Of a stretch of 64,000 nt of DNA, positions 1 to 64,000 are shown piece after piece. The position numbers and the translations under genes are program-made. The notes under the pieces are model-generated. The model was not told the DNA's origin. It worked only from the letters and a program-made list of their open reading frames with translations, and made no database searches. The stretch is from contig CBDBZU010000004.1 of the NCBI GenBank assembly GCA_965213625.1, forward strand, positions 864,001 to 928,000, written 5' to 3'. The stretch comes from a bacterium. Lineage in GTDB: Bacteria; UBA8248. Position 1 is the first letter of the stretch. Each line of letters begins with the position of its first letter.

Positions 1-1
1 G

Positions 2-439
2 ACGGAGGCGCCTCAAGGATATATCGATGATTATTCAAAAGAGCCGGAATCTTTTTTTGTGGGTTTGGCGGATAAAATATCCACCCTGGGTTCACTGAAT
101 ATCTGGCTGAAGACCCAGGTTGCTGTTGCTTTGGGTCCCGATCATGCGCACATGTGCGCGGATGCGGGTCTGGATAAAAAAGACGTACATCGCCGAATTA
201 TGAAGCTTGCACGCAGGCCCTTGGGAGAGTTGAAAAAATCTGGTTATTGGCGTGAGGAGATGATTGCCAAGTGGACATTTGATCTCGACCTGCAGGATGA
301 TTCTTTTATGGTACCGGCGATTAAGGATGAGGACGATCTGGTACTTCTCGTCGCAGGGGGTACGCCCGGGCCGGTGACGGCCGTCATGCCCGGTTGGGTG
401 GATGGCAGCGAGGCGGTTTCAATTGATTATGAACCTTAA
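2..439 (+). CDS. Conserved unknown protein, C-terminal part (5' end outside window); paralog of 475-1494
   Basis: Frame is open from base 2 (TEAPQGYIDDYSKEPESFF...). Aligns by eye with the C-half of the next ORF (LGPDHAHMCADAGL vs LGAQHAHICADAGL; DDLVLLVAGG vs DDLHLIVAGS). Confidence 0.8.
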   Translation, partial: TEAPQGYIDDYSKEPESFFVGLADKISTLGSLNIWLKTQVAVALGPDHAHMCADAGLDKKDVHRRIMKLARRPLGELKKSGYWREEMIAKWTFDLDLQDDSFMVPAIKDEDDLVLLVAGGTPGPVTAVMPGWVDGSEAVSIDYEP

Positions 440-474
440 GCCTTTCTTTTAGGCTTGGTTTTGAGGATTAGCGA

Positions 475-1494
475 ATGGATGAGTTTGAGTTTTTCTTTGA
501 TAAAGAATGGTCGGATGGCCTACCCGTCGTGACCCCGACAGAAGAGCGAATCGGTTTGATGCTCTCGGGTACGACAAAAGAGCCGGGCGAAGTACTCGGC
601 TGCGTGGCTCCGGCGGGCGCGGAACTCAGCGTACAAGGAGTGGCGGCCCACGCTGTTATGGCGGGCTGTAAGCCCGGGTATATGCCGGTGCTGATTGCCG
701 GGCTGGAAGCGCTTTTAGATGAACGTTTTAACGTAAATCTGATTCAGGCTACGACGAGCGCGGGCGCTCCATTTCTTTTGGTCAATGGCCCCTATGCCAA
801 AGAGGTCGGGCTGCATGGCGGTGTGGGCTGCATGGGTCCCGGCTTTCGCGCGAACCTGACCATTGGCCGCGCTGTGCGGCTCGTCATGATGAATGTGGGA
901 GGCGGCATTCCCGGAATCACATGTCTCGGCGGTTTTGGAGGTCCCTGGCGAAGCACTTTTTGCATCATGGAGAACGAGGAGGAATCCCCTTGGGAGTCGT
1001 ATGCGGAATCCAAAGGATTTTCACAGAGCGATAACGTGGTGACCATGATTCCCCTCGAAGGGCCGGTGCAGGTATGGGACGATGCGAGTCTGACTCCTGA
1101 ACGGCTCCTGACGACGGTTGCCGACATGATGTCCGCATTGGGCGGTCCCAATATGTATCGACAAGCGGATATGGCGGTTGTCCTGGGTGCGCAACATGCG
1201 CATATTTGCGCTGACGCCGGGCTGACTCGCAGTGATGTCCATAAAAAATTACTGGAAACGGGTGGGCGCACAATAGGGGAGATAAAGCGCGGCGGCATCT
1301 GGCGAGGCGAGAAAGGCGCGGTTCGATGGCCATTTCCCGTGGACGTGAATGATGATGATTTTTTTGTGCCTGCGGTAGGAGATCCCGACGATCTTCATTT
1401 GATTGTCGCAGGTAGCAGGGGCTCACCTTCCAGCATGGTCATGCACGGAATTACCGTGGCGTGTCGTGCTGTGTCAAAAAGATTTGATGTGTGA
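475..1494 (+). CDS. Conserved ~340 aa unknown protein (WSDGLPVVxPT family, often near UGSC selenoproteins)
   Basis: Motifs WSDGLPVVTPT, AVMAGC.P.Y.PV, QATT, GPGFRANLTIGRAVRL, ENEEESPWE. Confidence 0.8.
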   Translation: MDEFEFFFDKEWSDGLPVVTPTEERIGLMLSGTTKEPGEVLGCVAPAGAELSVQGVAAHAVMAGCKPGYMPVLIAGLEALLDERFNVNLIQATTSAGAPFLLVNGPYAKEVGLHGGVGCMGPGFRANLTIGRAVRLVMMNVGGGIPGITCLGGFGGPWRSTFCIMENEEESPWESYAESKGFSQSDNVVTMIPLEGPVQVWDDASLTPERLLTTVADMMSALGGPNMYRQADMAVVLGAQHAHICADAGLTRSDVHKKLLETGGRTIGEIKRGGIWRGEKGAVRWPFPVDVNDDDFFVPAVGDPDDLHLIVAGSRGSPSSMVMHGITVACRAVSKRFDV

Positions 1495-1619
1495 AAGGTT
1501 TTGTTTCCAAAAGATGGTGGACATAAGGCTGTAATTTCAGCAACATATATCTAAATTTCTAAAGACTCCAATCGGTCAGCTTTTTGTAATCCCAGATATG
1601 TAGTGTGCGTCCTTCAGAT

Positions 1620-1651
1620 AAGAGCCCCGACAAAATTGCCGGGGCTCTTTT
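1620..1651. terminator. Intrinsic terminator between convergent genes
   Basis: aagagccccg-N10-cggggctctt stem running into a short T tract. Confidence 0.7.
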
Positions 1652-1665
1652 GTGATTAACGTTTG

Positions 1666-3927
1666 TTAATGGCCGTTGCTATTGCCGTTTTTCTTTATGA
1701 CCGCCCGGCAGACACGCTCGGGCGTGATGGGAAGGTCGTAGACTTCCGTGCCTATCGCATCATTGATGGCGAGGGCGACGGCTGCCGGCGCGTTATTGCA
1801 TGGGGGTTCTCCGACGCCGCGTGCGCCATATGGGCCTGCGCCCTCTCCACATTCAAGAACAACAGACTCAAACTCACCGATATCCGAGGAAGTGGGAATC
1901 AGATACTCGTGAAAGCTTTGTGATCGGCAGTCTCCTTCCACCATGGTGATTTCTTCATGCAGCGCATAGCCAATCCCCATCACCGCGCCGCCTTCGAATT
2001 GCCCTTCCACGCTTTGAGGATTCAGCGCTCGCCCGACATCATGGGAGGCGATGTGCTTCAAGAGATTCACTTCGCCGGTTTCGATATCGACCTCCACTTC
2101 GCTCGCATGAACGCCAAATGTGTAGTCCGACCATCCGCCCATACCGTTCATGTATCGCTGCGGGTTCTCGTATTCATGTCCCGGCATGTTGTAGCCATGG
2201 GTGCAATGCAGGGCTTCACCCATTTTTTTGGCTTCCCCAGCCGCAGCACCGATGCCAACCCTTCTCTCGGGAGCGGAGGCCACCCATGCCTCCCCACTTC
2301 CAACACGGATGTCCTCTTCAGAAGCTTCGAGCAACGAGGCGGCGCCTTTGGTCACGGCTTTCCGAACCTCGTCTGCGGCAAGTTGAACGGCATGCCCCGC
2401 CATGAGTGTCTGGCGAGAACCTGCAGTAATGCCTGAGAGTGGTGTAGTAGCGGAATCGGACAAACGGGTGGAAACCTGATCGAGCCTGAGCCCGAGGGTT
2501 TCAGCCGTTATGCTTTGAAGCGTAGCGCCCTGGCCGGCGCCTATGTCAGGCGCGCTTACACGTACTACGGCGCTGCCATCCGGCTCAAGGTGAACCGCCG
2601 CATTCGCATCGTCATTCGGCCTTCCGTAGCCGGTGATGTTCGCGGCCGCCGCCCGGCCGATACGTTTGCCCGGACCTGGTTCTGTGGGTTCACCCAGGGC
2701 CTGTAGCGCGCTGTCGAGGCATCCTTCCAGGTTCGGTTCGTAAGGTATCTTCTGTCCGGTCGGCAGTTCCTGTCCTTTCTGGATGAAATTTTTCCGCCTG
2801 AATTCGTACTTGTCCAACCCTAGGGCATCTGCAACCAGGTTCATTTGGGTCTCATATGCGAAGCAGACCTGGTTTGATCCGACACCGCGCATCGCGTTGG
2901 TGATGGGATTGTTCGTGAGGTAGCCGTGCGCACGAATTTTTGCGTTAGGGACATCGTAAGGGCCGGCGGCGATGCACATTGCGCCTAGGAGGAACAAGTT
3001 GGATTTATACGGATAGGCGCCAGCGTCTCCTACGATGTCCGCCTGTACGGCCAGGATTTTCCCGTCCTTGGTCGCTCCTGTTTTGTATTTCATATAGAAA
3101 GGGTGCTTTTTCGAGGTGTTTCGGATGCCGTGTTCGCGGCCCAACACCATAACGGCGGGCCTTTGCGTATGCCAGGTGAGCAGCGCCAGATAAGGTTCTA
3201 CGGTCAGCATGCCCTTGGCGCCGAACCCGCCGCCGACGTAAGTGCCGAGATGGCGGACGCGGCTATGCGAGATTCCTAAAATCGCTGCAATGGCGCGGTA
3301 GTATTCGATAAGCTGTGTGCCGACGCGGATGGTGATGACGCCGTCTTCTTCCATCCAGGAAGTACCGGAGGCCGGTTCCAGGAAGGCGTGTTCGGCGAGT
3401 TGCGTAGTGTATGTTTTCTCAATCACCACGTCGGCTTCGTCAAACGCTGTCTTCAAGTCTCCGCGGGTAACCTCAAAATCACACGCTTGTCGTTTTTCAG
3501 CGCTTGTTTCATCGTGACGCGTTGTCCACACGCCCTCTTCCGCCTCGATTTCCACTTCAATGGCCGCTATCGCGGCATCAAGCGCTTCTCTGTTTTCGGC
3601 TCCTACGATGGCGAGAGCGTCTCCCGTGAATTCAATTTTATCTTCCACCAGAACAGGCTGATGGGGCAGACCCGGCGTGCCGGAGCCGAATCGCGCGTTT
3701 GTGCCCGGAATATCCTTTGCAGTCAGAATGGCGGCAACGCCCGGGATTTTTTCGGCTTTTGAAGTGTCGAGTTTTTTCAGGCGGCCGACCGGGATGGGTG
3801 TAAACAATACGCCGCACTGCAGAGCCCCTGCAGGAACTGCATCTTCTCCGTAGGGCATAGAGCCATCCGCTTTCGGAATCGCGTCGTATCGAACATTCGA
3901 CTTGCCGATGATATCGTAATCGGCCAT
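1666..3927 (-). CDS. Xanthine dehydrogenase-family molybdopterin-binding large subunit
   Basis: HAFLEP, GGGFGAK, AMRGVG, DIGAG, VEGQFEGG and GVGEPP motifs. Start reset to ATG 3927 (MADYD), which has an AAGGAG RBS. Confidence 0.93.
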   Translation of the reverse strand: MADYDIIGKSNVRYDAIPKADGSMPYGEDAVPAGALQCGVLFTPIPVGRLKKLDTSKAEKIPGVAAILTAKDIPGTNARFGSGTPGLPHQPVLVEDKIEFTGDALAIVGAENREALDAAIAAIEVEIEAEEGVWTTRHDETSAEKRQACDFEVTRGDLKTAFDEADVVIEKTYTTQLAEHAFLEPASGTSWMEEDGVITIRVGTQLIEYYRAIAAILGISHSRVRHLGTYVGGGFGAKGMLTVEPYLALLTWHTQRPAVMVLGREHGIRNTSKKHPFYMKYKTGATKDGKILAVQADIVGDAGAYPYKSNLFLLGAMCIAAGPYDVPNAKIRAHGYLTNNPITNAMRGVGSNQVCFAYETQMNLVADALGLDKYEFRRKNFIQKGQELPTGQKIPYEPNLEGCLDSALQALGEPTEPGPGKRIGRAAAANITGYGRPNDDANAAVHLEPDGSAVVRVSAPDIGAGQGATLQSITAETLGLRLDQVSTRLSDSATTPLSGITAGSRQTLMAGHAVQLAADEVRKAVTKGAASLLEASEEDIRVGSGEAWVASAPERRVGIGAAAGEAKKMGEALHCTHGYNMPGHEYENPQRYMNGMGGWSDYTFGVHASEVEVDIETGEVNLLKHIASHDVGRALNPQSVEGQFEGGAVMGIGYALHEEITMVEGDCRSQSFHEYLIPTSSDIGEFESVVLECGEGAGPYGARGVGEPPCNNAPAAVALAINDAIGTEVYDLPITPERVCRAVIKKNGNSNGH

Positions 3928-4120
3928 ATGTCTGCTCCTTAAGGTAAGAGGATATCCGTGAATTAGACTTGATTCTGCCAAATTTCGGCGCAACTGAGAA
4001 GCGGACAATTCATCATTTGTTTTTTCATCTAAAATTGATTGTGTTGATATCGTAGACAAGGAATAAATTGCGGGATATGATTTGGCCACGGTTGAATTCA
4101 CATATCAATTGGAGAAAACC

Positions 4121-4651
4121 ATGGCGAACGGAATGGGATTCATTGATCCGACGGCGGGAGGGTCGGCCGCGCGAATCGAACTTGCGCAAAGGCCCGGCGA
4201 TCTTTCGGGTAAGGTGGTGGGGCTCCTCGACAACACCAAAGAACAAGCGGATATCATTTTGGAAACCTTGGGGAATGCCCTCCGTGAGCAATACGACGTG
4301 GCCAGAGTCATTTCGATGCGAAAAGAGCATTACTCGAAGCCTGCCACTGATGAAATGATCGAAGAAATGGCCCAGGAGGTGGATGTGGCGATAGCCGCAT
4401 TGGGAGGCTGAGGCTCCTGCACGTTGTGCAGTGTGCACGACACGGTTGAATTTGAAAAACGGGGCATTCCTTCAACGACCATTATTACCGAGGCGTTCAA
4501 GAACGCGGCGGACTTTCAATTCCGTGGCAAGGGCATGGAAGGGCATCCTTATATTCAGTTGCCTCATCCGGTCAGTAATTTACAGCCTGATGAAATGAGA
4601 GACACGACGCTGAAGTTTGTCGAAGAAGTAGCCGGCCACCTGAAAAGCTGA
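4121..4651 (+). CDS. UGSC-family selenoprotein (Sec at UGA 4409-4411)
   Basis: ORFs 4082-4411 and 4424-4651 share a frame, joined by one TGA giving ALGG-U-GSCTLCSVHD. GGAGA RBS before ATG 4121; hairpin 11 nt after the UGA. Confidence 0.9.
4423..4441 (+). promoter_or_regulatory. Putative bacterial SECIS hairpin
   Basis: gttgtgca-gtg-tgcacgac: 8 bp stem (one G-U), G-containing loop, starting 11 nt after the UGA. Confidence 0.7.
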
Positions 4652-4692
4652 TCCAAATTATAGAGAAAAGTATTTTCCAGGAGGAAAGGTAC

Positions 4693-5475
4693 GTGCGCGA
4701 ATTTGAAACAATTTCCTATACGGAAGAAGATGGATTGGCGGTAGTGAAGTTCAACCGCCCGGAGAGTCTGAACGCGATAAGTTTCAAGATGGCGGAAGAA
4801 TTCGTGGAACTGGCGCGAACCTTGGCCGACGCGCAGAATGTGCGTGTGGTCATTCTTACTGGAGAGGGACGTGGTTTCAGTACGGGGCGCGATCTGAAAG
4901 AAAGCACCACGCATACGAAGGAGATGGCCGATCAATACCAGCGCTATGTGATGACGGCGACGTCTCTATGGGCACGCTTGCCAATGCCTACCATCGCCGC
5001 GATCAACGGCCATACGTTCGGCTGGGGCGTCGAAATTACCTTGGTATGCGATATCAGGCTTGCAGCAGTTGAAGCCACTCTTTGTTTTCCGGAGTGCAGC
5101 CTTGGTATTTTCCCGGGGGCCGGCGGCGTGGTCTGGCTTCAAAGAGTCATGCCGGCCGGACAGGCGAAGGAATTGGTTTACACAAGCAAGAGGATCGATG
5201 GAAAAGAAGCCGAGCGTATCGGCTTGGTGAATAAGGCGCATCCGCTGGACGTGCTGATGGATGAAGCGACAGCCATCGCTGAGAAGATAAGGGACAATGG
5301 CCCCTTGGGTGTTCGTGGCGCGAAAAAAGCAATTGACCAGACGCTCGATATGCCGCTTTCTCAGGCTATCGAATTTTCAAATGCCCTCAGGTTGCCGTTG
5401 AATCACACCAAGGATTTCGCCGAGGCGCTGCAGGCGTTCAAAGAGAAGAGGAAACCAGTATTTACCGGAGAATAA
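4693..5475 (+). CDS. Enoyl-CoA hydratase/isomerase (crotonase) family protein
   Basis: NRPESLNA, FSTGRDL, PTIAAINGHTFGWGVE, CDIR, FPE..LGIFPGAGG, EKRKPVF. Confidence 0.93.
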   Translation: MREFETISYTEEDGLAVVKFNRPESLNAISFKMAEEFVELARTLADAQNVRVVILTGEGRGFSTGRDLKESTTHTKEMADQYQRYVMTATSLWARLPMPTIAAINGHTFGWGVEITLVCDIRLAAVEATLCFPECSLGIFPGAGGVVWLQRVMPAGQAKELVYTSKRIDGKEAERIGLVNKAHPLDVLMDEATAIAEKIRDNGPLGVRGAKKAIDQTLDMPLSQAIEFSNALRLPLNHTKDFAEALQAFKEKRKPVFTGE

Positions 5476-5500
5476 AGAAGTTGGAATTTCCATGAAACAT

Positions 5501-5533
5501 AGAGCCTGTCCCATTTAGAGGACGGGCTTTTTG
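5501..5533 (+). terminator. Intrinsic terminator
   Basis: gagcctgtcc...ggacgggctt stem followed by Ts. Confidence 0.6.
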
Positions 5534-5549
5534 TTCATTGTGGCGGGAT

Positions 5550-6251
5550 ATGAATAGAAACCTCCTCATCACACATAATGAATCCCAAGTCGCGAGCATT
5601 ACCGTGAATCGGCCGGAAGCGCGAAATGCTTTCAACACGGCATTGATGGAAGCCATGTGTAAGGAAATGGAGGATATTAAAAAGACGCCGGACATTAAAG
5701 TCCTTATCGTGACGGGCGCGGGAAGCTCTTTTTCTTCGGGACGCGATCTCAAGGAAAGCGCCACCCATACGAAAGAACAAGTGAAGCGATTCATGATTTT
5801 GGGCGAGCGGTGGAGCACGGCTCTTCGTGAACTACCCATTCCGACAATAGCAGCGGTGAATGGACCCGCTTTCGGATGGGGGATGGTGTTGATGCTCTCT
5901 TGCGATATTCGTGTTGCAGTGGACGCCGCCGTTTTGGGTTATCCGGAAACTGCGTTGGGAGTATTTCCGGGAGGAGACGCCACAGTTCGTCTGACGCGTC
6001 AGATTTTTGTTCCATTCGTGAAAGATTTAGTGCTCACCGGCAGAAGATTTGATGCGCGAGAGGGATATCGCTTAGGATTGGTGAATCGCATCACATCGCA
6101 AAGAGACCTGATGAAGGAAACTCGCGCTCTGGCGAATAAAATTGCGCAACATCCGCCGGAGAGATTAAGAGAGTTGAAATCAAAGTTTTTGAAAATCGAA
6201 GCGATGCCGCGTTTTGGCCATTTGTCGGTAGCCGAGAAATTCGATCGATGA
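5550..6251 (+). CDS. Crotonase family protein, second paralog (short C-terminus)
   Basis: NRPEARNA, FSSGRDL, PTIAAVNGPAFGWG, YPETALGVFPG. Confidence 0.88.
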   Translation: MNRNLLITHNESQVASITVNRPEARNAFNTALMEAMCKEMEDIKKTPDIKVLIVTGAGSSFSSGRDLKESATHTKEQVKRFMILGERWSTALRELPIPTIAAVNGPAFGWGMVLMLSCDIRVAVDAAVLGYPETALGVFPGGDATVRLTRQIFVPFVKDLVLTGRRFDAREGYRLGLVNRITSQRDLMKETRALANKIAQHPPERLRELKSKFLKIEAMPRFGHLSVAEKFDR

Positions 6252-6631
6252 AAGTCAGGGAGTGCTTTTTGCAGGCTGTAGCGATCGTTGGAGTGGAGGA
6301 AGACGCCAGAGAAACCTGGGCGGCAATGAATAGGATAAACGCGCCTTGGGCGGCGGTTTTTGATGGTATGCACCTGATTGGCGTTGTAAGCAAAATAGAC
6401 CTCGATGCGTTTCTTCGTGTGCCCGAGGTATTTCAAGAAGTGGGAGAGATTGCCAAAACGGATATGCCTTCGAGGAGAGGGATATCGCTGTCCCCGAACA
6501 CGGATTTGAACGAGGCTGTTATTCGGCTTGAGCTCGCGGGAGCGGATGCCGCTTTTGTCGAAGGCGTCGGCAGGCCGCATGGCGTCATGGCGATGGAAGC
6601 AGCCAATCACGCATTGTCTCGTTCTTCTTGA
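6248..6631 (+). CDS. Divergent CBS-domain-like protein
   Basis: MKVRE start, LIGVVS..DL, SLSPNTDL.EA, VEG.GRPHGV resemble a CBS pair; ATGA overlap with the upstream gene. Confidence 0.55.
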   Translation: MKVRECFLQAVAIVGVEEDARETWAAMNRINAPWAAVFDGMHLIGVVSKIDLDAFLRVPEVFQEVGEIAKTDMPSRRGISLSPNTDLNEAVIRLELAGADAAFVEGVGRPHGVMAMEAANHALSRSS

Positions 6632-6706
6632 TGCGCATTTGTTTTCCCTTAGGGTAGCCGAATCATTCGCCTCTCTTTCAGGGGGTGATTGGCGGGAGGA
6701 GCGTCC

Positions 6707-7903
6707 ATGGAATTCACTTTGAATGATGAGCAAAAACGGATTCAGGGAATAGCCAGGAAATTTTCCTATGAAGAACTTGCCCCGGTGGCTCCCGAGCGTG
6801 ATCGGATTCAGAACTGGGAAGAACGCATGCCGTGGGATCTGACCGAAAAAGCGAGCGCTTTGGGCTTAAGGCAACTTCCATACCCTAAAGAATATGGCGG
6901 AATGGGTGCCGATGTGCTTTCGTGTTGTTTGGCAGGCGAGGAACTTGCCGCGGGTGATCTGGGTTTTGCGGTGAACCTTGACCAGACCTGGAAGCTGTCC
7001 CATATCCTGGAAAAAGTAGAGCCTGAAGTCAGAGATCCCTGGATTAAACGCTTGTGCGAAGAACCGAGGTTCCTGGCTGCGATTTCCATGACGGAAGAAG
7101 GAGCAGGGACAGACCATCAGGGCTATTACGATGATCCCTCCATCGCGCTTTATGCGCATGCGGAGAAAGAAGGTGGAAAATGGATCATCAATGGCAAGAA
7201 ACGCTATGTCAGCAATGGTCCTATAGCATCGTTGTACGTATTGGCGGCGAGAACCGACCTCAGTAAAAACTTGAGGGAAGGTTTAACCGGCTTTCTGGTT
7301 CCAAGAGAGACCCCCGGCATATCGATAGGCGAGGTGCATGAAAAAATTGGCCAGCGTCTTTCTATGAATTCAGAAATTTTCTATGAAGACATCGAGATCC
7401 CCGAAAACCATATTATCTTAGGTGAAGGAAACATGTTCGAAATCAGGGGGAATCTCCTATCGATGGGGAAACCGGAAGCAGCCGCTACAGCCTTGGGCGT
7501 TGGACGCGCCGCGTTCGAGAAAGCGCTGGCTTACAGCCGCGAACGTGTCCAGGGCGGCAAGCCCATCGGCCAGCACCAGGCGATAGAATCCATACTCGCT
7601 GATATGGCGATGAATCTGGACATTGCGCGCACATATATCTGGCGCACCGCCTGGGCTGTGGACCATCAAAAGCCTTATGATTTCACGCAAGGATGGAAAT
7701 GCAAAATTTTCGCTTCAGAGGTCGCCTTTGATTGCGCGCGTCTGGGCATGGAGGTATTCGGCGGCGCAGGCATCATGCACGACGCTCCCATGGAGAAATA
7801 CCTTCGCGATGCCAGTACGTTCTTGCATTCAGACGGCACGAATCAAATCTTGCGGTTGAGAACCGGGCAAGCCTATGTGAAAGGAGTGGCTACGGCGTTT
7901 TAG
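6707..7903 (+). CDS. Acyl-CoA dehydrogenase
   Basis: MEFTLNDEQ, PKEYGG, MTEEGAGTD, INGKKRYVSNG, RVQGGKPI..HQAI, FGGAG, MEKYLRD; GGAGGA RBS. Confidence 0.95.
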   Translation: MEFTLNDEQKRIQGIARKFSYEELAPVAPERDRIQNWEERMPWDLTEKASALGLRQLPYPKEYGGMGADVLSCCLAGEELAAGDLGFAVNLDQTWKLSHILEKVEPEVRDPWIKRLCEEPRFLAAISMTEEGAGTDHQGYYDDPSIALYAHAEKEGGKWIINGKKRYVSNGPIASLYVLAARTDLSKNLREGLTGFLVPRETPGISIGEVHEKIGQRLSMNSEIFYEDIEIPENHIILGEGNMFEIRGNLLSMGKPEAAATALGVGRAAFEKALAYSRERVQGGKPIGQHQAIESILADMAMNLDIARTYIWRTAWAVDHQKPYDFTQGWKCKIFASEVAFDCARLGMEVFGGAGIMHDAPMEKYLRDASTFLHSDGTNQILRLRTGQAYVKGVATAF

Positions 7904-7926
7904 CGGTATAAAAGGGGGAATTTTTT

Positions 7927-8478
7927 ATGACGCGCCGGGTGGATAAATGGCGGCAGGGTGAATTGTTCCAGAAAGACGGTGAATCTCTGGAAAATCATGT
8001 TGCCGAATGGCTCCAGAAAGTGCGTGCGGAATTCTCCGTGTTTGTATCGGATAAAGGTATTGTGGAAATTAGAATGTTGAATGGCGTGGAAAAGCCTCTC
8101 GTGGCGGATCATGCGAGTGAGCAATCAACGCCGTTGAGTCGTCGAGCCTCAAAAGAGATAAAAGAGTATCTGGAGGGAACGCGAAAAAGTTTCGATTTGA
8201 AGACAGACCTCTCCTCCCTCACGCCTTTCATGATCAAAGTATTAATTGAGACGGAAAATATTCCTTATGGCGAGACGCGTTCTTACGGCTGGGTGGCGAA
8301 TCAAATTGGAAACCCGAAAGCTTCGCGTGCCGTAGGCCAGGCGTTACATAGAAATCCCGTTCCTCTTGTAATACCATGACACCGCGTTATCGCGAGCTCG
8401 GGCGAGCTCGGTGGGTTCGCAAGCAGCGTTTCTTTGAAGGTGGCGCTCTTGGCTCATGAGATGTATCACAAAAATTAG
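7927..8478 (+). CDS. ogt: Methylated-DNA--protein-cysteine methyltransferase, Sec-containing (UGA 8377-8379)
   Basis: IPYGETRSY, ASRAVGQAL..NPVPLVIP, then TGA followed in frame by HRVIASSGELGGFASSVSLKVALLAHE to TAG 8476-8478. Confidence 0.9.
8393..8410 (+). promoter_or_regulatory. Putative bacterial SECIS hairpin
   Basis: cgagctc-gggc-gagctcg: perfect 7 bp stem with G-rich loop, 13 nt after the UGA. Confidence 0.7.
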
Positions 8479-8529
8479 GGTATGCGGATTTTGCTTGGGC
8501 GCATCCTAAAAAAACTTGGGGGATGAAAG

Positions 8530-9105
8530 ATGTCAATAATGATGAATGATTTTATCGACCAAGTACGCGAAATTGTAAATACAGGAGGTACCGAAGAAGA
8601 AGTTACTGCTCGCGTAGCGGTGGTCCTTGAATCGATTTTGGATGAGCCGAACCTGTTGAGTGCCGACCAACTGTTAGTGAAAAAAGAAGGTTTTACGCTC
8701 AACCGGATTCACATAGAGCCGGATGAGAGCTTCTCTATAGGCGCCGGTATATGGGATGTGGGCCAGACCACCCCGATTCATGATCATGGTACCTGGGGAG
8801 TGATAGGCATTTACCGAGGAATGGAAAACGAAGAGAGTTTTTTGCGAGAAGGTCCGCGCGAAGAGGGCGCTCGCGTAAATCTTACGCCGCAGGGGAAACG
8901 CCTGGCAGGGCCTGGGGATGTTTTCGTCTGCTGTACGAAGGACCAAGATGTGCACCGCGTAAGCTGTGCTTCGCCTGAGCCTGTTGTGGGTATTCATGTC
9001 TATGGCGATGATCTCGCCAAGTTGACGCGCTATAAATATGAGGAATCAACCGGCGAGGTGAACTTGTTTGTCACAGGATGGGATTATGCGAAAATCTCCG
9101 ATTGA
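8530..9105 (+). CDS. Cysteine dioxygenase-family cupin
   Basis: W..GQTTPIHDHGTWG, DVHRV, GIHVYG. Confidence 0.85.
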   Translation: MSIMMNDFIDQVREIVNTGGTEEEVTARVAVVLESILDEPNLLSADQLLVKKEGFTLNRIHIEPDESFSIGAGIWDVGQTTPIHDHGTWGVIGIYRGMENEESFLREGPREEGARVNLTPQGKRLAGPGDVFVCCTKDQDVHRVSCASPEPVVGIHVYGDDLAKLTRYKYEESTGEVNLFVTGWDYAKISD

Positions 9106-9219
9106 TCTCTAAAAACCGAAGAAGTGGATATCTGACATCACTAAATCGTTTTCTCTGTAGAGGCCACCTCTGAACATCTGGTTGGGAACTACCGCGTCGA
9201 GATGAAATAATCACGTCTT

Positions 9220-9924
9220 TTACCAAGGCATGGGTTTTCTGTCCTGGAAATACCCCCCGGTAGGCCCTTCCTTTGGCAATAAAGCGAGCCATACGGGCGT
9301 ATCCGCTCCTTCGTCAATTGATTTTGAGGCGCCCCGGCCACCCATGTCGGTTCTCACCCAACCAGGATGGCAACAATTCACCAACACGCCGGTTCCCTGG
9401 AATTCGCTTGCGAGAACTTTCGTCATCGCATTCAGTGCGGTTTTTGTGATTCTGTATGCGGGAGAGCCTCCGCCCATGCTGGCGAGAGAGCCCATGCCGC
9501 TTGAGACGTTCACGATTCTACCGGCTGGACTTTTTTTCAAGAGAGGAGCCAGTGTTTGGCACAGCATGAGAGGACCGTAGAGGTTGGTTTCCATCATTTC
9601 CCGGACGATTTCGATGGGAACGTCCAAACCCTTCATACCGACATCTTTCCTGATGGCCGCGTTGTTGATCAAGATATCCAGATGCCCGAATTCATTGGTC
9701 AAAAAGCTGGCTATCAAATCAATGCTACTCTGATCGGTGACATCCAGGGGATGGAATATGATATCCAGTCCCTCTTGTTTCAGCTGCTTCTTAGCGGTTT
9801 CACCCTTGGAAACGTCTCGCGACGTGAGGATGGTTCGTATTCCTTGTTTTGTAAGCGAACGGCATATACCAAAGCCAATGCCTTTGTTGCCGCCCGTTAC
9901 GACGGCGATTTTCTTATCCGGCAA
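9220..9924 (-). CDS. SDR oxidoreductase (carbonyl reductase-like)
   Basis: TGGNKGIG, NNAA, VSSGMG, YRITK, HPGWVRTDMGG. Confidence 0.93.
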   Translation of the reverse strand: MPDKKIAVVTGGNKGIGFGICRSLTKQGIRTILTSRDVSKGETAKKQLKQEGLDIIFHPLDVTDQSSIDLIASFLTNEFGHLDILINNAAIRKDVGMKGLDVPIEIVREMMETNLYGPLMLCQTLAPLLKKSPAGRIVNVSSGMGSLASMGGGSPAYRITKTALNAMTKVLASEFQGTGVLVNCCHPGWVRTDMGGRGASKSIDEGADTPVWLALLPKEGPTGGYFQDRKPMPW

Positions 9925-10016
9925 CTTTCATCTCCCTTGTCAGTATGGATCGCTGGTTCATTTCCACTGCGTGTTATAACATATAGGTAAGTAGTCTCAC
10001 CCGGACATATCCAAGA

Positions 10017-10742
10017 ATGCGTGTTGGAAAGAAACCGTTGAATTCAATTCACCTGATCCTGTTCGACGTAGATGGCACCTTGCTTCTAAGCGGAGGCGCA
10101 GGGGCAGGAGCGTTGAATATCGCTTTCGAGCGCATATACGGGATTCCAAACGCTATGCGTCATGTTCACCCGCATGGAAAAACAGATGAGCTCATCGTGC
10201 AAGAGATGTTTACCTCTCACTTGGAACGTTGCGGGAGCGAGTCTGAGGTGAAGGCTCTCTTAGATAAATATGTGGCAATCCTGCCCACCACAGTTAGGGA
10301 TTCTAAAAATTTTCATCTGATGCCGGGAATTCCAGGATTGCTTTCGTATCTCAAGGGCCGGAATGACGTGTTCATGGGATTAGGCACGGGCAATATCGAA
10401 GAAGGTGCGCGAATCAAACTCTCGCGTGGCGGGTTAAACAGATTCTTTTCGTTCGGGGGTTTTGGCTCTGATTCTGGAGACAGGACGGAGTTGCTGGAAG
10501 CAGGATTTCTGAGGGGCGAGCAAATCATTCAAAAGGAATTTCCGCGCAAGTCCACTTCTCGTTGGGTGGTAGGTGATACATGGCGAGACGTCGCGGCGGG
10601 TCGCGCATGCGGCGCGAAGACGATGGCCGTGGCCACGGGCGGCGATTCACTTTACGAGTTGGCGAGTGCTTCTCCGGATTATCTATTTGCCACACTGGAG
10701 GACACGGAGAGATTTTATGAAATCCTGGACTCGGATGCTTAA
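10017..10742 (+). CDS. HAD-family hydrolase
   Basis: FDVDGTLL, GTGN, GGFGSD, VGDT.RD. Confidence 0.9.
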   Translation: MRVGKKPLNSIHLILFDVDGTLLLSGGAGAGALNIAFERIYGIPNAMRHVHPHGKTDELIVQEMFTSHLERCGSESEVKALLDKYVAILPTTVRDSKNFHLMPGIPGLLSYLKGRNDVFMGLGTGNIEEGARIKLSRGGLNRFFSFGGFGSDSGDRTELLEAGFLRGEQIIQKEFPRKSTSRWVVGDTWRDVAAGRACGAKTMAVATGGDSLYELASASPDYLFATLEDTERFYEILDSDA

Positions 10743-10745
10743 GGG

Positions 10746-11429
10746 ATGAGTGAAACCTTATATCCGGTTACGCCAAGTGAAATTGCCCATGTCTACCGGC
10801 AAATCCCTGAGTGGACCATGGGGGAACTCGCTGAACTGCCCGAGGCGCAATTGGATAGAACGGGGACGGAAGTATGGGCGCGTTGGTCCCCAAGAAGACA
10901 GCTTAGCCATATGGCCTACATTACGACACGGTGGTTCATGGTTCTTTATGGCGCCACTCGCCTGCCATGGCCGGTTGTGGACATGAGTCAGTTCAGCACG
11001 TTTATCAATACACGGGATAATGATCGTCGTTTTTCCTCTGAGCGATATGGGGATATCGAGTGGCTGCATTTGCGTTTATCCGAAGTCTGTGAGGCAGCGG
11101 CGATCCAAGTTGAACAGCCGGATATAAAGCCTTCGGCTGACAAATCGCTTTTGTTTGTTTTCACGGACTCATCGGTCGTGGGCGTGAGCGAGGAGCGTTC
11201 CGTTGATTTGTGGAATCGTTGCATGAATTGCCACCCGGATGGATTTACGGTTGACCCTGAACACGAACACGGGTTTCGAATTGCACCTTTAGCGACTCTG
11301 CGTCATGTGCTTTGGGATGATTTGATTCACTTGCGCTCCATCAGGCTCCATCGTGAAGCCTTGGGTTTGTCTCCCGTCTATCCTGATGCACCCGTGGGCG
11401 GCTACGCTTCCGCCTATCCGGTTTCTTGA
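10746..11429 (+). CDS. DinB-like family protein
   Basis: WSPRRQLSH and LRHVLWDDLIHL give the DinB-type His pattern. Confidence 0.6.
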   Translation: MSETLYPVTPSEIAHVYRQIPEWTMGELAELPEAQLDRTGTEVWARWSPRRQLSHMAYITTRWFMVLYGATRLPWPVVDMSQFSTFINTRDNDRRFSSERYGDIEWLHLRLSEVCEAAAIQVEQPDIKPSADKSLLFVFTDSSVVGVSEERSVDLWNRCMNCHPDGFTVDPEHEHGFRIAPLATLRHVLWDDLIHLRSIRLHREALGLSPVYPDAPVGGYASAYPVS

Positions 11430-11932
11430 TGAGTTTCCCGCTCCCATCTCGAGCGAATTTCCTTTTTTGGGTTTTTTTTATCTCATTTGCTTCTTTGGCA
11501 GGAGCGCTATTGTTTTTCTCGAAACCTCTATTTCTTGATAAAACAGGTGTTAAAGCATCCTTGGCGGCAGAAGCAAAGAAGTTAAGAGGAATGCCTCCAG
11601 AGGCCATCGCTAAAAACGTAGGCCAAATACTCAAGAAATACCTGGACGCTTCAAAGCACACCAGCCGTGCGGATATTCAGGTTTCCGAGATAACACCTGA
11701 AAGGTTGTCTGTTGACATTTTGTTGCCATGGGCGGAAGTGAGCGCAAAAAAAAGAAGACAAAGAGCGGAATTAGTTTGTCGGCTCGGAAGCGATATGCTG
11801 GAAAATGCGGGAGCAAAGGACACCATTTTCTTGGTGAATCTTTTACGCATGAGGAGAGACTCGACGGCTAGCGAGCCCGTGGGTGCGATGATGTATTCTT
11901 CCAAAGACGAAAAATGCACGTGGAAAGAATAG
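11426..11932 (+). CDS. Hypothetical protein with N-terminal membrane anchor
   Basis: One hydrophobic segment (FLFWVFFISFASLAGALLFF); overlaps the upstream stop. Confidence 0.65.
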   Translation: MMSFPLPSRANFLFWVFFISFASLAGALLFFSKPLFLDKTGVKASLAAEAKKLRGMPPEAIAKNVGQILKKYLDASKHTSRADIQVSEITPERLSVDILLPWAEVSAKKRRQRAELVCRLGSDMLENAGAKDTIFLVNLLRMRRDSTASEPVGAMMYSSKDEKCTWKE

Positions 11933-12062
11933 CTTTTTCAGATAGCAGGACTTACAAGAAGCCAAATCCATCAAATGCCGACGCCTTTTCTATGCAGAAC
12001 TCCATTTCTGCTAGACTGGGTGAATATAGTTTCTTTCCGAAGTTAAGCTTAGGGAGGTGGTT

Positions 12063-12962
12063 ATGGCCCTGAAAACCGTTGCCATCATCAGCCCGGGAGA
12101 TATGGGACATGCGGTTGGGCGAATGCTGGGTTCGCATGGGTATGAAGTGATAACTTGTCTCGCAAACAGAAGCGAAAGAACGAAGCGCTTGGCCGCTGAA
12201 GGAAGAATCCGGGACTATCCGATAATGGCCGAAATGCTGGAGCGTGCGGATATTGTTTTATCCATCGTGCCTCCGGGGTTAGCCACCCAGGCGGCGGACG
12301 AAGTGGCGGAAGCTATGTCGGCTTCCGGGTATTTCCCTCCATACGCTGATTGCAACGCCGTGTCGCCGGAAACGGCAAAAGCAATCGCAAAGCGAATTTC
12401 AGATGTCGGAGCGGATTTCATCGATGGTGGGATATTAGGCCCCCCTCCGAGCGAGACGAGGAGCAACACCAGATTTTACTTCAGCGGCGAGCGGGCGGAG
12501 TTGCTAGCGGAGTTGGATGGCAAGGGATTCGTGGTTCGTTTGCTCGGGAAAGAGGTAGGCCGCGCTTCTGGAATCAAGATGTGTTACGCAGCCCTTACGA
12601 AGGGAACCCATGCTCTTCAAACGGCCGTTATCACTCTGGCCGAAGCGCTTGGTCTATCCGAAGAGGTGAATCATGAGTTTCAAACAAGCCAGGAGGCATC
12701 TTATAAACAGATTGCCTCAAGCGCCCCTCGTCTTCCAGTTGTGGCGTGGCGGTATATCGACGAGATGAAACAAATTGCGCAGACTTTTGAATCAGCCGGC
12801 GTCACGCCGAAGTTTCACCAAGGAGCGGCGGCCATATATTCACATCTCTCGACGACGCCCTTAGCGGAACAATCCGTAGAGACAATGGACAAGGGTTTAT
12901 CTCCACAGCAAGCGGCGGCGGTGTACGCAAAACACTTGCCGATGAAAAGGGACGACAATTAA
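12063..12962 (+). CDS. NAD(P)-dependent oxidoreductase (6PGD/HIBADH-like, DUF1932 type)
   Basis: ISPGDMG, DCNAVSP, DGGILGPPP, ASGIKMCYAALTKG, AWRY..EM. Confidence 0.88.
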   Translation: MALKTVAIISPGDMGHAVGRMLGSHGYEVITCLANRSERTKRLAAEGRIRDYPIMAEMLERADIVLSIVPPGLATQAADEVAEAMSASGYFPPYADCNAVSPETAKAIAKRISDVGADFIDGGILGPPPSETRSNTRFYFSGERAELLAELDGKGFVVRLLGKEVGRASGIKMCYAALTKGTHALQTAVITLAEALGLSEEVNHEFQTSQEASYKQIASSAPRLPVVAWRYIDEMKQIAQTFESAGVTPKFHQGAAAIYSHLSTTPLAEQSVETMDKGLSPQQAAAVYAKHLPMKRDDN

Positions 12963-12979
12963 TGTCTTGAGGGAGCGAT

Positions 12980-13651
12980 ATGCCAGAAGACTTATCCACA
13001 CAAGGACTGGATGTTTTTCCGGAATACAAAAATTTGGCGGATTTATTTCGAGAAGAAACCGACGGACTTCCGCAGGAATTATGGGAATGGAAGCTGCCAG
13101 AGATGAGTTGGGGAGCCTGGTCGATTAAAGAACAAATCAGTCACACGGCATGGATCCCATATCTTTTTTTCCTGGAATTCTGGCCCCCCGTTTTGTATCC
13201 GGATTCCTTGCCGCGAGATAAATCTCTGGCGGATCAAGGAGGAGCGGACAGAATGCTCGATCCCGTCCGGTTTCCTGGTGCGTCCGATGTTCTGGCAGCG
13301 CTTGATGATGCGTGCGCCTTGTGTCGGGAGGTTTTATCAAGCGAAACGCTTGCCACGCTAAGAAAGAAGGAATTGCCCAGAAAGTATTCGCCGGACAGAA
13401 CGTGGGCGAACGGTGAGCGAGTGATAGATTATTTTCAAAATCTCGTTTTGCCTGCTCATGAGACGGGCTTTCGCAAAGACGAAAACGATCCTTATTTGTA
13501 TTACCAGACGCTTGAGTGCTCTTTCCGCCACATATTGTGGGAATCCTATGTGCACCTAATCACCATTCAGGAGTTCAAGCGAATCAAAGGTTTGTCAATT
13601 CATTCGACCGTTCCTAGAAACGGGTATGCCGCAATGCTCACCTGGGAATAA
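12980..13651 (+). CDS. DinB-like family protein (paralog of 10746-11429)
   Basis: WSIKEQISH and FRHILWESYVHL. Confidence 0.6.
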   Translation: MPEDLSTQGLDVFPEYKNLADLFREETDGLPQELWEWKLPEMSWGAWSIKEQISHTAWIPYLFFLEFWPPVLYPDSLPRDKSLADQGGADRMLDPVRFPGASDVLAALDDACALCREVLSSETLATLRKKELPRKYSPDRTWANGERVIDYFQNLVLPAHETGFRKDENDPYLYYQTLECSFRHILWESYVHLITIQEFKRIKGLSIHSTVPRNGYAAMLTWE

Positions 13652-13728
13652 ATGCGCTCATCCATTGGGATTTTTTCGTTTGTAATTTTGATTCCTGAAT
13701 CTCCCTATATCTACAAAGGAGGGCAATC

Positions 13729-15594
13729 ATGACAACCCCTCGTCGGGGTATAGGTGCGCTGCGTGAGTATTTATATGGTGAAGATATTGGGCAGGCAAAG
13801 ATAGAGCCTGAAGGCCCGATCATAGTGGGCAGATTGGGGAAGTGGCGCATTATCTTCAATGTTGGGCCGCGCGGAATCTATAAAGGAGGGGGTCTTCGCT
13901 TCACACCGCCGAATGGGTTCACTACGCCCCAATTCAATGAAATGACAGATCCGGGATTTTGCAAATTCCGATGTTCGAATGAAGATGTTGTTTTAGTTCC
14001 TTCATTGGTTGAACCTGTGCTCGGTTATACTTTCCTTCCGGCCAGCCTGGAGTTGAAGGTTCAGGATTCCTCTTTGGTGGAAGGTGATTTCATTGAAATC
14101 GAATATGGCTGGACGCCATCCGGAATCCCCGGCGCGCAGGCGCAAGCCCTGGCCATGCCCGTGGAATTCACTTTATCCATTGATTCGACCGGAGGGGGAG
14201 ACTGGGAGCTTCTTCCGGAGCCCCCAACCTTTGATGTGCTTCCCGAAGGGCCATGTTTTCTTTGGGTTACTGCGCCGGCGCAAGTAGTCACTGGCCAGGG
14301 CTTTTCTGTACGGGCTGTGACGCGAGATTGCTTTCATAACGTAGCGACATCAGAGACATCTGTACCGAAGCTATTTTTGCCTGATGAGAACTCGGTTTCT
14401 TTCCGTCAGGAATCGCCCGGAGTTTTTGTATGTGAAAATGTGGTTTTGCAAACCAAGGGCATTCATCGGCTGAAGGTCTTGGCGGATGGATTGCCGGCCG
14501 CTCATACACCACCGATCAAGGTGTTGGATGAAACCCCGGAGCGCATGCTTCTTTTTGGCGACCCGCATTGCATGAGCGGGTTGTGCGTGGGGGAGTACCC
14601 GAGACCATCAACCGCGCGTGAAATCGTGGAGTATGTCCACGCCTATGCGCGGGATTGCGCGGGTGTGGATTTCGCCGCCTGCACCTCTTTGGCCATGCGA
14701 ATGGATGAAGCGCAATGGAAAGAAGTCACTGATGCGGCGAATCGTTTTACTGAAGCGGGTAGATATGTTGCTCTCCCCGCTTATGAATGGTTTGGCATGC
14801 TCGAACAAGACGGGAACAAAAACGTCTATTTCCTGGATGATCAGGATATCCCGAAGCTGGACTCCCGCAGTTCCGACTCCGATCATCCGGAAAAGCTCTG
14901 GAGGCAACTCGATAAATTCGAGGGCCGAGTGATGACGATTCCCCATCATTCGGTAAGTGCTGTGATTGGCACCCGCTGGCGCTGGCACGATCCGAGGTTT
15001 CAGCGCCTCGTCGAAATATACTCTTGTTGGGGCAACTCAGAAGCCAATGGATGTGAAAGGCCTTTGGTCAACCCGGCGCGCTATGAAGGACAAAGCGTGC
15101 AGGATGCGCTTGAGAAAGGATATCGTTTGGGCATCATCGCCGGCTCGGATACGCATACGTCTCAGCCTGGGTTCTCGAATCGATTGCGGCTCAAGAATGC
15201 CTGGAGAGGTGGATTGACTTGTGTATGGGCGGAGACCTTTGATCGGGAAGGGATATTTAGGGCCCTTTGGGATCGGCGTTGCTACGGCACGACGGGAGCG
15301 CGCATTATTCTTGAAATTTTCTTGAACGACGCCCCCATGGGCTCAGAGATTACATTGGAAAAATCGTCTGCGAGGAAACTGAAGATCCGGGCTGAAGCCT
15401 GCTCCCCGGTTCATAAGGTCGTAATCATCAAAAATACGAAAGAAATTCATATAGATGAACCGGGACGGGAGTCGGTCTCTATTGAGTGGGTTGATTCGAA
15501 TGGTAAGGAACGGGAGGCGGATTATTATTATGTGCGCCTGATACAGGACGATGGGGAAATGGCTTGGTCGAGTCCAATCTGGGTGGATGCCTAG
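13729..15594 (+). CDS. PHP-like metallohydrolase (DUF3604/CehA-McbA type)
   Basis: FGDPHCMS, AYEW, IPHH, VEIYSCWG, GIIAGSDTH..PG, RRCYGTTG.RI, YYYVR..Q.DG..AWSSPIW. Confidence 0.85.
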   Translation: MTTPRRGIGALREYLYGEDIGQAKIEPEGPIIVGRLGKWRIIFNVGPRGIYKGGGLRFTPPNGFTTPQFNEMTDPGFCKFRCSNEDVVLVPSLVEPVLGYTFLPASLELKVQDSSLVEGDFIEIEYGWTPSGIPGAQAQALAMPVEFTLSIDSTGGGDWELLPEPPTFDVLPEGPCFLWVTAPAQVVTGQGFSVRAVTRDCFHNVATSETSVPKLFLPDENSVSFRQESPGVFVCENVVLQTKGIHRLKVLADGLPAAHTPPIKVLDETPERMLLFGDPHCMSGLCVGEYPRPSTAREIVEYVHAYARDCAGVDFAACTSLAMRMDEAQWKEVTDAANRFTEAGRYVALPAYEWFGMLEQDGNKNVYFLDDQDIPKLDSRSSDSDHPEKLWRQLDKFEGRVMTIPHHSVSAVIGTRWRWHDPRFQRLVEIYSCWGNSEANGCERPLVNPARYEGQSVQDALEKGYRLGIIAGSDTHTSQPGFSNRLRLKNAWRGGLTCVWAETFDREGIFRALWDRRCYGTTGARIILEIFLNDAPMGSEITLEKSSARKLKIRAEACSPVHKVVIIKNTKEIHIDEPGRESVSIEWVDSNGKEREADYYYVRLIQDDGEMAWSSPIWVDA

Positions 15595-15606
15595 GAAGGA
15601 GCGGTT

Positions 15607-16789
15607 GTGGCGCAAGAAACGGCGGATGCCGTCGTCATTGGTGGTGGTGTGATGGGATGTTCCATCGCCTATCAGTTGGCGAAACGAGGTTTTGGAAAAA
15701 TTATCCTTTGTGAACGCGATGGCATCGCATCTGGTTCCACGGGCGGGTCTTCGGCGCTTTTTCGCATGCACTATTCAAATACAAGCACCATTCAGATGGC
15801 TTGGCGGTCTCTGTTGGCGTTTGAGGGGTTCGAGGAATATTCCGAGGGCAGACAAGCTGGATTCATGCAAACCGGATATTTGGTGCTGGCGAATGATTCT
15901 CTTCGTAATGGCGTGAAAAAAATGTAGAACTTGCACAATCCCTCGGAGTAGAAACGTACTGGATTAAAAAAGAGGAAATTTCTCGACACACGCCCCATGG
16001 GCCCAACTGGAAGATTTAGTGGGTGCGGCTTACGAACCGAGAAGCGGGTATGCTGATCCACATGGAGTGACATCTGGATTTGCGGAAGGTGCGAAAAAAT
16101 ATGGTGCGCAAATACGACAGAATTGTTCTGTGATTGGGGTCAAATTCGATAGCTCAGGTTTGGTATGCGTTGAGACCTTTCGGGATGTTATCGATACTCC
16201 GGTTGTCGTGAACGCTTCCGGGGCTTGGGTGAATAAGGTGGCCGCTTTCAGCGGACACCAATTTCCGGCGGAGGCCATCCGAGAACAAGATACGGTTTTT
16301 TATGCCGTGGGCAGAGATGGCGAGAGGGTTGAATTTGTCGTCTATGATGGTCCGACGCGTTTGTACTACCGCCCGGAGGGGCGAGATTTACTCCTCATAG
16401 GTCGCGACAATATAGAACCCGAGTATGTCGACCCGGATGATTTCAACAAAAAAGGAGACATGGATTTCGTGCTCGATGTTCTGGAGAGGATGCAAAAGCG
16501 TTGGCCCTACTTTGAAAATGCGAAACTATTCCGTGGCTGGGGTTGCTTGTACTGCATTACGCCGGATTGGATGCCCATTCTTGATCGTTACCCCGAAGTG
16601 CCGGGTTACTACATTTGCACAGGGATGAGCGGCCATGGCTTCAAGTTGGCGCCCGCTGTGGGAGAGATGATGGCGGAGTTGATCATGACCGGAAGTTGTG
16701 AGGAGCCGGATATCAGCGACTATCGCCTGGCTCGTTTTGATGAAGGCGATTTGATGCAAAGTGTTTTCGGAACAGGGTTTCAGGGCTGA
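15607..16789 (+). pseudogene. FAD-dependent oxidoreductase (sarcosine oxidase beta/DAO family) with two frameshifts
   Basis: GGGVMG, ASGSTG at the start; YEPRSGYADP, TPDWMP, GMSGHGFK at the end. The linker NVELAQSLGVETYWIKKEEIS lies in a third frame. Confidence 0.85.
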
Positions 16790-16792
16790 AAA

Positions 16793-17572
16793 CTATGGCT
16801 TGGGTCTGGGGTATACTTCGATAAGAGGAAATATTTTTTCAGTATTTTCTTTTAAGCCAAAGAAGACAGGTCCATTGGCTTTTTCACCATTCGCGAGCTT
16901 CTGAAGGTCGAGAGAGCGGCCATCCGGATGATATGCGCCTCCCCCCACTTCTTGTAATACGGCGAGGGGACCTAAGATATCCCAGATTTGGGGTCTATCT
17001 ACCAAGGCGGCGATGGCGCCTCCTGTAGCTGCATATGCTACATGTGCGGAAGCGCTTCCATATGCGACAGATTTTCCTGGATAATCTATTTTGTAAAAAC
17101 GTTTTCGAGAAGAAGGTCCTAGCATCACGGTTTGATTGGTTATTTCCATATCTTTTAGTTTTGGAAGTATCTTCCCGTTTCTTGTGGCGCCCTCTCCTTC
17201 GTGCGCAAGGAACATTTCATCCACAACGGGCATGTAGAATCCTCCGGCGAGTGGCTTTCCGTTTTCCATAACGCCGATGGATACGCCCCAAGTGGGCAGA
17301 CCGTTTAGAAATGGGTTGGTGCCATCAATGGGGTCAACCGCCCAAAGACGGGGGTGCTTCTTATCTTGTATTTCTCCGCCCCCGAGTTCTTCTCCAATAA
17401 CGTCGTCGTTCGGGAACGAAATCTTTAAGCAGGATAGAATGAATTTTTCTACTTCGAAATCGGCTTCGCTCACCAAGCTCCTGTCTTGTTTTTGAATGCC
17501 TATGGCATTGTTCATGAATGACAAAGCCAGTTTGCCCGCATCTTTGAGGGTTTTTTCGATGAATTTAATCAT
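16793..17572 (-). CDS. Inositol monophosphatase family protein
   Basis: VSEAD, GEE, WAVDPIDGT, WD. Confidence 0.9.
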   Translation of the reverse strand: MIKFIEKTLKDAGKLALSFMNNAIGIQKQDRSLVSEADFEVEKFILSCLKISFPNDDVIGEELGGGEIQDKKHPRLWAVDPIDGTNPFLNGLPTWGVSIGVMENGKPLAGGFYMPVVDEMFLAHEGEGATRNGKILPKLKDMEITNQTVMLGPSSRKRFYKIDYPGKSVAYGSASAHVAYAATGGAIAALVDRPQIWDILGPLAVLQEVGGGAYHPDGRSLDLQKLANGEKANGPVFFGLKENTEKIFPLIEVYPRPKP

Positions 17573-17726
17573 GGGAGTACTGGTTACCCCGGTTGCATTG
17601 TACGTGAATCCATCACTTGGGGGTCAACCTATCTTGTGGAGTGAAAACTTTCCAGCTCTTCGGGAAAATCTACTCAATATGTATACACAGCACCCGTTTT
17701 AATTTTGATTAGGATAGGATTTGCGC

Positions 17727-19148
17727 ATGGTTCGCTTGCAAACGGAAACAAAACGATATGATTACACCAAAAGTCCAATCGGGCGAGGCTTGGTGGTTCT
17801 GTCCCTACCGATTTTCGCAGAACTGATTTCTTGGAACATCGATACGATCGCTGAAATTTACTGGGTAGGTCGGTTGGGCTCAGACGCACTCGGAGCGATG
17901 TCGTTGGGATATATGATTCCCATGATGGTGAGGGCGATGGGAATGGGAATTCGAGTAGCGGGGCAAGCGCTGGTTGCGCAAAGAATTGGCGCGAATGATG
18001 AGGCAGGCGCTGCTCTTATAGCGGGCCAATGCATTTTGCTTCAAACGTTCTTCTTCATTCCCTTGTGTAGCGCGGGATATCTGTTCTCGCCTTATTTGAT
18101 GGGATTGATGACATCTGATCCGAGGCTTTTGTACTTGTCGACAATTTATCTCCAAGCCGGGTTTCTCGTGCTTTTGTTCGTTGACGGAATATTCACCCTT
18201 GCAAATATATTTCGTGGCGCCGGTGAGCCGAAATATTCGCTTTGGGGGATGATGATCAATTCAGGCGTCACATTCATCGCAATGCCCGCTTTCATCTTTG
18301 GTTTCGGATTGATTCCCCCGTTCCACTTGGCCGGCGCGTATTACGGATTAGGCATTGGCAGGCTGGCAGGTTGTGTCGTGATGCTAATCATTCTTTTCAA
18401 GGGGAATGCCAGAGTAAGGCTGAAATTACACCATCTGATTCCGCGATCCTCTGAAATGAAGCGCATCCTGGGATTGGGTTGGCCCGCCTGGGGGCAAATG
18501 TTTTTTGAGAGAGGCGCTAACTTGGTATTGGTCTGGATGCTTGCCCCTTTTGGCGCGCTGGCACTTGCGGCATGGGGTCTTGGCAGTCGTGTCAACAATA
18601 TGGGAAGAATGCCCGGATTTTCACTTCAAGGGGCAGTTCGCACGATGGTGGGCCAAAACATCGGTGCGAGAAAGCCTGAGCGGGCCATTCGCAGCGCTTG
18701 GGTGACGGTGGGGGCCGTTGTTTCCATCATGGTTGTCGTCGTCGCAGGCTTAGTTGTCTGGAGCAAAGAAGTCGTTACTTTTTTCGGGGTGAAAGGCGCC
18801 GCCTTGCCCCATGCGGTGATTTGTCTGCAAATCTTATGTGTAGGTCTCGGGTTCGAGGCTACGAGGCGAGTAGTAGCTGGGATTTTTGAAGGAGCTTCAT
18901 CCACCCGGCCTCCGATGATCGTTGAAGCAATCGTTCGCTGGGTCGTGCAGTTGCCGGGCGCCTATATGCTGGCAGTTTGGATGGGATATCGGGAGTTTGG
19001 AATTTGGTGGGCTGTGGCGGCGAGTCAACTCATCGGCGGTTTGGCGCTGTTCTTGTGGTTTGCGTTCGGCTGGCGACGGCGAATAGAAAGTTTGGCACCA
19101 AAGGTCGAGTCATCCGCACCATCAAAGCTTGAGTCTCATGCCTCATGA
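17727..19148 (+). CDS. MATE family efflux transporter
   Basis: YDYTKSPI, WVGRLG..ALGA, AQRIGA, FRGAG, VGQNIGA; about 12 TM segments. Confidence 0.92.
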   Translation: MVRLQTETKRYDYTKSPIGRGLVVLSLPIFAELISWNIDTIAEIYWVGRLGSDALGAMSLGYMIPMMVRAMGMGIRVAGQALVAQRIGANDEAGAALIAGQCILLQTFFFIPLCSAGYLFSPYLMGLMTSDPRLLYLSTIYLQAGFLVLLFVDGIFTLANIFRGAGEPKYSLWGMMINSGVTFIAMPAFIFGFGLIPPFHLAGAYYGLGIGRLAGCVVMLIILFKGNARVRLKLHHLIPRSSEMKRILGLGWPAWGQMFFERGANLVLVWMLAPFGALALAAWGLGSRVNNMGRMPGFSLQGAVRTMVGQNIGARKPERAIRSAWVTVGAVVSIMVVVVAGLVVWSKEVVTFFGVKGAALPHAVICLQILCVGLGFEATRRVVAGIFEGASSTRPPMIVEAIVRWVVQLPGAYMLAVWMGYREFGIWWAVAASQLIGGLALFLWFAFGWRRRIESLAPKVESSAPSKLESHAS

Positions 19149-20521
19149 CATCCCCAAGGCGCTATGACTACACAAAAGGCCCCATCGGTTTCGGGCTGTT
19201 TCGCCTGGCCGTACCCTCATGCCTGGAGCCGATAGCCTGGAACGCCGACATACTGGTCGAAATCTTCTGGGTGGGGCGTTTGGGGCCCGAATATCTGGCT
19301 GCGGTGTCGTTGAGCTTTATGATCATCTTCTTTTTTCGTGCGATTGGTTTCGGCATCAGAATCGCGGGCAGCGCTTTGGTGGCTCAGAGAATCGGAGCGA
19401 AAGAACCTGAACACGCAAGTCACGCAGCTGGCCAGGCGTTTTTGCTGGCGAGCATCTATTACGTCGCCATCAGCATTCTAGGGTATTTGCTGTCAACGTC
19501 TTTGCTAGGTCTTTTAACTTCTGACGCTAAAGTGTTGCGAGTAGGTGTCGGGTATTTACAGGCATCTTTTCTCACCATCGCGTTCGTAGATGGCATTTTT
19601 ACGGTTTCGCATAAATTGAAATCGGCCGGAGAACCTGGAAAGTCCTTGATTGGGCTTGGAATTTCGACGCTCATGTCCATAACGTTCATTCCTCTACTGA
19701 TTTTTGGTCTGGGGCCGTTCACGGGATTCGGACTTCCGGGCTCAGCAATCGGCATCGGAATGGGACGTATTATAGGAATTGCTGTCGTTCTGTGGATTTT
19801 GACATCAGGACGTTCTCGCCTCCGTATCCGGTGGATTCATCTCAAGCCCCATGCGCAAACCATGCGCCGCATCATTTCTTTGGGTTGGCCCGCTGCGGCG
19901 CAAAATTTGCTTGAGCGCGGCGCCCTTCTCATTTTGCTGAAGATTCTGGCGTTGTTTGGGCCGGTGGTGTTAGCTGCATGGGCGATTGGGAATCGGCTCG
20001 GGACGTTTTCGCGATTACCCGGTTTTGGGATTCAGTCTGCCGTCCGGACGATGGTGGGTCAAAACATAGGCGCCGACCGACCGGATCGGGCGCTAAAAAG
20101 CGTCTATCTCGCTACGGCCGGCTTGTTTGTCTTGATGTGTGGCGTGACTATTCTTTTGTATTTTTATGCAAGGGAAATTGTCTTGATCTTTGGTATGAAA
20201 AACGAAGGAATCGACGTTGGCGTCATTTGTGTTCGCATTCTCACAATCGGCACATTGTTTGAAGCTATCCGGCGAATGTTGGCGGGCGCCTTTCAGGGGG
20301 CTGCAAACACGAAACCGCCGATGGTTGTCGAAGCATTTGTCCGGTGGGGTTTTCAGATTCCACTTGCGTATTTTGCCGCTATGCCGTTGGGGTTCGAAGC
20401 TGCCGGTGTATGGGGGGCTATGACGATAAGCCATTTAATGGGTTGCGCATGCCTTTTGGTTTGGTTCTTGGTTTGGAGCAGACGAAGAGGAATAGGCTCA
20501 CATGCGGAAGCAAGATATTGA
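19145..20521 (+). CDS. MATE family efflux transporter (tandem paralog)
   Basis: Same motifs as the upstream gene; ATGA coupling. Confidence 0.92.
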   Translation: MTSPRRYDYTKGPIGFGLFRLAVPSCLEPIAWNADILVEIFWVGRLGPEYLAAVSLSFMIIFFFRAIGFGIRIAGSALVAQRIGAKEPEHASHAAGQAFLLASIYYVAISILGYLLSTSLLGLLTSDAKVLRVGVGYLQASFLTIAFVDGIFTVSHKLKSAGEPGKSLIGLGISTLMSITFIPLLIFGLGPFTGFGLPGSAIGIGMGRIIGIAVVLWILTSGRSRLRIRWIHLKPHAQTMRRIISLGWPAAAQNLLERGALLILLKILALFGPVVLAAWAIGNRLGTFSRLPGFGIQSAVRTMVGQNIGADRPDRALKSVYLATAGLFVLMCGVTILLYFYAREIVLIFGMKNEGIDVGVICVRILTIGTLFEAIRRMLAGAFQGAANTKPPMVVEAFVRWGFQIPLAYFAAMPLGFEAAGVWGAMTISHLMGCACLLVWFLVWSRRRGIGSHAEARY

Positions 20522-20718
20522 TGATATTTAAAACGACCATTGCGTGGAGTGCCGCGCACAACGAAAAGCGAGGGTGGATGAGACGATGGCTATAGCGAGT
20601 CACGTTCGCCTGGGGCGGAAAACCAGTAGTATATGTATATTGAGTGAGACGGTTTGATATTGAACTTATTTTCACTTTGAGGCCAGCCGGCGAAGAGCAC
20701 GTTGAAAGCGAGAGAATC

Positions 20719-23082
20719 ATGAGCCGCAAAATAGGTTGTCTTTATTTCATTTTGTTGATTTCGCTTGTTCTCTCCACCCTAGCATATACGGCGGATGTTG
20801 CCTCAAGCGAAACGACAGAAACAAAAGACTGGTCGATCGTGTTGCAAGATGCGACCCGATATCTTCAAGGTGAGGGAAAGACCCCGGCCCTTACTCAAGG
20901 ATATTTGTCCTTGGTGCGGCAAATCCGCTCACGAGCGGATGATGTAAAATCAGGACTTCAACAAGAACTCCAGCAATCTGAAAAGTTACTCGAAGCTATT
21001 GGTCCTTTGCCAGCAAAGGACAGCCCGCCAGAAGCAAGAGAGATCGCCGATAAAAGAGAACGATACAATCGTCAAATCACTGCAGCCCGAGCGCGCATCG
21101 CTGAGGCTGACCTGGCCATTGTTCGTGCTGCGGATTTGGAAGAATCCTTCTCCCGGGAGAGGTACGAGCGACTTTTTGGGGAGATTTACCGTCGTACGCC
21201 GATACCCATCTCTCCCAGCGTAGTGGCAAAGGGTGTTCCAGAAATTGCAGTTGAATTTCGACGTATTCTTCTTTCTCCATGGGATTGGCTCGAAAAACGG
21301 TCGCTTGGTGTTAGTACTGTTTTATTGCCGGGAATGTTGATTTTAATTCTAGGCGCGGGCTTGGGGTGGGGAATACGGCGGAGCGTTTTGAACCTGCTTG
21401 GCCGCGCTCCCGGAATTTTGGAACCCTCATTTGTGCGTCGGTTTGGCGCCGCCGCCGTAGAAGGTTTTGGCAACAGTATTTTGACGGGAGCGGTTTTAGC
21501 CGCTTTTTATTTATGGGTGACCCGACCGGGCGCTTTGGTAAGTGGTCTCTTTGGAGAAGCGCTCACGTCTTTCCTTTTATCCATGTTGTTCTTTTGTTTG
21601 GTTGTTGCGTTTGCGAGGTCTTTTATCTCTCCGAATCGGCCGACATGGCGACTCACGGGGCAATCTTCAGAAAATGCGCAAAGCGCTTATCGTTTGATTT
21701 TTTTGCTGGCGGCTGTTTTTTCTGCCGACATGTTTTTCTCGTACCTCGAGGGTGAAGTGGTGAGGTCGGCAGAGACAATGGCCATCTACGCTGCGGTGTT
21801 CGGGACTTTGGAGGGTTGTTTTTTCGTCAAGCTCGGCCGGGCGGAACTCTGGCGAGCCGAAGCGGCTCAAGATGGCGAAATCCAGCAGGATGGACAGGCG
21901 TGGAGATTGATTCGTCACACGGCAAGAGTGCTTGCTGTAATCGGTATTGCAGCATTGTTTGTTGGATATGGCGCATTAGGCAAGCGCCTTCTCACCAACC
22001 TTATTTGGACGGGCCTTCTACTCTGGATAGTGGTCCTATTGCGTGGATTGATGCGCGAACTTGTATCCTGGTCGACAAAATCCGAGTCTGTCCAAGACAA
22101 ACTCCACATTCCATCGCGCGTGATCGAGAGGTTTGGTACCTGGGGACGAGTTGTTGTCGATCCTGTCGTTTTCCTTTGCGGCATCCTCATTATTGTGCCT
22201 GTTTGGGGAGTGCCGCCGGATGATCTGATTCGCTGGACGCTACGAGCCCTGTCCGGGTTCCAGGTGGGCAGCATTCGTATCTCTATCATCGATATTTTTA
22301 TGGCCATTGCCGTGTTCTTCCTCGCCATGGCCGGAGCAAGGTTCCTGCAAAGGCAGTTGTCAGAGCGTTTGCTGGAGCAGACGAATTTACCTACGGGCAT
22401 TCGCCATTCCCTGAACGCAGGGTTCGGTTATGCGGGTGTAATCGTTGCGGCGTTATTGAGTATTTCGGTGACGGGAATCGATCTATCGAACCTTGCGCTG
22501 GTTGTCAGTGCCCTCTCGGTGGGGATCGGTTTTGGACTGCAAAATGTGGTGAACAACTTTATTTCGGGATTGATACTTTTAGTTGAAAGGCCTATCAAAG
22601 TTGGCGATTGGGTGCGCGTAGGCAGTGATGAGGGAATTGTAAAGAGAATACAGTTTCGCGCGACTGAACTCGAAACCTGGCAGCGTGCTTCGGTGATTAT
22701 TCCAAACGCGGAGATTATTTCGACATCAGTTACCAACCTGACGCATCGAGATCAGTATGGTCGAGTAGAAGTCAGGGTTGGTGTGGCGTATGGCTCTGAT
22801 GTGTCGAAAGTTCGAGAGATTTTGTTGGATGTCGCCGAGAAGAATGAACAGGTAAGTCGACAGCCCGCACCTGCCGTCGTCTTTCGTGATTTTGGCGACA
22901 GCAGCCTGGATTTCGAGTTGCGGTGCTTTACTTCGAATGTGATGAGCCGACTGGGGGTCGCGAGTGATTTGAGGTTTGAGATTGAACGTCGGCTTCGAGA
23001 AGAGGGTATCGAAATACCCTTCCCGCAAAGAGTCGTTCACCTCATGAACCCACATTCAAGCGAACGTGAAAAAGAATCCTAA
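20719..23082 (+). CDS. Large MscS-family mechanosensitive channel
   Basis: ALSVGIGFGLQNVVNNFISGLILLVERPIKVGDWV, IPN, VGVAYGSD, FGDSSLDF, IEIPFPQR; signal peptide from MSRKIG. Confidence 0.93.
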   Translation: MSRKIGCLYFILLISLVLSTLAYTADVASSETTETKDWSIVLQDATRYLQGEGKTPALTQGYLSLVRQIRSRADDVKSGLQQELQQSEKLLEAIGPLPAKDSPPEAREIADKRERYNRQITAARARIAEADLAIVRAADLEESFSRERYERLFGEIYRRTPIPISPSVVAKGVPEIAVEFRRILLSPWDWLEKRSLGVSTVLLPGMLILILGAGLGWGIRRSVLNLLGRAPGILEPSFVRRFGAAAVEGFGNSILTGAVLAAFYLWVTRPGALVSGLFGEALTSFLLSMLFFCLVVAFARSFISPNRPTWRLTGQSSENAQSAYRLIFLLAAVFSADMFFSYLEGEVVRSAETMAIYAAVFGTLEGCFFVKLGRAELWRAEAAQDGEIQQDGQAWRLIRHTARVLAVIGIAALFVGYGALGKRLLTNLIWTGLLLWIVVLLRGLMRELVSWSTKSESVQDKLHIPSRVIERFGTWGRVVVDPVVFLCGILIIVPVWGVPPDDLIRWTLRALSGFQVGSIRISIIDIFMAIAVFFLAMAGARFLQRQLSERLLEQTNLPTGIRHSLNAGFGYAGVIVAALLSISVTGIDLSNLALVVSALSVGIGFGLQNVVNNFISGLILLVERPIKVGDWVRVGSDEGIVKRIQFRATELETWQRASVIIPNAEIISTSVTNLTHRDQYGRVEVRVGVAYGSDVSKVREILLDVAEKNEQVSRQPAPAVVFRDFGDSSLDFELRCFTSNVMSRLGVASDLRFEIERRLREEGIEIPFPQRVVHLMNPHSSEREKES

Positions 23083-23084
23083 GG

Positions 23085-24101
23085 TTACTTGTACGTGTAG
23101 GGTTTGGGCTCCGGCTTCTGGCCGATCTTGTTTCTCATGACGCCCAGCGGCCCCATGTCAATTTCCACGATATCCCCTGGCTGAATCCAACGGTCAATTT
23201 CCATACCGCACCCCCCAGGAACAGTGCCGGACCCCATCAGATCTCCCGTGAGGAGATTCTCGTCCCTCGCGGTGTAGGCGATTATTTGAGAGAAAGTCCA
23301 GTACATCTCTCCAGGAGTGGTTTCCACCCACGTTTCTCCATTGACTCTCGCGGCCATGGGAATGTTTTTGGGATCGCCGACCTCATCGGGTGTAGCTATC
23401 CAGGGACCAAAACTCCAGCACCAGTCCTTGCTTTTGTAGGGACCGGTTCCCATTGCCATTTCGCCCCCTTGCGCGTCCCGGGCGCTCCAGTCGTTTAATA
23501 TCGCGTAACCAAAGATATGTTCATGTGCATCACCTTCTGAAATATCCCGTCCCGGAACACCGACCACACAGCAGAATTCAAGCTCGAAATCCATTTTTTC
23601 CGTAAAGCTGGGCCAGGGGACTTCCTCCTCAGGTCCGGCCATGTGAGCGCAACTCGCTTTGAAGGCGAGGGGACGCTCGTACCAGGTTTTGGGGATTTCA
23701 AGGTTCATCACCTCAAATGTTTTCTTGAGATGACGCTCGAACCCGGCAAAACCTCGAATTAGCGGGGGTTGTTTGATGGGTGCGAGTAGCTGGGCTTCAC
23801 TTGGGGAATATAGGATTTGCTCCCCGCGAGGACCGGTGGCGTCTTCGTTCTCGATGGCATATTCGAGAGCTTCTTCCGCGGCTTCGATGCCACCTTTGCC
23901 AGATGCCGCGATGGCCAGCATGTCGGATGGAATGAGAGCGTCCGCCATGGCTTGGGGTCTTGAGGAGCCACGCTGTTTGAACTCTGCCGCTGCAGCGAAA
24001 TTAAGATCGACATATCGGAGGTCATCACCTTCGGTTACAGCGGCGCCCAAACGCTCAAATGGGCCAACAGGTGTTCGCACTTCAAAGGTGCAAAATTTCA
24101 T
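23085..24101 (-). CDS. Fumarylacetoacetate hydrolase family protein
   Basis: FERH, DFELE, FGYAILNDWSARD, SKD, GPWI, GSGT. Confidence 0.92.
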   Translation of the reverse strand: MKFCTFEVRTPVGPFERLGAAVTEGDDLRYVDLNFAAAAEFKQRGSSRPQAMADALIPSDMLAIAASGKGGIEAAEEALEYAIENEDATGPRGEQILYSPSEAQLLAPIKQPPLIRGFAGFERHLKKTFEVMNLEIPKTWYERPLAFKASCAHMAGPEEEVPWPSFTEKMDFELEFCCVVGVPGRDISEGDAHEHIFGYAILNDWSARDAQGGEMAMGTGPYKSKDWCWSFGPWIATPDEVGDPKNIPMAARVNGETWVETTPGEMYWTFSQIIAYTARDENLLTGDLMGSGTVPGGCGMEIDRWIQPGDIVEIDMGPLGVMRNKIGQKPEPKPYTYK

Positions 24102-24148
24102 GGCTTCTCTCCGGGATGGCTAATGGATGGTGTCCTTATCTTTTTTCT

Positions 24149-24673
24149 TTATTTTAAATCAACTTTGTCCCGCTCGTCCGTCTCAGGGAAAGGACCTTCC
24201 TTGATTTCGATTACCTTTGAATCATCTTCCAAGAATTCAACTTCATGCCCTTCATACATCAGTATGAGATCGTCGCGATGCAAAATCGCATCGCCCAAGC
24301 TTTCCCCCTCTTTGGTAAACACGCCGACTCGAACCTTTCCGCGCTGGCACAGAAGAATCTGGTGCCGCGTGATATTCGTAGTTCTCTCTTCCACCACATG
24401 ATAATGCGCTTTGGTTATAGCGCCTTTGGGTCTGTTCAATACAATGATTTGCAGGGGTATTTCGTCATCTGTCATGTGAGCTTTGGTGTTGCGTTCCGCT
24501 TCGATGTCCTGGCCGGCATATGCAGTTCGGATGTGTTCTTTCGCTTTATCGGAATCCAGATAAGGAGGAAACTTGGCGTAATCGTTAAAATCTCCTTTGA
24601 TGTGGATGGCAATGATGCGCCCATCAGAAGCTTTGTAGTAATCCACGCTTTTGGAATCGACTTCTAAAGACAT
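24149..24673 (-). CDS. Cupin-like conserved hypothetical protein
   Basis: AHYH, RHQIL...GKVRV, GHEVEFLEDD...EIKEGPF. Confidence 0.7.
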   Translation of the reverse strand: MSLEVDSKSVDYYKASDGRIIAIHIKGDFNDYAKFPPYLDSDKAKEHIRTAYAGQDIEAERNTKAHMTDDEIPLQIIVLNRPKGAITKAHYHVVEERTTNITRHQILLCQRGKVRVGVFTKEGESLGDAILHRDDLILMYEGHEVEFLEDDSKVIEIKEGPFPETDERDKVDLK

Positions 24674-24748
24674 AATTCTCCTCGGGAGTAATTACTATCA
24701 AAGAAACAGCATTCCAGCACTTATTGGTGAAAATGGTTTTCAAGAATA

Positions 24749-25633
24749 TCACAATTCCACTTTTGTGATCTTCATGTGAAAGTCAAGCGGAGGGGCGGAT
24801 CGGACGAGCGAGCTCGTGGAGATATAATCCACCCCGGTCTCTGCGATGCCCCTGATGTCGACTCCTGAGATGCCGGAGGCCTCTAGCTCAAAGGTTTTTT
24901 GCGTTTTTAATGCAATGCCGACTTTCCGGGTACGGGCAACGGCTTTTTGGAGTGTTTCGATGTCCATGTTATCGAGCAGAATCATATGTACTCTTCCGTC
25001 TTCGATGACTTCTTCCAGTTGGGCCAGGTTCTGCACTTCGATTTGAGTATCCGTCATGTATCGGATGCCGAATTGTCTGTCGATGGCGGTGGTGATAGAG
25101 CCGGCGGCAACGATGTCGTTGTCCTTTATCATCTCCCCATCAAAAAAACCGAGGCGGTGATTCTGCCCACCTCCTGCGCGAACTGCGTATTTTTCAAAAT
25201 AACGCAAGCCTGGCCGGTTCTTCCTCGTATCAATGATGCCCTTGAGGGTTTCTGGAAAGTGCCCGAAACGAGCCAATGTATTTGCCGTGTGCGTGGCGAT
25301 TTCAGAAATATGCGAAAGAAGATTGAGCGCAGTGCGTTCCGCCTTCAAAATGGTCTGGGTATGGCCGGAAACGTGCGCCAAAAGTTCGCCCTTGCAAATT
25401 CCGGCACCTTCGTCTTTTTGCCAGTTGATTTCGGGTGGACTGCTGTTCCCGAGAGCCAAAAGATTTTGAGTTTCCTCCAGGATGAGCAGGAAAAAAGGAG
25501 AACCAGCGAGAATGGCATCGCTTTTTGTGCGCAACTCCGCCCCGCACAAGGGGTCTTTTTCAGCGTTGTACTGGAGGGGAGCGCCCCCAAAATCCTCTAG
25601 GAGCCAATCGCGGATTATAGAGCGGATATCCAT
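24749..25633 (-). CDS. nadC: Nicotinate-nucleotide diphosphorylase (carboxylating)
   Basis: ERTALN, DTRK.RPGLR.FEKYAV..GGG.NHR, IKDN, EV, LLDNM, EASG, GVDYIS. Confidence 0.92.
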   Translation of the reverse strand: MDIRSIIRDWLLEDFGGAPLQYNAEKDPLCGAELRTKSDAILAGSPFFLLILEETQNLLALGNSSPPEINWQKDEGAGICKGELLAHVSGHTQTILKAERTALNLLSHISEIATHTANTLARFGHFPETLKGIIDTRKNRPGLRYFEKYAVRAGGGQNHRLGFFDGEMIKDNDIVAAGSITTAIDRQFGIRYMTDTQIEVQNLAQLEEVIEDGRVHMILLDNMDIETLQKAVARTRKVGIALKTQKTFELEASGISGVDIRGIAETGVDYISTSSLVRSAPPLDFHMKITKVEL

Positions 25634-25651
25634 ATCGAGTGATAATTAGAG

Positions 25652-26764
25652 CTACACGATTTCGAGCATACGTTCGATGGGTATTCGTGCGCGTCGCGCC
25701 AGTTCCGGGTCCACGGTAATTTCATGCTTTAGATCGCGCAGGCATTCGTACAGGTTTTGCAGCGTGTTTTGTTTCATGTAGGCGCAAAGGGCTTCACGAC
25801 TTGCAGGAATCAAGGTTTTGTCTGGAACCGCCTTGGACATTGGGTGGAGGTTCCCGACCTCGGTGGCCACGATGACTTCCGAGTGCGGGACTTCCTCTAC
25901 CAACTTGATCATGCCCTGAGTAGATCGGAATTGGAGCATGTCCTCAGGCACGATGCCGTCGTTTACTTGCCGCATACAGGCGCTGGTGCATCCGCACTCG
26001 GGATGAACCACTGTGATGGCCTCGGGGTGAAGTTGTTGCTGCTCCATGACATGGTGCGGGCGAATTCTCTCATGAACATGACACGCACCCATCATGAGAT
26101 GGAGTCGGTCCAAAGAATGTCCTTTACTCTCCAGGAGTTTAGCAGCGTAGAAGCCCAGGAAGACGTCTGGCAGGAACAGAATGGGCTGCTCGGGCCTTGA
26201 GTTTTCTAGAATGTGGAGGGTGACCTTGCCCGCGTTGGCGGAGGCACAACAGTAATCGCTCTCGGCTTTTACTTCGAGATATGTGTTTACATAACTGATG
26301 ACGATCCCGTCTGGATGCTCTTTTTTCCAATCTCGAATTTTATCGACATCAGCATGAGCGGCCAGAGAACAGAGCGCCTTCAGGCTGGGGGCCAAAACTG
26401 TTTGGTGGGGTTTTTTGAGAGCTGCCAAAATTTGATTCATGAACAAGACGGATGGCTCGACAAGATAATCTGCATCCGAGGCCGCGCCTTGTTGGGCCAA
26501 GTACAATGAATCTCCGATGACATCGCATACGTCCTGTATATCTTTGGGCACATAATTATGCGCCAGGACAAGAGCGTTTCTTTCTTTCTTAAGACGCCGG
26601 ATCTCACCTTGCAGGAATTCTCTTTCCTCTTCCGTAATGTTTTCGGGATGAGCGCCTTCTGGGATTTCGGGAACATCAATAGAAGGTCCGAGGTCTGCTT
26701 GATCCATCAAAGCGATGGCATCTTTTGCAGGAAGGATGTCACCGGCTTCAATATCTATAATCAT
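25652..26764 (-). CDS. nadA: Quinolinate synthase
   Basis: LAHNY, GDS, CSLA, YVNT, PD..LG, CHVH, HPEC, ST, TE, C.YMK; start approximate. Confidence 0.93.
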   Translation of the reverse strand: MIIDIEAGDILPAKDAIALMDQADLGPSIDVPEIPEGAHPENITEEEREFLQGEIRRLKKERNALVLAHNYVPKDIQDVCDVIGDSLYLAQQGAASDADYLVEPSVLFMNQILAALKKPHQTVLAPSLKALCSLAAHADVDKIRDWKKEHPDGIVISYVNTYLEVKAESDYCCASANAGKVTLHILENSRPEQPILFLPDVFLGFYAAKLLESKGHSLDRLHLMMGACHVHERIRPHHVMEQQQLHPEAITVVHPECGCTSACMRQVNDGIVPEDMLQFRSTQGMIKLVEEVPHSEVIVATEVGNLHPMSKAVPDKTLIPASREALCAYMKQNTLQNLYECLRDLKHEITVDPELARRARIPIERMLEIV

Positions 26765-27114
26765 TTGATACTCCACTTATTTGAACGTCGTAAAGAAACG
26801 CTATTTGTAATCAGAAAAGTTGCCTTCTTTGCTTGCGCAATAAATCACAAGAGGAGGTAAAAAATAATAAGCCCCATTAAAGCAACAGTTTCTCTCCTGA
26901 CGAATCTAATATGGTATGGGACATGGAATCTCTTACCCCCTTCTTCTCTAATTATTCCAGTCTTACGGATATAAGTAAAATGGAAATATAGAAAAAAATG
27001 ATTTTTCCTTGCCGACGAGTATAGTTTTTGTTAGGTTTTGTTATTGTGATTTCTGTTTTGGGTCATTGAAGATGCAGGGGAAGAGGATCGTCACCCTGTA
27101 AAATGGTTCGAATC

Positions 27115-27147
27115 GCGGGTCGCCGAGCGAGACGACTCGTTTTTTAT
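27115..27147 (+). terminator. Terminator-like hairpin in the nadA / MmgE-PrpD intergenic region
   Basis: gcgggtcg...cgactcgt followed by a T run. Confidence 0.5.
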
Positions 27148-27227
27148 TTGTTTGAGCCTAAATTCAACGTACCCCCATCAACTGTTTTCGTTATTACTCG
27201 AGAAGCTGGGGGTTTGGGGAATCCATC

Positions 27228-27425
27228 ATGACCCGTGGTGTGGTTTGGTTGTTGGGCACATTATTTTTGTCAGGACTTTTTATTTTTGCGCTTTATGGGA
27301 TTTGTTCGAATTCGTTGATTTTTCCAAAATTAACTGGATATTTTTGTCCGAAACCCCGGATGAAATTGATAACTGTTCCACAGAACCCCGCATCCAAAGG
27401 TGTGGAGCAGAAAAAAACTAAATGA
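27228..27425 (+). CDS. Possible small membrane protein
   Basis: 65 aa with one hydrophobic helix, immediately upstream of the MmgE/PrpD gene. Confidence 0.4.
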   Translation: MTRGVVWLLGTLFLSGLFIFALYGICSNSLIFPKLTGYFCPKPRMKLITVPQNPASKGVEQKKTK

Positions 27426-27455
27426 TTGTCAAAGATTTTACAGAAAGGTGAGGTT

Positions 27456-28862
27456 ATGAACGATTCAGATTCTCTCATCACAGATGCTATCGTCGAATTT
27501 GTCTTGGAGACGGAATACGAAGCCATTCCTGAAGATGTACGAGTAATCATGCGTCGCTGTTTCGTGGATGGAATCGGTCTGATGGTTGCAGGTTCCACGG
27601 AAGAAAGTGGCCATATCATCCAAAACTACCTTAAGGAAATCGGAGGAGAGCCCGAGGCGCGGGTAATCGGGACCAGTATGATGGCGCCGGCCCACCTCGC
27701 CGCCTTAGCCAATGGCATCGCAGGCCATGCAATGGATTATGACGATACGCAGTTGAGCAGCTATCCGGATCGCGTGTATGGCTTGTTGACTCACCCCACG
27801 TGTCCAGTGATGCCCGCTGCTCTAGCTCTTGCCGAGGCGCTGGGTGCAACGGGACAAGAATTACTCACCGCATTCGCCTTGGGTTTCGAAGTGGAATGCA
27901 AGGTGGCGGAGGCGATTCGGCCGGATCATTACGTAAAAGGATTTCATTCCACAGGAACGATCGGCGCCATTGGGGCGGCGACTGCAGCGGCAAAATTGAT
28001 GGGATTGAATGAACAACAATTGCGCATGTGTTTCGGAATCGTTTGCTCGGAAAGCGCCGGTCTGCGTGCGAATTTTGGAACGATGACGAAGCCGTACCAC
28101 TGCGGTCGCGCGGCGGAGAATGGCGTCGTAGCGGCGAGACTGGCGTCGGGTGGATACACTTCGGACCCCACGGTTTTTGACGGGCAGTGGGGATTTTTCC
28201 AGATCATGGGTGGCGGCTGCGATAGGGATTATATTGTCGGGAAACTCGGTAACGCCTGGTCGGCAGTGGACCCGGGCGTTTCGATTAAACCCTACCCTTG
28301 CGGTTCCCTTGCGCACCCCGCCATGGATGCGGCCAGGGACCTGATTTTAGAAAACGACATCAAACCCGACCAAGTGAAAGAGTTGCGTTTTGGCACCACC
28401 TCGCGCGTACTGGAGCCATTGCGCTACAAGGAACCACAGAACGAACTGGAGGCGAAATTCTCTTTACAGTTTGGTTTCGGCATCTTGCTGCTTGAGCGCG
28501 CGGCCGGAATCGCTCAATACAAAGACGAAGTCGTAAAACGCCCCGATGTCGTAGAGATGATGAAAAAGATCAATCCTTTCATGGACGATGAAATCGAGGC
28601 TCAGGGTTATGCGCTCATTCGCGGTAAGGTGGCGATAGAACTTGAAGATGGGAAAGTGTACGAGAAAATGTCGGAAATCTCGCGTGGCACCCCTCAACGC
28701 CCCATGGACCGAGAGGAGCTTTACGAAAAATTCACGGAATGCACCAGCTTAGTGTTCGAGAGCGATCAGATCGCCTTGATTGAGGCGATGCTCTATAAAA
28801 TTGATACGCTTGAAAATATCCATGGTCTTATCGATCTCTTGGGCGAGAAAGTAGAAGTCTAA
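27456..28862 (+). CDS. MmgE/PrpD family protein
   Basis: ANG...HAMDYDD, HP, GFHSTG, NFGTMTKP.H.G, IKPYPC...H, EAKFS, G.PQRPM. Confidence 0.93.
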   Translation: MNDSDSLITDAIVEFVLETEYEAIPEDVRVIMRRCFVDGIGLMVAGSTEESGHIIQNYLKEIGGEPEARVIGTSMMAPAHLAALANGIAGHAMDYDDTQLSSYPDRVYGLLTHPTCPVMPAALALAEALGATGQELLTAFALGFEVECKVAEAIRPDHYVKGFHSTGTIGAIGAATAAAKLMGLNEQQLRMCFGIVCSESAGLRANFGTMTKPYHCGRAAENGVVAARLASGGYTSDPTVFDGQWGFFQIMGGGCDRDYIVGKLGNAWSAVDPGVSIKPYPCGSLAHPAMDAARDLILENDIKPDQVKELRFGTTSRVLEPLRYKEPQNELEAKFSLQFGFGILLLERAAGIAQYKDEVVKRPDVVEMMKKINPFMDDEIEAQGYALIRGKVAIELEDGKVYEKMSEISRGTPQRPMDREELYEKFTECTSLVFESDQIALIEAMLYKIDTLENIHGLIDLLGEKVEV

Positions 28863-28924
28863 CGATTTTCCCTCACTGGTTGTGAATTTGATATCCAGGG
28901 GACTGACAGACAAGGGACGAGAAA

Positions 28925-29320
28925 GTGGGTTTTCACCGCTGGGCAGAAATTCCAGAAACTCAAAATCTTCGGAAGGGAACCATGCGCCGAGCAGCTGCGT
29001 TGGATGGGTTGACGATGCAGCGTGGCGAAATAGCTCCCGACACGCTATTCGATGAGAGCACGATTCATCGCCACACCGAAGATCAGTTTATCGTTGTTCT
29101 GGAGGGTAAACTAAAAATGCACATCGATGGGGTTGAGGAGTGGATCGAGACTGGTGGTTTCGCCTCCATCCCGGGCGGTGTGTTCCATAGCGCAACTGGC
29201 GTGGGGCCAGAGGGCGCGAAATACATTGAAGTATTGTCCTCGGGACGCATCGACTACTTACCCGGTTATCTAGGTAAGCCGAAAAACGAATTCTTGCATG
29301 GGAAGAAAGACAGCTCATGA
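28925..29320 (+). CDS. Cupin domain protein
   Basis: HRH.EDQ..VVLEG, IPGGVFHS. Confidence 0.85.
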   Translation: MGFHRWAEIPETQNLRKGTMRRAAALDGLTMQRGEIAPDTLFDESTIHRHTEDQFIVVLEGKLKMHIDGVEEWIETGGFASIPGGVFHSATGVGPEGAKYIEVLSSGRIDYLPGYLGKPKNEFLHGKKDSS

Positions 29321-29721
29321 TGACAAAAGAGGCGAAAAGAATCTTTGTCGTTTGCTCTGATTTGATGTTCTCCGCCGGCATAAGGGAAGCGGGAAAATCC
29401 CAGGGAGTCGCATTGGAGTTTATCGATTCAGTGGAGAAATTTGACGAGGCTCTCGAAAGTTCTTGCGCCGCACTTTTTTTGTCCGATTTGCATCACCATA
29501 AACTAGGTGGCGAAAGAGCGGGTAAGCTCGTCAAAAAGCTTAAAGCCAGTCAAAAAAACAAAGACGCGTTCACAATCGCTTGGGGCAAGCATACCGAGCC
29601 GGAACTACTCAAATCGGCGATGCGAGCGGGTTTTGACAAGGTGGTGCCCCGATCTTTGTTTGTGAAAGAAATGCCAGAAATCATTCGACAAGCGGCAAGT
29701 CGAATTCAAATGAGCGAATGA
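29317..29721 (+). CDS. Atypical CheY-like receiver protein
   Basis: Alpha/beta pattern VVCSDLMF...LSDL...IAWG.H...A..AGFD.VVPRS; canonical acidic pair and Lys absent. Confidence 0.6.
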   Translation: MMTKEAKRIFVVCSDLMFSAGIREAGKSQGVALEFIDSVEKFDEALESSCAALFLSDLHHHKLGGERAGKLVKKLKASQKNKDAFTIAWGKHTEPELLKSAMRAGFDKVVPRSLFVKEMPEIIRQAASRIQMSE

Positions 29722-30041
29722 CCTCCCTTCGGAAAGATAAGAGACTCAACCCCGAATCATACGATGGTTCCCTCATCTGGTGGTTGCATGTGCCAACGTC
29801 ACGGCAAAATTACTTGCAAGCGATATTGGAAGGTTATGACGATTTAGGCTACTACCAAACTTTTCATGCTTGCGCCGAGAAAAACGAACATGGTGAACCC
29901 ATGTCTCTCGCACGGCTGACTTCAACCATAGACGCGGAAGTCGAGACAAAGATGCTTCTCGGGGCACTCTCTCATGAAATCAATCTCAAAATCCTGGATT
30001 GTGCGCCTTCGTTCAAACCTTCAGAACAACCTAGAGTATAA
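29718..30041 (+). CDS. DUF4911-like protein
   Basis: YLQAILEGYDDLG..QT motif. Confidence 0.55.
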   Translation: MTSLRKDKRLNPESYDGSLIWWLHVPTSRQNYLQAILEGYDDLGYYQTFHACAEKNEHGEPMSLARLTSTIDAEVETKMLLGALSHEINLKILDCAPSFKPSEQPRV

Positions 30042-30051
30042 AGGCATCCCG

Positions 30052-30879
30052 ATGACGCGGTGTTTGCTCTCGCGGTTATTCCTGTTTGTGTTATTCGTTT
30101 TGGGATTTTGGACCCACTCTCCTGCTCTGGATCGCCTGAAACTTGCGACTACGACGAGTACAGAGAATTCTGGTTTACTCAAGCAATTACACCCGGTATT
30201 TGAACAAAGATATGGTGTTTCCGTACACACCATATCTGTAGGTACGGGGAAGGCGTTACGCTTGGGGCAAAATGGCGATGTGGACATTGTGCTCGTCCAT
30301 GCGAAAAAATCGGAAGATTTGTTCATGGCAAGGGGCTACGGTGCTCATAGAAGAGCCGTCATGTATAACGATTTTGTAATTGTAGGCCCGGCATCGGATC
30401 CAGCCGGGGTATTCATGACATTCAATGTGTCCACGGCATTGCTCCAGATAAAGAATTCGAAAAGCCTTTGGTTCAGTAGGGGAGATGATTCCGGAACACA
30501 CAAGAAGGAAATGGAACTCTGGAGAGGCGCCGGTGTCGGCGTGTTTGGTTCCTGGTATCGCGCTTTGGGCCAAGGGATGGGCAGAACGCTGATGGCTGCG
30601 GATGAGAAAAGCGGATACACGCTTACGGACAGAGGCACATATATCGCTCTCGTTGCGAACGGAAAGGTTTCTCTCAAGATTCAAGGGCCGAGAGGAGAAC
30701 GATTGCATAATCCTTATAGCGTGATTGCCGTGAACCCAAAACGTCATCCGCACGTGAAATTCGATTTGGCGGTGAAATATATCGATTATCTAACTTCCAG
30801 CGAAGGGCAAGGCATCATCCGTGATTTTCGGCTCTTGGGAAAGCAGCTCTTTTATCCAAACGCGAAAAATCCCCGTTGA
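30052..30879 (+). CDS. tupA: Tungstate ABC transporter substrate-binding protein
   Basis: Diagnostic ATTTS.ENSGL, GTGKAL, VHA, YNDFVIVGP, SRGDDSGTH.KE, DRGT, NPY. Confidence 0.93.
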   Translation: MTRCLLSRLFLFVLFVLGFWTHSPALDRLKLATTTSTENSGLLKQLHPVFEQRYGVSVHTISVGTGKALRLGQNGDVDIVLVHAKKSEDLFMARGYGAHRRAVMYNDFVIVGPASDPAGVFMTFNVSTALLQIKNSKSLWFSRGDDSGTHKKEMELWRGAGVGVFGSWYRALGQGMGRTLMAADEKSGYTLTDRGTYIALVANGKVSLKIQGPRGERLHNPYSVIAVNPKRHPHVKFDLAVKYIDYLTSSEGQGIIRDFRLLGKQLFYPNAKNPR

Positions 30880-30900
30880 TGGGTTTGGAGGACAAGCGTA

Positions 30901-31587
30901 TTGGAATATTTGCTAGATGGGTTTGCCGATGGACTGATGCGTATACTTCGGGCGGATCCCCAAGTCATGCTCGCCGCTTGGGTGACTATTAAGGTAGGTA
31001 TTTGGGCTACGATACTAGCGTCTCTCATTGGCTTGCCGGTTGGGTTTTTGCTGGCGATGGGCCGCTTTAGAGGACGCGGGTTCGCTATCACACTGCTCCA
31101 GACATCGCTGGGCTTGCCGACCGTCGTTATCGGGCTGCTCGCATATGGTTTTCTCTCCAGGCGAGGTCCTTTGGGATTCGCCGACTTGTTGTTTACCCCC
31201 TCGGCCATAGTTGTTGGATTGGTTGTCCTGGCGGTTCCACTCGTGGCGGTATTCTCTATGACGTCTGTCGCATCTGTGGATGAAAGGGTACGGGAAACAG
31301 CGCTTACATTGGGAGCGTCGAATGGGCTTGCGGCATGGACGGTGCTGCGTGAAGCCCGCTTCGGGATGATGGCGGCGGTGTTGGCGGCATTCGGCCGTGT
31401 ATCTTCGGAAGTGGGAATCGCTATGATGCTCGGAGGGAATATAGAAGGATATACACGAACCTTGACCACAGCCATTGCGCTTGAAAGCATGAAAGGAGAA
31501 TTTGGTTTCGGGATCGCATTGGGCGCTGTACTCTTGGCGATCATTTTCGTGACGAATTTACTTTCTCGCTACATTCAAAGGTCCTGA
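30901..31587 (+). CDS. tupB: Tungstate ABC transporter permease
   Basis: LP.VVIGL, SRRGPLG, TLGAS, EAR, FGR..SEVG, GGNI.G.TR.LTTAI.LE..KG.F. Confidence 0.93.
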   Translation: MEYLLDGFADGLMRILRADPQVMLAAWVTIKVGIWATILASLIGLPVGFLLAMGRFRGRGFAITLLQTSLGLPTVVIGLLAYGFLSRRGPLGFADLLFTPSAIVVGLVVLAVPLVAVFSMTSVASVDERVRETALTLGASNGLAAWTVLREARFGMMAAVLAAFGRVSSEVGIAMMLGGNIEGYTRTLTTAIALESMKGEFGFGIALGAVLLAIIFVTNLLSRYIQRS

Positions 31588-31588
31588 T

Positions 31589-32233
31589 ATGGAAGTTTTT
31601 TTTCTGGAAAATGTAAAATTTCGCTTTGAGACCGATTTGGTCCTGGACATCGAGAAGGTAACGGTCTCGTCCGGTGAAGTGGTGTTGCTTACCGGAGCGA
31701 ATGGTTCCGGGAAAACAACGCTTTTGCGCGTAATGGCGGGATTGCTTACTCCTGAGGATGGCATCATCCAATATAAAAGTGAACCCATTATTTTCGGCAA
31801 GGCAGGACTAGAGCACAGGAGAAGGGTCACACTTCTTGCACAGGAGCCATATCTTTTTCGTGGAAACGTGCTGTTGAACGTTTCTTATGGTCCCCGTGCG
31901 CGTGGGATGAGCACATCGCAAGCGAAGAAAAATGCTGAAGAAGCCATTCTCAAAACACGATGCAATGATTTAATTCATCGAGATGCTGCAAAACTCTCGG
32001 GTGGGGAGAAAAAGCGTGTGGCCCTTGCCCGGGCGTTAGCGGCGGGTGCGGAAACCCTTCTCTTGGATGAACCCATCTCTCATCTGGACGAGGAAAACAG
32101 CAAACTGATTGTCGAAATAATCAAAGAGTTAGCCGCCTCAGGAATTACTTTGGTTGTGAGCACTCATATACCGGAATGGGCCAGTTCTCTTTCCGTGAAG
32201 AATGTGCGGCTCTCGTATGGCAAAGTTGTGTAA
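31589..32233 (+). CDS. tupC: Tungstate ABC transporter ATPase
   Basis: GANGSGKT, LSGGE, LLLDEP, STH; follows tupAB. Confidence 0.9.
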   Translation: MEVFFLENVKFRFETDLVLDIEKVTVSSGEVVLLTGANGSGKTTLLRVMAGLLTPEDGIIQYKSEPIIFGKAGLEHRRRVTLLAQEPYLFRGNVLLNVSYGPRARGMSTSQAKKNAEEAILKTRCNDLIHRDAAKLSGGEKKRVALARALAAGAETLLLDEPISHLDEENSKLIVEIIKELAASGITLVVSTHIPEWASSLSVKNVRLSYGKVV

Positions 32234-32234
32234 T

Positions 32235-32987
32235 TCAGGGCAACTCGGCTTCATCGGTATGGTAGGAATCCCCGAATAAATCGGCCTCAAGCGGACCGCC
32301 GCGCCATACGGGGTACTTCCTGACATAATAATCCACCAACCCTGCCTCGAACACTCTTGGTTGTGTGTAATCCGTAGCTTGTTTTTGGGAGCGGTGGCAT
32401 GCGTGCGCTTTTAACCTCGCTTCCGGAAAATTTCTTCCATCGACAACAGTTGTGTAGTCGTCCCGATATATGAGGTCGGAGCGATTGTACAGGGTGCGTC
32501 TTTTCACTGGCGATATACGGTGGTACAGGCGTTTAGGCGCAGCATCGGGATTTTTCCTCGCAAGTCGATGGAAAGCCTTTGTGGCCCAGCCGCCTACGGC
32601 GATGTGGTCGGGATGTCCTGTAACGCCGTCTTCTCCATAGGTCACGACAACATCGGGTGAAAAGTTCCGGATGAATTCTTCAGTACGAGGAAGAATTTTC
32701 GAATCATCGATGGTATTCAATCCGCCATCCGGGTAGTTCCAAAGCGTCAGATCTTTCACGCCAAGCACACGGCAGGCGTCATTCAATTCTTTTCCCCGGA
32801 CATCACCTAACTCATCGGGCTCACACACACCGTTTGTAAGGCCTGCTTCTCCTCGCGTCAGGGTAAGGAGGCCCATACGCACGCCCTGATTTGCGTAGAG
32901 CGTGAATGTAGCAGGGTTTCCGAAGGATTCATCGTCTGGATGTGCGTAAATATGCAATATTGAGCGCTGAGAGGTTGAATTGTTCAT
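32235..32987 (-). CDS. PIG-L family deacetylase (BshB/MshB-like)
   Basis: AHPDDES, TRGEAG, R.KEL, PDG.L, GHPDH, HRSQ; start reset to MNNST. Confidence 0.9.
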   Translation of the reverse strand: MNNSTSQRSILHIYAHPDDESFGNPATFTLYANQGVRMGLLTLTRGEAGLTNGVCEPDELGDVRGKELNDACRVLGVKDLTLWNYPDGGLNTIDDSKILPRTEEFIRNFSPDVVVTYGEDGVTGHPDHIAVGGWATKAFHRLARKNPDAAPKRLYHRISPVKRRTLYNRSDLIYRDDYTTVVDGRNFPEARLKAHACHRSQKQATDYTQPRVFEAGLVDYYVRKYPVWRGGPLEADLFGDSYHTDEAELP

Positions 32988-33351
32988 AACGGAGAGATGT
33001 GTTGAGGAGCCTCCATTCAAACAAAGCTTATATATTACCATTTCAAATGAATGATTCAAGAATTGTGTCCATCGTTTAGTGCATAACTTGACCTGAAGTG
33101 TTTCCGGTCGCGGCATTTCTTCTCGCGCTGGGTTTCATGCGAAACGACGGCTTGTTCCCATGTTTCATGGAATCATATTTCACGAGGCCGCAAAAGGGTT
33201 TTCCAAAATCTGTCCTCTTGCCCTGTATCTCTCTTTGGTTTATATGAAACTTACGCCCACGAGACCCTGATATTTGTTATTATCAACTAATATCGAATTG
33301 TTGTTGGTCAATGATTCATAATACCCCGTTCCACTACAAGGAGTCTGCACT

Positions 33352-34509
33352 GTGGAGTTAGCCATCTCAAGGGATACGTTGCTCAGAGCCCTGCAGACGA
33401 TACAAGGTGTCGTCGAAAACAGAAGCAGCGCAATGCCAATTTTGCAAAATGTGCTTGTCGAGACCGAAGGCGATAAAAGTATCCGCATTTTGGGTACAAA
33501 TCTTGATATCAGCATGCGGGGAATGTTTGAGGCTGAAGTAGAGAAAGCAGGCAAAGTTACACTGAATGCCAGGAAATTGTTCGACATTGTGCGAGAACTA
33601 CCTGAGGCGGAAGTTCGCTTCACGGAAGAAGATGGGCAATGGATTGAAATGCGCTGTGAGCGATCGAAATTTCGTTTTCCGGGATTACCGCCTGCAGAAT
33701 TTCCCGCGCTTCCTGAATCTAAAGAATCAGACACGCATACAATTTCTGCTTCGGTTTTGTCGGAAATGATTCGAAAGACGATGTTTGCAATATCGCAGGA
33801 TGAGACGCGCTATACATATAATGGCGTTTTTATGGAAACCGAAGGCGATATCCTGCGTCTCGTCGCTACGGATGGCCATAGGTTGGCGATGATTGAGCGG
33901 CCGAGCGAAGGGTTGGTGCTTAATGAGGGAGTGATTGTCCATAAAAAAGCTTTGGGAGAATTGGTCAAGCTTTTGCAGGGCGTCGAGGGTGACGTATCCG
34001 TTTCTCTCACACACGTCTCGAGCGGTCAGGGTTTGTCTCTTTCTGGAAATGAAGCGTCTGCCTCCCTCACTCCAAACCACATCATTTTTCTAATGGAAAA
34101 TATTGCGTTGTCGGCTCGGCTGATAGACGGTGAATTTCCGAAATACAGGCAAGTAATTCCGGATAACAATGAGCATTCCATTTTGATGAACCGGGATAGT
34201 TTAACGCAAGCGCTCAGGCGAGTTGCGCTTTTCACGAACGAAACACGCATGGTGAAGTTCGCGTTTTCCCCGGGCCTACTCAAGTTAACAACGAACGGTT
34301 CAGAAGCGGGGGAGGCCGAGGAAATCATAGAATCAAACGCGCAGACCGACATTACGATTGGATTCAATTCGAGATATTGTCTGGATGCGCTCTCCATATT
34401 GGATGAAGAGCAAGTCAGTATAGAGTTAAAGGATTCGCTGAGTCCCGGGGTGCTCTCTCCCAAAGACTCGGATGGTTATACATATGTTGTAATGCCGATG
34501 CGTGTATAA
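33352..34509 (+). CDS. dnaN: DNA polymerase III beta sliding clamp
   Basis: PILQNVL, TNLD, EFP, FAIS.DETRY..NGV, VATDGHRLA, RLIDGEFP.Y, IGFN..Y, VVMPMR. Confidence 0.97.
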   Translation: MELAISRDTLLRALQTIQGVVENRSSAMPILQNVLVETEGDKSIRILGTNLDISMRGMFEAEVEKAGKVTLNARKLFDIVRELPEAEVRFTEEDGQWIEMRCERSKFRFPGLPPAEFPALPESKESDTHTISASVLSEMIRKTMFAISQDETRYTYNGVFMETEGDILRLVATDGHRLAMIERPSEGLVLNEGVIVHKKALGELVKLLQGVEGDVSVSLTHVSSGQGLSLSGNEASASLTPNHIIFLMENIALSARLIDGEFPKYRQVIPDNNEHSILMNRDSLTQALRRVALFTNETRMVKFAFSPGLLKLTTNGSEAGEAEEIIESNAQTDITIGFNSRYCLDALSILDEEQVSIELKDSLSPGVLSPKDSDGYTYVVMPMRV

Positions 34510-34584
34510 CTGTTCAGTTGCCCAGGGATTAAATTATATGTAGCAAATTTACTCGAAATGAAATTTCTGGGAATCATCCTTTCT

Positions 34585-34620
34585 GAGGCGCCTCTTTGGT
34601 GGGGCGCCTGAATTTTTTCT
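34585..34620 (+). terminator. Intrinsic terminator after dnaN
   Basis: aggcgcctc-tttggt-ggggcgcct, then a T run. Confidence 0.55.
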
Positions 34621-34637
34621 GTCGCGGATTCGGTAAA

Positions 34638-35873
34638 ATGAACTTCCAATTTTCAGAGAAGGCGAGTGAGAATTCAAGCCGCTATTATGGCTGGGTGATT
34701 GTTGGCCTCACTTTTTCCACCATGGCTGTCGGTGGTTCGATTGTCGGAACTTTTCCTGTCTTTTATGTGGCATTTCTCAATGAATTCGGGTGGTCCCGGG
34801 CAGACACCGCCCTGGCTTTTTCTTTTTCAATGGTTACGTTTGCGATTTCAGCCGGCTTTATTGGGGCGATGGTGGACCGCTGGGGTCCGAGAGTGATCAT
34901 ACCCATGGGCATCGCGATTCTGGGTGTCGGTCTTGCATTGATGTCACAGGTTTCCAGTTTACCCACCCTGTATTTTTTCTATGGAGGCGTCGTAGCACTA
35001 GGCGTTACCATGTTTGGATTTATTCCTACGAGCACTGTTGTTAGTCAATGGTTTACACAACGCCGCTCCATGGCTATGGGAATATCGCTATCGGGAAGAA
35101 GTTGTGGCGGTATCCTCATGGTTCCTTTTTCCGCCTACCTGATCGCGACTTTCGGATGGCGCGCGGCGTATGTTTTGCTGGCGATTGGCATCATCGTTTT
35201 GTTGATTCCCTTGAATGTGCTTTTACACCGCAGCCGCGCTGACTTAACGGAAAGAAAAACAGGGGGTGACACCGATTCGAGTTGGACCTTGAAGGAAGCC
35301 CTGTCAGATTCTGTTTTTTGGTTGTTGTTTCTGGTGGGGATGTTTAATGGCGTTGGCTTCAGCGTCGTCGGCGTGCACCAGGCCGCTCACATGGTTGATG
35401 TGGGAATGAGCACCATAAAAGCCGCCTCTCTGATAGGAGGCCTGGCTGTTGTCAGAGCCTTGGGAGGTATTTTGGGAGGATGGGTAGGAGACAAGATTGG
35501 GCGGACCCGAACTTTTTATCTACTTAGCTTGGTCGCCATGTCGGGCGTAATTCTGTTGATGAATTTATCAGAACGTCTTGTTTGGCTGGGATATGCATAT
35601 GTTCTGGTGTATGGCATTGGCGCCGGTGCTCGTGGTGCGATTTTCGTATCGCTCAAGGCGGATATTTTTGGCGGCAAGAATTTTGGTCGAATCCTGGGAT
35701 TCAGCCAAACGGGAGGGGGATTGGCCTCTGCCGTTGGGCCTTGGGCCGCGGGATATATTTTTGACTTGTGGGATAGTTATTACTGGGCTTTCATTCTCGT
35801 GCTGGTTGTTCAAGTCTTGTCGCTTATCGCAGTAGCGGCGGCGTCATCACAAGCAAAGAGAAGAAATGGATGA
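34638..35873 (+). CDS. MFS transporter (OFA-like)
   Basis: YYGWVIV, EFGWSR, G..VDRWGPR, WF..RR..A.G, GWVGDKIGR, FG..NFG.I.G. Confidence 0.92.
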   Translation: MNFQFSEKASENSSRYYGWVIVGLTFSTMAVGGSIVGTFPVFYVAFLNEFGWSRADTALAFSFSMVTFAISAGFIGAMVDRWGPRVIIPMGIAILGVGLALMSQVSSLPTLYFFYGGVVALGVTMFGFIPTSTVVSQWFTQRRSMAMGISLSGRSCGGILMVPFSAYLIATFGWRAAYVLLAIGIIVLLIPLNVLLHRSRADLTERKTGGDTDSSWTLKEALSDSVFWLLFLVGMFNGVGFSVVGVHQAAHMVDVGMSTIKAASLIGGLAVVRALGGILGGWVGDKIGRTRTFYLLSLVAMSGVILLMNLSERLVWLGYAYVLVYGIGAGARGAIFVSLKADIFGGKNFGRILGFSQTGGGLASAVGPWAAGYIFDLWDSYYWAFILVLVVQVLSLIAVAAASSQAKRRNG

Positions 35874-35888
35874 ATATCGAGACAGTAT

Positions 35889-36461
35889 TCAGGAAGCCGC
35901 TTTTTCTTTTTCTTCAATCATCGATTCGATGAAGGAAATCATGCTTTCGGGTGCTGTTTGTTCAATGTTCAATGTGCCGTGATAAAGAGTTGAATCGGCG
36001 AAATCGACATTGAAGAAATATTGGGAGAACAAACCCTGATCCCGGTCTGATCTCTTGATGGTTTCTTCCGCCGCAGTTCTCGTTACGCCTGATGATTCCA
36101 TGAAGTGGCGGATACGGGCTTCCAGGCTGCCGACGATTCGAAGATGCAGGGCGTCGGTTCGATCCTTCAAGAGTACTTGACCACCCCACCCGCCGATAAC
36201 CACATTCCCTTTGTCCGCCGCTTCATTCATGCAATCAGACAAAACGTCACGCAAGCTGTCTCTTCCGACGCCAAAGGTGCGTTCCAAAATTGTTGGAGCG
36301 CGGCCTTCTATTTTCTCCAAATCCAGGGTCAAACCTCTTTGCTCGCAAATTTCAACGAGCTCGTCACGCCCGAGAAACGCATAGCCCAGTTTGTCCGCGA
36401 GCTGGTGCGCAATGAAAATTCCACCGGTACCGTATTGACGTGAAATGGTGATGACGGCCAT
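35889..36461 (-). CDS. Cytidylate kinase-like family protein
   Basis: VITISRQYGTGG, VVI.G.GG, SDRD. Confidence 0.88.
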   Translation of the reverse strand: MAVITISRQYGTGGIFIAHQLADKLGYAFLGRDELVEICEQRGLTLDLEKIEGRAPTILERTFGVGRDSLRDVLSDCMNEAADKGNVVIGGWGGQVLLKDRTDALHLRIVGSLEARIRHFMESSGVTRTAAEETIKRSDRDQGLFSQYFFNVDFADSTLYHGTLNIEQTAPESMISFIESMIEEKEKAAS

Positions 36462-36674
36462 GTGAAATCTCCTTTTTAGCAATCTCCGATATGATGAATA
36501 CTTGTTCGAATAATCTTATCAAAAATTATCATGACGCACGAGCTTGATGAAAAGCGCGTTGTTCCATCTCGCTTGGCAAGGTAGAAAAGAATCGTGTTTT
36601 CTGCATGGGGAATTCTATGACTGAATGTTATTGTTCAACCTGTACTCAAGTTCACCGATGGAGAGGTAGATTTC

Positions 36675-37241
36675 GTGACGATTCCACCCGAAGAACTTCT
36701 TGAACGTCTTGGTGTGCATACTTCGTTGTATGCAGTAGATGAAAAAGGAATTTTCGCCGTTTTGAATGATCAGGAAAAGGGCCATTTTTTTGCAGTGGAT
36801 CGTGAAAGCGGCAATTTCCGCTGGCGTGTGGAGAACTCGGCGGGGTGGGTGATAGCGCCTCCTCTTATCTGGGGGGATATATATATCGTGGGTACGAGCA
36901 GCGCGGAAATGAGAAGGGAAGAAAAAGGAGGACCGTTTGCGAATGTGGACTGGAAGCGAGGAGGTTCCGTTTATGCATTCGGAGTAAGTGATGGCGCCGT
37001 GCGGTTTTGGGATGAAAAAACAGGTGTGGTTAGAAATACCCCTAAGGTGGAAGATGGTGCTTTGATTGTAGAAGGAGAAATTCGGGTGGGCGGGTTTCAG
37101 GATGAAGAACCGTGGTCTTCATCCTGCGAGGTGGAAAGCCGGTTCTCTTTAAAAACAAATCGCCTGATCGCCCGCCGTGTGCGAGGGGATGTGCCTTCCG
37201 GGTATTTCGAGGGAGAGGCGCCGCCGACAGAGTGGGCGTGA
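36675..37241 (+). CDS. PQQ-like beta-propeller repeat protein
   Basis: FAVDRESG..RW and VYAF....G..RFW blade motifs. Confidence 0.65.
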   Translation: MTIPPEELLERLGVHTSLYAVDEKGIFAVLNDQEKGHFFAVDRESGNFRWRVENSAGWVIAPPLIWGDIYIVGTSSAEMRREEKGGPFANVDWKRGGSVYAFGVSDGAVRFWDEKTGVVRNTPKVEDGALIVEGEIRVGGFQDEEPWSSSCEVESRFSLKTNRLIARRVRGDVPSGYFEGEAPPTEWA

Positions 37242-37246
37242 TTTTC

Positions 37247-38125
37247 TCACCTTCTTTTTCTTAATTCCTTTGCCATTAACGTCGCGTTTTGGGGAACCAG
37301 ATTTGGGCGAAACCAATTCCGGTATTCATCCATGTGAACGCTCGGAACCGCTTTTGCGAGCGTCCGGTGTTTTTTTAGGGCTGAGGCGGTGCGTGAACGC
37401 AATTTCGTCATATAGCCTCTGAATTCATCCCATACCTTTGAGGCAGTCTGCGTGGGAACGGGTCCATGGCCGGGGATGAGGAACTTGGCGGGAAATTTCT
37501 TTAGTTTTGGAATCGCATCTATCCAGTTGCCGAAATTCCCCAGCCTTGCTACAGGGTGGGTTCGATAATCGAGCAGATCTCCCGTGAAGAGAATTCTCTC
37601 CTCTGGCATCCACACAACGGTGTCTCCTTTTGTGTGGCAATGTCCAATGTGGACCATCTCAAATAAACGCCCGCCGTAGCGGACGGAAATTTCACCTTCG
37701 AACGTCACCATGGGTGGTGCGATGTGAAGTTTGCCGATCAGGTGCTCCACCTTTTGCGGCCTTCCCGCCATTTGCTTTACCCAGATGCCCTCATTTTCCT
37801 CTCGTTCCATCTCCAGGCGCACGTTTTCCTGACCGACGGAAACTGCTCCTCGTTTGTGGTAGTAGCCATTGTCGGAGGTGTGGTCGAAATTGTGGTGGGT
37901 ATTAAGCACAAGCCCGGGCGATTTTCGGGTGACTTCTTTCATTCCGGACACAAAGGCTTTTCGTATCCGGATATCGTTATCAACGATGACGGGTTTTTCG
38001 TCCGTAAGAACAAGGCCGAAGTTCGTGCCGCCATCTCCTCCAATAAATATATGCACACCATCTGCAATTTCGACGAATCCCTGAGTTTTTGCCGGGCCTG
38101 GCAATGCTTTTACACTGCGTGCCAT
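37247..38125 (-). CDS. MBL-fold metallo-hydrolase
   Basis: NTHHNFDH, CHTKGD, LFTGD, IPGHG. Confidence 0.92.
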   Translation of the reverse strand: MARSVKALPGPAKTQGFVEIADGVHIFIGGDGGTNFGLVLTDEKPVIVDNDIRIRKAFVSGMKEVTRKSPGLVLNTHHNFDHTSDNGYYHKRGAVSVGQENVRLEMEREENEGIWVKQMAGRPQKVEHLIGKLHIAPPMVTFEGEISVRYGGRLFEMVHIGHCHTKGDTVVWMPEERILFTGDLLDYRTHPVARLGNFGNWIDAIPKLKKFPAKFLIPGHGPVPTQTASKVWDEFRGYMTKLRSRTASALKKHRTLAKAVPSVHMDEYRNWFRPNLVPQNATLMAKELRKRR

Positions 38126-38246
38126 TGGTTTCTCCTTGCGGGGACAATGATGATGACGATATCGTTATAGAAATCTAATCAAAGGTACCAAAGTGCTTTT
38201 GAAGCAACAATATCGAAAATGAAAAATTCATAAGTGGGACTCCAAG

Positions 38247-39452
38247 ATGAATTCCTATTCTGCATTTATTGGACTTGAGTGTTCAAAAACCGGGGAACAA
38301 TTTGCACCTGGCGGCTTGATGAATCTAAGCCCCTGTGGTGCTCCGTTGCTGGCGCAGTATGACACCGAAGCCGCCGCGCGGACTTTGGACATCAAGAATA
38401 TGGCGGGCCGCGCTCATTCCATGTGGCGCTACCATGAAATGCTCCCGGCTCCCGATGAGAGCGTCATCGTTACGCTCGGTGAAGGTATGACTCCTTTGCT
38501 AAGGGCGTCTCGTCTTGAGAAGGTTTTGGGGCTATCCCGTCTATACGTGAAAGATGAGGGCTTGAATCCGACGGGAAGTTTTAAGTCCAGGGGATTGTCT
38601 GTCGCCATCACGATGGCGCGTCATCTGGGAGCAGATAAAATCGCCATTCCCACGGCCGGAAACGCAGGTGGCGCGGCGGCGGCTTACGCTTCACGAGCAG
38701 GCATCGATGCGTCTGTGTTTGTCCCGGAAAAAGCACCGAGTGTACATAAAGTGGAATGTGTGCTTTCAGGGGCCAATGTGACCGTTGTACGTGGCTATAT
38801 ACATCATTGCGCGGAAATTGTGGCGCAAAGGACTCCGGAGGAAGGTTGGTTCGAATTGTCCACGTTCAAGGAGCCTTATCGAGCCGAAGGCAAGAAAACG
38901 ATGGCTTATGAACTCGTCGAGCAATTCGGTGGTGATGTTCCAGACGTGATTCTCTATCCCACGGGTGGCGGGACGGGTTTGGTGGCGATGTGGCGCGCCT
39001 TTGAAGAGCTAGAAGCTTTGGGATGGATAGGCGAAAAAAGACCGCGCATGATTTGCGTTCAGGCCGAAGGCTGCGCCCCACTCTTGCGGGCGTATGAGAA
39101 CGACGATGAAGTATCGTCCCTCTGGGACAACCCGACGACGATGGTATCCGGCCTGCGCGCGCCGAAGGTTCTGGCGGATTTTTTATGCCTTCGGGCCATA
39201 CGGGAAAGCGGGGGTACGGCGATCGCTGTTTCGGATGAGATGATGTTCGAAGCCCAAAGAAAAGTGGGAGCTTCCGAGGGGATTCTCATTTGCCCGGAAG
39301 GCGGGGCGTGTATTGCAGCCCTGGATGTTTTGCTTGAGAGGGGTGACATCAGTCGCGATGAACGCATTGTGACGTTTAATACGGCTACAGGCTTAAAATA
39401 TGCGGATATGATAGAAACGGAGGTCTCTGTTATAGACCCGCTTTCTACGTAG
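38247..39452 (+). CDS. thrC: Threonine synthase (PLP, fold type II)
   Basis: MWRY, LGEG.TPL, KDEG.NPTGSFKSR, TAGNAG, EPYR.EGKKT, PTGGGTG. Confidence 0.9.
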   Translation: MNSYSAFIGLECSKTGEQFAPGGLMNLSPCGAPLLAQYDTEAAARTLDIKNMAGRAHSMWRYHEMLPAPDESVIVTLGEGMTPLLRASRLEKVLGLSRLYVKDEGLNPTGSFKSRGLSVAITMARHLGADKIAIPTAGNAGGAAAAYASRAGIDASVFVPEKAPSVHKVECVLSGANVTVVRGYIHHCAEIVAQRTPEEGWFELSTFKEPYRAEGKKTMAYELVEQFGGDVPDVILYPTGGGTGLVAMWRAFEELEALGWIGEKRPRMICVQAEGCAPLLRAYENDDEVSSLWDNPTTMVSGLRAPKVLADFLCLRAIRESGGTAIAVSDEMMFEAQRKVGASEGILICPEGGACIAALDVLLERGDISRDERIVTFNTATGLKYADMIETEVSVIDPLST

Positions 39453-39464
39453 GATGAATGGCGA

Positions 39465-39893
39465 ATGATTGAGATAACAAGGCGAGAGGAATTCTCCGCG
39501 GCCCACCGGTTGTTTCGACCCGACTGGAGTGATGAGCAAAATGAGGCCATGTTCGGGAAATGCGCCAATCCGCACTATCATGGGCACAATTATGTTTTTG
39601 AAGTAACCCTGCGAAATCCCGTAAATCCAGAGACGGGTATGTCTTATAATCTGGCTGACCTGAAAAAGCTGATGAGGCGGGAAGTCGTAGAAGCGCTGGA
39701 TCACAAGAATTTGAACGAAGATGCTGCGGGTTTCATGAAAAACAGAATTCCCACGGCGGAGAACATAGCGATTTCGATTTGGGAATGCTTGGCGGAATAT
39801 ATAGACACAGAAATTCTTTTTCGCATCCGCTTGTATGAAAACGAGCGAAATTTCGTGGATTATTTTGGAGAAAGTCCTGATGGCGTTCGGTGA
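39465..39893 (+). CDS. 6-pyruvoyl-tetrahydropterin synthase family (PTPS-II-type CX5HGH)
   Basis: FSAAHRL, FGKCANPHYHGHNY, LDHKNLN, PTAEN, LYE. Confidence 0.92.
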   Translation: MIEITRREEFSAAHRLFRPDWSDEQNEAMFGKCANPHYHGHNYVFEVTLRNPVNPETGMSYNLADLKKLMRREVVEALDHKNLNEDAAGFMKNRIPTAENIAISIWECLAEYIDTEILFRIRLYENERNFVDYFGESPDGVR

Positions 39894-40611
39894 ACCGAGA
39901 AATTTGGAGAAAAGAAGAATCGTTTTAACCGGAGCCTCTAGGGGAATTGGCCGTGTGAGTGCGCTTCGCCTCGCAAAAGCAGGAGCAAGGGTTCTTGCCG
40001 TTTCGAGGGATGCCGAAGCCTTGGCGAAATTGGCCTTTGATTCCAAAGGGTACGTGGGCCAGATTTTTCCGCACAGTTGTGACGTGACGAAAGCCGATGA
40101 AGTGGAAGCGCTTAGCGAAATGGCAGAAAAAAGACTTGAGGGGGTGGATGCGCTGATAAACAATGCGGGTTCAGGTGTTTTCAAGGATATCGAAAACCTT
40201 TCGGTGGATGAATTTAACGCTACGGTCTCGGTGTGTCTCACCGCACCTTTCATGTTGACGCGGGCGCTATGCCACATGCTTGAGGCGGCGAATGGGGATG
40301 TCATTAATATATCTTCGATTAGTGCGGTGTCGGGCTTTCCGGGAGCGTCGGCTTATTGCGCCGCGAAAGCGGGACTTGAAGGACTCTCCAGGGCATTGGT
40401 CGAAGAATTGAGGCCCAAGGGGATACGTCTTACTATCCTCCGGCCTGGCGCCTGCGCAACGGATATGTGGAAATCTATTCCGGGGGAGTTCGATTTTGAG
40501 GCGATGATCCCCCCGGATCTGGTGGCGGAAGCCATAGAGTTTTTGCTCTCTCAATCCCGCAAGGCATGGACGGAATCGATGGTGGTTCTACCCCCGAAAG
40601 GTATGGTCTAG
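39880..40611 (+). CDS. SDR oxidoreductase
   Basis: TGASRGIG, NNAG, ISS, YCAAK, PG...T; overlaps the PTPS stop. Confidence 0.9.
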   Translation: MAFGEPRNLEKRRIVLTGASRGIGRVSALRLAKAGARVLAVSRDAEALAKLAFDSKGYVGQIFPHSCDVTKADEVEALSEMAEKRLEGVDALINNAGSGVFKDIENLSVDEFNATVSVCLTAPFMLTRALCHMLEAANGDVINISSISAVSGFPGASAYCAAKAGLEGLSRALVEELRPKGIRLTILRPGACATDMWKSIPGEFDFEAMIPPDLVAEAIEFLLSQSRKAWTESMVVLPPKGMV

Positions 40612-40823
40612 CGTACCCTCATCACCCTGTGAATCTGTATATTTATGATCCCCGTCTGATTTTTTAAACCCCAATTGCGTGGAACGCGCTTGTTGAAGAG
40701 GACAAAAAAAGATATAGATTTGGCCTTTGATGGAAGGGGTTCTGCAGAATTCCGATGTATGTGAAGAACGTATATATAGCGATTTTGAAAGATTAGCACA
40801 TTATTTTGGGGGGAGGTGGATCG

Positions 40824-41123
40824 TTGAGTACTGTTCGATATGAAAATCTCGATGTCGAATATGAGACGGAGATTGGAGATTCCATTCTGGACGCGGATTT
40901 GGATAAAGGAGTCGATCATACCTGCGATTGCGGTGGAAACTGCGCCTGTTCGACTTGTAAGGTGGTCGTGATTTCTGGAGCCGAGTTTCTCTCTCCACAA
41001 CAGGAAGACGAAAAAGATACGCTGGATGCCTATGGATGGAATCCGGATGAATATCGTCTGGCTTGTCAATGCATCGTTGAGGGAGAGGGCCGGATTGTCT
41101 TGAATATGCCTGAGCCTGAATAA
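40824..41123 (+). CDS. 2Fe-2S ferredoxin (adrenodoxin/ISC-like)
   Basis: CGGNCACSTC...RLACQ; TTG start with GGAGG RBS. Confidence 0.9.
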   Translation: MSTVRYENLDVEYETEIGDSILDADLDKGVDHTCDCGGNCACSTCKVVVISGAEFLSPQQEDEKDTLDAYGWNPDEYRLACQCIVEGEGRIVLNMPEPE

Positions 41124-41141
41124 AATTCAGGGAGCGTGTTC

Positions 41142-41777
41142 TCAGGCCCTATTCCAAGCTTGAGCCACCGAATCGAAATCAACCATACCCTCGCGCAAGA
41201 GTTTCGGCTTCTCCCCACGTACGTCCACAACAGTGGAAGGCCGGGTATTTTCTGTTGTTCCGCCGTCCAAGACCAACGATACCTTGTCTTGGAATCGAGA
41301 AAAAATCGCCTGAGCGCTTTGGAGTGGTAGCTCGCCTGATGGATTCGCGCTCGTCGCAACGAACGGGCCGACCCGCATGGCCAGGATGCGGCAAAGTGCT
41401 TGAGCGGGCATGCGCACGGCGACAGACTCCCCATCTTCGGCGAGCAGCGGAGACAGATTGGGAGATGCCGGTAGAATCAAAGTCAGGCCCGAGGGCCATA
41501 GGGAATCCATCAGTCTTATCGCGTGTGGAGTGATGTCGCGGACGAGTCCATTTAACTGGGAGCGGCAGCCGATGAGAACTGGCGCGCCTTTCTCGTCTTT
41601 TCTTCCCTTTGTTTCGTAGAGTTTTTCGATGGCCTTTTTATCAAGCGCGTGGGCGCAAAGGCCATAGATCGTATCCGTGGGCAAAGCGACAATGTTTCCC
41701 GAATCCAGTTGTTCGCCGGCTTTTTGAATAACTTCTTCTTTTGGTGAATCAGGATTCACCGGGAGGATTCTGCTCAC
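41142..41777 (-). CDS. tsaC: L-threonylcarbamoyladenylate synthase (YrdC/Sua5)
   Basis: PTDTIYGL, KGR, WP..LT, VAVR.P, TSANPSG, PSTVVD, LREG. Confidence 0.93.
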   Translation of the reverse strand: MSRILPVNPDSPKEEVIQKAGEQLDSGNIVALPTDTIYGLCAHALDKKAIEKLYETKGRKDEKGAPVLIGCRSQLNGLVRDITPHAIRLMDSLWPSGLTLILPASPNLSPLLAEDGESVAVRMPAQALCRILAMRVGPFVATSANPSGELPLQSAQAIFSRFQDKVSLVLDGGTTENTRPSTVVDVRGEKPKLLREGMVDFDSVAQAWNRA

Positions 41778-41780
41778 CGT

Positions 41781-42410
41781 CTATTTTTTCCGGTAAGTCC
41801 TTTTGGCGCGACTACGCTTGGGCCTTGATTTTTGGCCTGTACTTTTTTTGGTTTCATTTTGTGGTTGTTTCGCGCCGTCTTTTTGCGCTTGGGCGGGTGG
41901 AGGGGAGATTTCTTTCTGGAGTGCTGCGTCAGCGGCCAGAACCTTCTCGGTTTGTTGTTGCGCGAAACGTCGATATTCCTTCGCCAGTTTCTGATCGGTC
42001 AGGGCGAGTATACGGGCGGCGTGTAGGGCGGCGTTTCTGGCGCCGGGGCCGCCTATCCCCATCGTCGCAACGGGAATGCCGGGGGGCATCTGCACTGTCG
42101 AGAGAAGGGAATCGAGACCGCCGAGCGAAGAACTGTCGATGGGAACGCCTATCACGGGCAGGTCCGTAGCGGCTCCGACGACGCCCGCCAGGTGAGCAGA
42201 CATGCCTGCGCCCGCAATCAGCACCCGGATTCCGCGCTCGGGCGCATTTTTCACATATTCATGTACGGCGTCGGGTGTGCGGTGGGCCGATAAGACTCTC
42301 ATTTCAGAGGGAATGTTGAAGGTTTCGAGCGCCTTCGTGGCTTCTTCCATCACCGGTTTATCAGAAGCGCTTCCCATCAGTATCCCAACCAGGGGTGCTC
42401 TCGTGGCCAA
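41781..42410 (-). CDS. purE: N5-CAIR mutase with a basic C-terminal tail
   Basis: MGS.SD, SAHRTP, AGAG.SAHL.G, PVIGVP, QMP.G.PVAT, NAA. Confidence 0.96.
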   Translation of the reverse strand: MATRAPLVGILMGSASDKPVMEEATKALETFNIPSEMRVLSAHRTPDAVHEYVKNAPERGIRVLIAGAGMSAHLAGVVGAATDLPVIGVPIDSSSLGGLDSLLSTVQMPPGIPVATMGIGGPGARNAALHAARILALTDQKLAKEYRRFAQQQTEKVLAADAALQKEISPPPAQAQKDGAKQPQNETKKSTGQKSRPKRSRAKRTYRKK

Positions 42411-42427
42411 GAAAAGTTCTCCTATTT

Positions 42428-42817
42428 TTATTTGGGGATGAACGCGAGCAGTTCGATTTCGAGTTTTGCGCCCGCGATGATTTTCGCCGCCTGAAAAGTC
42501 GTCCGCGCCGGGGGGTCTTCCGTCCCGAAGTACTCCTCGAATACGGCGTTCATTTCCCCCAGATCCGCCAGATCTTCCATGAAAATGGTCACTTTTACGG
42601 CGTTTTTAAGCGATGTGCCGCCCGCCTCGCACACCGCCTTCAGATTCTCGATAATCTGCCGCGTCTGTTCGCCGACGCCGCCCGGAACCAGTTCTCCCGT
42701 CGCGGGGTCGAGGGGCAACTGCCCCGAGCAGTGGAGCCACTCTCCTACCTGAATGGCCTGGGAGAGCGGTACCTTGCCGGATGCGGCCTTGTCCGTATGA
42801 ACCACTCTTTTTTCCAT
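42428..42817 (-). CDS. RidA/YjgF family protein
   Basis: SQA, SGQLPLDP, NL..V, VK.TIF, MN.V...F, PPART, EIE. Confidence 0.92.
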   Translation of the reverse strand: MEKRVVHTDKAASGKVPLSQAIQVGEWLHCSGQLPLDPATGELVPGGVGEQTRQIIENLKAVCEAGGTSLKNAVKVTIFMEDLADLGEMNAVFEEYFGTEDPPARTTFQAAKIIAGAKLEIELLAFIPK

Positions 42818-43335
42818 TGTAGCTCCCCGGTGCAGGTATGTGACGCCCCATCAAAACACAAAATGCGCCTTGTGGGTATCTTTCGCGGCATGTTTCGGAG
42901 GCTACGAAATAAGTCATTTTATATCAGATAGTTGCAATGGTTACCTGTTCGCTCCAGGGGCGCCGCGCTGTGCGAATTCCCCCATTTGTCGCTGCAGGCG
43001 AGCCGCCGGGGCCGCGGTACCCTCGCAATGCTTTTGCGGGAGAGAGATTTTCACCCCCGCAGTTCCCCGCATTTGCCGTCATCGCGTGAATAGCTGCCCA
43101 TGTCAGAATTCCCCTGCGTCGCGACCCCTGCGCGCCCATTCCAGAGTAAATAAATTGCCAATAATTTATCGAAAAACCCCGTGAATTTGTCGAATTTTAT
43201 CGATATATCCAGAATTGAAAAATTAAGTTGTTGTTTATAAATCAGTTATAAATTCATCAAAATAAATGTAATCAAAACGAAAGCGGATTCATTATAACCC
43301 CAGCGCACCCTGGCGGGATACTGTCGAACGCGGAT

Positions 43336-43378
43336 GGCCGGGTAGGCGGGGCGCAGCAATGCCCCCGCCTACCCGGCC
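43336..43378. repeat. Perfect 16 bp inverted repeat (REP-like hairpin)
   Basis: ggccgggtaggcgggg-N11-ccccgcctacccggcc. Confidence 0.85.
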
Positions 43379-43393
43379 CGCGGTTTCGGTAAT

Positions 43394-43640
43394 CGATGGA
43401 GTGGACGCGCCCTCCCGGCGCCATCAAACTGGGTGTGTTGACATGGTCTGCCGCCCTTCGGGAGGAGCGAGATGGAACAGGTCCACATCATCGGCATCGA
43501 CTTGGCGAAACACGGTTTTCAACTCCAGGGCGCGCACCTGTCCTGGACGGGTCGGTCGCGTTCCGCAAGAAGCTGACGCGGGGGAAGGTGTTGGGTTTTC
43601 TGGAATCGCAGCCTCAGTGCCGGGGTTGCGATGGAGGTAG
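43394..43640 (+). mobile_element. IS110-family (IS1111-group) left end and frameshifted transposase remnant
   Basis: Near-identical to about 63588-63826; MEQVHIIGIDLAKHGF, then frameshifts and truncation. Confidence 0.9.
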
Positions 43641-43661
43641 TAGCGGCACTCGATCACGGCG

Positions 43662-43895
43662 TCATCCCGGCGCCATGAGGGCGCGCCTGCGCTCGGGGTT
43701 CATCGACCAGGGCAGCCATGCGGAGAGGTCCCCGGGTGGGCGGCCGCCGTTCTCCGCGCAGGCCGTGAGCCATGCCTCCAGCCAGCGGAGTGGGTCGATG
43801 CCGTTCAAGGAGAGTGTGCCGAGGACGGAGTACATCATCGCCGTGAACCCGGCACCGGCCTCGCTGTCGGAGCCGAACGAGAGCCGCCTTCCGAT
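43662..43895 (-). mobile_element. IS66 transposase C-terminal remnant
   Basis: GRR.SFGS.SE.GA...A.MYS..GT..LNGIDP..WL...L...LPW. Confidence 0.85.
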
Positions 43896-44139
43896 CACGG
43901 GGCATAAGGGACGAGTCGTTGGTGGCACGGGCAAAGGGAGTGCGAATCCCGCCCTCCTCGACTTGCGCCATGGCAGGACTTGGGCGAAATCAGAGGCGGT
44001 GAATACGATGGTGGGTTCCGGCTCGCACGGACTCTTGTTTCCTGAATCTTCGGTTCCTGACCTCGGAAGTTCAGGAAAACTCTTTTTTGGAGAGAAAACG
44101 GATACAGGAACCTGGTGAAATCTAAAGATCGTATCCGAT

Positions 44140-44160
44140 GGAAGGCGCGTCCACCCCATC
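44140..44160 (-). repeat. Isolated inverted copy of the IS110 terminal motif
   Basis: Reverse complement gatggggtggacgcgccttcc equals 63589-63609. Confidence 0.8.
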
Positions 44161-44216
44161 GTCCGGGCGCTATTCGGGAATGCGCCTGGAAACATCGTGT
44201 GAATACCCGGAATGCC

Positions 44217-46961
44217 CTAGAAGTCGGCTCTCAACTGAAAAGAGACTCCGCTGTTGCGGCTTTCGCCTTCGTATTCCAGGCCGAAGGCGAGTTGCGTGCT
44301 TTTTCGAATGGGCAGGGCGTAGCCGAGGGAATAGTGCGTCATTGGCCAGACGCGCAAATCGATCGTGGTTTCCTGTCGCTGGAGAGACTGCGATTCCCCG
44401 AAGTAGAACGCATCGACAAAACTGCTTCCGGTTGCGACGAGACGGCTGATCCGGGCCTTTCCGCTGCGAACCCCCATATTCTGGCGGACGGAAAACCGCA
44501 GGGCGTCACCGCCCCGGAATATATCCCGCCCCCGGGTCCCCACCGACCATCCTTCCGCCCGCAAGGCCGATATGCCGGCCACCATGCCGCCGGCTGCGGG
44601 GACCTCTCCGGTGCTGTGCTCGTAGCTGGCAAATCCACGCCATTTCCCGCCCAACTGGGTAGAGAAGAGCAACTGCTTTCTGAGGGTTTTCGTCCGGATG
44701 TTCCCGAGCGAACCAAAAGTCGCTCCCCAGACACTGCTTTTTTCATCGATGCGCGAGAGCTCCGCCACAAGGTCAAATCCATCGCGCTCGTGTCGCCACC
44801 GGAAGCCGTACTGGCGCCACGGCGCCCGTTCGGTTTCCCACCCGCTGACCGCAGCGAACGGCCGCGGGCCGTTCCCCTCCATTTGCAGCACGAAGCCCCC
44901 TCCGGGACGGGCGAAGAACGGGGCGGCGGCAACGGGACCGGTGGGTTGAATTGAGCCCCGTTCCCGCCACGATGAGCTCTCGCAACCCTCGCACAGTTCG
45001 TGGCGCAGCTGCCAGCGGCCCAGCGTGTCGTCGGCAATATCCATCCCGACGGCATGCGGCCTGCCGGTTCCCTGGCCGAGTTCGACGAACACGCCCCGGT
45101 TCTCGACGCGATAGCCGCCCGGCTGCGCGAGCATGTCCCTGGCGGCGGAACCAAGCGGGGGGTTTCCGGTTTCGACGTCGACGATACCGGACAGTTTCAT
45201 GTTGTAATACGCGCTTCCCACGCCGCCCACGGCAACGTCGACTGACTGCATCCGGTAACCCACGTGAGCGAGAGCGGGGGACAGGGTGATGCGGGCGTTC
45301 CGCAGTGAAACCGCCTGCGTCGCTCTTGCATCGCCGACCGAGCGCGGCAGGTGGACCCGTCCCTGCATGGTCACAGCGCTGCCCAGGTTCAACCGCCCCC
45401 AGCCATAGACGGGGTCCGGCTCGCGGGGGTTGTCAACCCGGGTCCCTACCGGATCCGCAGAGGCGAGCAAAACGGCCTGGACGACCTCCATCGGCATGCT
45501 AGGCAGCCGGCTCTTGAGCACCGCCAACGCGCCGGTCACGAACGGGGCGGCGAAGGAGGTGCCGCTGATTCCGCGACCGCCGGGGCCCACGGCGATGTTC
45601 TCGCCGGGTGCCATCAGGCACCAGTTCCGCGCCGCGCCGCATCCGTTGGAGAAACCCGCGATCTCGCCGCTCCTGTCCATCGCCCCGACGACCAGCCACT
45701 TCCCAAGCAATCCGGGCTCGAACAACGGGGCCTCCTTCCACTCTCCGCCGGAGTTGTAGTCGGCGCAGTCATCGCTCCCGCAGGCCGTTCCCCATATCTC
45801 CTTTAGCGGAATCTTGCGGTCCGGGTTGTCCGGGTCGGGCAGCCAGGTGAAGTTCTTCATGAATTCAACAGCGCTGACGGGCCCCTCGCCCAACCGGCAC
45901 CCGTCCTCCCCGTGGTGGTTTTTCCCGCACATGCGCACCTGATTGTTCCGGGAATTCCACCCCTCGTTCCCCGACGCCCACACCATCACGATGTCCGCGT
46001 TCTCGACCGCCGCCGCGACCTCGGCCATGTCTCGCCTCAGGCCGTCTACGATGATCGGCCCGAACACCGGCAGGGGTAATGTCAGCCAGACCCCTTCCCT
46101 GCCAGCGTATTCACCGAAATAGGATGTCGAGAATCCGATGCTGAAGTTCATCGCCTGCGCCCCGTTGGCAACCGCGTGCCGCACCGCTGCCGGGGGAAGA
46201 CCACCGCCGCTGAGCGCAATCGGGATGATCGACGCCTGCGGCGCGACTCCGTGGAAGTTAGGCGTGGGAATCTGGGTGCCGCCGGCGACTTTTATCCCGG
46301 AAGCCTGCCCGGAATCGTTGCCCCTCGCTCCCGCCGCAATCATGGCGACATAGGTGCCATGCCCTGTCCCGGCTCCTCCGTAGTCGATTTCGAATACCCT
46401 GTCGTTTCCGTTCACCACGTGACGCGGTGCCCTGATCCTGCCAGCCAGTTCCGGATGGGTGATATCCATCCCGTCGTCCACTATCGCGATGCTCACGCCC
46501 TGGCCGAAATAGCCGCGCTCGTAGGCCTTGTCCGCCGAGATGGCACCCAACCCGTGATGGACCCGGAATTCCGGAGTGCGGTAGTCCACGCCATCCGGCG
46601 GGGCGGGAACGCCCAGGTCCACCGGCTGGAAATCGAGTCCAACCGGATTCGGTGCGTGAGGCGCCGGCTCGCTGATAATCGCGGCGCCGCCACCCACGTC
46701 GCCGCCGCAACCGGCCGCCATAAGCAGGAAACACACCAGTATAAACAACCTCGATGATGTAACCCTGGCGATAGATGCGCGGCGCGTGACTTTCTGTGAA
46801 GGGTCAAATCCAAGAGATACCAGGAGTGCGGAATTACATCGTCTCTTTTCGAGCGAGGAAGGGACTAGGCATTTCAGCCTTCCGAGTCTTCTCCTCCGGG
46901 TCTTTCTTGCGGATGAGTTTGCTCGACCGTCATGAAATTCATACTCTGCTCGATCATCCAT
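44217..46961 (-). CDS. S8 subtilase with lipoprotein-like signal and probable C-terminal beta-barrel (true start likely downstream)
   Basis: IVDDG, GHGTYVA, ASGNEG, GTSFAAP, YGWG; LLMAAGC; ends in alternating strands with a terminal Phe. Confidence 0.9.
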   Translation of the reverse strand: MDDRAEYEFHDGRANSSARKTRRRRLGRLKCLVPSSLEKRRCNSALLVSLGFDPSQKVTRRASIARVTSSRLFILVCFLLMAAGCGGDVGGGAAIISEPAPHAPNPVGLDFQPVDLGVPAPPDGVDYRTPEFRVHHGLGAISADKAYERGYFGQGVSIAIVDDGMDITHPELAGRIRAPRHVVNGNDRVFEIDYGGAGTGHGTYVAMIAAGARGNDSGQASGIKVAGGTQIPTPNFHGVAPQASIIPIALSGGGLPPAAVRHAVANGAQAMNFSIGFSTSYFGEYAGREGVWLTLPLPVFGPIIVDGLRRDMAEVAAAVENADIVMVWASGNEGWNSRNNQVRMCGKNHHGEDGCRLGEGPVSAVEFMKNFTWLPDPDNPDRKIPLKEIWGTACGSDDCADYNSGGEWKEAPLFEPGLLGKWLVVGAMDRSGEIAGFSNGCGAARNWCLMAPGENIAVGPGGRGISGTSFAAPFVTGALAVLKSRLPSMPMEVVQAVLLASADPVGTRVDNPREPDPVYGWGRLNLGSAVTMQGRVHLPRSVGDARATQAVSLRNARITLSPALAHVGYRMQSVDVAVGGVGSAYYNMKLSGIVDVETGNPPLGSAARDMLAQPGGYRVENRGVFVELGQGTGRPHAVGMDIADDTLGRWQLRHELCEGCESSSWRERGSIQPTGPVAAAPFFARPGGGFVLQMEGNGPRPFAAVSGWETERAPWRQYGFRWRHERDGFDLVAELSRIDEKSSVWGATFGSLGNIRTKTLRKQLLFSTQLGGKWRGFASYEHSTGEVPAAGGMVAGISALRAEGWSVGTRGRDIFRGGDALRFSVRQNMGVRSGKARISRLVATGSSFVDAFYFGESQSLQRQETTIDLRVWPMTHYSLGYALPIRKSTQLAFGLEYEGESRNSGVSFQLRADF

Positions 46962-47299
46962 ATCGATGTCCTTTGTTCGGTGCTGCTTTGATTATGTCGA
47001 TAACCTGGTGTCGCATAACAGGCCAGATGCGATCCCTCTGGTGAAGTGAAGATTGGAACGCAGCCCCATCGTGTTTACTGACCACCTGTATGGTTATATA
47101 CCAAATAAGGGACCAGAATCGCCAGATCGGAGCACTATGCTACAAGGAAATTTCCACCAGGTCCGCTTTGAGAGGCTCCACCTGGTTATCTAGGAATGGG
47201 CGCTACGCTACGGGCCGATTTACCGGATCGCCATGGGCCCGCGCCGGCAGGCGGTGGTTTCGGATCTCGGCGCCATCCGGCGAATGCGGGGCCCTCGGC

Positions 47300-47822
47300 C
47301 CCACGGTTTCAGACGCGCGAGCCCGCTCGGCCCCGTGGCCGAAGAGATGGGCCTCCTCCCGGCATCTTCGCCGCTGAGGGAGAAGGCTAGCGCCGCCAGC
47401 GGCGCGTCCTCAGGGTCCAGGAGACCAAGATCGGGGAGCCGCTGGAGCTTCCGATCACCCGGCAGCTCGCCGCCACTCTCAAGCGGCGCCTCACGGATGG
47501 CGAGGAGCCCGGAGAAAAGCGGAACGGCTGGGTGTTCCCATCCCCCAGGAGCGGAGCCGGATACGTGTCGGACCTTGCGCGTTTCTATGGCGAGATTTCG
47601 GAGAAGGGTGGTGCCCGGTTCTGGTTCCACGGACTGCGCAACGCCTTCATCACGGTGGCCGAGCGCGAACTCATGCTGCCGTGACCGCTCACGAAACGGC
47701 TGGTGAACCACGCACGGCCTCAGGATGTGACTGAGGGCTACGCCGCCGACTGGAGCGTCGGGCAGCTGCGCGATCCCGCGCAGCGCATCGCCGACCGCAT
47801 CGATGAGCTGATGAAATGTTGA
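47300..47822 (+). pseudogene. Tyrosine recombinase/integrase C-terminal remnant
   Basis: ETK.GEPLELPITRQL, GWVFPSP, WFHGLRNAF...LVNH....DVTEGY, with frameshifts and an internal stop at 47682. Confidence 0.85.
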
Positions 47823-48004
47823 CTCGATATCATCAGGAAGGCGACACGAATCAGGAGGCCCTGCGCCGCGTGGTGGATATCGTGGTCACCGAAACGCGCG
47901 AGGGAATTTTTTTAAGACGGCAGAGGGGAGAACTTAACACACCCGCATATTGACGACCTGCTTCGAGCATTTCACTTTCCATTTTTTTCTGTCTGCACCT
48001 CACG

Positions 48005-48411
48005 ATGCCCGCCTTCGCCGTGGTGCCCAAGCAAAAGCGCGGCTCCCCCGCCAAGGCGAAGGAGATCGCCCTGTTCGACGGGGAAGGAGTGGAGGCGGCC
48101 TTTGCTCGCTTCAACGACCGTCCCGCACCCGACTTCAAAAACCTCGAGCTCTATATTTTCGTGATAAGGGCCAAGGATGCACTCATCCTCGCGCATGGCG
48201 TGGCTCGATCACCGATCAGCGCCGACGCACCACGCTCATCGACATGAAAGGCCTCAACATCGGCCGTGCCTTACTGGCCGGGGCAAGAGAAAAAGGGGTG
48301 TGGGTGTATTACGGGTAGAAACACCCCCTCTCCGGCAAGGTCCTGCCCAAGTCCTCATGGATCGTCCGCCACAAAGGCTATATATTCGGCTGCGGTGCCC
48401 ACAAACACTGA
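48005..48411 (+). pseudogene. Single Cache-domain protein remnant
   Basis: G.EAAFARFND...F...ELYIFV...ILAHG, then in another frame D.KG..IG...GVWV.Y.*KHP.SG...PKSSWI......IFGCG. Confidence 0.75.
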
Positions 48412-48695
48412 ATTGATTTCCGCCGCGTCCCGCGAGGACAACGACGCAACCATTGCAATGCAGACTCTTCACGGGGCTCGCATTTGTGCGCGTCCCGGTG
48501 GCGGGTACGGTTTTGCCTTTTTCGAGGCGGAGAAGTGTTATACGTGATGTAGATATCCTTCTCTCGTATTTTGTATCGACAGAAGATCGGGCTTCTGTTT
48601 CGTAATCGACCCGCAATCGGATTAATGCCATACACCGGCTTAGCAGCAACGCGATTGACATCGCTTCCCGGCAATCGACGGGATGCACGCGCCGC

Positions 48696-49490
48696 TCATC
48701 TTCCGCGCGCTAGCAACTCCCAAGAATTGCTGATGAGGAACAGCACCGCCGCCGCTAAGATGATGCACGGCCCCGCGGGCGCGTCCCATTCGACCGACGC
48801 CCAAAGGCCCGCAGCTACCGAGAAAATCCCCGCCAGAACGGCGAGCGCCGCCATCTGCTCGGGCGTTTCGGCGAAGCGCCGCGCTGCCGCCGCCGGTATG
48901 ATGAGCATCGAGGTGATGAGCAGAATCCCAATCAGCTTCATGGCGACTGCGATGATGAAGGCAATCAGAAGCATGAAGACAAACTTCACGCGGAATGTCG
49001 GGACCCCTTCGGTAGTCGCTAGTTCTTCATGCACCGTGACGGCGAGAAGACCTCGCCAGATAAAGGCGAGCGTTCCCAGCACAGCCGCGCCACCCAGGTA
49101 GATCCACCACAGATCCATCGCTCCGACGGCGAGGATGTCCCCGAAGAGGTAGCCCATCAGATCCACCCGAATCGTTTCCATCACGCTGACGGCGAAGATG
49201 CCCACTGAAAGCGCTGTGTGCGAGAGTACGCCCAGAAGCGTATCAACGGCCAGTCTCCTCTGCTTCTGAAGCAGGAGAAGCATCAGCGCAAAGCAGATGC
49301 AAGCGGTGAGAATGCCGAGCCGCAAGTCGATTCCAAAGGCGAAGCCCATCGCCACGCCGAGGAGGGCCGTGTGGGCGAGGGATTCCCCAAAATAGGCCAT
49401 CTTTCGCCAGACGATGAAACATCCCACGGGCCCCGTCACCACGGCTACGCCGACTCCGCCCAGAAGGGCGCGAATCATGAAATCTTCCAT
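48696..49490 (-). CDS. znuB: Zinc ABC transporter permease
   Basis: GCFIVWRKMAYFGESLAH, DTLLG, DLMGYLFGDILAV, EELA..EG, G.LLIT..LIIPAA.A. Confidence 0.93.
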   Translation of the reverse strand: MEDFMIRALLGGVGVAVVTGPVGCFIVWRKMAYFGESLAHTALLGVAMGFAFGIDLRLGILTACICFALMLLLLQKQRRLAVDTLLGVLSHTALSVGIFAVSVMETIRVDLMGYLFGDILAVGAMDLWWIYLGGAAVLGTLAFIWRGLLAVTVHEELATTEGVPTFRVKFVFMLLIAFIIAVAMKLIGILLITSMLIIPAAAARRFAETPEQMAALAVLAGIFSVAAGLWASVEWDAPAGPCIILAAAVLFLISNSWELLARGR

Positions 49491-49530
49491 CAGGTGCTCC
49501 TGCGGAGGCATCTGCCGAGTTCGCTGATCC

Positions 49531-50142
49531 TCATTGCGGAAACCCCAAAACCAGCAAGTCGTCGGTGAACTCCATGACGAGGTGGAGATCGTGTGAAATC
49601 ATCAGGACGCCGCAACCCCTCTCGTCCCTTATCTGCATGATCAGGCGGTGGAGATCGGTTTGTCCGGCCATGTCCACGTTCTGGATGGGTTCGTCAAGAA
49701 CAAGGAGTTCGGGGTCGCGCAGCAGAGCGCGGGCGAGAAGGACGCGCTGGCGCTCACCGCCGGAAAGGGTTCCGACGGGGCAGTCCAGCAGATCCCCTGC
49801 GCCGACTTCCCCGAGGCTCTCTTCCATCTCCTTTCGAGACGGTTTTTGCGTCAAGCGCAACAATCTGCGTACTGTGAGAGGAAGTGTTGGGTCCACCGTG
49901 AAAACCTGGGGGACATAGCCGACCTTGAGGCCCTCCTTTCTGTTCACCTCGCCCGTATCGGGCTTCAGCAGACCGAGCAATATGCGGATGAGCGTGGTTT
50001 TCCCCGAACCGTTGGGGCCGACAATGCAGAATATTTCGTTTGCCGATATCTCAACGTCTATGTCTTCAAAAACAGGCTCCTCCCCGAAGCTCAAAGCTAG
50101 ATCATTGGCGGTAATGAGCGGTGTCCGGCCTCTAATCATCAC
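49531..50142 (-). pseudogene. znuC: Zinc ABC ATPase, C-terminally truncated
   Basis: GPNGSGKT, GYVPQ...DPTLPLTV, LSGGE.QRVLLARAL, LDEP, SHDLHLVM, then an abrupt end. Confidence 0.8.
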
Positions 50143-50189
50143 CGGACTCGGGGCGACGGCCGTTGATTTCCAGAACGGGCGTCGCCATC

Positions 50190-50371
50190 TGAATGTCGCA
50201 GGAGCCCATGGGCGCGTGGATCTCCCGGAGGATATCGGTCACCCTCCTGCTGAGCGGTATGAGTCTCGCGCCGCGCGTCCGGCAAAGCGCCCCGGCTCGT
50301 TTCAGGGCGTTCTCGATAAATGCCCCGTGGTCGTGGTCCTTGCCTTGAAAAAGATTGCTGTGCAATTTCAC
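50190..50371 (-). pseudogene. Zur/Fur regulator N-terminal remnant
   Basis: HDH..FIENALKRA..LC..RGARL....RRV..IL...H.PMG..DI resembles the proteobacterial Zur N-terminus. Confidence 0.65.
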
Positions 50372-50450
50372 CCGGTGCTTCCCGACCTGATTCTTGAATT
50401 CCAATACGGATCGCTCATCATTGCTCCGTTTCACTGCTGGTTCATGCCCC

Positions 50451-51404
50451 TCAAACGCCGCTCTTCGCTTTTTCAAGGGATACGACGTTCACCGGGTGCG
50501 TGTTGCGGCGACGCTTGTCGAAGCGGATATGCAGGCGCGAGGCATCGGCAAGGCTCAGGCCCGCTTCGCGCAATTCGCTCGGGCTGAATCCCTTGCCGGT
50601 CCGCCAGTCGCCGCGAGCGTCTCGCACGAGGGGGAAAATACCGTTTTCCGCGAGAGTGGGCTCCAAGTATTCTTCCGGCGATTCTTGCATCACCATAGCC
50701 GCGAGGGGCTCACCAACCTCCTCCGCGATATCTTCCGCTGGCCCACTCTCTTTAGCGATTTCCGGTTCAGGTGCAGCAACTTCTGCGGCGCTTTCCGCCA
50801 TCACCAGGGCAAAAACTTCGTCCTCAAGCGGTGTTTCTTCCTCATCCGGCGAATCTGGCATAACCGACGCCGTTCGTATTTCCTCATCCTCGGCAAAGGC
50901 ATCATCGACAGCTTCCGGTTCGTTCTCCTGAATAACCTCCGGCTCAGGCGCGGACGCCTCAGCTAGTTTGCCGGCTGCTTCCGAGGCTGCGACTTCATCG
51001 TCGTGAGACGACACCGTTTCTTCTTGCAACGCTTTTGATTCCGTCTTGCTCAGCAACTCCAGGTCGAGGCCATATTCCTCATATGGCGCTGCTTCACGAG
51101 GAGACCCTGGCGTATCCGGTGATTCATCCGTGACAGGCTCGGCCAATGCCTCAAGGGCGGGAGCATCGCCGCCATCAACCGCGTCCACGCCGTTCACTGA
51201 ACCGGTTGACGCAGGCTCTCCGGAAACGATCAGTTCCAGTTCCTGATGTGAACCAAGACCTTTGTCCTCCGAATTTCCCGTCGCAGACGGAATGCCCGGT
51301 CCGATGGACGCCGGAGGCGGGATCTCATACCCCTCTTCCGATTCAACCCCACCGGCACCCTTGCGACGCGCGATACGGCTTAAAAAATTCTTTTTGATAT
51401 TCAT
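50451..51404 (-). CDS. Acidic low-complexity protein with a C-terminal ribosomal protein eL13 (L13e)-like domain
   Basis: PLVR....R.GKGFS.SEL.EAGLS..DA.RL.I.FD.RRR..H..NV..LEK; GAGGGGG RBS. Confidence 0.82.
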   Translation of the reverse strand: MNIKKNFLSRIARRKGAGGVESEEGYEIPPPASIGPGIPSATGNSEDKGLGSHQELELIVSGEPASTGSVNGVDAVDGGDAPALEALAEPVTDESPDTPGSPREAAPYEEYGLDLELLSKTESKALQEETVSSHDDEVAASEAAGKLAEASAPEPEVIQENEPEAVDDAFAEDEEIRTASVMPDSPDEEETPLEDEVFALVMAESAAEVAAPEPEIAKESGPAEDIAEEVGEPLAAMVMQESPEEYLEPTLAENGIFPLVRDARGDWRTGKGFSPSELREAGLSLADASRLHIRFDKRRRNTHPVNVVSLEKAKSGV

Positions 51405-51488
51405 GCCACCCCCTCGAGATCGGAACCTCGTTGCGTGGAGAACAAAATTCCGGGGGCGGTAGAAACAGGTGAGACAGGCTACGGATTC

Positions 51489-51518
51489 AAGCTAGCGATT
51501 CCGAAGGCCCGGTGTCAA
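51489..51518 (-). promoter_or_regulatory. Putative sigma70 promoter of the eL13-domain gene
   Basis: TTGACA-N18-TAGCTT on the minus strand, about 85 nt before ATG 51404. Confidence 0.5.
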
Positions 51519-51964
51519 GCGGCGTATCGCCGGGCGCGCGGGTTTCAAAGGCGAATATCGACAGCGGGAAACCCGTGCAGATAGCGTGGAGAACAGACTC
51601 TCCTAAGTGAATATTAACGACGCGGGCCAATGTCCCCCGCGGTCGGTAATAATGCTGCTGGTTCACCGGGGCCTCCGAGTCTCCTGCCGCTGCCGAAGCG
51701 GTGAGGTCGTTGCTCTGACTCCTTTCGGGAAATACTTCTGCAGGCACCGGCTTCAGTACGGCCGTAAATATGCCGCCGAATCGTTACATTTCATCCAAAC
51801 CTGAAAATGGAAAATCTCGTATGTGATGATCATCCAACTCTCCGGGACGTCGGTCGTCGGCTAGTTCGTTTCGTGGCAGGGCGCGATTCACGAGTTCAAA
51901 ATACGCTGTTTCCGACTTGTCCGCAGAAGAACATCGCGCCGGAAGAGTAACAAAACCATCGCAC

Positions 51965-52120
51965 TCACGCCAATTGACGCGGGTGGATAGCTCGCAAGGC
52001 GTCTTCATTCTCCCGCTCCGCAAGTTCGAGCTCGTAACGATCCTGAAGATTCATCCAACTCCTTGCGTCCGTGTTGAAATAACGCGCCAGCCGAAGCGCA
52101 ATCTCGGCAGTGATACCCCG
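51965..52120 (-). pseudogene. HigA-family antitoxin C-terminal remnant
   Basis: RGITAEIALRLARYFNTDA..WMNLQ.RYEL. Confidence 0.85.
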
Positions 52121-52208
52121 CACCAAGAGGTCGGACATACGACTGCACCTGACCACAGACCCTGAATCGTTCAAACAACATGTTTGCATTTACGGGGCCG
52201 TCCACATA
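52121..52208 (+). mobile_element. Orphan IS110/IS1111-type right end
   Basis: gaggtcggacatacgactgcacc...ttgc...ggggccgtccacata resembles IS1111-group right ends and shares the cgtccac core with the left-end motif. Confidence 0.6.
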
Positions 52209-52548
52209 CGTTCGGTCGTGGATGGAGGGCATCGAGGATGCCGTGTCCGGCGGTATCGCGATGGCTACGAGGATCGCCTCGGCGGGCTTGCGACCGGACG
52301 CGCAACAACTGGGTACGGGCATGTAGTGCGGGCCGGTGACGGCGCTGTCGCGCGGGAACGCATGCATGGGGCCGAACGGCAGGCCAATGCAGGATTTCCC
52401 CTGACCGTCGGTTTTGAAAGCCCGAGCGGCTCCGTCTCCGTTCGCTTGGCCCTCCCGCGTACGCCTCCCGGCATGGTCTCGCGTCGGCGGGACCGTGCCG
52501 GCGGCGCGGAAAGTCAGGCACACCCAGAAATCGAACGGGGCAAACAGC

Positions 52549-52759
52549 ATGGGCGATGACGAGAGGGGATTCTTCGACACCCGGCGGACTATCTCGGCCT
52601 CTCGCACCGCACACTGGACGGCTACCGCGTGAGGGGGGACGGACCCGCCTTTCACCGCTTCGGCAACCGGGTGCGGTATCGCAGTGGGACCTGGACGCGT
52701 GGGCGGCAAAGCGCCGGGCGACCACGACGGCGGAGGCGGACAGGCTGGGCGCGCGATAA
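52549..52759 (+). pseudogene. Excisionase/AlpA-like HTH remnant
   Basis: Across frameshifts: DYLGLSHRTLDGYRV.G.GPAFHRFGNRVRY..DLDAWA. Confidence 0.7.
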
Positions 52760-53074
52760 GGGCTGGGAGAGCGCACGCTTTCAACTGGGATTTCTCGGTC
52801 GATGGTGACGGCGCTGCGGTCGGCGGCTCTGTGGTGAGAGGGCGCGCTGACTTTCGAGCACGCGGCTGACTTGCCTTCGCTGCGTGTTCGGCATAAGGTA
52901 CGCCAAACGGGACAGGCGACGCTCGGCAGATTTGCGCGCTGTGCGCACTGCCAAGCCGGGCGACAGGTTCGGAGAGATCGCGATGACCATCTTCAACGAA
53001 GGACGATATGCGATCCGCTGGGTGCGGCGGTTGCGGCCACCGCCGGGCGCGCGAAAAATTGTTTCGCGCAGGGG

Positions 53075-53109
53075 TTGACAAGGTCTGAGGGGGCTCCCCT
53101 CACTATAAT
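53075..53109 (+). promoter_or_regulatory. Consensus TTGACA and TATAAT with a 23 nt palindromic spacer
   Basis: TTGACA 53075-53080 and TATAAT 53104-53109; spacing is too long for a normal sigma70 promoter. Confidence 0.35.
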
Positions 53110-53184
53110 CGCCGGATCGCCGGATCGCCGGATCGCCGGATCGCCGGATCGCCGGATCGCCGGATCGCCGGATCGCCGGATCGC
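53108..53184. repeat. Simple sequence repeat (ATCGCCGG)x9 plus ATCGC
   Basis: Directly visible perfect 8 nt tandem repeat. Confidence 0.98.
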
Positions 53185-53775
53185 TCGTATTCACCGCACT
53201 GCTTTTAATCTCCTCCCCCGTTTATGCGGAGACCGTGACGCTCGAATGCCCGTCGAGTGTTGTTGAAGGTGGGTTGGTGGCGCAGGCGACCAACTGCTCG
53301 GACCCGAACCTGCCTATCGGGCATCCCTACTGTGAGTATCGGAACTTCCCCGGTATTGCGATAAACGCACATTCAACTGATCCAACTTCGGCGGGGGTTG
53401 GTCCGAACGGTCGTGATGAGTTCAAGTTTGAAATTCTCGATGCTGATGGTGGGGTGTACGGCGTTTGAGGGGCATGAACCAGCACTAAAAGGGAGCAACG
53501 TTGAGCGAATCCGCATTGGAATTCTGAAATTATCACGGCTCCACCGGATGCGACGAGGAAAATGAGACCCTGCATAACAAGGTTTTCCCCACGTACGGGA
53601 TTTGATTGCATACGAAGCCGAAACCGCCAAAGAGTTGAAGAAGGCGTTTCAGGATTCGGTGAACACGTATATACGCGGCCATACACGTCTGCGGTCCGCT
53701 CTATCACCTAACTCCCGAATAGTAACAATTGTCGGACACTACAATGAGGAACAATAGATCATGAGGATAATGATC

Positions 53776-55161
53776 GAGTTACTGTCAAATGTTGTGTATG
53801 GCCGTCATGAGTTCAGCGGCCTCCCTGCCGGTTTCGTTTTCGTTCACCCCATCGATGAATCTCACGTCGGTGATCACGTCCGCCAGATGACGCAGGCCGC
53901 GTAGCGGCCCCCATCGCTTCTCGGCGCTCATGGCGAGTTGATGAACGAGGCTCAGCGCCGACTTCTCGCTCAGGCAGTTCCTCGTCTTCGCCGTTCGCAG
54001 CCGGATAGTGGCGAAGGTCGACTCGATGGGGTTCGTCGTCCGGATACTCCGCCAGTGCCCCGCCGGGAAGTCGTAGAAGGAGAACAACTCATCCTCGTCC
54101 TTCGCCAGGCACTCGACGGCTTTGGGGTACTTCGCCTCCCAGGTGGCGCAGAAGCGTTCGAACGCGCCCTGCGCATGCGCGCGGGTGTCGGCCCCCCACA
54201 TCTCATGGAGCATCGACTTCGCTTCGCCCTGAACGCTTTTGGGCATCTTGTCGAGAACGTTCGCCGTCTTGTGCACCCAGCAGCGCTGCGCACGGGTCTC
54301 GGGATAAACCTCCGCCAGGGCCAACCAGAACCCCAGACTCCCGTCGCCCACCGCCAGCTTCGCCGCCTTCACGCCCCGGTCACGCAGGCTCAACAGAACC
54401 GCCTGCCAGCTCTCCTTCGACTCCCTAAAGCCTGGTTCCAGGGCCACGAAGCGCTTGCGGCCACGCGCGTCGCAGCCCACAACCACCAATAGACACCGCC
54501 GCTCCCCGCTGCGGACGTTCAAGTAGATACCGTCCGCCCATAGATATACGAACTCCTCGCCATGCCACGCCCGCTTGCGCCACGCGGCGTACTCGCGATC
54601 CCACCCCTCCTTGAGACGTGTGATGCTCGCCGGGGACAAGCCCCCCACCGATTCGCCGAACAGCGCCCGCAGCGCCTCGCCGAAGTCGTTCGTCGAGACC
54701 CCCTTGAGGTACAGCCAAGGGATCACCGCCTCCACATGATTCGTCTTCTTCAGATACGGAGGCAACAACTCCGAGTGGAAGCACCGGCCCGAGCCCGAAC
54801 GGTCCCGCGCCCGCGGCACCTGGACCTCGACCGGGCCCACACCCGTCAATACCTCCCGCGACGGCAGATAGCCGTTGCGAACCACCGCGCGGCGGCCCTG
54901 CGCGTCTTGCTCGCCCGCATGTTCTTCCAGAAAGGCATTCAACTCCGCTTCCACCGCCTGGCGGATGATTCGTTGCGCGCCCGCGCGCACCAAGTCGCTC
55001 AACTCGTCACGGAACGCTGGACTTACAAAGGGTATCGTCTTATCTTCTCTCATGGTGGCGCATCTCCTTGTGCTGAATGACCGGGCTCTTTGACAAACCC
55101 ATTTCAGCAGGATGCGCCGCCTTTTTCAATTCAGCTCATACACAACATCTGACAGTAACTC
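53776..55161 (-). mobile_element. IS256-family element
   Basis: 25 bp terminal IRs with one mismatch (53776-53800, 55137-55161) enclosing the transposase. Confidence 0.95.
53785..55053 (-). CDS. IS256 transposase
   Basis: RNGY, VPR.R, LYLKGVST, WADG, ESKESW, GDG..G, QRCWVHK, RTTNPIES. Confidence 0.96.
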   Translation of the reverse strand: MREDKTIPFVSPAFRDELSDLVRAGAQRIIRQAVEAELNAFLEEHAGEQDAQGRRAVVRNGYLPSREVLTGVGPVEVQVPRARDRSGSGRCFHSELLPPYLKKTNHVEAVIPWLYLKGVSTNDFGEALRALFGESVGGLSPASITRLKEGWDREYAAWRKRAWHGEEFVYLWADGIYLNVRSGERRCLLVVVGCDARGRKRFVALEPGFRESKESWQAVLLSLRDRGVKAAKLAVGDGSLGFWLALAEVYPETRAQRCWVHKTANVLDKMPKSVQGEAKSMLHEMWGADTRAHAQGAFERFCATWEAKYPKAVECLAKDEDELFSFYDFPAGHWRSIRTTNPIESTFATIRLRTAKTRNCLSEKSALSLVHQLAMSAEKRWGPLRGLRHLADVITDVRFIDGVNENETGREAAELMTAIHNI

Positions 55162-57015
55162 CATTAAGATCACTGCTACGAACCACGCCATCTGGACGGC
55201 AGGCACAGAGCATCGTCCAAACCGCCCCAACACCACCGCCTACGGCATCTTCGCTTATCAGGCGAACCCCGGCAATATCGACATTGACCTGGGGCTGGGC
55301 TCCTCCGTTCTGACCGAAGGAGATAACTCTCACGGCATCGTGGCCTACAGCTTTAGCGACGCCGACGCCCGGCGTATCGATATCACGCTCGACGGCTCGG
55401 TCACTGTAAAGGGTGAGGCGCAGGGGGTCCGTGTGGGCATCGTCTGTGGCGGGGCCCCGGCCCGTATGGCGGCCATCGGCGCCGATGGTTTTCGCCAGCA
55501 GACGGTGACGGTGAACGATGCGATCACGAGTGCGGGCGAGGGTATCTTTCTTGCCAACGGCGGCAAGGTGATCATCGGATCTTCAGGCAGCATCACTTCC
55601 GGTTCCGGGATCGCGATCCTGGCCGCGGGCACTGTGCCTGCGGTAGGGGATGATCCGAACACCACGGATGACGAAGCCATGCTGGCCATTCCACCGAAGC
55701 TGCGCGTGGACCTGAACCCGGGCGGGCAACGGATGACCGGTGAAGAGGGCTGGGCGGGGGCTGGATTCTCAATGATGGCGGGGAGACTACCATCGCGGTC
55801 AACGACACGGTATTGCACGAGGGGGCGACCGGCGTGGTAGCCACTGCGGTGGCCCACAACGGGGTCTGGGATGTGACGATGAAGGACGAGGGCGTGACGG
55901 TGAATGACCGTACGAATGCGGACCCCGCGATGTGGACCATCGCCCCGCGTGCGCCAGGGGTCATTGCGGATCGGGATTTCAATGCAGACGACTTCACGGA
56001 GGTAAGAAGAGTGTGTCCGGATGGGCAGGTTGGGATGCCTCCGAACTGCACCACTCCACCCCCGCCGATGTGTCCGGATGGGCAGGTTGGGACGCCTCCG
56101 AACTGTACCACTCCACCCCCGCCTCCGGTATTCATGGAGGAATACGCCCCGAGAGCAGCGGTCTATGAAGCCTTGCCTGATTTCCTGCTGGGCCTGCATA
56201 CGGCCCCCGCCCCCCCCGACCTGCCGGTATGGATCGAGCTGTCGGACCATACCGGGAGCCAGGACTTCGAGCACTCCACGGTAGATACCCGGTACGATTC
56301 CGAGCACCTGGTAGTCAGTGCGGGCGTTACGGTCCCGGTGAGTCGCCACTGGAAGATCGATGCCTCGGCGCATCAGGTATCCGGTTCCGCAGACGTCTCT
56401 TCTCCGGTGAAGGGAGGGGAAATTCACGCCCGGGGCCAGGGTCTGTCGTTTGGTGCACACTGGCAAAGTGAGCACGGCCACTACGCAACCGGTCGTGTCT
56501 CGTGGACGGACTATGATCTGAATATTTCTTCGGACAACATAGGGTTATTGATTTCGCATGTGGAGGCGGAACGGTTAGCCCTGCTGGTGGAGGCCGGACG
56601 TCGTATGGCCTGGGGAGAGCGGGCGCACTGGACCCCGCAGGTGCGTGTCGATTACATACAGGTGCGGGTGGATGGCTTTACCGATGCAACGGGGGCGCGG
56701 GTATCGTTTCCACAGGCCGAGCGGTATCGTGCGAGCCTGGGGGTGCTGGTAGATACCAGGAAAGAAGCCTGGGGCGGTGAGTTGTCGTTGTGGGGTTCGG
56801 TGCACCTGAAGCATGCATTCGGGGATACGAGCACCACAAGCCGGGTCTCAGGTGAGCAGCTGCGGGCAAAACCGCAAGCAGACAGTGTGCAACTCGGCCT
56901 GGGCGCTACCTGGCAGCAGGGTCCGTGGGCACTGAATGTTGCGCTGTCGGCCCGGCAGGCCTCCGGCGGAAGCCATACCTACTCGGGCTTTCTAAATGTC
57001 GGAATGCAGTTCTGA
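55162..57015 (+). pseudogene. Autotransporter, 5'-truncated at IS256 and frameshifted near 55750
   Basis: Passenger repeats (TEGDNSHGIVA), KLRVDLN / WILNDGGETTIAVN split between frames, intact beta-domain (EAGRR, TPQ, DGFTD.TG, VGMQF). Confidence 0.85.
56012..56123 (+). repeat. 57 bp tandem duplication encoding CPDGQVG(M/T)PPNCTTPPPP x2
   Basis: Two near-identical units, period 57. Confidence 0.92.
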
Positions 57016-57129
57016 AAAAGATATATCCAGGACCTGGAGCGTTATCTGAATAATAATCACACACACAATTGACTGGAACAATCAGTATGCGCTGATGCCC
57101 GAACTCGCAGCTGATGCGTTCTCGGAATT

Positions 57130-57470
57130 CTACAAGAAGTACATCGACAAATTGGATTCAATTGGCGCATCGGCCTCTTCCCCATTGCCCAGCGTCGTGA
57201 AGGTGACGATGGAGAAATAAAGGGCCGGCTCCACACTTTGAAAAGCGCCGATAAACAGGAATGCCCCGCCCATGACCATGCGCTGAGGCTGAGGCCGATA
57301 ATAAACCAAAGCACGACGGCGACCAGCGCAATGGTCATCTTGAGGAGAAATGGCGCTTCACAAGCCAGCCTCCTCGCATCCTCAGCACTTCGATGGCTGC
57401 GCTGATGAACAGAACTTGCATGCCAATCGTCAGGAAGATGACGATTGCTCCCATACCGATCTGTATCGAC
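57130..57470 (-). pseudogene. Two-TM potassium channel family remnant
   Basis: QSVEPALYFSIVTFTTLGNG at 57240-57181, preceded by frameshifted TM helices. Confidence 0.7.
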
Positions 57471-57710
57471 ACGAACCGGCTCCCATACGACGCAGACGGA
57501 GCGTTGCGCCCGCTGCGGCGAAGTCGCCGATGACGAATCCGGTGAAAACTCCATGCTTCCTGAAGATTATAGGATGCTTGCAGCAGATTAGGGAATCAAA
57601 TACATTGAATCCTCGACTTTGCATGAAATCAAGGCTAGCCGATCTCGATCTTCGCGCCGGATCGACGTTCCGTCCAAGGTGTCGCTATCCACTTGGGGAG
57701 AGCCGTCCCG

Positions 57711-58784
57711 ATGTCATTCAACAGGTATTTCAGCCCGTGCGGCGCCTTGCTCCTCGCCCTCTCCCTGTCCGCCTGCGAGGACGCCCCGGAAACGAAGAGC
57801 AGAGTCCCGGCCGTGCGGCCGGTCAAGCTGAGCACGGTCAAGGCGGCCGGCGGGGCGCGGGTGAATCGCTTCCCGGCGGTGATCGGCGCAGGCCGGCTCT
57901 CGGAGTTGAGCCTCCAGGTAGGCGGCATGCTGCGCGAGTTCCCGGTAAGGGAGGCGCAGCGTCTCAAGCGCGGCGCCCTGATCGCCCGGCTGGATCAGCG
58001 GGATTTCAGGTCCGCCCTCGCCTCGGCCAGAGCGCAATACCAGAACGCGGAAAAAGAGTATCGGCGCGCGGTTCGCCTGGCGGCGCAGGACGCCATTGCG
58101 CGCACCGTGCTGGAGCAGCGCAAGACCCAGCGGGACGTGACGCGGGCGCAGTTGGAGCGCGCCGAAAAAGCGCTGGCCGACTCCGTGTTGCGCGCCCCCT
58201 TCAAAGGGATGATCGCGCAGACGATGGTGAAAAAACTCCAAAACGTGTCGCCTGGCCAGGTCGTCGTGAAACTCATGAGCGACGACGCGTTCGAAGCCAC
58301 CATCGATATGCCATCCGGCTTTCTGGCCAGGATTCCCAGAAAATCCGCTGAAAACAACCCCGATCGGCGGGCCTTCGTCATCCTGGACGCGGTCCCCGAC
58401 CAACGTATCGAAGCCGTTTTCAAGGAAGCGACGCTACTGGCGGATAAAGCGTCCCAAACCTACGCGATCACGTTTGCGTTTCGCCCTCCCGAAAATCTGC
58501 TCGTGCTGCCCGGCATGAATGCGAACGTGGAACTGCGGGTGGAAAACAAGATCCGGACGCCTCGCGTGGCTGTGCCCCTGGCCGCGGTGACCAACGACGG
58601 GAAAAACAACTACGTCTGGGTCGTCGACAAGAAAACGATGAGGGTATCGAAGCGCGTCGTCACTCTCGAAGAAGGCGTCGGCGAGACGGTCGTCGTCACC
58701 GCGGGTCTCGCGGACGAGGAAACCATCGCCGGCGCGGGCGCGGCCTATCTGTCGGAGGGCATGAAAATCAGAGAGTGGAAATGA
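57711..58784 (+). CDS. RND efflux periplasmic adaptor (lipoprotein)
   Basis: LSAC lipobox, VRPVK, V.G.L, LRAPF.G, LPGM, VP..AV. Confidence 0.94.
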   Translation: MSFNRYFSPCGALLLALSLSACEDAPETKSRVPAVRPVKLSTVKAAGGARVNRFPAVIGAGRLSELSLQVGGMLREFPVREAQRLKRGALIARLDQRDFRSALASARAQYQNAEKEYRRAVRLAAQDAIARTVLEQRKTQRDVTRAQLERAEKALADSVLRAPFKGMIAQTMVKKLQNVSPGQVVVKLMSDDAFEATIDMPSGFLARIPRKSAENNPDRRAFVILDAVPDQRIEAVFKEATLLADKASQTYAITFAFRPPENLLVLPGMNANVELRVENKIRTPRVAVPLAAVTNDGKNNYVWVVDKKTMRVSKRVVTLEEGVGETVVVTAGLADEETIAGAGAAYLSEGMKIREWK

Positions 58785-58836
58785 TGTGCGGGCATCGCCC
58801 ACCCGGTTCGGCCCGCGCAACCGGGTGCGTCGCGCC

Positions 58837-61800
58837 ATGAACATCGCCGAATTCACCATCAGGAACACCGTGTTGAGCGTCATCGTCATCGCGTTGACGA
58901 TTGCGGGCGGCTGGTCGGCCTACCGGGACATGGCGCGTTTCGAGGATCCGGAATTCATCATTCGCCAGGCCCTTGTCATCACGGGCTACCCGGGCGCCGG
59001 CCCTCACGAAGTCGCGCTCGAGATTACCGAGCCCCTGGAGAAGGCCATCCGGCAATTGGTGGAGGTCGACACCATCGAGTCCGTTTCCACTTCGGGAAGG
59101 TCCGAGATCAACGTGGAAATAAAATACGAAGCGTCGCCGAGCAAAACCGACCTCCAACTCATCTGGACCAAGCTGCGCAACAAGGTGAACGACGCCGCCC
59201 GGGGCCTGCCGCCCGGCGCGGAAACGCCCTACGTAGCCGACGATTTCGGCGACGTCTTCAGCCTGCTCTACTTCATTACCGGCGACGGCTATTCGCTCGC
59301 CGAGTTGAAACGCTACGGCAAATCCTTGCAGGGCTCCTTGCTCCAGGTCGAGGGCGTCGCCCACGTCACGCTGGACGGACTGCAAAAGGAAGCGATTTTC
59401 GTCGAGATATCCAGACAGGACGCAGCCGCCCTGGGGCTTTCCATTTCCAACATCTACGACACGCTCGCGCAACAAAACGCCGTCGTCGCATCGGGGGACG
59501 TCAAAATCGGCGACCGGCGCATCGTGATCGATCCCACCGGGTCGATTGATTCCGTCGAGGCGATCCGAAACCTCCTCGTATCGTCCGACAACAAGGGGAA
59601 AGTGATTTTCTTGAAGGATATCGCGCGCGTCTGGCGGGGTTACCGGGAGCCTGCGGAAAAACTGTATCGATACAACGGTGAGGCGGCGATTGCGCTGGGC
59701 GTTTCGGGCGCATCGGGCGGGAACATCGTGAAAATCGGCGCGGCCATCGACGAGAAAATCGCGGAGGGCGAGAGGTCGCGCCCCTTGGGCGTCGAGATCC
59801 ATGAATTCTACCACCAGGGGAAAATCGTGGACGAATCGGTGCGCGTCTTCGTCAGCAATGTGATCGCCGCGCTGGTCATCGTCATCGTCACGCTGCTGAT
59901 CTTCATGGGGCTGAGATCGGCCGTCGTGATCGGCGCGATTCTGCTTATGACGATTTTCGCCACCCTGGCGACGATGCACGCCGCCGACATTCCCATGCAC
60001 CGCATCTCCCTCGGCGCGCTCATCATAGCCCTGGGCATGATGGTGGACAACGCGATCGTGGTGACAGAGGGCATTCTCGTGGGCATGCAGAGGGGCGCCG
60101 GGAAACTGGAAATTGCGAACCGCATCGTCAAACGCGCCGTCTGGCCGCTGCTGGGCGGCACCCTGGTCGGCATCATCGCCTTCGCGCCCATCGGCTTCGC
60201 GCCCGGCTCCACTGCCGAGTATACCGGCCATCTGTTCTGGGTGATCCTGATCTCACTGATGTACAGCTGGGTATTCGCCGTTACGCTGACGCCGCTGTTC
60301 TGTTTCTGGCTCTTCGGGGAGCCTGCGGCGTCCTCGGGAGGCCGCGCGAGGCCCGAGAGCGGCTTGTTGCGAACATACAAGCGGTTTCTGCGCTTCGCGC
60401 TCAGAATGCGCATCGTCGTCATCGTCGGCGTGGTGAGCATATTTCTCGCCTCGGCCTGGGGCTTCCGGTTCGTCAAATCCGGATTTTTCCCCGCATCCAC
60501 CACGCCGCTGTTCGTCGTGGACTACTGGCTGCCCGAGGGGACGGACATCTCCAGGACCGCGCGCGACATCACGGCGCTGGAGAAGTTCGTCGCGGGCCTC
60601 GAGGGGGTCGACGCGGTGCAGGCGTCCATCGGGGCCGGTGCGCCGCGATTCATGCTGGTCTATCCCCCCGAATCCGGGAACCCGGCCTACGGACAACTGC
60701 TGGTGCGCACGGACGACTATCGAATCATCGGCGGCCTGATGCCGAAGATTCACGCATACGTGGAAAACGCCTTTCCCCAGGCCCAGGGGAAGGTGTGGCG
60801 CTTCGTGCTGGGGCCCGGCGGCGGGTCGAAAATCGAGGCCGAGTTCAGCGGGCCTGAGCCTGAAGCGCTTCGCGCCCTGGCGGACCGGGCCAAGGCCGTC
60901 ATGGCGGCCGACGGCGGAGCGCTGTCGATAAAGGACGACTGGCGACAGCCGGTGAGCGTGATCGAACCTGTTTATGCGGAAAGCCCGGGGCGGCGCGCGG
61001 GCGTCTCCCGCGAGGACCTGGCGAAGGCCCTGCAAAGAAACTTTTCCGGGCGTGTCGTCGGCGTCTACCGGGAGAACGACGAACTGGTTCCGATTATCTC
61101 CCGCGCACCCGAACACGAACGCGTGGATATCGACAACATCCACAACATTCAGGTGCTGAGTTCGGTCACGGGCAGAGCGGTGCCCATCGGCCAGGTGACC
61201 GACGGCTTCCGGACGCTGTGGCGCGATGGTCTGGTCCGGCGCAAGGACCGCGTCTGGCGAATCAAGGCGCAAAGCGACCCGTACCCGAACGAACTGCCTG
61301 CGGACCTCTTCGCGCGCCTTCGTCCGAAAATCGAAACCATCGACCTGCCCGAAGGCTACCGGCTCGAATGGGGCGGGGAGCACGGCGACTCGAAGGAGGC
61401 CAACGAAAACCTGGCCTCGACCATCCCGTTGGGCTTCCTCGCTATGGTGCTCGTCGTGTTCGTCCTGTTCGGCAGCGTCAGGCAGCCCGTCGTGATCTGG
61501 CTGGTCGTGCCGCTCGCCATCACCGGGGTGGTCGTCGGGTTGCTGGCGACGGGCACGCCCATGGAGTTCATGGCAATTCTGGGCTTGTTGTCTTTGTCGG
61601 GGCTGCTGATCAAGAATGCGATCGTGCTCGTCGATCAGACCGATCTGGAAATCGGCGAGGGCAAGGCGCGCTTCGACGCCGTGGTCGATGCGGCGGCCAG
61701 TCGCGTGCGCCCCGTTATGATGGGCGCATTGACGACCGTGCTGGGGGTCATGCCGTTGTATTTCGATGCGTTCTTCAAGTCGATGTCCGTGGTGCTCATA

Positions 61801-61914
61801 TTCGGACTCACCTTCGCCACACTGTTGACGCTGGTGATCGCGCCGGTGCTCTATGCCTTGTTTTTCCGAATCGGCCCGACGGAAGTCGAGGGAGGTGCGA
61901 ACGATGCGGAATAA
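58837..61914 (+). CDS. RND efflux permease (AcrB/AcrD/AcrF family)
   Basis: RFEDP.F, DDFGDV, ALGMMVDNAIV, GLLIKNAIV, RVRPV.M..LTT.LG. Confidence 0.96.
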   Translation: MNIAEFTIRNTVLSVIVIALTIAGGWSAYRDMARFEDPEFIIRQALVITGYPGAGPHEVALEITEPLEKAIRQLVEVDTIESVSTSGRSEINVEIKYEASPSKTDLQLIWTKLRNKVNDAARGLPPGAETPYVADDFGDVFSLLYFITGDGYSLAELKRYGKSLQGSLLQVEGVAHVTLDGLQKEAIFVEISRQDAAALGLSISNIYDTLAQQNAVVASGDVKIGDRRIVIDPTGSIDSVEAIRNLLVSSDNKGKVIFLKDIARVWRGYREPAEKLYRYNGEAAIALGVSGASGGNIVKIGAAIDEKIAEGERSRPLGVEIHEFYHQGKIVDESVRVFVSNVIAALVIVIVTLLIFMGLRSAVVIGAILLMTIFATLATMHAADIPMHRISLGALIIALGMMVDNAIVVTEGILVGMQRGAGKLEIANRIVKRAVWPLLGGTLVGIIAFAPIGFAPGSTAEYTGHLFWVILISLMYSWVFAVTLTPLFCFWLFGEPAASSGGRARPESGLLRTYKRFLRFALRMRIVVIVGVVSIFLASAWGFRFVKSGFFPASTTPLFVVDYWLPEGTDISRTARDITALEKFVAGLEGVDAVQASIGAGAPRFMLVYPPESGNPAYGQLLVRTDDYRIIGGLMPKIHAYVENAFPQAQGKVWRFVLGPGGGSKIEAEFSGPEPEALRALADRAKAVMAADGGALSIKDDWRQPVSVIEPVYAESPGRRAGVSREDLAKALQRNFSGRVVGVYRENDELVPIISRAPEHERVDIDNIHNIQVLSSVTGRAVPIGQVTDGFRTLWRDGLVRRKDRVWRIKAQSDPYPNELPADLFARLRPKIETIDLPEGYRLEWGGEHGDSKEANENLASTIPLGFLAMVLVVFVLFGSVRQPVVIWLVVPLAITGVVVGLLATGTPMEFMAILGLLSLSGLLIKNAIVLVDQTDLEIGEGKARFDAVVDAAASRVRPVMMGALTTVLGVMPLYFDAFFKSMSVVLIFGLTFATLLTLVIAPVLYALFFRIGPTEVEGGANDAE

Positions 61915-63322
61915 GAGGTCGTCCCTGCCCATCCAGGCGTTATCGGTCTGCTTTCTGGTCGCGCTAATTGGCTGCGGCCGCGCGAAGGTCCGCGGCGATG
62001 AAACCGTTAAAGCCAAAATCGCGCGTCAGACCACGTTTACGCCGCAAACCTGGGCGACGAGCGTGGACGAGTCCCGACTCCGAAGCGCGAGGCGGGTTGA
62101 CTGGCTGAAATCCTTTCAGGACGCCCGGCTGAGTGGTTTGGTCGCCCAGACCCTGGCAAACAACCGCGACCTCATGGCCGCGGCGGCGAACGTGGAGCGC
62201 GCCAGGGCGTTGGCCGTTCAAGCCGGCGCGCAACTGAAGCCCCAGGTGAATCTGGCCTTCGCCGGCTCGCGCTCCGGCGCACTCGAGAGCGCCGTGCCCG
62301 AGGTTTCGGACCACAAACTCTCGGTTCAGCTGAACTGGGAAGTCGACCTGTGGGGGCGCATCGGCGCGGGTCGGCGCGCGGCCGTCGCCAGCGCCGATGC
62401 CGCGGCCGCCGACTACAAATACGCGCAACACTCCCTGACAGCGGCGACGGCAAAAGCCTACTTCATCTCGATCGAGGTGGGGCGGCAAGCGGCCATATTG
62501 AAGGAAATCCTCGCGTCGCTCAAAGAAACCGTCCGCATCGTCAATGTGCAATACGAGAACGGACTCACCTCCGCTCAGGACGTCGCGTTGGCGAAATCCG
62601 ATTTGGCGTCCACCCGCGAACAATTGATCACGCTTGAGTCGTCTGAGAGAGAGGCGCTCCGCGCGCTGGAAGTGCTGTTGGGACGCTACCCCAAGGGCGA
62701 GCTCGCCGTGCGCGCGGCGTTGCCGCCTCTGCCGCCCATGCCGCCGCCGGGCGTGCCCTCCGACATCCTGGAGCGGCGGCCGGATCTGATCGCCGGCGAA
62801 CGCCGCGTCGCCGCCGCCTTCAACGCCCTGAAACAGGCGAAGGCCGCGCGCCTGCCGCAGTTGAGCCTGACCGGTAGCATCGGAGGAGTCTCTGGTTCCC
62901 TGTCGAACATCACCGATCCGGCCAACATCGCCTGGCGGATCGCTGGCAACCTGTTGGCCCCCATCTTCGACGGCGGCGCCGGAAAAGCGCAGGTGGAAAT
63001 CGCAACGGCGGAACAAAAGCAAGCCCTGGCGGCCTATGCCCAAACCGCGCTCAACGCATTCAGCGAAGTGGAAACCAATCTCGACCTCGCCAGCACGCTC
63101 GCCCGGCGCGAAGAGGCGCTCGGCGTCGCGCTCGGGGAGGCGGAAAAGGCGCACCGAATCGCCCGGCTCAGATACACCGAAGGCGAAATCGGCCTGATCG
63201 ACCTGTTGGCCATACAACAGCGCGTGCTCTCGGCGAAGAGCAATATGTTGTCCGTCCGGCGTCTCGCGCTCGAACAGCGCGTTAATCTCTTTCTCGCGCT
63301 GGGCGGGAACTGGGAAAGTTGA
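61904..63322 (+). CDS. Outer membrane efflux lipoprotein (OprM/NodT family)
   Basis: LIGC lipobox, F.D..L, NNRDL, WEVDLWGR, ERRPDL, AF.EVE, LALGG.W. Confidence 0.95.
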   Translation: MRNKRSSLPIQALSVCFLVALIGCGRAKVRGDETVKAKIARQTTFTPQTWATSVDESRLRSARRVDWLKSFQDARLSGLVAQTLANNRDLMAAAANVERARALAVQAGAQLKPQVNLAFAGSRSGALESAVPEVSDHKLSVQLNWEVDLWGRIGAGRRAAVASADAAAADYKYAQHSLTAATAKAYFISIEVGRQAAILKEILASLKETVRIVNVQYENGLTSAQDVALAKSDLASTREQLITLESSEREALRALEVLLGRYPKGELAVRAALPPLPPMPPPGVPSDILERRPDLIAGERRVAAAFNALKQAKAARLPQLSLTGSIGGVSGSLSNITDPANIAWRIAGNLLAPIFDGGAGKAQVEIATAEQKQALAAYAQTALNAFSEVETNLDLASTLARREEALGVALGEAEKAHRIARLRYTEGEIGLIDLLAIQQRVLSAKSNMLSVRRLALEQRVNLFLALGGNWES

Positions 63323-63587
63323 ATGCATACGAGTCCGTCGCGCATTCAGGCACTGCCTGGAAAAGCTGCTTGTCCGAAACATCGGAAAAAACCTAACGCC
63401 CGTTTTCAGACGGTGGGGGGTTTCGCGCGGGGGTGAAGTCCTTGTAGTCTGTTGAAAGTATTTCGGGTATTTATATTTTGTGAGTTTCGTGCAGGATTTG
63501 CTTGTTGTAAGAAGTAATCAGATCGGAAGCGGACGAATTCAAACTTCTGCGCATCTTGGGGAGTTTATATCGACGAAATGGGGTATC

Positions 63588-64000
63588 CGATGGGGTGGAC
63601 GCGCCTTCCCGGTGCCATCAAACTGGGCGAGTTGACATGGTCTGCCGCCCTGCGGGAGGAGCGAGATGGAACAGGTCCACATCATCGGCATCGACTTGGC
63701 GAAACACGGATTTGGGCTCCACGGCGCGCGCGTAGACGGGTCGGTCGCGTTCCGCAAGAAGCTGACGCGGGGGAAGGTGTTGGGTTTTCTGGAATCGCAG
63801 CCTCAGTGCCGGGTTGCGATGGAGGCATGCGGGAGTGCGCACTATTGGGGCCGCGAGATCGGCGAACTCGGCCATGAGGTGAAGATCATGCCACCGCGAT
63901 ATGTGAAGGCGTTCGTCAAACGTCAGAAGAACGACGACGCGGACGCGGAGGCGATCTGCGAGGCGGCTTCGCGTCCGAGTATGCGCTTCGTGGCGGTGAA
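63588..64000 (+). mobile_element. IS110-family (IS1111-group) element: left end and transposase N-terminus from 63666, running off the window
   Basis: Open frame MEQVHIIGIDLAKHGF...MEACGSAHYW.R...GHEV.......VK.FVKRQKND..DAEAI (DEDD RuvC-like); missed by the ORF track because it has no stop in the window. Confidence 0.95.

Follow-up and report, generated by a model that had tools for sequence, protein, structure and literature searches.

A DNA alkyltransferase gene of the Ogt/MGMT family with a predicted UGA-encoded selenocysteine at the alkyl-acceptor site, found throughout most of a bacterial phylum

Introduction

Given that an Ogt/MGMT protein is spent once per repair, the placement of costly selenocysteine (Sec) at its alkyl-acceptor site would be an oddity. 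The locus described here raises exactly this question. In a 64,000-nucleotide stretch of bacterial DNA (the window, whose numbering is used throughout, with all features of the gene and its neighbors on the forward strand) an ogt gene is interrupted by an in-frame TGA at the codon for the acceptor residue, and it had been predicted from the letters alone that this codon specifies Sec. We asked whether the UGA is read as Sec, ends the protein, is read as some other amino acid, or is simply an error. To our knowledge, no natural Ogt/MGMT with Sec at the acceptor site has been the subject of biochemical study.

Results and Discussion

Anatomy of the gene and its membership in the Ogt/MGMT family

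The ogt/MGMT gene occupies positions 7927-8478 and comprises 183 codons, beginning with the ATG at 7927, and the stop codon TAG (8476-8478). Its single in-frame TGA (8377-8379) is codon 151, in the context ...VIP-TGA-HRV..., and is followed in the same frame by 32 sense codons before the TAG is reached. When the TGA is translated as U the product contains the active-site motif P-U-H-R-V, in which residue 151 replaces the alkyl-accepting Cys of PCHRV and aligns to that Cys in solved OGTs (4wxc, 4bhc). Since the nucleophile would then be selenium instead of sulfur, the family name protein-cysteine methyltransferase does not literally fit the product.

Both domains of the family were recognized. 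The N-terminal ribonuclease-like domain of MGMT (PF02870) matched residues 36-95 (8032-8211) with 21.5 bits, barely above the cut-off of 21, and the C-terminal DNA-binding and active-site domain (PF01035) matched residues 100-178 (8224-8460) with 104.1 bits (cut-off 27), covering profile positions 1-79 of 81. TIGR00589 was matched with 102.3 bits (cut-off 46.4), and the best solved relative was the OGT from M. tuberculosis (E 3.7e-23). The AlphaFold model of the product had a mean pLDDT of 85.1 and a pTM of 0.81, and in Foldseek it resembled OGT/MGMT structures over both domains with a TM of about 0.6-0.76. The chains at ranks 1-37 were all OGT, MGMT, Ada or SNAP-tag, with E values down to 8.8e-12 and target-normalized TM (TMt) of 0.64-0.79, and the alignments to whole OGT chains spanned 150-165 columns.

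A gap-free match of residues 111-180 of the product to residues 105-174 of 1eh6 places Y120, R134, N143, H152, R153 and E178 opposite Y114, R128, N137, H146, R147 and E172 of the human protein. Human Y114 and R128 (the arginine finger) are functional residues, as are N137, H146 and E172, whose roles are given in PMC4150793. Y120, R134, N143, H152 and E178 did not vary in any of the 42 Sec rows or 13 Cys rows of the alignment, but because the search patterns demanded N143, P150, H152 and R153, the invariance of those residues is partly circular.

Conservation of the UGA and of the frame beyond it

The original prediction had allowed for the possibility that close relatives carry TGC or TGT and that this TGA is private. 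In the genus, all 23 of 23 members have TGA at the position of codon 151. Across the phylum it was found there in 43 of 51 species genomes, the remaining carriers being distributed among other genera of the family (12), family f2 (1 of 1) and family f4 (7 of 7), and the Sec form is thus present in three of the phylum's four families. Sec forms had also been described as predicted but rare; that they have been predicted is correct, the prediction having been in print since 2005, but rarity does not apply to this phylum, where the Sec form is the norm. A Cys codon (TGC or TGT) occupies the position in outgroups and in five genomes within the phylum, one of which sits within a genus of Sec forms and retains 6 of the 7 hairpin pairs described below. 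Since these five genomes manage with Cys, Sec is not indispensable.

The codons past the TGA behave as coding sequence. From 23 sequences (253 pairs), pN/pS was 0.185 both for the 60 codons that precede the TGA and for the 28 that follow it, while the two off-frames gave 1.16 and 3.0. By this measure the downstream codons are under the same purifying selection as the upstream ones, with drift that is mostly synonymous. The frame remains open for at least 32 codons past the TGA in 42 of the 43 TGA genes; the exception (G028) is a Sec-type gene in which the G run of the hairpin is 1 nt shorter and the frame is broken.

The ogt tree was built by a quick method from 134 columns and misplaced the long outgroup rows, and consequently only bounds can be set on the direction and number of changes between Sec and Cys: the starred branches force a minimum of two, and the best tree has four.

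A SECIS-like hairpin follows the UGA

Bacterial SECIS elements of the E. coli fdhF type are hairpins within the coding sequence that come right after the UGA, with an apical loop about 20 nt on that begins with G. At this locus a SECIS-like hairpin extends from 8390 to 8414 in the minimum-free-energy fold, with G8410 bulged. Its core consists of a 5' arm at 8393-8399 (CGAGCTC), a loop at 8400-8403 (GGGC) and a 3' arm at 8404-8410 (GAGCTCG), which form 7 Watson-Crick pairs separated from the TGA by a 13 nt spacer (8380-8392). The TGA on the Cys of PCHRV, the 32 in-frame codons after it and the 7 bp hairpin at +13 were therefore all located where the original prediction had put them. Like the fdhF-type element, the hairpin lies in the gene after the UGA and has a loop that starts with G about 20 nt on; binding by this organism's SelB is a prediction, and between the two we found no sequence likeness and, for the hairpin, no Rfam match. 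In the Rfam search no family reached its gathering threshold across the window, and at E values up to 10 the sole match on 8340-8480 was a chance snoRNA on the opposite strand.

In a strict zone test, which called for a loop of 3-5 nt beginning 17-22 nt past the codon, we made 20000 mononucleotide shuffles of the 60 nt that follow the TGA, and 20 of them gave at least 7 Watson-Crick pairs. A looser test that allowed G-U pairs, a wider zone and loops of 3-8 nt was passed by 785 of 5000 shuffles; we dropped this statistic as too permissive, and it also chose an alternative G-U stem in the window itself. The folding energy of 8370-8450 was ordinary (z = -0.28, with 72 of 200 shuffles folding equally well). 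Taken in the single sequence alone the hairpin is only suggestive, and the weight of the argument accordingly rests on the relatives.

Among 24 sequences from two genera all 147 of 147 cells were paired, and every member of the genus pairs. Compensatory changes were found at 2 of the 7 pairs, from C-G to U-A at 21/30 and from G-C to C-G at 18/33, and a third genus has A-U at 18/33; this covariation comprises few events in related sequences, and the structure tested was derived from one of them. In the zone, 41 of 43 Sec forms have a stem of at least 7 pairs (Watson-Crick or G-U), as against 2 of 15 Cys forms. Two Sec forms, L050 and L055, have an A-C mismatch within the stem. In families f4 and f2 the hairpins have another sequence and code for other peptides, but lie at the same distance, with the loops GGG and GGC. 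The original prediction had called for relatives that keep both TGA and hairpin with synonymous drift downstream, and the 43 of 51 genomes with TGA, the compensatory pairs and the pN/pS of 0.185 are what was observed.

Selenocysteine machinery in the source genome

A genome devoid of selABC, the other objection anticipated at the outset, is not what we encountered. Profile matches in the source genome identified selA (564 bits) and selB (388 bits), whose genes overlap, as well as selD (333 bits) and tRNA-Sec (75.9 bits), all above their curated cut-offs, and ARAGORN likewise called a tRNA-SeC with the anticodon tca. The selD gene of this genome has an in-frame TGA of its own, with a 6-bp hairpin (loop GGA) that begins 14 nt after it. 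The genome also encodes RF2 (prfB, 498 bits), and more of the 47 long open frames in the window end in TGA (26) than in any other stop, from which it follows that TGA is a normal stop here and that there is no general recoding.

Genome-wide, internal stops with open frame on either side and a SECIS-like hairpin after them were about equally frequent for TGA (425 of 15276, 2.78%), TAA (145 of 5390, 2.69%) and TAG (149 of 6279, 2.37%). Given that this leaves no usable excess of TGA over TAA and TAG, we make no claim for the size of the selenoproteome.

Weighing other readings of the UGA

Were the UGA a true stop, the gene would yield a 150-residue product without the nucleophile or the C-terminal helix, either a decaying pseudogene or a damage binder akin to the ATL proteins. 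The presence of RF2 is compatible with this, as is the fact that 55 of the 58 closest public protein hits (63-94% identity) end just before the TGA, and the ATLs demonstrate that an MGMT domain without a nucleophile can be useful (3gva, E 3.9e-07; 2kif, E 3.9e-05). Gene callers, however, yield such shortened products at any Sec codon, and a true stop would not account for the low pN/pS after the TGA relative to the other frames, for a frame that runs on for at least 32 codons in 42 of 43 genes, for E178, which lies beyond the TGA and is the same in all 42 rows, or for a conserved hairpin with compensatory changes. We consider termination at this codon very unlikely. An ATL identity was also rejected: the product shares the C-terminal DNA-binding domain with S. 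pombe Atl1 (3gva) and Vibrio vpAtl (2kif), but these chains match weakly, and while ATLs lack both the N-terminal domain and a nucleophile, both domains are present here along with a SECIS-backed UGA.

The UGA might instead be decoded without selenium, always or under selenium scarcity, for example by a near-cognate tRNA-Trp to give PWHRV, which is the ATL motif, or as Cys to give an ordinary Ogt. No direct pointer to such decoding was found, and we regard it as improbable, given that a hairpin with a G-rich loop lies at SECIS distance in 41 of 43 TGA forms and has weakened or disappeared among the Cys forms of that family, that a complete set of sel genes is present, that the use of TGA as the commonest stop in the window excludes general recoding, and that replacing the codon with TGG or TGC would be simpler, five genomes having in fact gone to TGC or TGT. 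We found no support for an error of sequencing or assembly, or for a nonsense mutation private to the strain, and the chance of either is negligible: 43 of 51 species genomes share the TGA at this codon, which refutes the idea, and contigs of four sequencing runs have it too. Three of these contigs, which may represent the source, are identical, and the fourth, from another study, is about 97% identical, with 9 listed differences, none of them in the TGA.

The gene thus very probably encodes a complete two-domain Ogt/MGMT with a predicted Sec nucleophile, U151, inserted at the UGA at 8377-8379. The original proposal of an Ogt/MGMT with a UGA-encoded Sec acceptor is borne out by the conservation of the UGA and the hairpin, the downstream pN/pS and the sel genes.

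Relation to known alkyltransferases

The gene belongs to a kind that has been predicted since 2005, of which it is a well-supported member; the discovery of the kind itself is not new. As described in PMC1287953, the first Sec-containing methylated-DNA-protein-cysteine methyltransferase to be reported was CHY0809 of Carboxydothermus hydrogenoformans (Wu et al. 2005), and Sec-MGMT appears as a selenoprotein family in the lists of PMC1976440, PMC2398784, PMC9312934 and PMC13188914, with reviews extending to 2026. We compared CHY0809 through its printed description, a UGA at the active-site Cys and then a stem-loop, rather than by sequence. On that description the two genes have in common PF01035, the position of the UGA, a stem-loop right after it and a full sel machinery, and both are known by computational prediction only. 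CHY0809 belongs to another phylum, and Wu et al. judged the case unique and probably very recent (PMC1287953), whereas the Sec form described here is found in 43 of 51 species and in three of four families. The Sec form is therefore stable across this phylum and not a recent one-off of the type proposed for Carboxydothermus in 2005. A literature search joining selenocysteine, O6-methylguanine, SECIS and bacterial found no paper.

With the Cys-type enzymes (M. tuberculosis OGT, 4bhb and 4wxc; human MGMT, 1eh6; the C-terminal domain of E. coli Ada, 1sfe) the product shares the two-domain fold. It is 34-35% identical to M. tuberculosis OGT and has the P-x-H-R-V motif together with the equivalents of Tyr114, Arg128, Asn137, His146 and Glu172. 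It differs from the Cys-type enzymes in its predicted Sec nucleophile, encoded by UGA with a recoding hairpin inside the gene, and in about 35 extra residues at the N-terminus, of which residues 1-9 are poorly modelled.

Sec has been placed at the acceptor position by engineering. According to PMC4150793, from which the roles of AGT N137, H146 and E172 are also taken, human AGT carrying Sec145 gives protection against MNNG to E. coli that has neither ada nor ogt (Haruna et al. 2014), and the N137A substitution leaves the Sec protein active and the Cys protein inactive. As it is described there, AGT U145 is an artificial protein on a human scaffold, made at a UAG codon via EF-Tu without a SECIS, while the gene described here is natural and is predicted to use UGA, a SECIS and SelB. 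N137 is dispensable in AGT U145, but all 42 natural Sec rows retain the corresponding Asn, a conservation partly forced by the search pattern.

Proposed mechanism and significance

That Sec is inserted, that selenium accepts the alkyl group and that this brings any gain in rate are our inferences from the comparisons above. In the proposed mechanism the hairpin at 8390-8414 would act as a bacterial SECIS, recruiting SelB and Sec-tRNA(Sec) to the ribosome at the UGA, and by virtue of this recruitment the codon would be read as Sec in competition with RF2. The protein would bind DNA via its helix-turn-helix and flip out the O6-alkylguanine, and the alkyl group would move irreversibly to the selenolate, so that each protein molecule would carry out a single repair, as Cys-type AGTs do. 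Because a selenolate is deprotonated at physiological pH, transfer should be faster or less reliant on activating residues. Given that the source genome also encodes a full-length Cys-type Ada, the Sec protein is most likely a constitutive Ogt-type enzyme that works beside an inducible Ada.

It is conceivable that the Sec form is not strictly single-use, the Se-alkyl adduct being resolved, for instance by dealkylation or selenium salvage, and Sec being kept for re-use. We think this very improbable; our comparison across the phylum revealed no conserved partner gene, and five lineages have Cys. In a milder version, Sec would have been fixed early in the phylum and would be held by selection for alkyl transfer that is faster or broader than with Cys.

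The natural Sec/Cys pairs within one genus, including a Cys form with a partly decayed SECIS, are ready material for a comparison of rates. In public protein sets the gene of this lineage appears only as a 150-residue stump without the active site, an annotation error worth correcting. A naturally optimized Sec-AGT could also serve as a scaffold for a faster self-labelling tag, although the practical interest is modest.

Neighboring genes

Upstream of ogt lies an acyl-CoA dehydrogenase gene (6689-7903; PF00441, PF02770 and PF02771), and the two genes are neighbors throughout this genus and in one other of the same family. Downstream is a gene for a cupin-like protein of 191 residues (8530-9105), whose sole Pfam match, CDO_I, is weak (E 0.009, 16 bits, below the cut-off of 23); it stands beside ogt in several genera of the family, Cys forms included. 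The order acyl-CoA dehydrogenase-ogt-cupin-like is kept within the family, again in Cys forms too, and is absent in f4, f2 and G026. On these grounds we rejected a functional link between ogt and these neighbors. In f4 and f2 the neighbors of ogt look, by eye and from the starts of the open reading frames, like rpiB, glyA and nrdR.

The alkyltransferase gene and its in-frame TGA

The ogt gene at 7927-8478 on the forward strand is very probably a real selenocysteine (Sec) Ogt. Its open frame starts with an ATG at 7927 and ends with a TAG at 8476-8478, and an in-frame TGA lies at 8377-8379 (codon 151) in the context ...NPVPLVIP-TGA-HRVIASSGELGGF..., with 32 sense codons between it and the TAG. 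The original prediction had proposed that Sec replaces the acceptor Cys of the PCHRV motif, and on re-reading its coordinates for the gene and the TGA, its count of 32 codons and its hairpin at +13 were all correct.

When the TGA is read as Sec the product has 183 residues and is, judged by its sequence, an O6-alkylguanine-DNA alkyltransferase. It matched PF01035 with 104.1 bits (cut-off 27), TIGR00589 with 102.3 bits and the N-terminal domain PF02870 with 21.5 bits against a cut-off of 21, and alignment with M. tuberculosis OGT (E 3.7e-23) placed the TGA at the Cys of PCHRV. Residues 105-174 of human MGMT (1eh6) aligned without gaps to residues 111-180, and because of this gap-free match U151 could be equated with Cys145, N143 with Asn137, H152 with His146, E178 with Glu172, Y120 with Tyr114 and R134 with Arg128. 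An AlphaFold model built from an input alignment of 39 rows had a mean pLDDT of 85.1, and in a Foldseek search of the PDB ranks 1-37 were all OGT, MGMT, Ada or SNAP-tag chains, with both domains covered.

Conservation of the TGA and of the downstream frame

A TGA of this kind might be a nonsense mutation or read error private to one genome, and a survey of the phylum covering 51 species genomes, this one included, speaks directly to that possibility. An orthologue with one TGA was found in 43 of the 51: in 23/23 genomes of the genus, 12 from other genera of the family, 1/1 in family f2 and 7/7 in family f4. The codon, read in all 43 (32 loci and a further 11), fell at the PCHRV position each time, so the TGA is not a private accident. 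Moreover, the stretch is present in contigs of four sequencing runs; three of these are identical to it and could be where the window's sequence comes from, and the fourth, from another study, carries 9 listed differences, none in the TGA. Five genomes of the phylum (G047, G048, G049, G053 and G026) have TGC or TGT at this codon, as do the outgroup genomes and more distant matches from other phyla, and no orthologue was found with the window query in G024, G056 or G042 (the last 67% complete).

The reading frame 3′ of the TGA is under the same constraint as the frame 5′ of it. Across 23 sequences of the genus (253 pairs), the 28 codons downstream gave pS 0.411, pN 0.076 and pN/pS 0.185, the synonymous drift expected of a translated frame, and the 60 codons upstream likewise gave 0.185; the other two frames over the downstream bases gave 1.16 and 3.0. 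Glu178, encoded 3′ of the TGA, is invariant in 42/42 Sec rows. None of the three activating-network residues (Asn, His, Glu) has been lost in the natural Sec forms, which argues against relaxed selection on that network, the count for Asn and His being partly circular since both residues belong to the search pattern.

Several loci in the survey were irregular. In G028 the TGA orthologue (L051:797-844) has a hairpin G run one base shorter and a frame broken nine codons after the TGA, through either a homopolymer assembly slip or the death of the copy. The Cys-form orthologue of G048 (L087, upstream of position 694) is split over two frames 5′ of the active site, with separate matches to query residues 27-128 and 132-182, a pattern that points to a frameshift or assembly error. 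G047, whose main orthologue has Cys, also has a weak second MGMT-like match (L099; positions 6742-7005 of contig C94; 43.8 bits) that contains one TGA, and the stretch retrieved around it showed no PCHRV-type motif. Finally, a 2977-base contig filed under a Gammaproteobacteria MAG (L070) carries an 83% identical Sec-ogt with both neighbours as in the window, and is probably a mis-binned contig of the window's lineage.

A SECIS-like hairpin downstream of the TGA

Thirteen bases 3′ of the TGA begins a perfect 7 bp stem, 8393-8399 paired with 8404-8410 on the forward strand, with GGGC (8400-8403) as its loop; in the minimum-free-energy fold it extends over 8390-8414 with one G bulged. Within the single sequence this hairpin is only moderately unusual. 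Under a strict zone test (a loop of 3-5 nt beginning 17-22 nt past the codon) at least 7 Watson-Crick pairs arose in 20/20000 shuffles, a loose test was passed by 785/5000, the local fold energy was ordinary (z = -0.28), and no SECIS family in Rfam matched.

Comparison among relatives was more telling. The hairpin was retained as the original prediction had anticipated: in 24 sequences from two genera 147/147 pair cells held standard pairs, and sliding the partner by 1-3 columns as a control left 26-52% of cells paired. At pair 21/30, 17 distinct rows have C-G and 4 have U-A; at pair 18/33, 20 have G-C and 1 has C-G; and pair 19/32 switches between G-U and A-U. These stem changes sit at third codon positions (Ala, Ser, Glu, Leu) or in a Ser/Gly replacement. 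Among other genera, L088, L090, L092 and L093 have C-G at pair 18/33, L097 and L098 have A-U there, and L096-L098 have U-A at pair 21/30. This covariation is to be read with the facts that the sequences are related, that compensatory events are few and that the structure was derived from one member of the set. In families f4 and f2 the peptides over the hairpin stretch differ (GSRGDLRG and ASGGGLGG), and the hairpins have another sequence, loops GGG and GGC, and an unchanged distance from the codon. With G-U allowed in the strict zone, at least 7 pairs were present in 41/43 Sec forms versus 2/15 Cys forms; L050 and L055, the two Sec forms that fall short, have one A-C mismatch in the stem.

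Selenocysteine machinery and a proposed mechanism

The genes on which Sec insertion depends were all found in the genome: selA (564 bits) and a full-length selB (388 bits), which overlap, selD (333 bits), and a tRNA-Sec (75.9 bits; anticodon tca by ARAGORN). General recoding of TGA would be another way to read through ogt, but RF2 is encoded in the genome and TGA is the stop of 26/47 long open frames in the window, so TGA acts as a normal stop elsewhere and is not recoded in general. The selD gene (locus L011 on contig C4 of the same genome, outside the window) has its own in-frame TGA at about 1528-1530, in the context ...AGG-TGA-GSK..., and a 6-bp hairpin with loop GGA begins 14 nt past it in a layout resembling that of ogt.

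The Ogt gene of this genome is thus complete, its acceptor-codon UGA, its hairpin and its downstream frame are conserved, and the machinery for Sec is present. In the mechanism we propose, SelB carrying Sec-tRNA(Sec) would bind the hairpin and deliver Sec at the UGA; the protein would flip out O6-alkylguanine, the selenolate would accept the alkyl group, and the Sec-Ogt would then be spent. As possible reasons for using Sec in such a suicide reaction, the original prediction suggested a kinetic advantage or a recycling of the methylated Sec. That selenium chemistry is feasible in an AGT is already in print (PMC4150793): human AGT with Sec145 is reported there to protect E. coli lacking ada and ogt from MNNG, and the N137A variant to be active with Sec and dead with Cys, which its authors linked to the low pKa of Sec.

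Relation to known Sec-Ogt proteins

Sec-Ogt is a kind of protein already known from computational prediction. CHY0809 of Carboxydothermus hydrogenoformans was reported in 2005 as a Sec methylated-DNA-protein-cysteine methyltransferase, considered by its authors to be a unique case that had probably arisen very recently (PMC1287953). Both the Olavius symbiont study (2 Sec, 8 Cys sequences; PMC1976440) and the GOS study (1 Sec, 2,879 Cys; PMC2398784) took the family as known, and it is listed in reviews of 2022 (PMC9312934) and 2026 (PMC13188914). BSepDB (2026) screened more than 64,000 genomes for all reported selenoprotein families, and its ten most selenoprotein-rich bacteria include three MAGs with 48-54 genes each, labelled Nitrospinota, Nitrospinaceae or Nitrospinae and belonging to GTDB phylum UBA8248 (PMC13326102). 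A search of the literature on selenocysteine with alkylguanine did not turn up any biochemical work on a natural Sec-Ogt. What the present case adds is breadth, with the Sec form in most species of one phylum, natural pairs of Sec and Cys forms that show decay of the SECIS, and a Sec-Ogt alongside a Cys-type Ada.

Current annotation truncates these proteins. Among the 58 public proteins nearest to it in sequence (63-94% identity), named where a name is given as methylated-DNA--[protein]-cysteine S-methyltransferase, none runs past the TGA: 55 stop exactly one residue before it, mostly at 150 residues, and the other three comprise one of 150 residues whose last residue is changed and two with shorter, frameshift-like ends.

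Exchange of Sec and Cys

We built a quick maximum-likelihood tree from 55 rows (42 Sec, 13 Cys) and 134 columns with the Sec/Cys position masked, leaving out the frameshifted L051 and L087 as well as L061, L079, L083 and L099. A branch that was not starred (94% SH-aLRT) had all the phylum orthologues on the same side; the best tree has 4 Sec/Cys changes, and starred branches force at least 2. The clearest involves G053 (L086, about 763, minus strand), which has Cys (TGC) where the other three species of its genus have TGA. It nests with 98% support among the Sec genes of its own genus and keeps 6/7 hairpin pairs, with C-A at pair 21/30, and so looks like a recent Sec-to-Cys replacement with a relic SECIS. 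In genera g20 and g21 the Cys forms have lost the hairpin. The simplest reading is that Sec is old in the phylum and was later replaced by Cys several times; we infer this direction, since the tree is unrooted, rests on 134 columns and misplaces long outgroup rows.

Genomic context

The same genome encodes a second alkyltransferase, a full-length Ada of 352 residues (L100:542-1600, contig C4, outside the window) with an Ada zinc domain, an AraC-type HTH, PF02870, PF01035 and a PCHRV motif with Cys. A second match of similar size without a stop occurs in every genome of the genus, the domains having been read in the own-genome copy.

The arrangement acyl-CoA dehydrogenase, ogt, cupin-like gene is conserved in the family, beside Cys forms too, and is absent from families f4 and f2, so we claim no partner gene for ogt. 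The cupin-like gene (8530-9105, forward strand; 191 residues) matches cysteine dioxygenase type I only weakly, below threshold (E 0.009), and lies directly 3′ of ogt in several genera of the family and not in the phylum's other families. In f4 and f2 (L102-L108) the ORFs neighbouring Sec-ogt start, by eye, like ribose-5-phosphate isomerase B, serine hydroxymethyltransferase and NrdR.

What the first reader, a model, noticed from the sequence alone, without database searches (positions are those of the whole stretch)
50451..51404. Archaeal/eukaryotic ribosomal protein eL13 domain on a bacterial acidic protein
Seen: basic N-terminus, about 230 Glu/Ala/Pro-rich residues, then PLVRDARGDWRTGKGFSPSELREAGLSLADASRLHIRFDKRRRNTHPVNVVSLEK; good RBS and a plausible promoter; intact among pseudogenes. 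Knowledge: the pattern RxG(R/K)GFSxxELxxAGLxxxxAxxLxIxxDxRRxxxHxxNVxxL is the short archaeal-type L13e, and bacterial ribosomes have no eL13. Inference: a horizontally acquired, repurposed RNA- or ribosome-binding protein. Its position directly upstream of zur-znuCB recalls Zur-linked ribosomal protein paralogs. This is the most novel candidate in the window.
Basis: partly seen in the sequence, partly recalled or inferred. Interest (0 to 1): 0.85.

Follow-up and report, generated by a model that had tools for sequence, protein, structure and literature searches.

The report
Archaeal L13e domain on bacterial protein
One genus of Nitrospinota bacteria carries an intact gene whose last 60 residues are a true copy of the archaeal ribosomal protein L13e fold, attached to a long acidic disordered chain; its function is unknown, and the suggested link to zinc regulation does not hold.

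Summary
The ORF at 50451-51404 (-) is real: 317 aa with a basic N-terminus (+5.5), a 235-residue acidic stretch (-57) and a basic C-terminal domain.

**Domain identity.** The last ~60 residues are homologous to L13e/eL13.
- Pfam PF01294 scores 29.4 bits against a cut-off of 24.9.
- A profile-profile comparison with archaeal L13e gives 99.5% probability, E 6e-23, over 48 ungapped columns.
- The AF2 model has pLDDT 94-97 in the domain, and the Foldseek top 50 are all ribosome entries.

**Distribution.** This is not misassembly. The family was found in 18 of 51 genomes of the phylum, all in one genus, with 1-3 matches each. It sits at a syntenic chromosomal site and has a conserved TTGACA promoter element. 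The window copy is the rarer second paralog.

**Zur link: not supported.** The "zur" is a pseudogene remnant. Adjacency to znuCB is seen at 2 of 5 loci of this paralog type and at none of 14 loci of the other type.

**Nearest relatives.** By domain tree, the closest domains are the C-termini of 550-930 aa bacterial proteins. Three of these were seen in context, each immediately upstream of a DruE-like helicase.

**Function is inferred only.** I read it as a nucleic-acid anchor carrying an acidic, motif-bearing tail. Databases already label these proteins "ribosomal protein L13e". My nine searches of the paper library found no paper describing bacterial L13e-domain proteins.

The parts
50451..51404 (-). 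Whole ORF, 317 aa plus stop. This is the 'type B' paralog of the L13e-domain acidic protein family.
51345..51404 (-). Residues 1-20: basic N-terminus (net +5.5) with a predicted helix at residues 3-13. R10 and R13-R14-K15 are conserved in the family.
50640..51344 (-). Residues 21-255: acidic stretch (64 D/E, net -57) predicted disordered, with pLDDT mostly below 50. Residues 21-120 are moderately conserved (EIPPP, LEL). Residues 121-255 vary in sequence and length between homologs.
51051..51080 (-). Residues 109-118, EEYGLDLELL: the conserved acidic-aromatic motif. It occurs 0-3 times per protein in 109 family members.
50454..50639 (-). Residues 256-317: L13e/eL13-type domain, built as a beta-hairpin, two short helices, the DKRRR loop and a C-terminal helix.
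51489..51518 (-). Conserved promoter-like element: TTGACA (51513-51518), an 18-nt spacer, then TAGCTT (51489-51494). The TTGACA is invariant in 6 of 6 aligned upstream regions of both paralog types.
   Evidence: coordinates read
51409..51415 (-). Shine-Dalgarno-like GAGGGGG, 4 nt upstream of the ATG.
50132..50476 (-). It is a chimeric remnant: a hicB-like start shared with the 3' flank of other family loci, then a Zur-like piece with an internal deletion. It is context, not part of the gene.
48696..50142 (-). znuC-like ABC ATPase (49531-50142, 203 aa) and znuB-like ABC-3 permease (48696-49511, 271 aa). These are neighbours only.

Best explanation
The gene encodes a lineage-specific cytoplasmic protein of one Nitrospinota genus, built from three parts. 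The first is a short basic N-terminal helix. The second is a long polyacidic, intrinsically disordered chain that carries conserved short motifs (EIPPP; E-[EG]-Y-G-x-D-[LF]-E-x-L). The third is a C-terminal 60-residue domain homologous to the core of archaeal ribosomal protein L13e.

Shown: the domain identity, the disorder and charge pattern, the vertical inheritance, the two old paralogs and the conserved promoter element.

Inferred: the domain keeps every residue that is invariant in archaeal L13e, including the basic R268 and K297-R300. I therefore read it as a nucleic-acid anchor, most likely for structured RNA such as rRNA or pre-rRNA. It would tether the acidic tail, whose repeated motifs recruit or chaperone basic partners. 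This resembles the way RNA-binding nucleolar proteins carry acidic tracts (that comparison is recalled, not tested).

The window copy is the second, patchily kept paralog. It was duplicated together with about 135 nt of promoter region and about 100 nt of 3' flank. It now lies beside a decaying zur-znuCB; nothing here indicates that it is regulated by Zur.
For: **Domain homology.**
- Pfam 29.4 bits against a cut-off of 24.9.
- PDB phmmer hits to eL13 from E 2e-7, including archaeal 9e6q_AH at 2e-5.
- hhalign against 34 short archaeal-type L13e: 99.5% probability, E 6e-23, 48 ungapped columns.
- AF2 with an 84-row alignment gives pLDDT 94-97 for residues ~256-315.
- Foldseek top 50 are all chains of ribosome or pre-60S entries, rmsd 2.3-3.2 over 61-70 columns except rank 2 (14.2 over 112). 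Those also listed are named eL13.

**Shared constraint.** Across 50 bacterial and 34 archaeal rows, G270, G272, F273, S274, E277, A288, D296, R298, R299, N306 and L310 are invariant.

**Selection and inheritance.**
- 18 of 51 genomes of the phylum have a match, all in one genus (17 of 22 others plus own).
- 14 loci share one synteny.
- The domain's mean column identity is 84% over 20 loci.
- Mean frequency of the commonest residue per column is 0.85 in the C-terminal domain, against 0.45-0.55 for residues 121-255.
- The -35 element is conserved in 6 of 6 upstream regions.

**Cytoplasmic, disordered.**
- No window of 19 residues holds more than 13 hydrophobic residues (A counted), and the N-terminus has no D/E.
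- pLDDT is below 50 for 167 of 317 residues.

**Not contamination.** Contigs of three runs reproduce 48500-50490, 50507-50786 and 50867-51387 with at most one difference. In one of them (X1) a single contig continues to 52235; the other two reach 51991, with a separate piece at 52034-52235. These runs may be the source data.
Against: - No binding of any kind was tested.
- eL13 in ribosomes is partly buried in rRNA (Galperin et al. preprint 10.1101/2021.01.31.429008, passages seen). As far as I recall, bacterial 23S has no known eL13 site.
- The genome's 23S rRNA is ordinary: 2997 nt matched over all 2925 model positions.
- With only the 20 family sequences as alignment, the domain folded poorly (pLDDT 52). 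The confident model therefore leans on archaeal L13e rows and on a network trained on ribosome structures.
- A net charge of -45 would disfavour nucleic-acid binding unless the tail is engaged elsewhere.
- The nearest domain relatives sit in DruE-adjacent proteins, which points toward DNA rather than RNA.
- The gene's GC3 (57.9%) is lower than that of its neighbours (69-82%).
Confidence: 0.45

Rival explanations
1. A DNA- or ssDNA-binding factor related to phage defence or its control. On this reading the domain entered the acidic protein from the C-terminus of a DruE-partner protein and still recognises DNA. The polyacidic tail would act as a DNA mimic or a regulator.
For: - The domain tree puts the 14 Nitrospinota and 4 long-protein domains on one side of a branch (SH-aLRT 98).
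- 3 of 3 such long proteins seen in context (L058, L061, L068) are followed, with overlapping stop and start, by a helicase. Two of these were scored against PADLOC and match DruE models (E 1.9e-65 and 8e-114). The third was read by eye only.
- In canonical DruH, the C-terminal domain forms part of the ssDNA site (preprint 10.64898/2026.05.12.722862, passages seen).
- hicA/hicB modules or their remnants flank the family's loci.
Against: - The own genome has no homolog of the long proteins' N-terminal part. Its only DruE-model hits are at generic helicase level, 24-27 bits.
- PADLOC gives no match for P0001 or for the long proteins.
- The main locus lies among metabolic genes: hydrolase, FMN reductase, luciferase-like monooxygenase and a TRAP transporter.
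- No relative was found in 50,697 phage records, the viral contigs or 72,556 plasmids.
Confidence: 0.2
2. A self-associating scaffold or condensate protein, in the manner of PopZ-like organisers. Basic ends and an acidic middle would give a block polyampholyte, and the L13e-type domain would serve as an interaction or oligomerisation module.
For: - Charge blocks of +5.5, -57 and +6.
- Repeat number and length vary from 146 to 541 aa among 109 family members.
- A long disordered linker lies between two conserved ends.
Against: - The domain keeps the archaeal L13e invariant residues rather than a new interface.
- A net charge of -45 argues against self-coacervation.
- No oligomer prediction could be run (tool not available).
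Confidence: 0.1
3. A host-directed eukaryote-like protein. The bacterium would export it, the eL13-type domain would target host rRNA or nucleolar sites, and the acidic-aromatic motifs would mimic eukaryotic acidic peptide motifs.
For: - The domain is of a type otherwise confined to archaea and eukaryotes. A 2011 Pfam count gave 0 bacterial members (PMC3056875, table seen).
- Acidic-hydrophobic motifs are repeated.
- Restriction to one genus.
Against: - There is no signal peptide or hydrophobic segment and no secretion evidence.
- The domain is of the archaeal spacing type rather than the eukaryotic one.
- Habitat could not be established here. Only small, unlaid word shares pointed to any habitat, which is no evidence.
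Confidence: 0.08
4. A true stoichiometric ribosomal protein: the bacterial large subunit of this genus has acquired an eL13 subunit.
For: The full set of archaeal L13e invariant residues is kept. Public annotation calls it 'ribosomal protein L13e'.
Against: - 5 of 22 other genomes of the genus lack it. These are 94-100% complete, and the flanking hydrolase is present without the gene.
- Two divergent paralogs exist, and one copy is broken in G031.
- 255 non-homologous residues precede the domain.
- The 23S rRNA has ordinary length.
- The gene lies outside any ribosomal operon.
Confidence: 0.05

Closest known systems
Archaeal ribosomal protein L13e (short form, about 74-103 aa; Pfam PF01294, NCBIfam NF008914)
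   Same: The core is the same across 48 ungapped profile columns, with 58% identity at consensus level. The invariant residues are the same. The spacing DKRRRxxHxxNVxxL is the same. Best single match is 62% identity over 45 aa to a Thermoproteota MAG protein.
   Different: L13e stands alone and is basic throughout. Here the domain is the C-terminal fifth of a 317-aa protein with pI 4.2, in a bacterium. The NCBIfam equivalog cut-off is not reached (48 against 96 bits). On the tree the bacterial domains are separated from the archaeal set by a supported branch.
Eukaryotic eL13 (about 200 aa)
   Same: The fold of the central core is the same. Foldseek gives rmsd 2.3-2.6 A over about 70 columns at 31-38% identity. 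phmmer reaches E 2e-7 to a microsporidian eL13.
   Different: In the three alignments printed, the two eukaryotic ones stop at query residue 56 and do not reach the last helix. Eukaryotic eL13 has long N- and C-terminal extensions that are absent here.
Unnamed 550-930 aa bacterial proteins encoded directly upstream of DruE-like helicases (L058, L061, L068; P0129, P0131-P0133)
   Same: They have a C-terminal L13e-type domain with the same WR[PTC]GKGFS core. They are the nearest neighbours of the Nitrospinota domains on the tree.
   Different: Their large N-terminal part has no counterpart in this protein or this genome. They are paired with a helicase, and this gene is not. They match no PADLOC model, DruH included.
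Zur-regulated paralogs of bacterial ribosomal proteins (recalled: zinc-free copies of bL31, bL36, bS14 and others)
   Same: The only likeness is that a gene with a ribosomal-protein domain lies next to zinc-uptake genes in this window.
   Different: It is not a paralog of any bacterial ribosomal protein. The zur here is a remnant. The adjacency is not conserved.
Bacterial members of the L7Ae/L30e family such as YbxF/YlxQ (recalled, not examined here)
   Same: They are a precedent for an archaeal or eukaryotic ribosomal-protein fold used by bacteria as an RNA-binding protein outside the core ribosome.
   Different: The fold is different, those proteins stand alone, and they are widespread in Bacillota. 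No acidic tail is known to me.

Membership tests
Ribosomal protein L13e/eL13 (Pfam PF01294) | Sequence match above the family's gathering score | tested here: met
   29.4 bits (whole protein) and 32.8 bits (last 69 aa) against 24.9. It covers only profile positions 62-98 of 180.
Ribosomal protein L13e/eL13 (Pfam PF01294) | Same fold as eL13 in solved ribosomes | tested here: met
   The AF2 domain has pLDDT 94-97. The Foldseek top 50 are all ribosome or pre-60S chains. Caveat: the alignment contained archaeal L13e rows, and a family-only alignment gave pLDDT 52.
Archaeal 50S ribosomal protein L13e (NCBIfam NF008914, equivalog) | Whole-protein score above the curated cut-off | tested here: not met
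   48.3 bits against a cut-off of 96.
Ribosomal protein L13e/eL13 | Stand-alone small basic protein (archaea) or about 200-aa protein (eukaryotes) | tested here: not met
   317 aa, pI 4.2, with 255 non-homologous residues before the domain.
Ribosomal protein L13e/eL13 | Physical component of the large ribosomal subunit | not testable with these tools
   No RNA or proteome data. The 23S rRNA is of ordinary bacterial length. 5 of 22 other genomes of the genus lack the gene.
Zur-regulated ribosomal protein paralogs | Paralog of a resident bacterial ribosomal protein | tested here: not met
   The only family matches are the L13e models, which are archaeal or eukaryotic.
Zur-regulated ribosomal protein paralogs | Functional Zur and conserved linkage to the Zur regulon | tested here: not met
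   No FUR profile hit lies beside the gene in G000 or G014. The Zur fragment is interrupted or deleted. znuCB is adjacent in 2 of 5 type B loci and 0 of 14 type A loci. A Zur box was not searched for.
Druantia-type defence (partner of DruE) | Adjacent DruE-family helicase | tested here: not met
   The own genome has only 24-27-bit generic helicase hits to a DruE model, far from both copies. The neighbours are metabolic or transport genes.
Druantia-type defence (partner of DruE) | Homology to the partner protein beyond the C-terminal domain | tested here: not met
   P0132 matches the own genome only over its residues 577-687 and 615-687. PADLOC gives no match for P0001.

The most novel reading that the evidence does not exclude
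In one bacterial genus, an archaeal-type eL13 module docks on the bacterial large ribosomal subunit or its precursors and holds a polyacidic, motif-bearing tail at the ribosome surface. This would be the first eL13-type ribosome-associated protein in Bacteria. The same domain lineage would serve as the nucleic-acid-sensing end of a previously undescribed partner of DruE helicases.
Probability: 0.15. Interest if true: 0.85.

Novelty: new variant of a known kind. Interest (0 to 1): 0.58.

Why it matters
eL13 is counted among the ribosomal proteins that separate archaea and eukaryotes from bacteria. A 2011 Pfam tally listed no bacterial member (PMC3056875, table seen).

Here the fold is kept under strong selection in bacteria in two new settings. 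One is the end of an acidic disordered protein inherited within one Nitrospinota genus. The other is the end of large proteins paired with DruE-like helicases.

If the domain still binds RNA, it is a natural experiment in re-using a ribosomal protein core outside its ribosome. If it binds DNA, it gives a handle on an unstudied Druantia-like partner.

Public annotation as "ribosomal protein L13e" is misleading for genome-based inferences about ribosome composition.

Tried and rejected
**Zur link.** Rejected.

**Misassembly or archaeal contamination.** Rejected.

**rRNA expansion that could host eL13.** The 23S is 2997 nt against 2925 model positions, so nothing stands out. Only the own genome was examined.

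**Defence annotation.** PADLOC gave no match for P0001.

**Phage, viral-contig and plasmid relatives of the domain.** None found.

**Canonical DruH-like partner on a Clostridium butyricum plasmid.** It has no L13e match and no similarity to the L13e-ended partners. The domain is therefore not a general DruH feature.

**L069.** This metagenome hit is a chance WRTGKGF match inside an unrelated ORF and was dropped.

**Expression.** No RNA holder was listed, so expression is untested. One run with a 0.14 share (X5) was laid; it gave three short pieces at 90-99% likeness, and no habitat is inferred from it.

**First fold.** With the 20 family rows alone it was poor (pLDDT 52) and was not used for fold search.

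**Sensitivity caveat.** The PF01294 genome search rang in 0 of 14 control genomes, which include four archaea. Absence in other genera by that tool is therefore weak. It is backed only by the pattern scan of 185,579 species genomes: 24 loci, of which 19 belong to this family, 3 are archaeal and 2 are other bacteria.

**Tree caveats.** The tree has 66 columns, used the quick method and includes no eukaryotic rows. The 55 short sequences were taken as archaeal from their length and from a few source names. Archaeal rows with fewer than 45 matched profile positions were left out, and only 14 family rows were used.

**Literature.** Nine searches found no paper on bacterial L13e-domain proteins. 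Supplements were not opened.
Full report
**The observation.**
- Residues 1-20 carry 6 K/R and no D/E (net +5.5).
- Residues 21-255 carry 64 D/E against 7 K/R, with 34 Ala and 24 Pro (net -57).
- Residues 256-317 carry 13 K/R (net +6). The whole protein has pI 4.2.
- A GAGGGGG lies 4 nt before the ATG.
- The consensus promoter scan found no site in 49900-52000. However, six upstream regions from both paralog types and five genomes share an invariant TTGACA (window 51513-51518). It is followed after 18 nt by TAGCTT, or TAG-NNT in the other copies.

**Is it L13e?** Yes, at the level of the domain.
- Pfam Ribosomal_L13e scores 29.4 bits for the protein and 32.8 bits for the last 69 residues, against a gathering score of 24.9. 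It covers profile positions 62-98 of 180.
- The NCBIfam model of archaeal L13e matches positions 24-73 of 83 at 48.3 bits, below its equivalog cut-off of 96.
- phmmer against PDB sequences returned 70 sequences at E up to 1. The listed ones were almost all named eL13 or L13, from E 2e-7 (a microsporidian) and 2e-5 (Pyrobaculum calidifontis 9e6q_AH). The exception was two IcmE/DotG rows with no passing stretch.
- A profile of the domain from 20 loci, compared with a profile of 34 short archaeal-type L13e, gave 99.5% probability, E 6e-23 and 48 ungapped columns.
- With only the 20 family rows, AlphaFold gave pLDDT 52.
- With 84 rows (50 family, 34 archaeal-type), the C-terminal 60 residues reached pLDDT 94-97. 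A helix was predicted at residues 3-13, and 167 of 317 residues stayed below 50.
- Foldseek against PDB listed only chains of ribosome or pre-60S entries among its top 50. These showed rmsd 2.3-3.2 A over 61-70 columns, except rank 2 at 14.2 A over 112 columns. Those that recur are labelled eL13.

The confident model depends on archaeal rows and on a network that has seen ribosomes, so it confirms rather than adds to the sequence evidence.

The archaeal form is the closer one. The alignment to archaeal sequences runs through DKRRRxxHxxNVxxL without gaps. In the three alignments printed, the two eukaryotic ones end at query residue 56.

**What family is it?**
- A word-indexed search of 5.8 billion proteins gave 117 homologs of 174-555 aa, nearly all with PF01294 precomputed. 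The few that carry names are 'ribosomal protein L13e' or 'hypothetical protein' of Nitrospinae/Nitrospinota MAGs, plus one 'Rhodospirillaceae' MAG.
- In the 51 species genomes held for the phylum, 18 have a match, all in one genus: 17 of 22 other members plus the own genome. The other 14 genera give 0 of 28.
- That search's control did not ring in any of 14 reference genomes, archaea included, so its negatives are weak.
- An independent pattern scan of 185,579 species genomes found the family at 19 loci, all in MAGs titled Nitrospinota, Nitrospinaceae or merely 'bacterium'.
- The five genus members without a match are 94-100% complete. They keep the flanking hydrolase gene but have no such gene beside it.

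**Two paralogs.** The own genome has two copies.
- *Type A* is the 373-aa copy elsewhere on the contig. It sits in a synteny shared by 14 of the 17 fetched loci. Upstream on the same strand are an alpha/beta hydrolase, an FMN reductase and a luciferase-like monooxygenase. Downstream are an NmrA-like gene and TRAP transporter genes.
- In several genomes a hicA-hicB pair follows type A directly. In others only a truncated hicB-like start remains.
- *Type B* is the window copy. It was found in the own genome, in G014, as a copy broken into two frames in G031, and on two further MAG contigs.
- Types A and B share about 135 nt of upstream sequence including the promoter element, and about 100 nt of 3' flank including the hicB-like start. 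The duplication therefore carried the gene with its own signals.
- On the domain tree the type B copies form a supported subclade inside the family (95).

**The zinc link.** The 114-aa ORF at 50132-50476 has no Pfam match and no Zur match in PDB. The only FUR-profile hit in the genome lies about 975 kb away.
- In G014 the corresponding stretch is longer. It matches a Fur-family regulator and E. coli Zur in PDB at E 3e-8 and 2e-7, but it is cut by stop codons and is not detected by the FUR profile.
- The window version joins the hicB-like start to the beginning and the end of that Zur fragment, with the middle deleted.
- znuC-like and znuB-like genes follow in the window and in G014 only. That is 2 of 5 type B loci, within the 1.5-3 kb of downstream sequence held for the others, and none of the 14 type A loci.

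The analogy to Zur-controlled ribosomal paralogs therefore fails on each defining point.

**Relatives of the domain outside the family.**
- Short proteins found with the domain profile are fragments of the family, 74-103-aa L13e, and 127-142-aa L13e fused to an HHH_5 domain. Where sources name the L13e, they are Desulfurococcales, Ignicoccus or Thermoproteota.
- Longer proteins outside the family were few. Four of 550-930 aa stand at the foot of the 120 listed out of 137 (17 were not shown). All four end in the domain.
- Three such genes could be seen in context: a Thermodesulfobacteriota MAG, a Gammaproteobacteria MAG and a metagenome contig. Each overlaps the start of a large helicase gene. 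Two of these helicases were scored and match PADLOC DruE models at E 8e-114 and 1.9e-65. The third has the same sequence features by eye and was not scored.
- The long proteins match no PADLOC model. A DruE-adjacent protein on a Clostridium butyricum plasmid is unrelated to them.
- On a 73-row, 66-column quick tree, the 14 Nitrospinota and 4 long-protein domains lie together on one side of a branch with SH-aLRT 98. The Nitrospinota set is itself one group (98).

The bacterial L13e-type domains thus look like one lineage. Whether it entered bacteria once from archaea, and in which protein first, cannot be told without a root.

**How it most likely works.**
- *Shown:* a conserved, promoter-equipped, vertically inherited gene; a basic helix; a disordered acidic chain that varies in length (146-541 aa among 109 members); and a conserved acidic-aromatic motif present 0-3 times, most often EEYGLDLELL, QEYGLELEVL or EGYGDDFEAL. 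Also shown is a C-terminal domain in which the commonest residue per column has a mean frequency of 0.85, against 0.45-0.55 in residues 121-255.
- *Inferred:* across 84 bacterial and archaeal rows the same residues are invariant, among them R298, R299 and the G-x-G-F-S turn. The domain therefore probably does what it does in L13e, which is to bind structured nucleic acid.

I commit to an RNA or ribosome-precursor anchor that tethers an acidic, motif-bearing tail (0.45).

The rivals, in order of weight:
- A DNA-directed, defence-related role suggested by the DruE-linked relatives (0.2). Against it, the genome has no DruE-type neighbour or partner homolog.
- A self-associating scaffold (0.1).
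- An exported eukaryote-like protein (0.08).
- A true ribosomal subunit (0.05). This is disfavoured by patchy presence, paralogy, a broken copy and an ordinary 23S rRNA.

**Known or new.** The Pfam match is already precomputed for these proteins, and NCBI names some of them 'ribosomal protein L13e', so the bare domain hit is in the databases. Nine searches of the paper library found no description of bacterial L13e-domain proteins. A 2011 tally counted none in Bacteria (PMC3056875, table seen). The Galperin et al. preprint describes L13e as an archaeal protein missing from euryarchaea and most thaumarchaea (passages seen). I rate it a new variant of a known kind: a known fold in a new architecture and domain of life, with function open.

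**Limits.** No RNA data were available. Supplements of papers were not opened.

Noticed in passing
L058:382-6157, L061:1609-4382, L068:1885-8728: Two-gene loci in a Thermodesulfobacteriota MAG, a Gammaproteobacteria MAG and a metagenome contig. A 521/666-930 aa protein ending in an L13e-type domain overlaps the start of a DruE-like helicase (PADLOC E 8e-114 and 1.9e-65 for the two scored). The first protein matches no PADLOC model, so this may be an undescribed Druantia-like partner.
   Followed up: partly
window 52842-53342: Contig depth in three runs rises from about 70-190 to 8,800-20,000 at 53009-53175. This is a very high-copy repeat, lying in a stretch with no convincing ORF. The 137-aa frame at 52781-53194 shows a tandem GDPAIRRS repeat.
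   Followed up: no
L021:7932-8600; window about 50366-50450 and 53602-53757: A hicA-like (84 aa) plus hicB-like (116 aa) pair directly follows the type A gene in G026. Truncated hicB-like starts follow the gene in other loci, including the window. A second hicB-like fragment lies near the transposase.
   Followed up: partly
L031 (G031:C1:1935400-1953500), about 8040-9162: The type B copy in G031 is split into two frames of 300 aa and 98 aa. That paralog is decaying there while it is intact in the window.
   Followed up: no
window 53785-55053 (-): Intact 422-aa Mutator/IS256-type transposase (Pfam Transposase_mut, E 3.6e-67), 2.4 kb upstream of the gene. The stretch 51500-53700 between them has no ORF with a Pfam match.
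   Followed up: no
P0160, P0163-P0165, P0168, P0169, P0171, P0172, P0174, P0180, P0183, P0193: Short proteins of 127-142 aa that join an N-terminal L13e core to a C-terminal helix-hairpin-helix (HHH_5) domain. Atlas clusters of about 199 aa with the same pair are labelled Promethearchaeota.
   Followed up: no
Atlas neighbours of P0007: Three clusters of 88-118-aa hypothetical proteins are structural neighbours of the C-terminal domain (TM by row 0.52-0.74). They carry no Pfam family and are labelled Bacteria, commonest Acidobacteriota. They may be stand-alone bacterial relatives; no sequences were available to test this.
   Followed up: no
The genome search control: The PF01294 genome search rang in none of the 14 control genomes. 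These include Sulfolobus acidocaldarius, which I would expect (recalled) to encode L13e. The tool's first look seems to miss short L13e genes.
   Followed up: no
window 44217-46961 (-): 914-aa protein with a subtilase (Peptidase_S8) domain, downstream of the znuCB-like genes.
   Followed up: no
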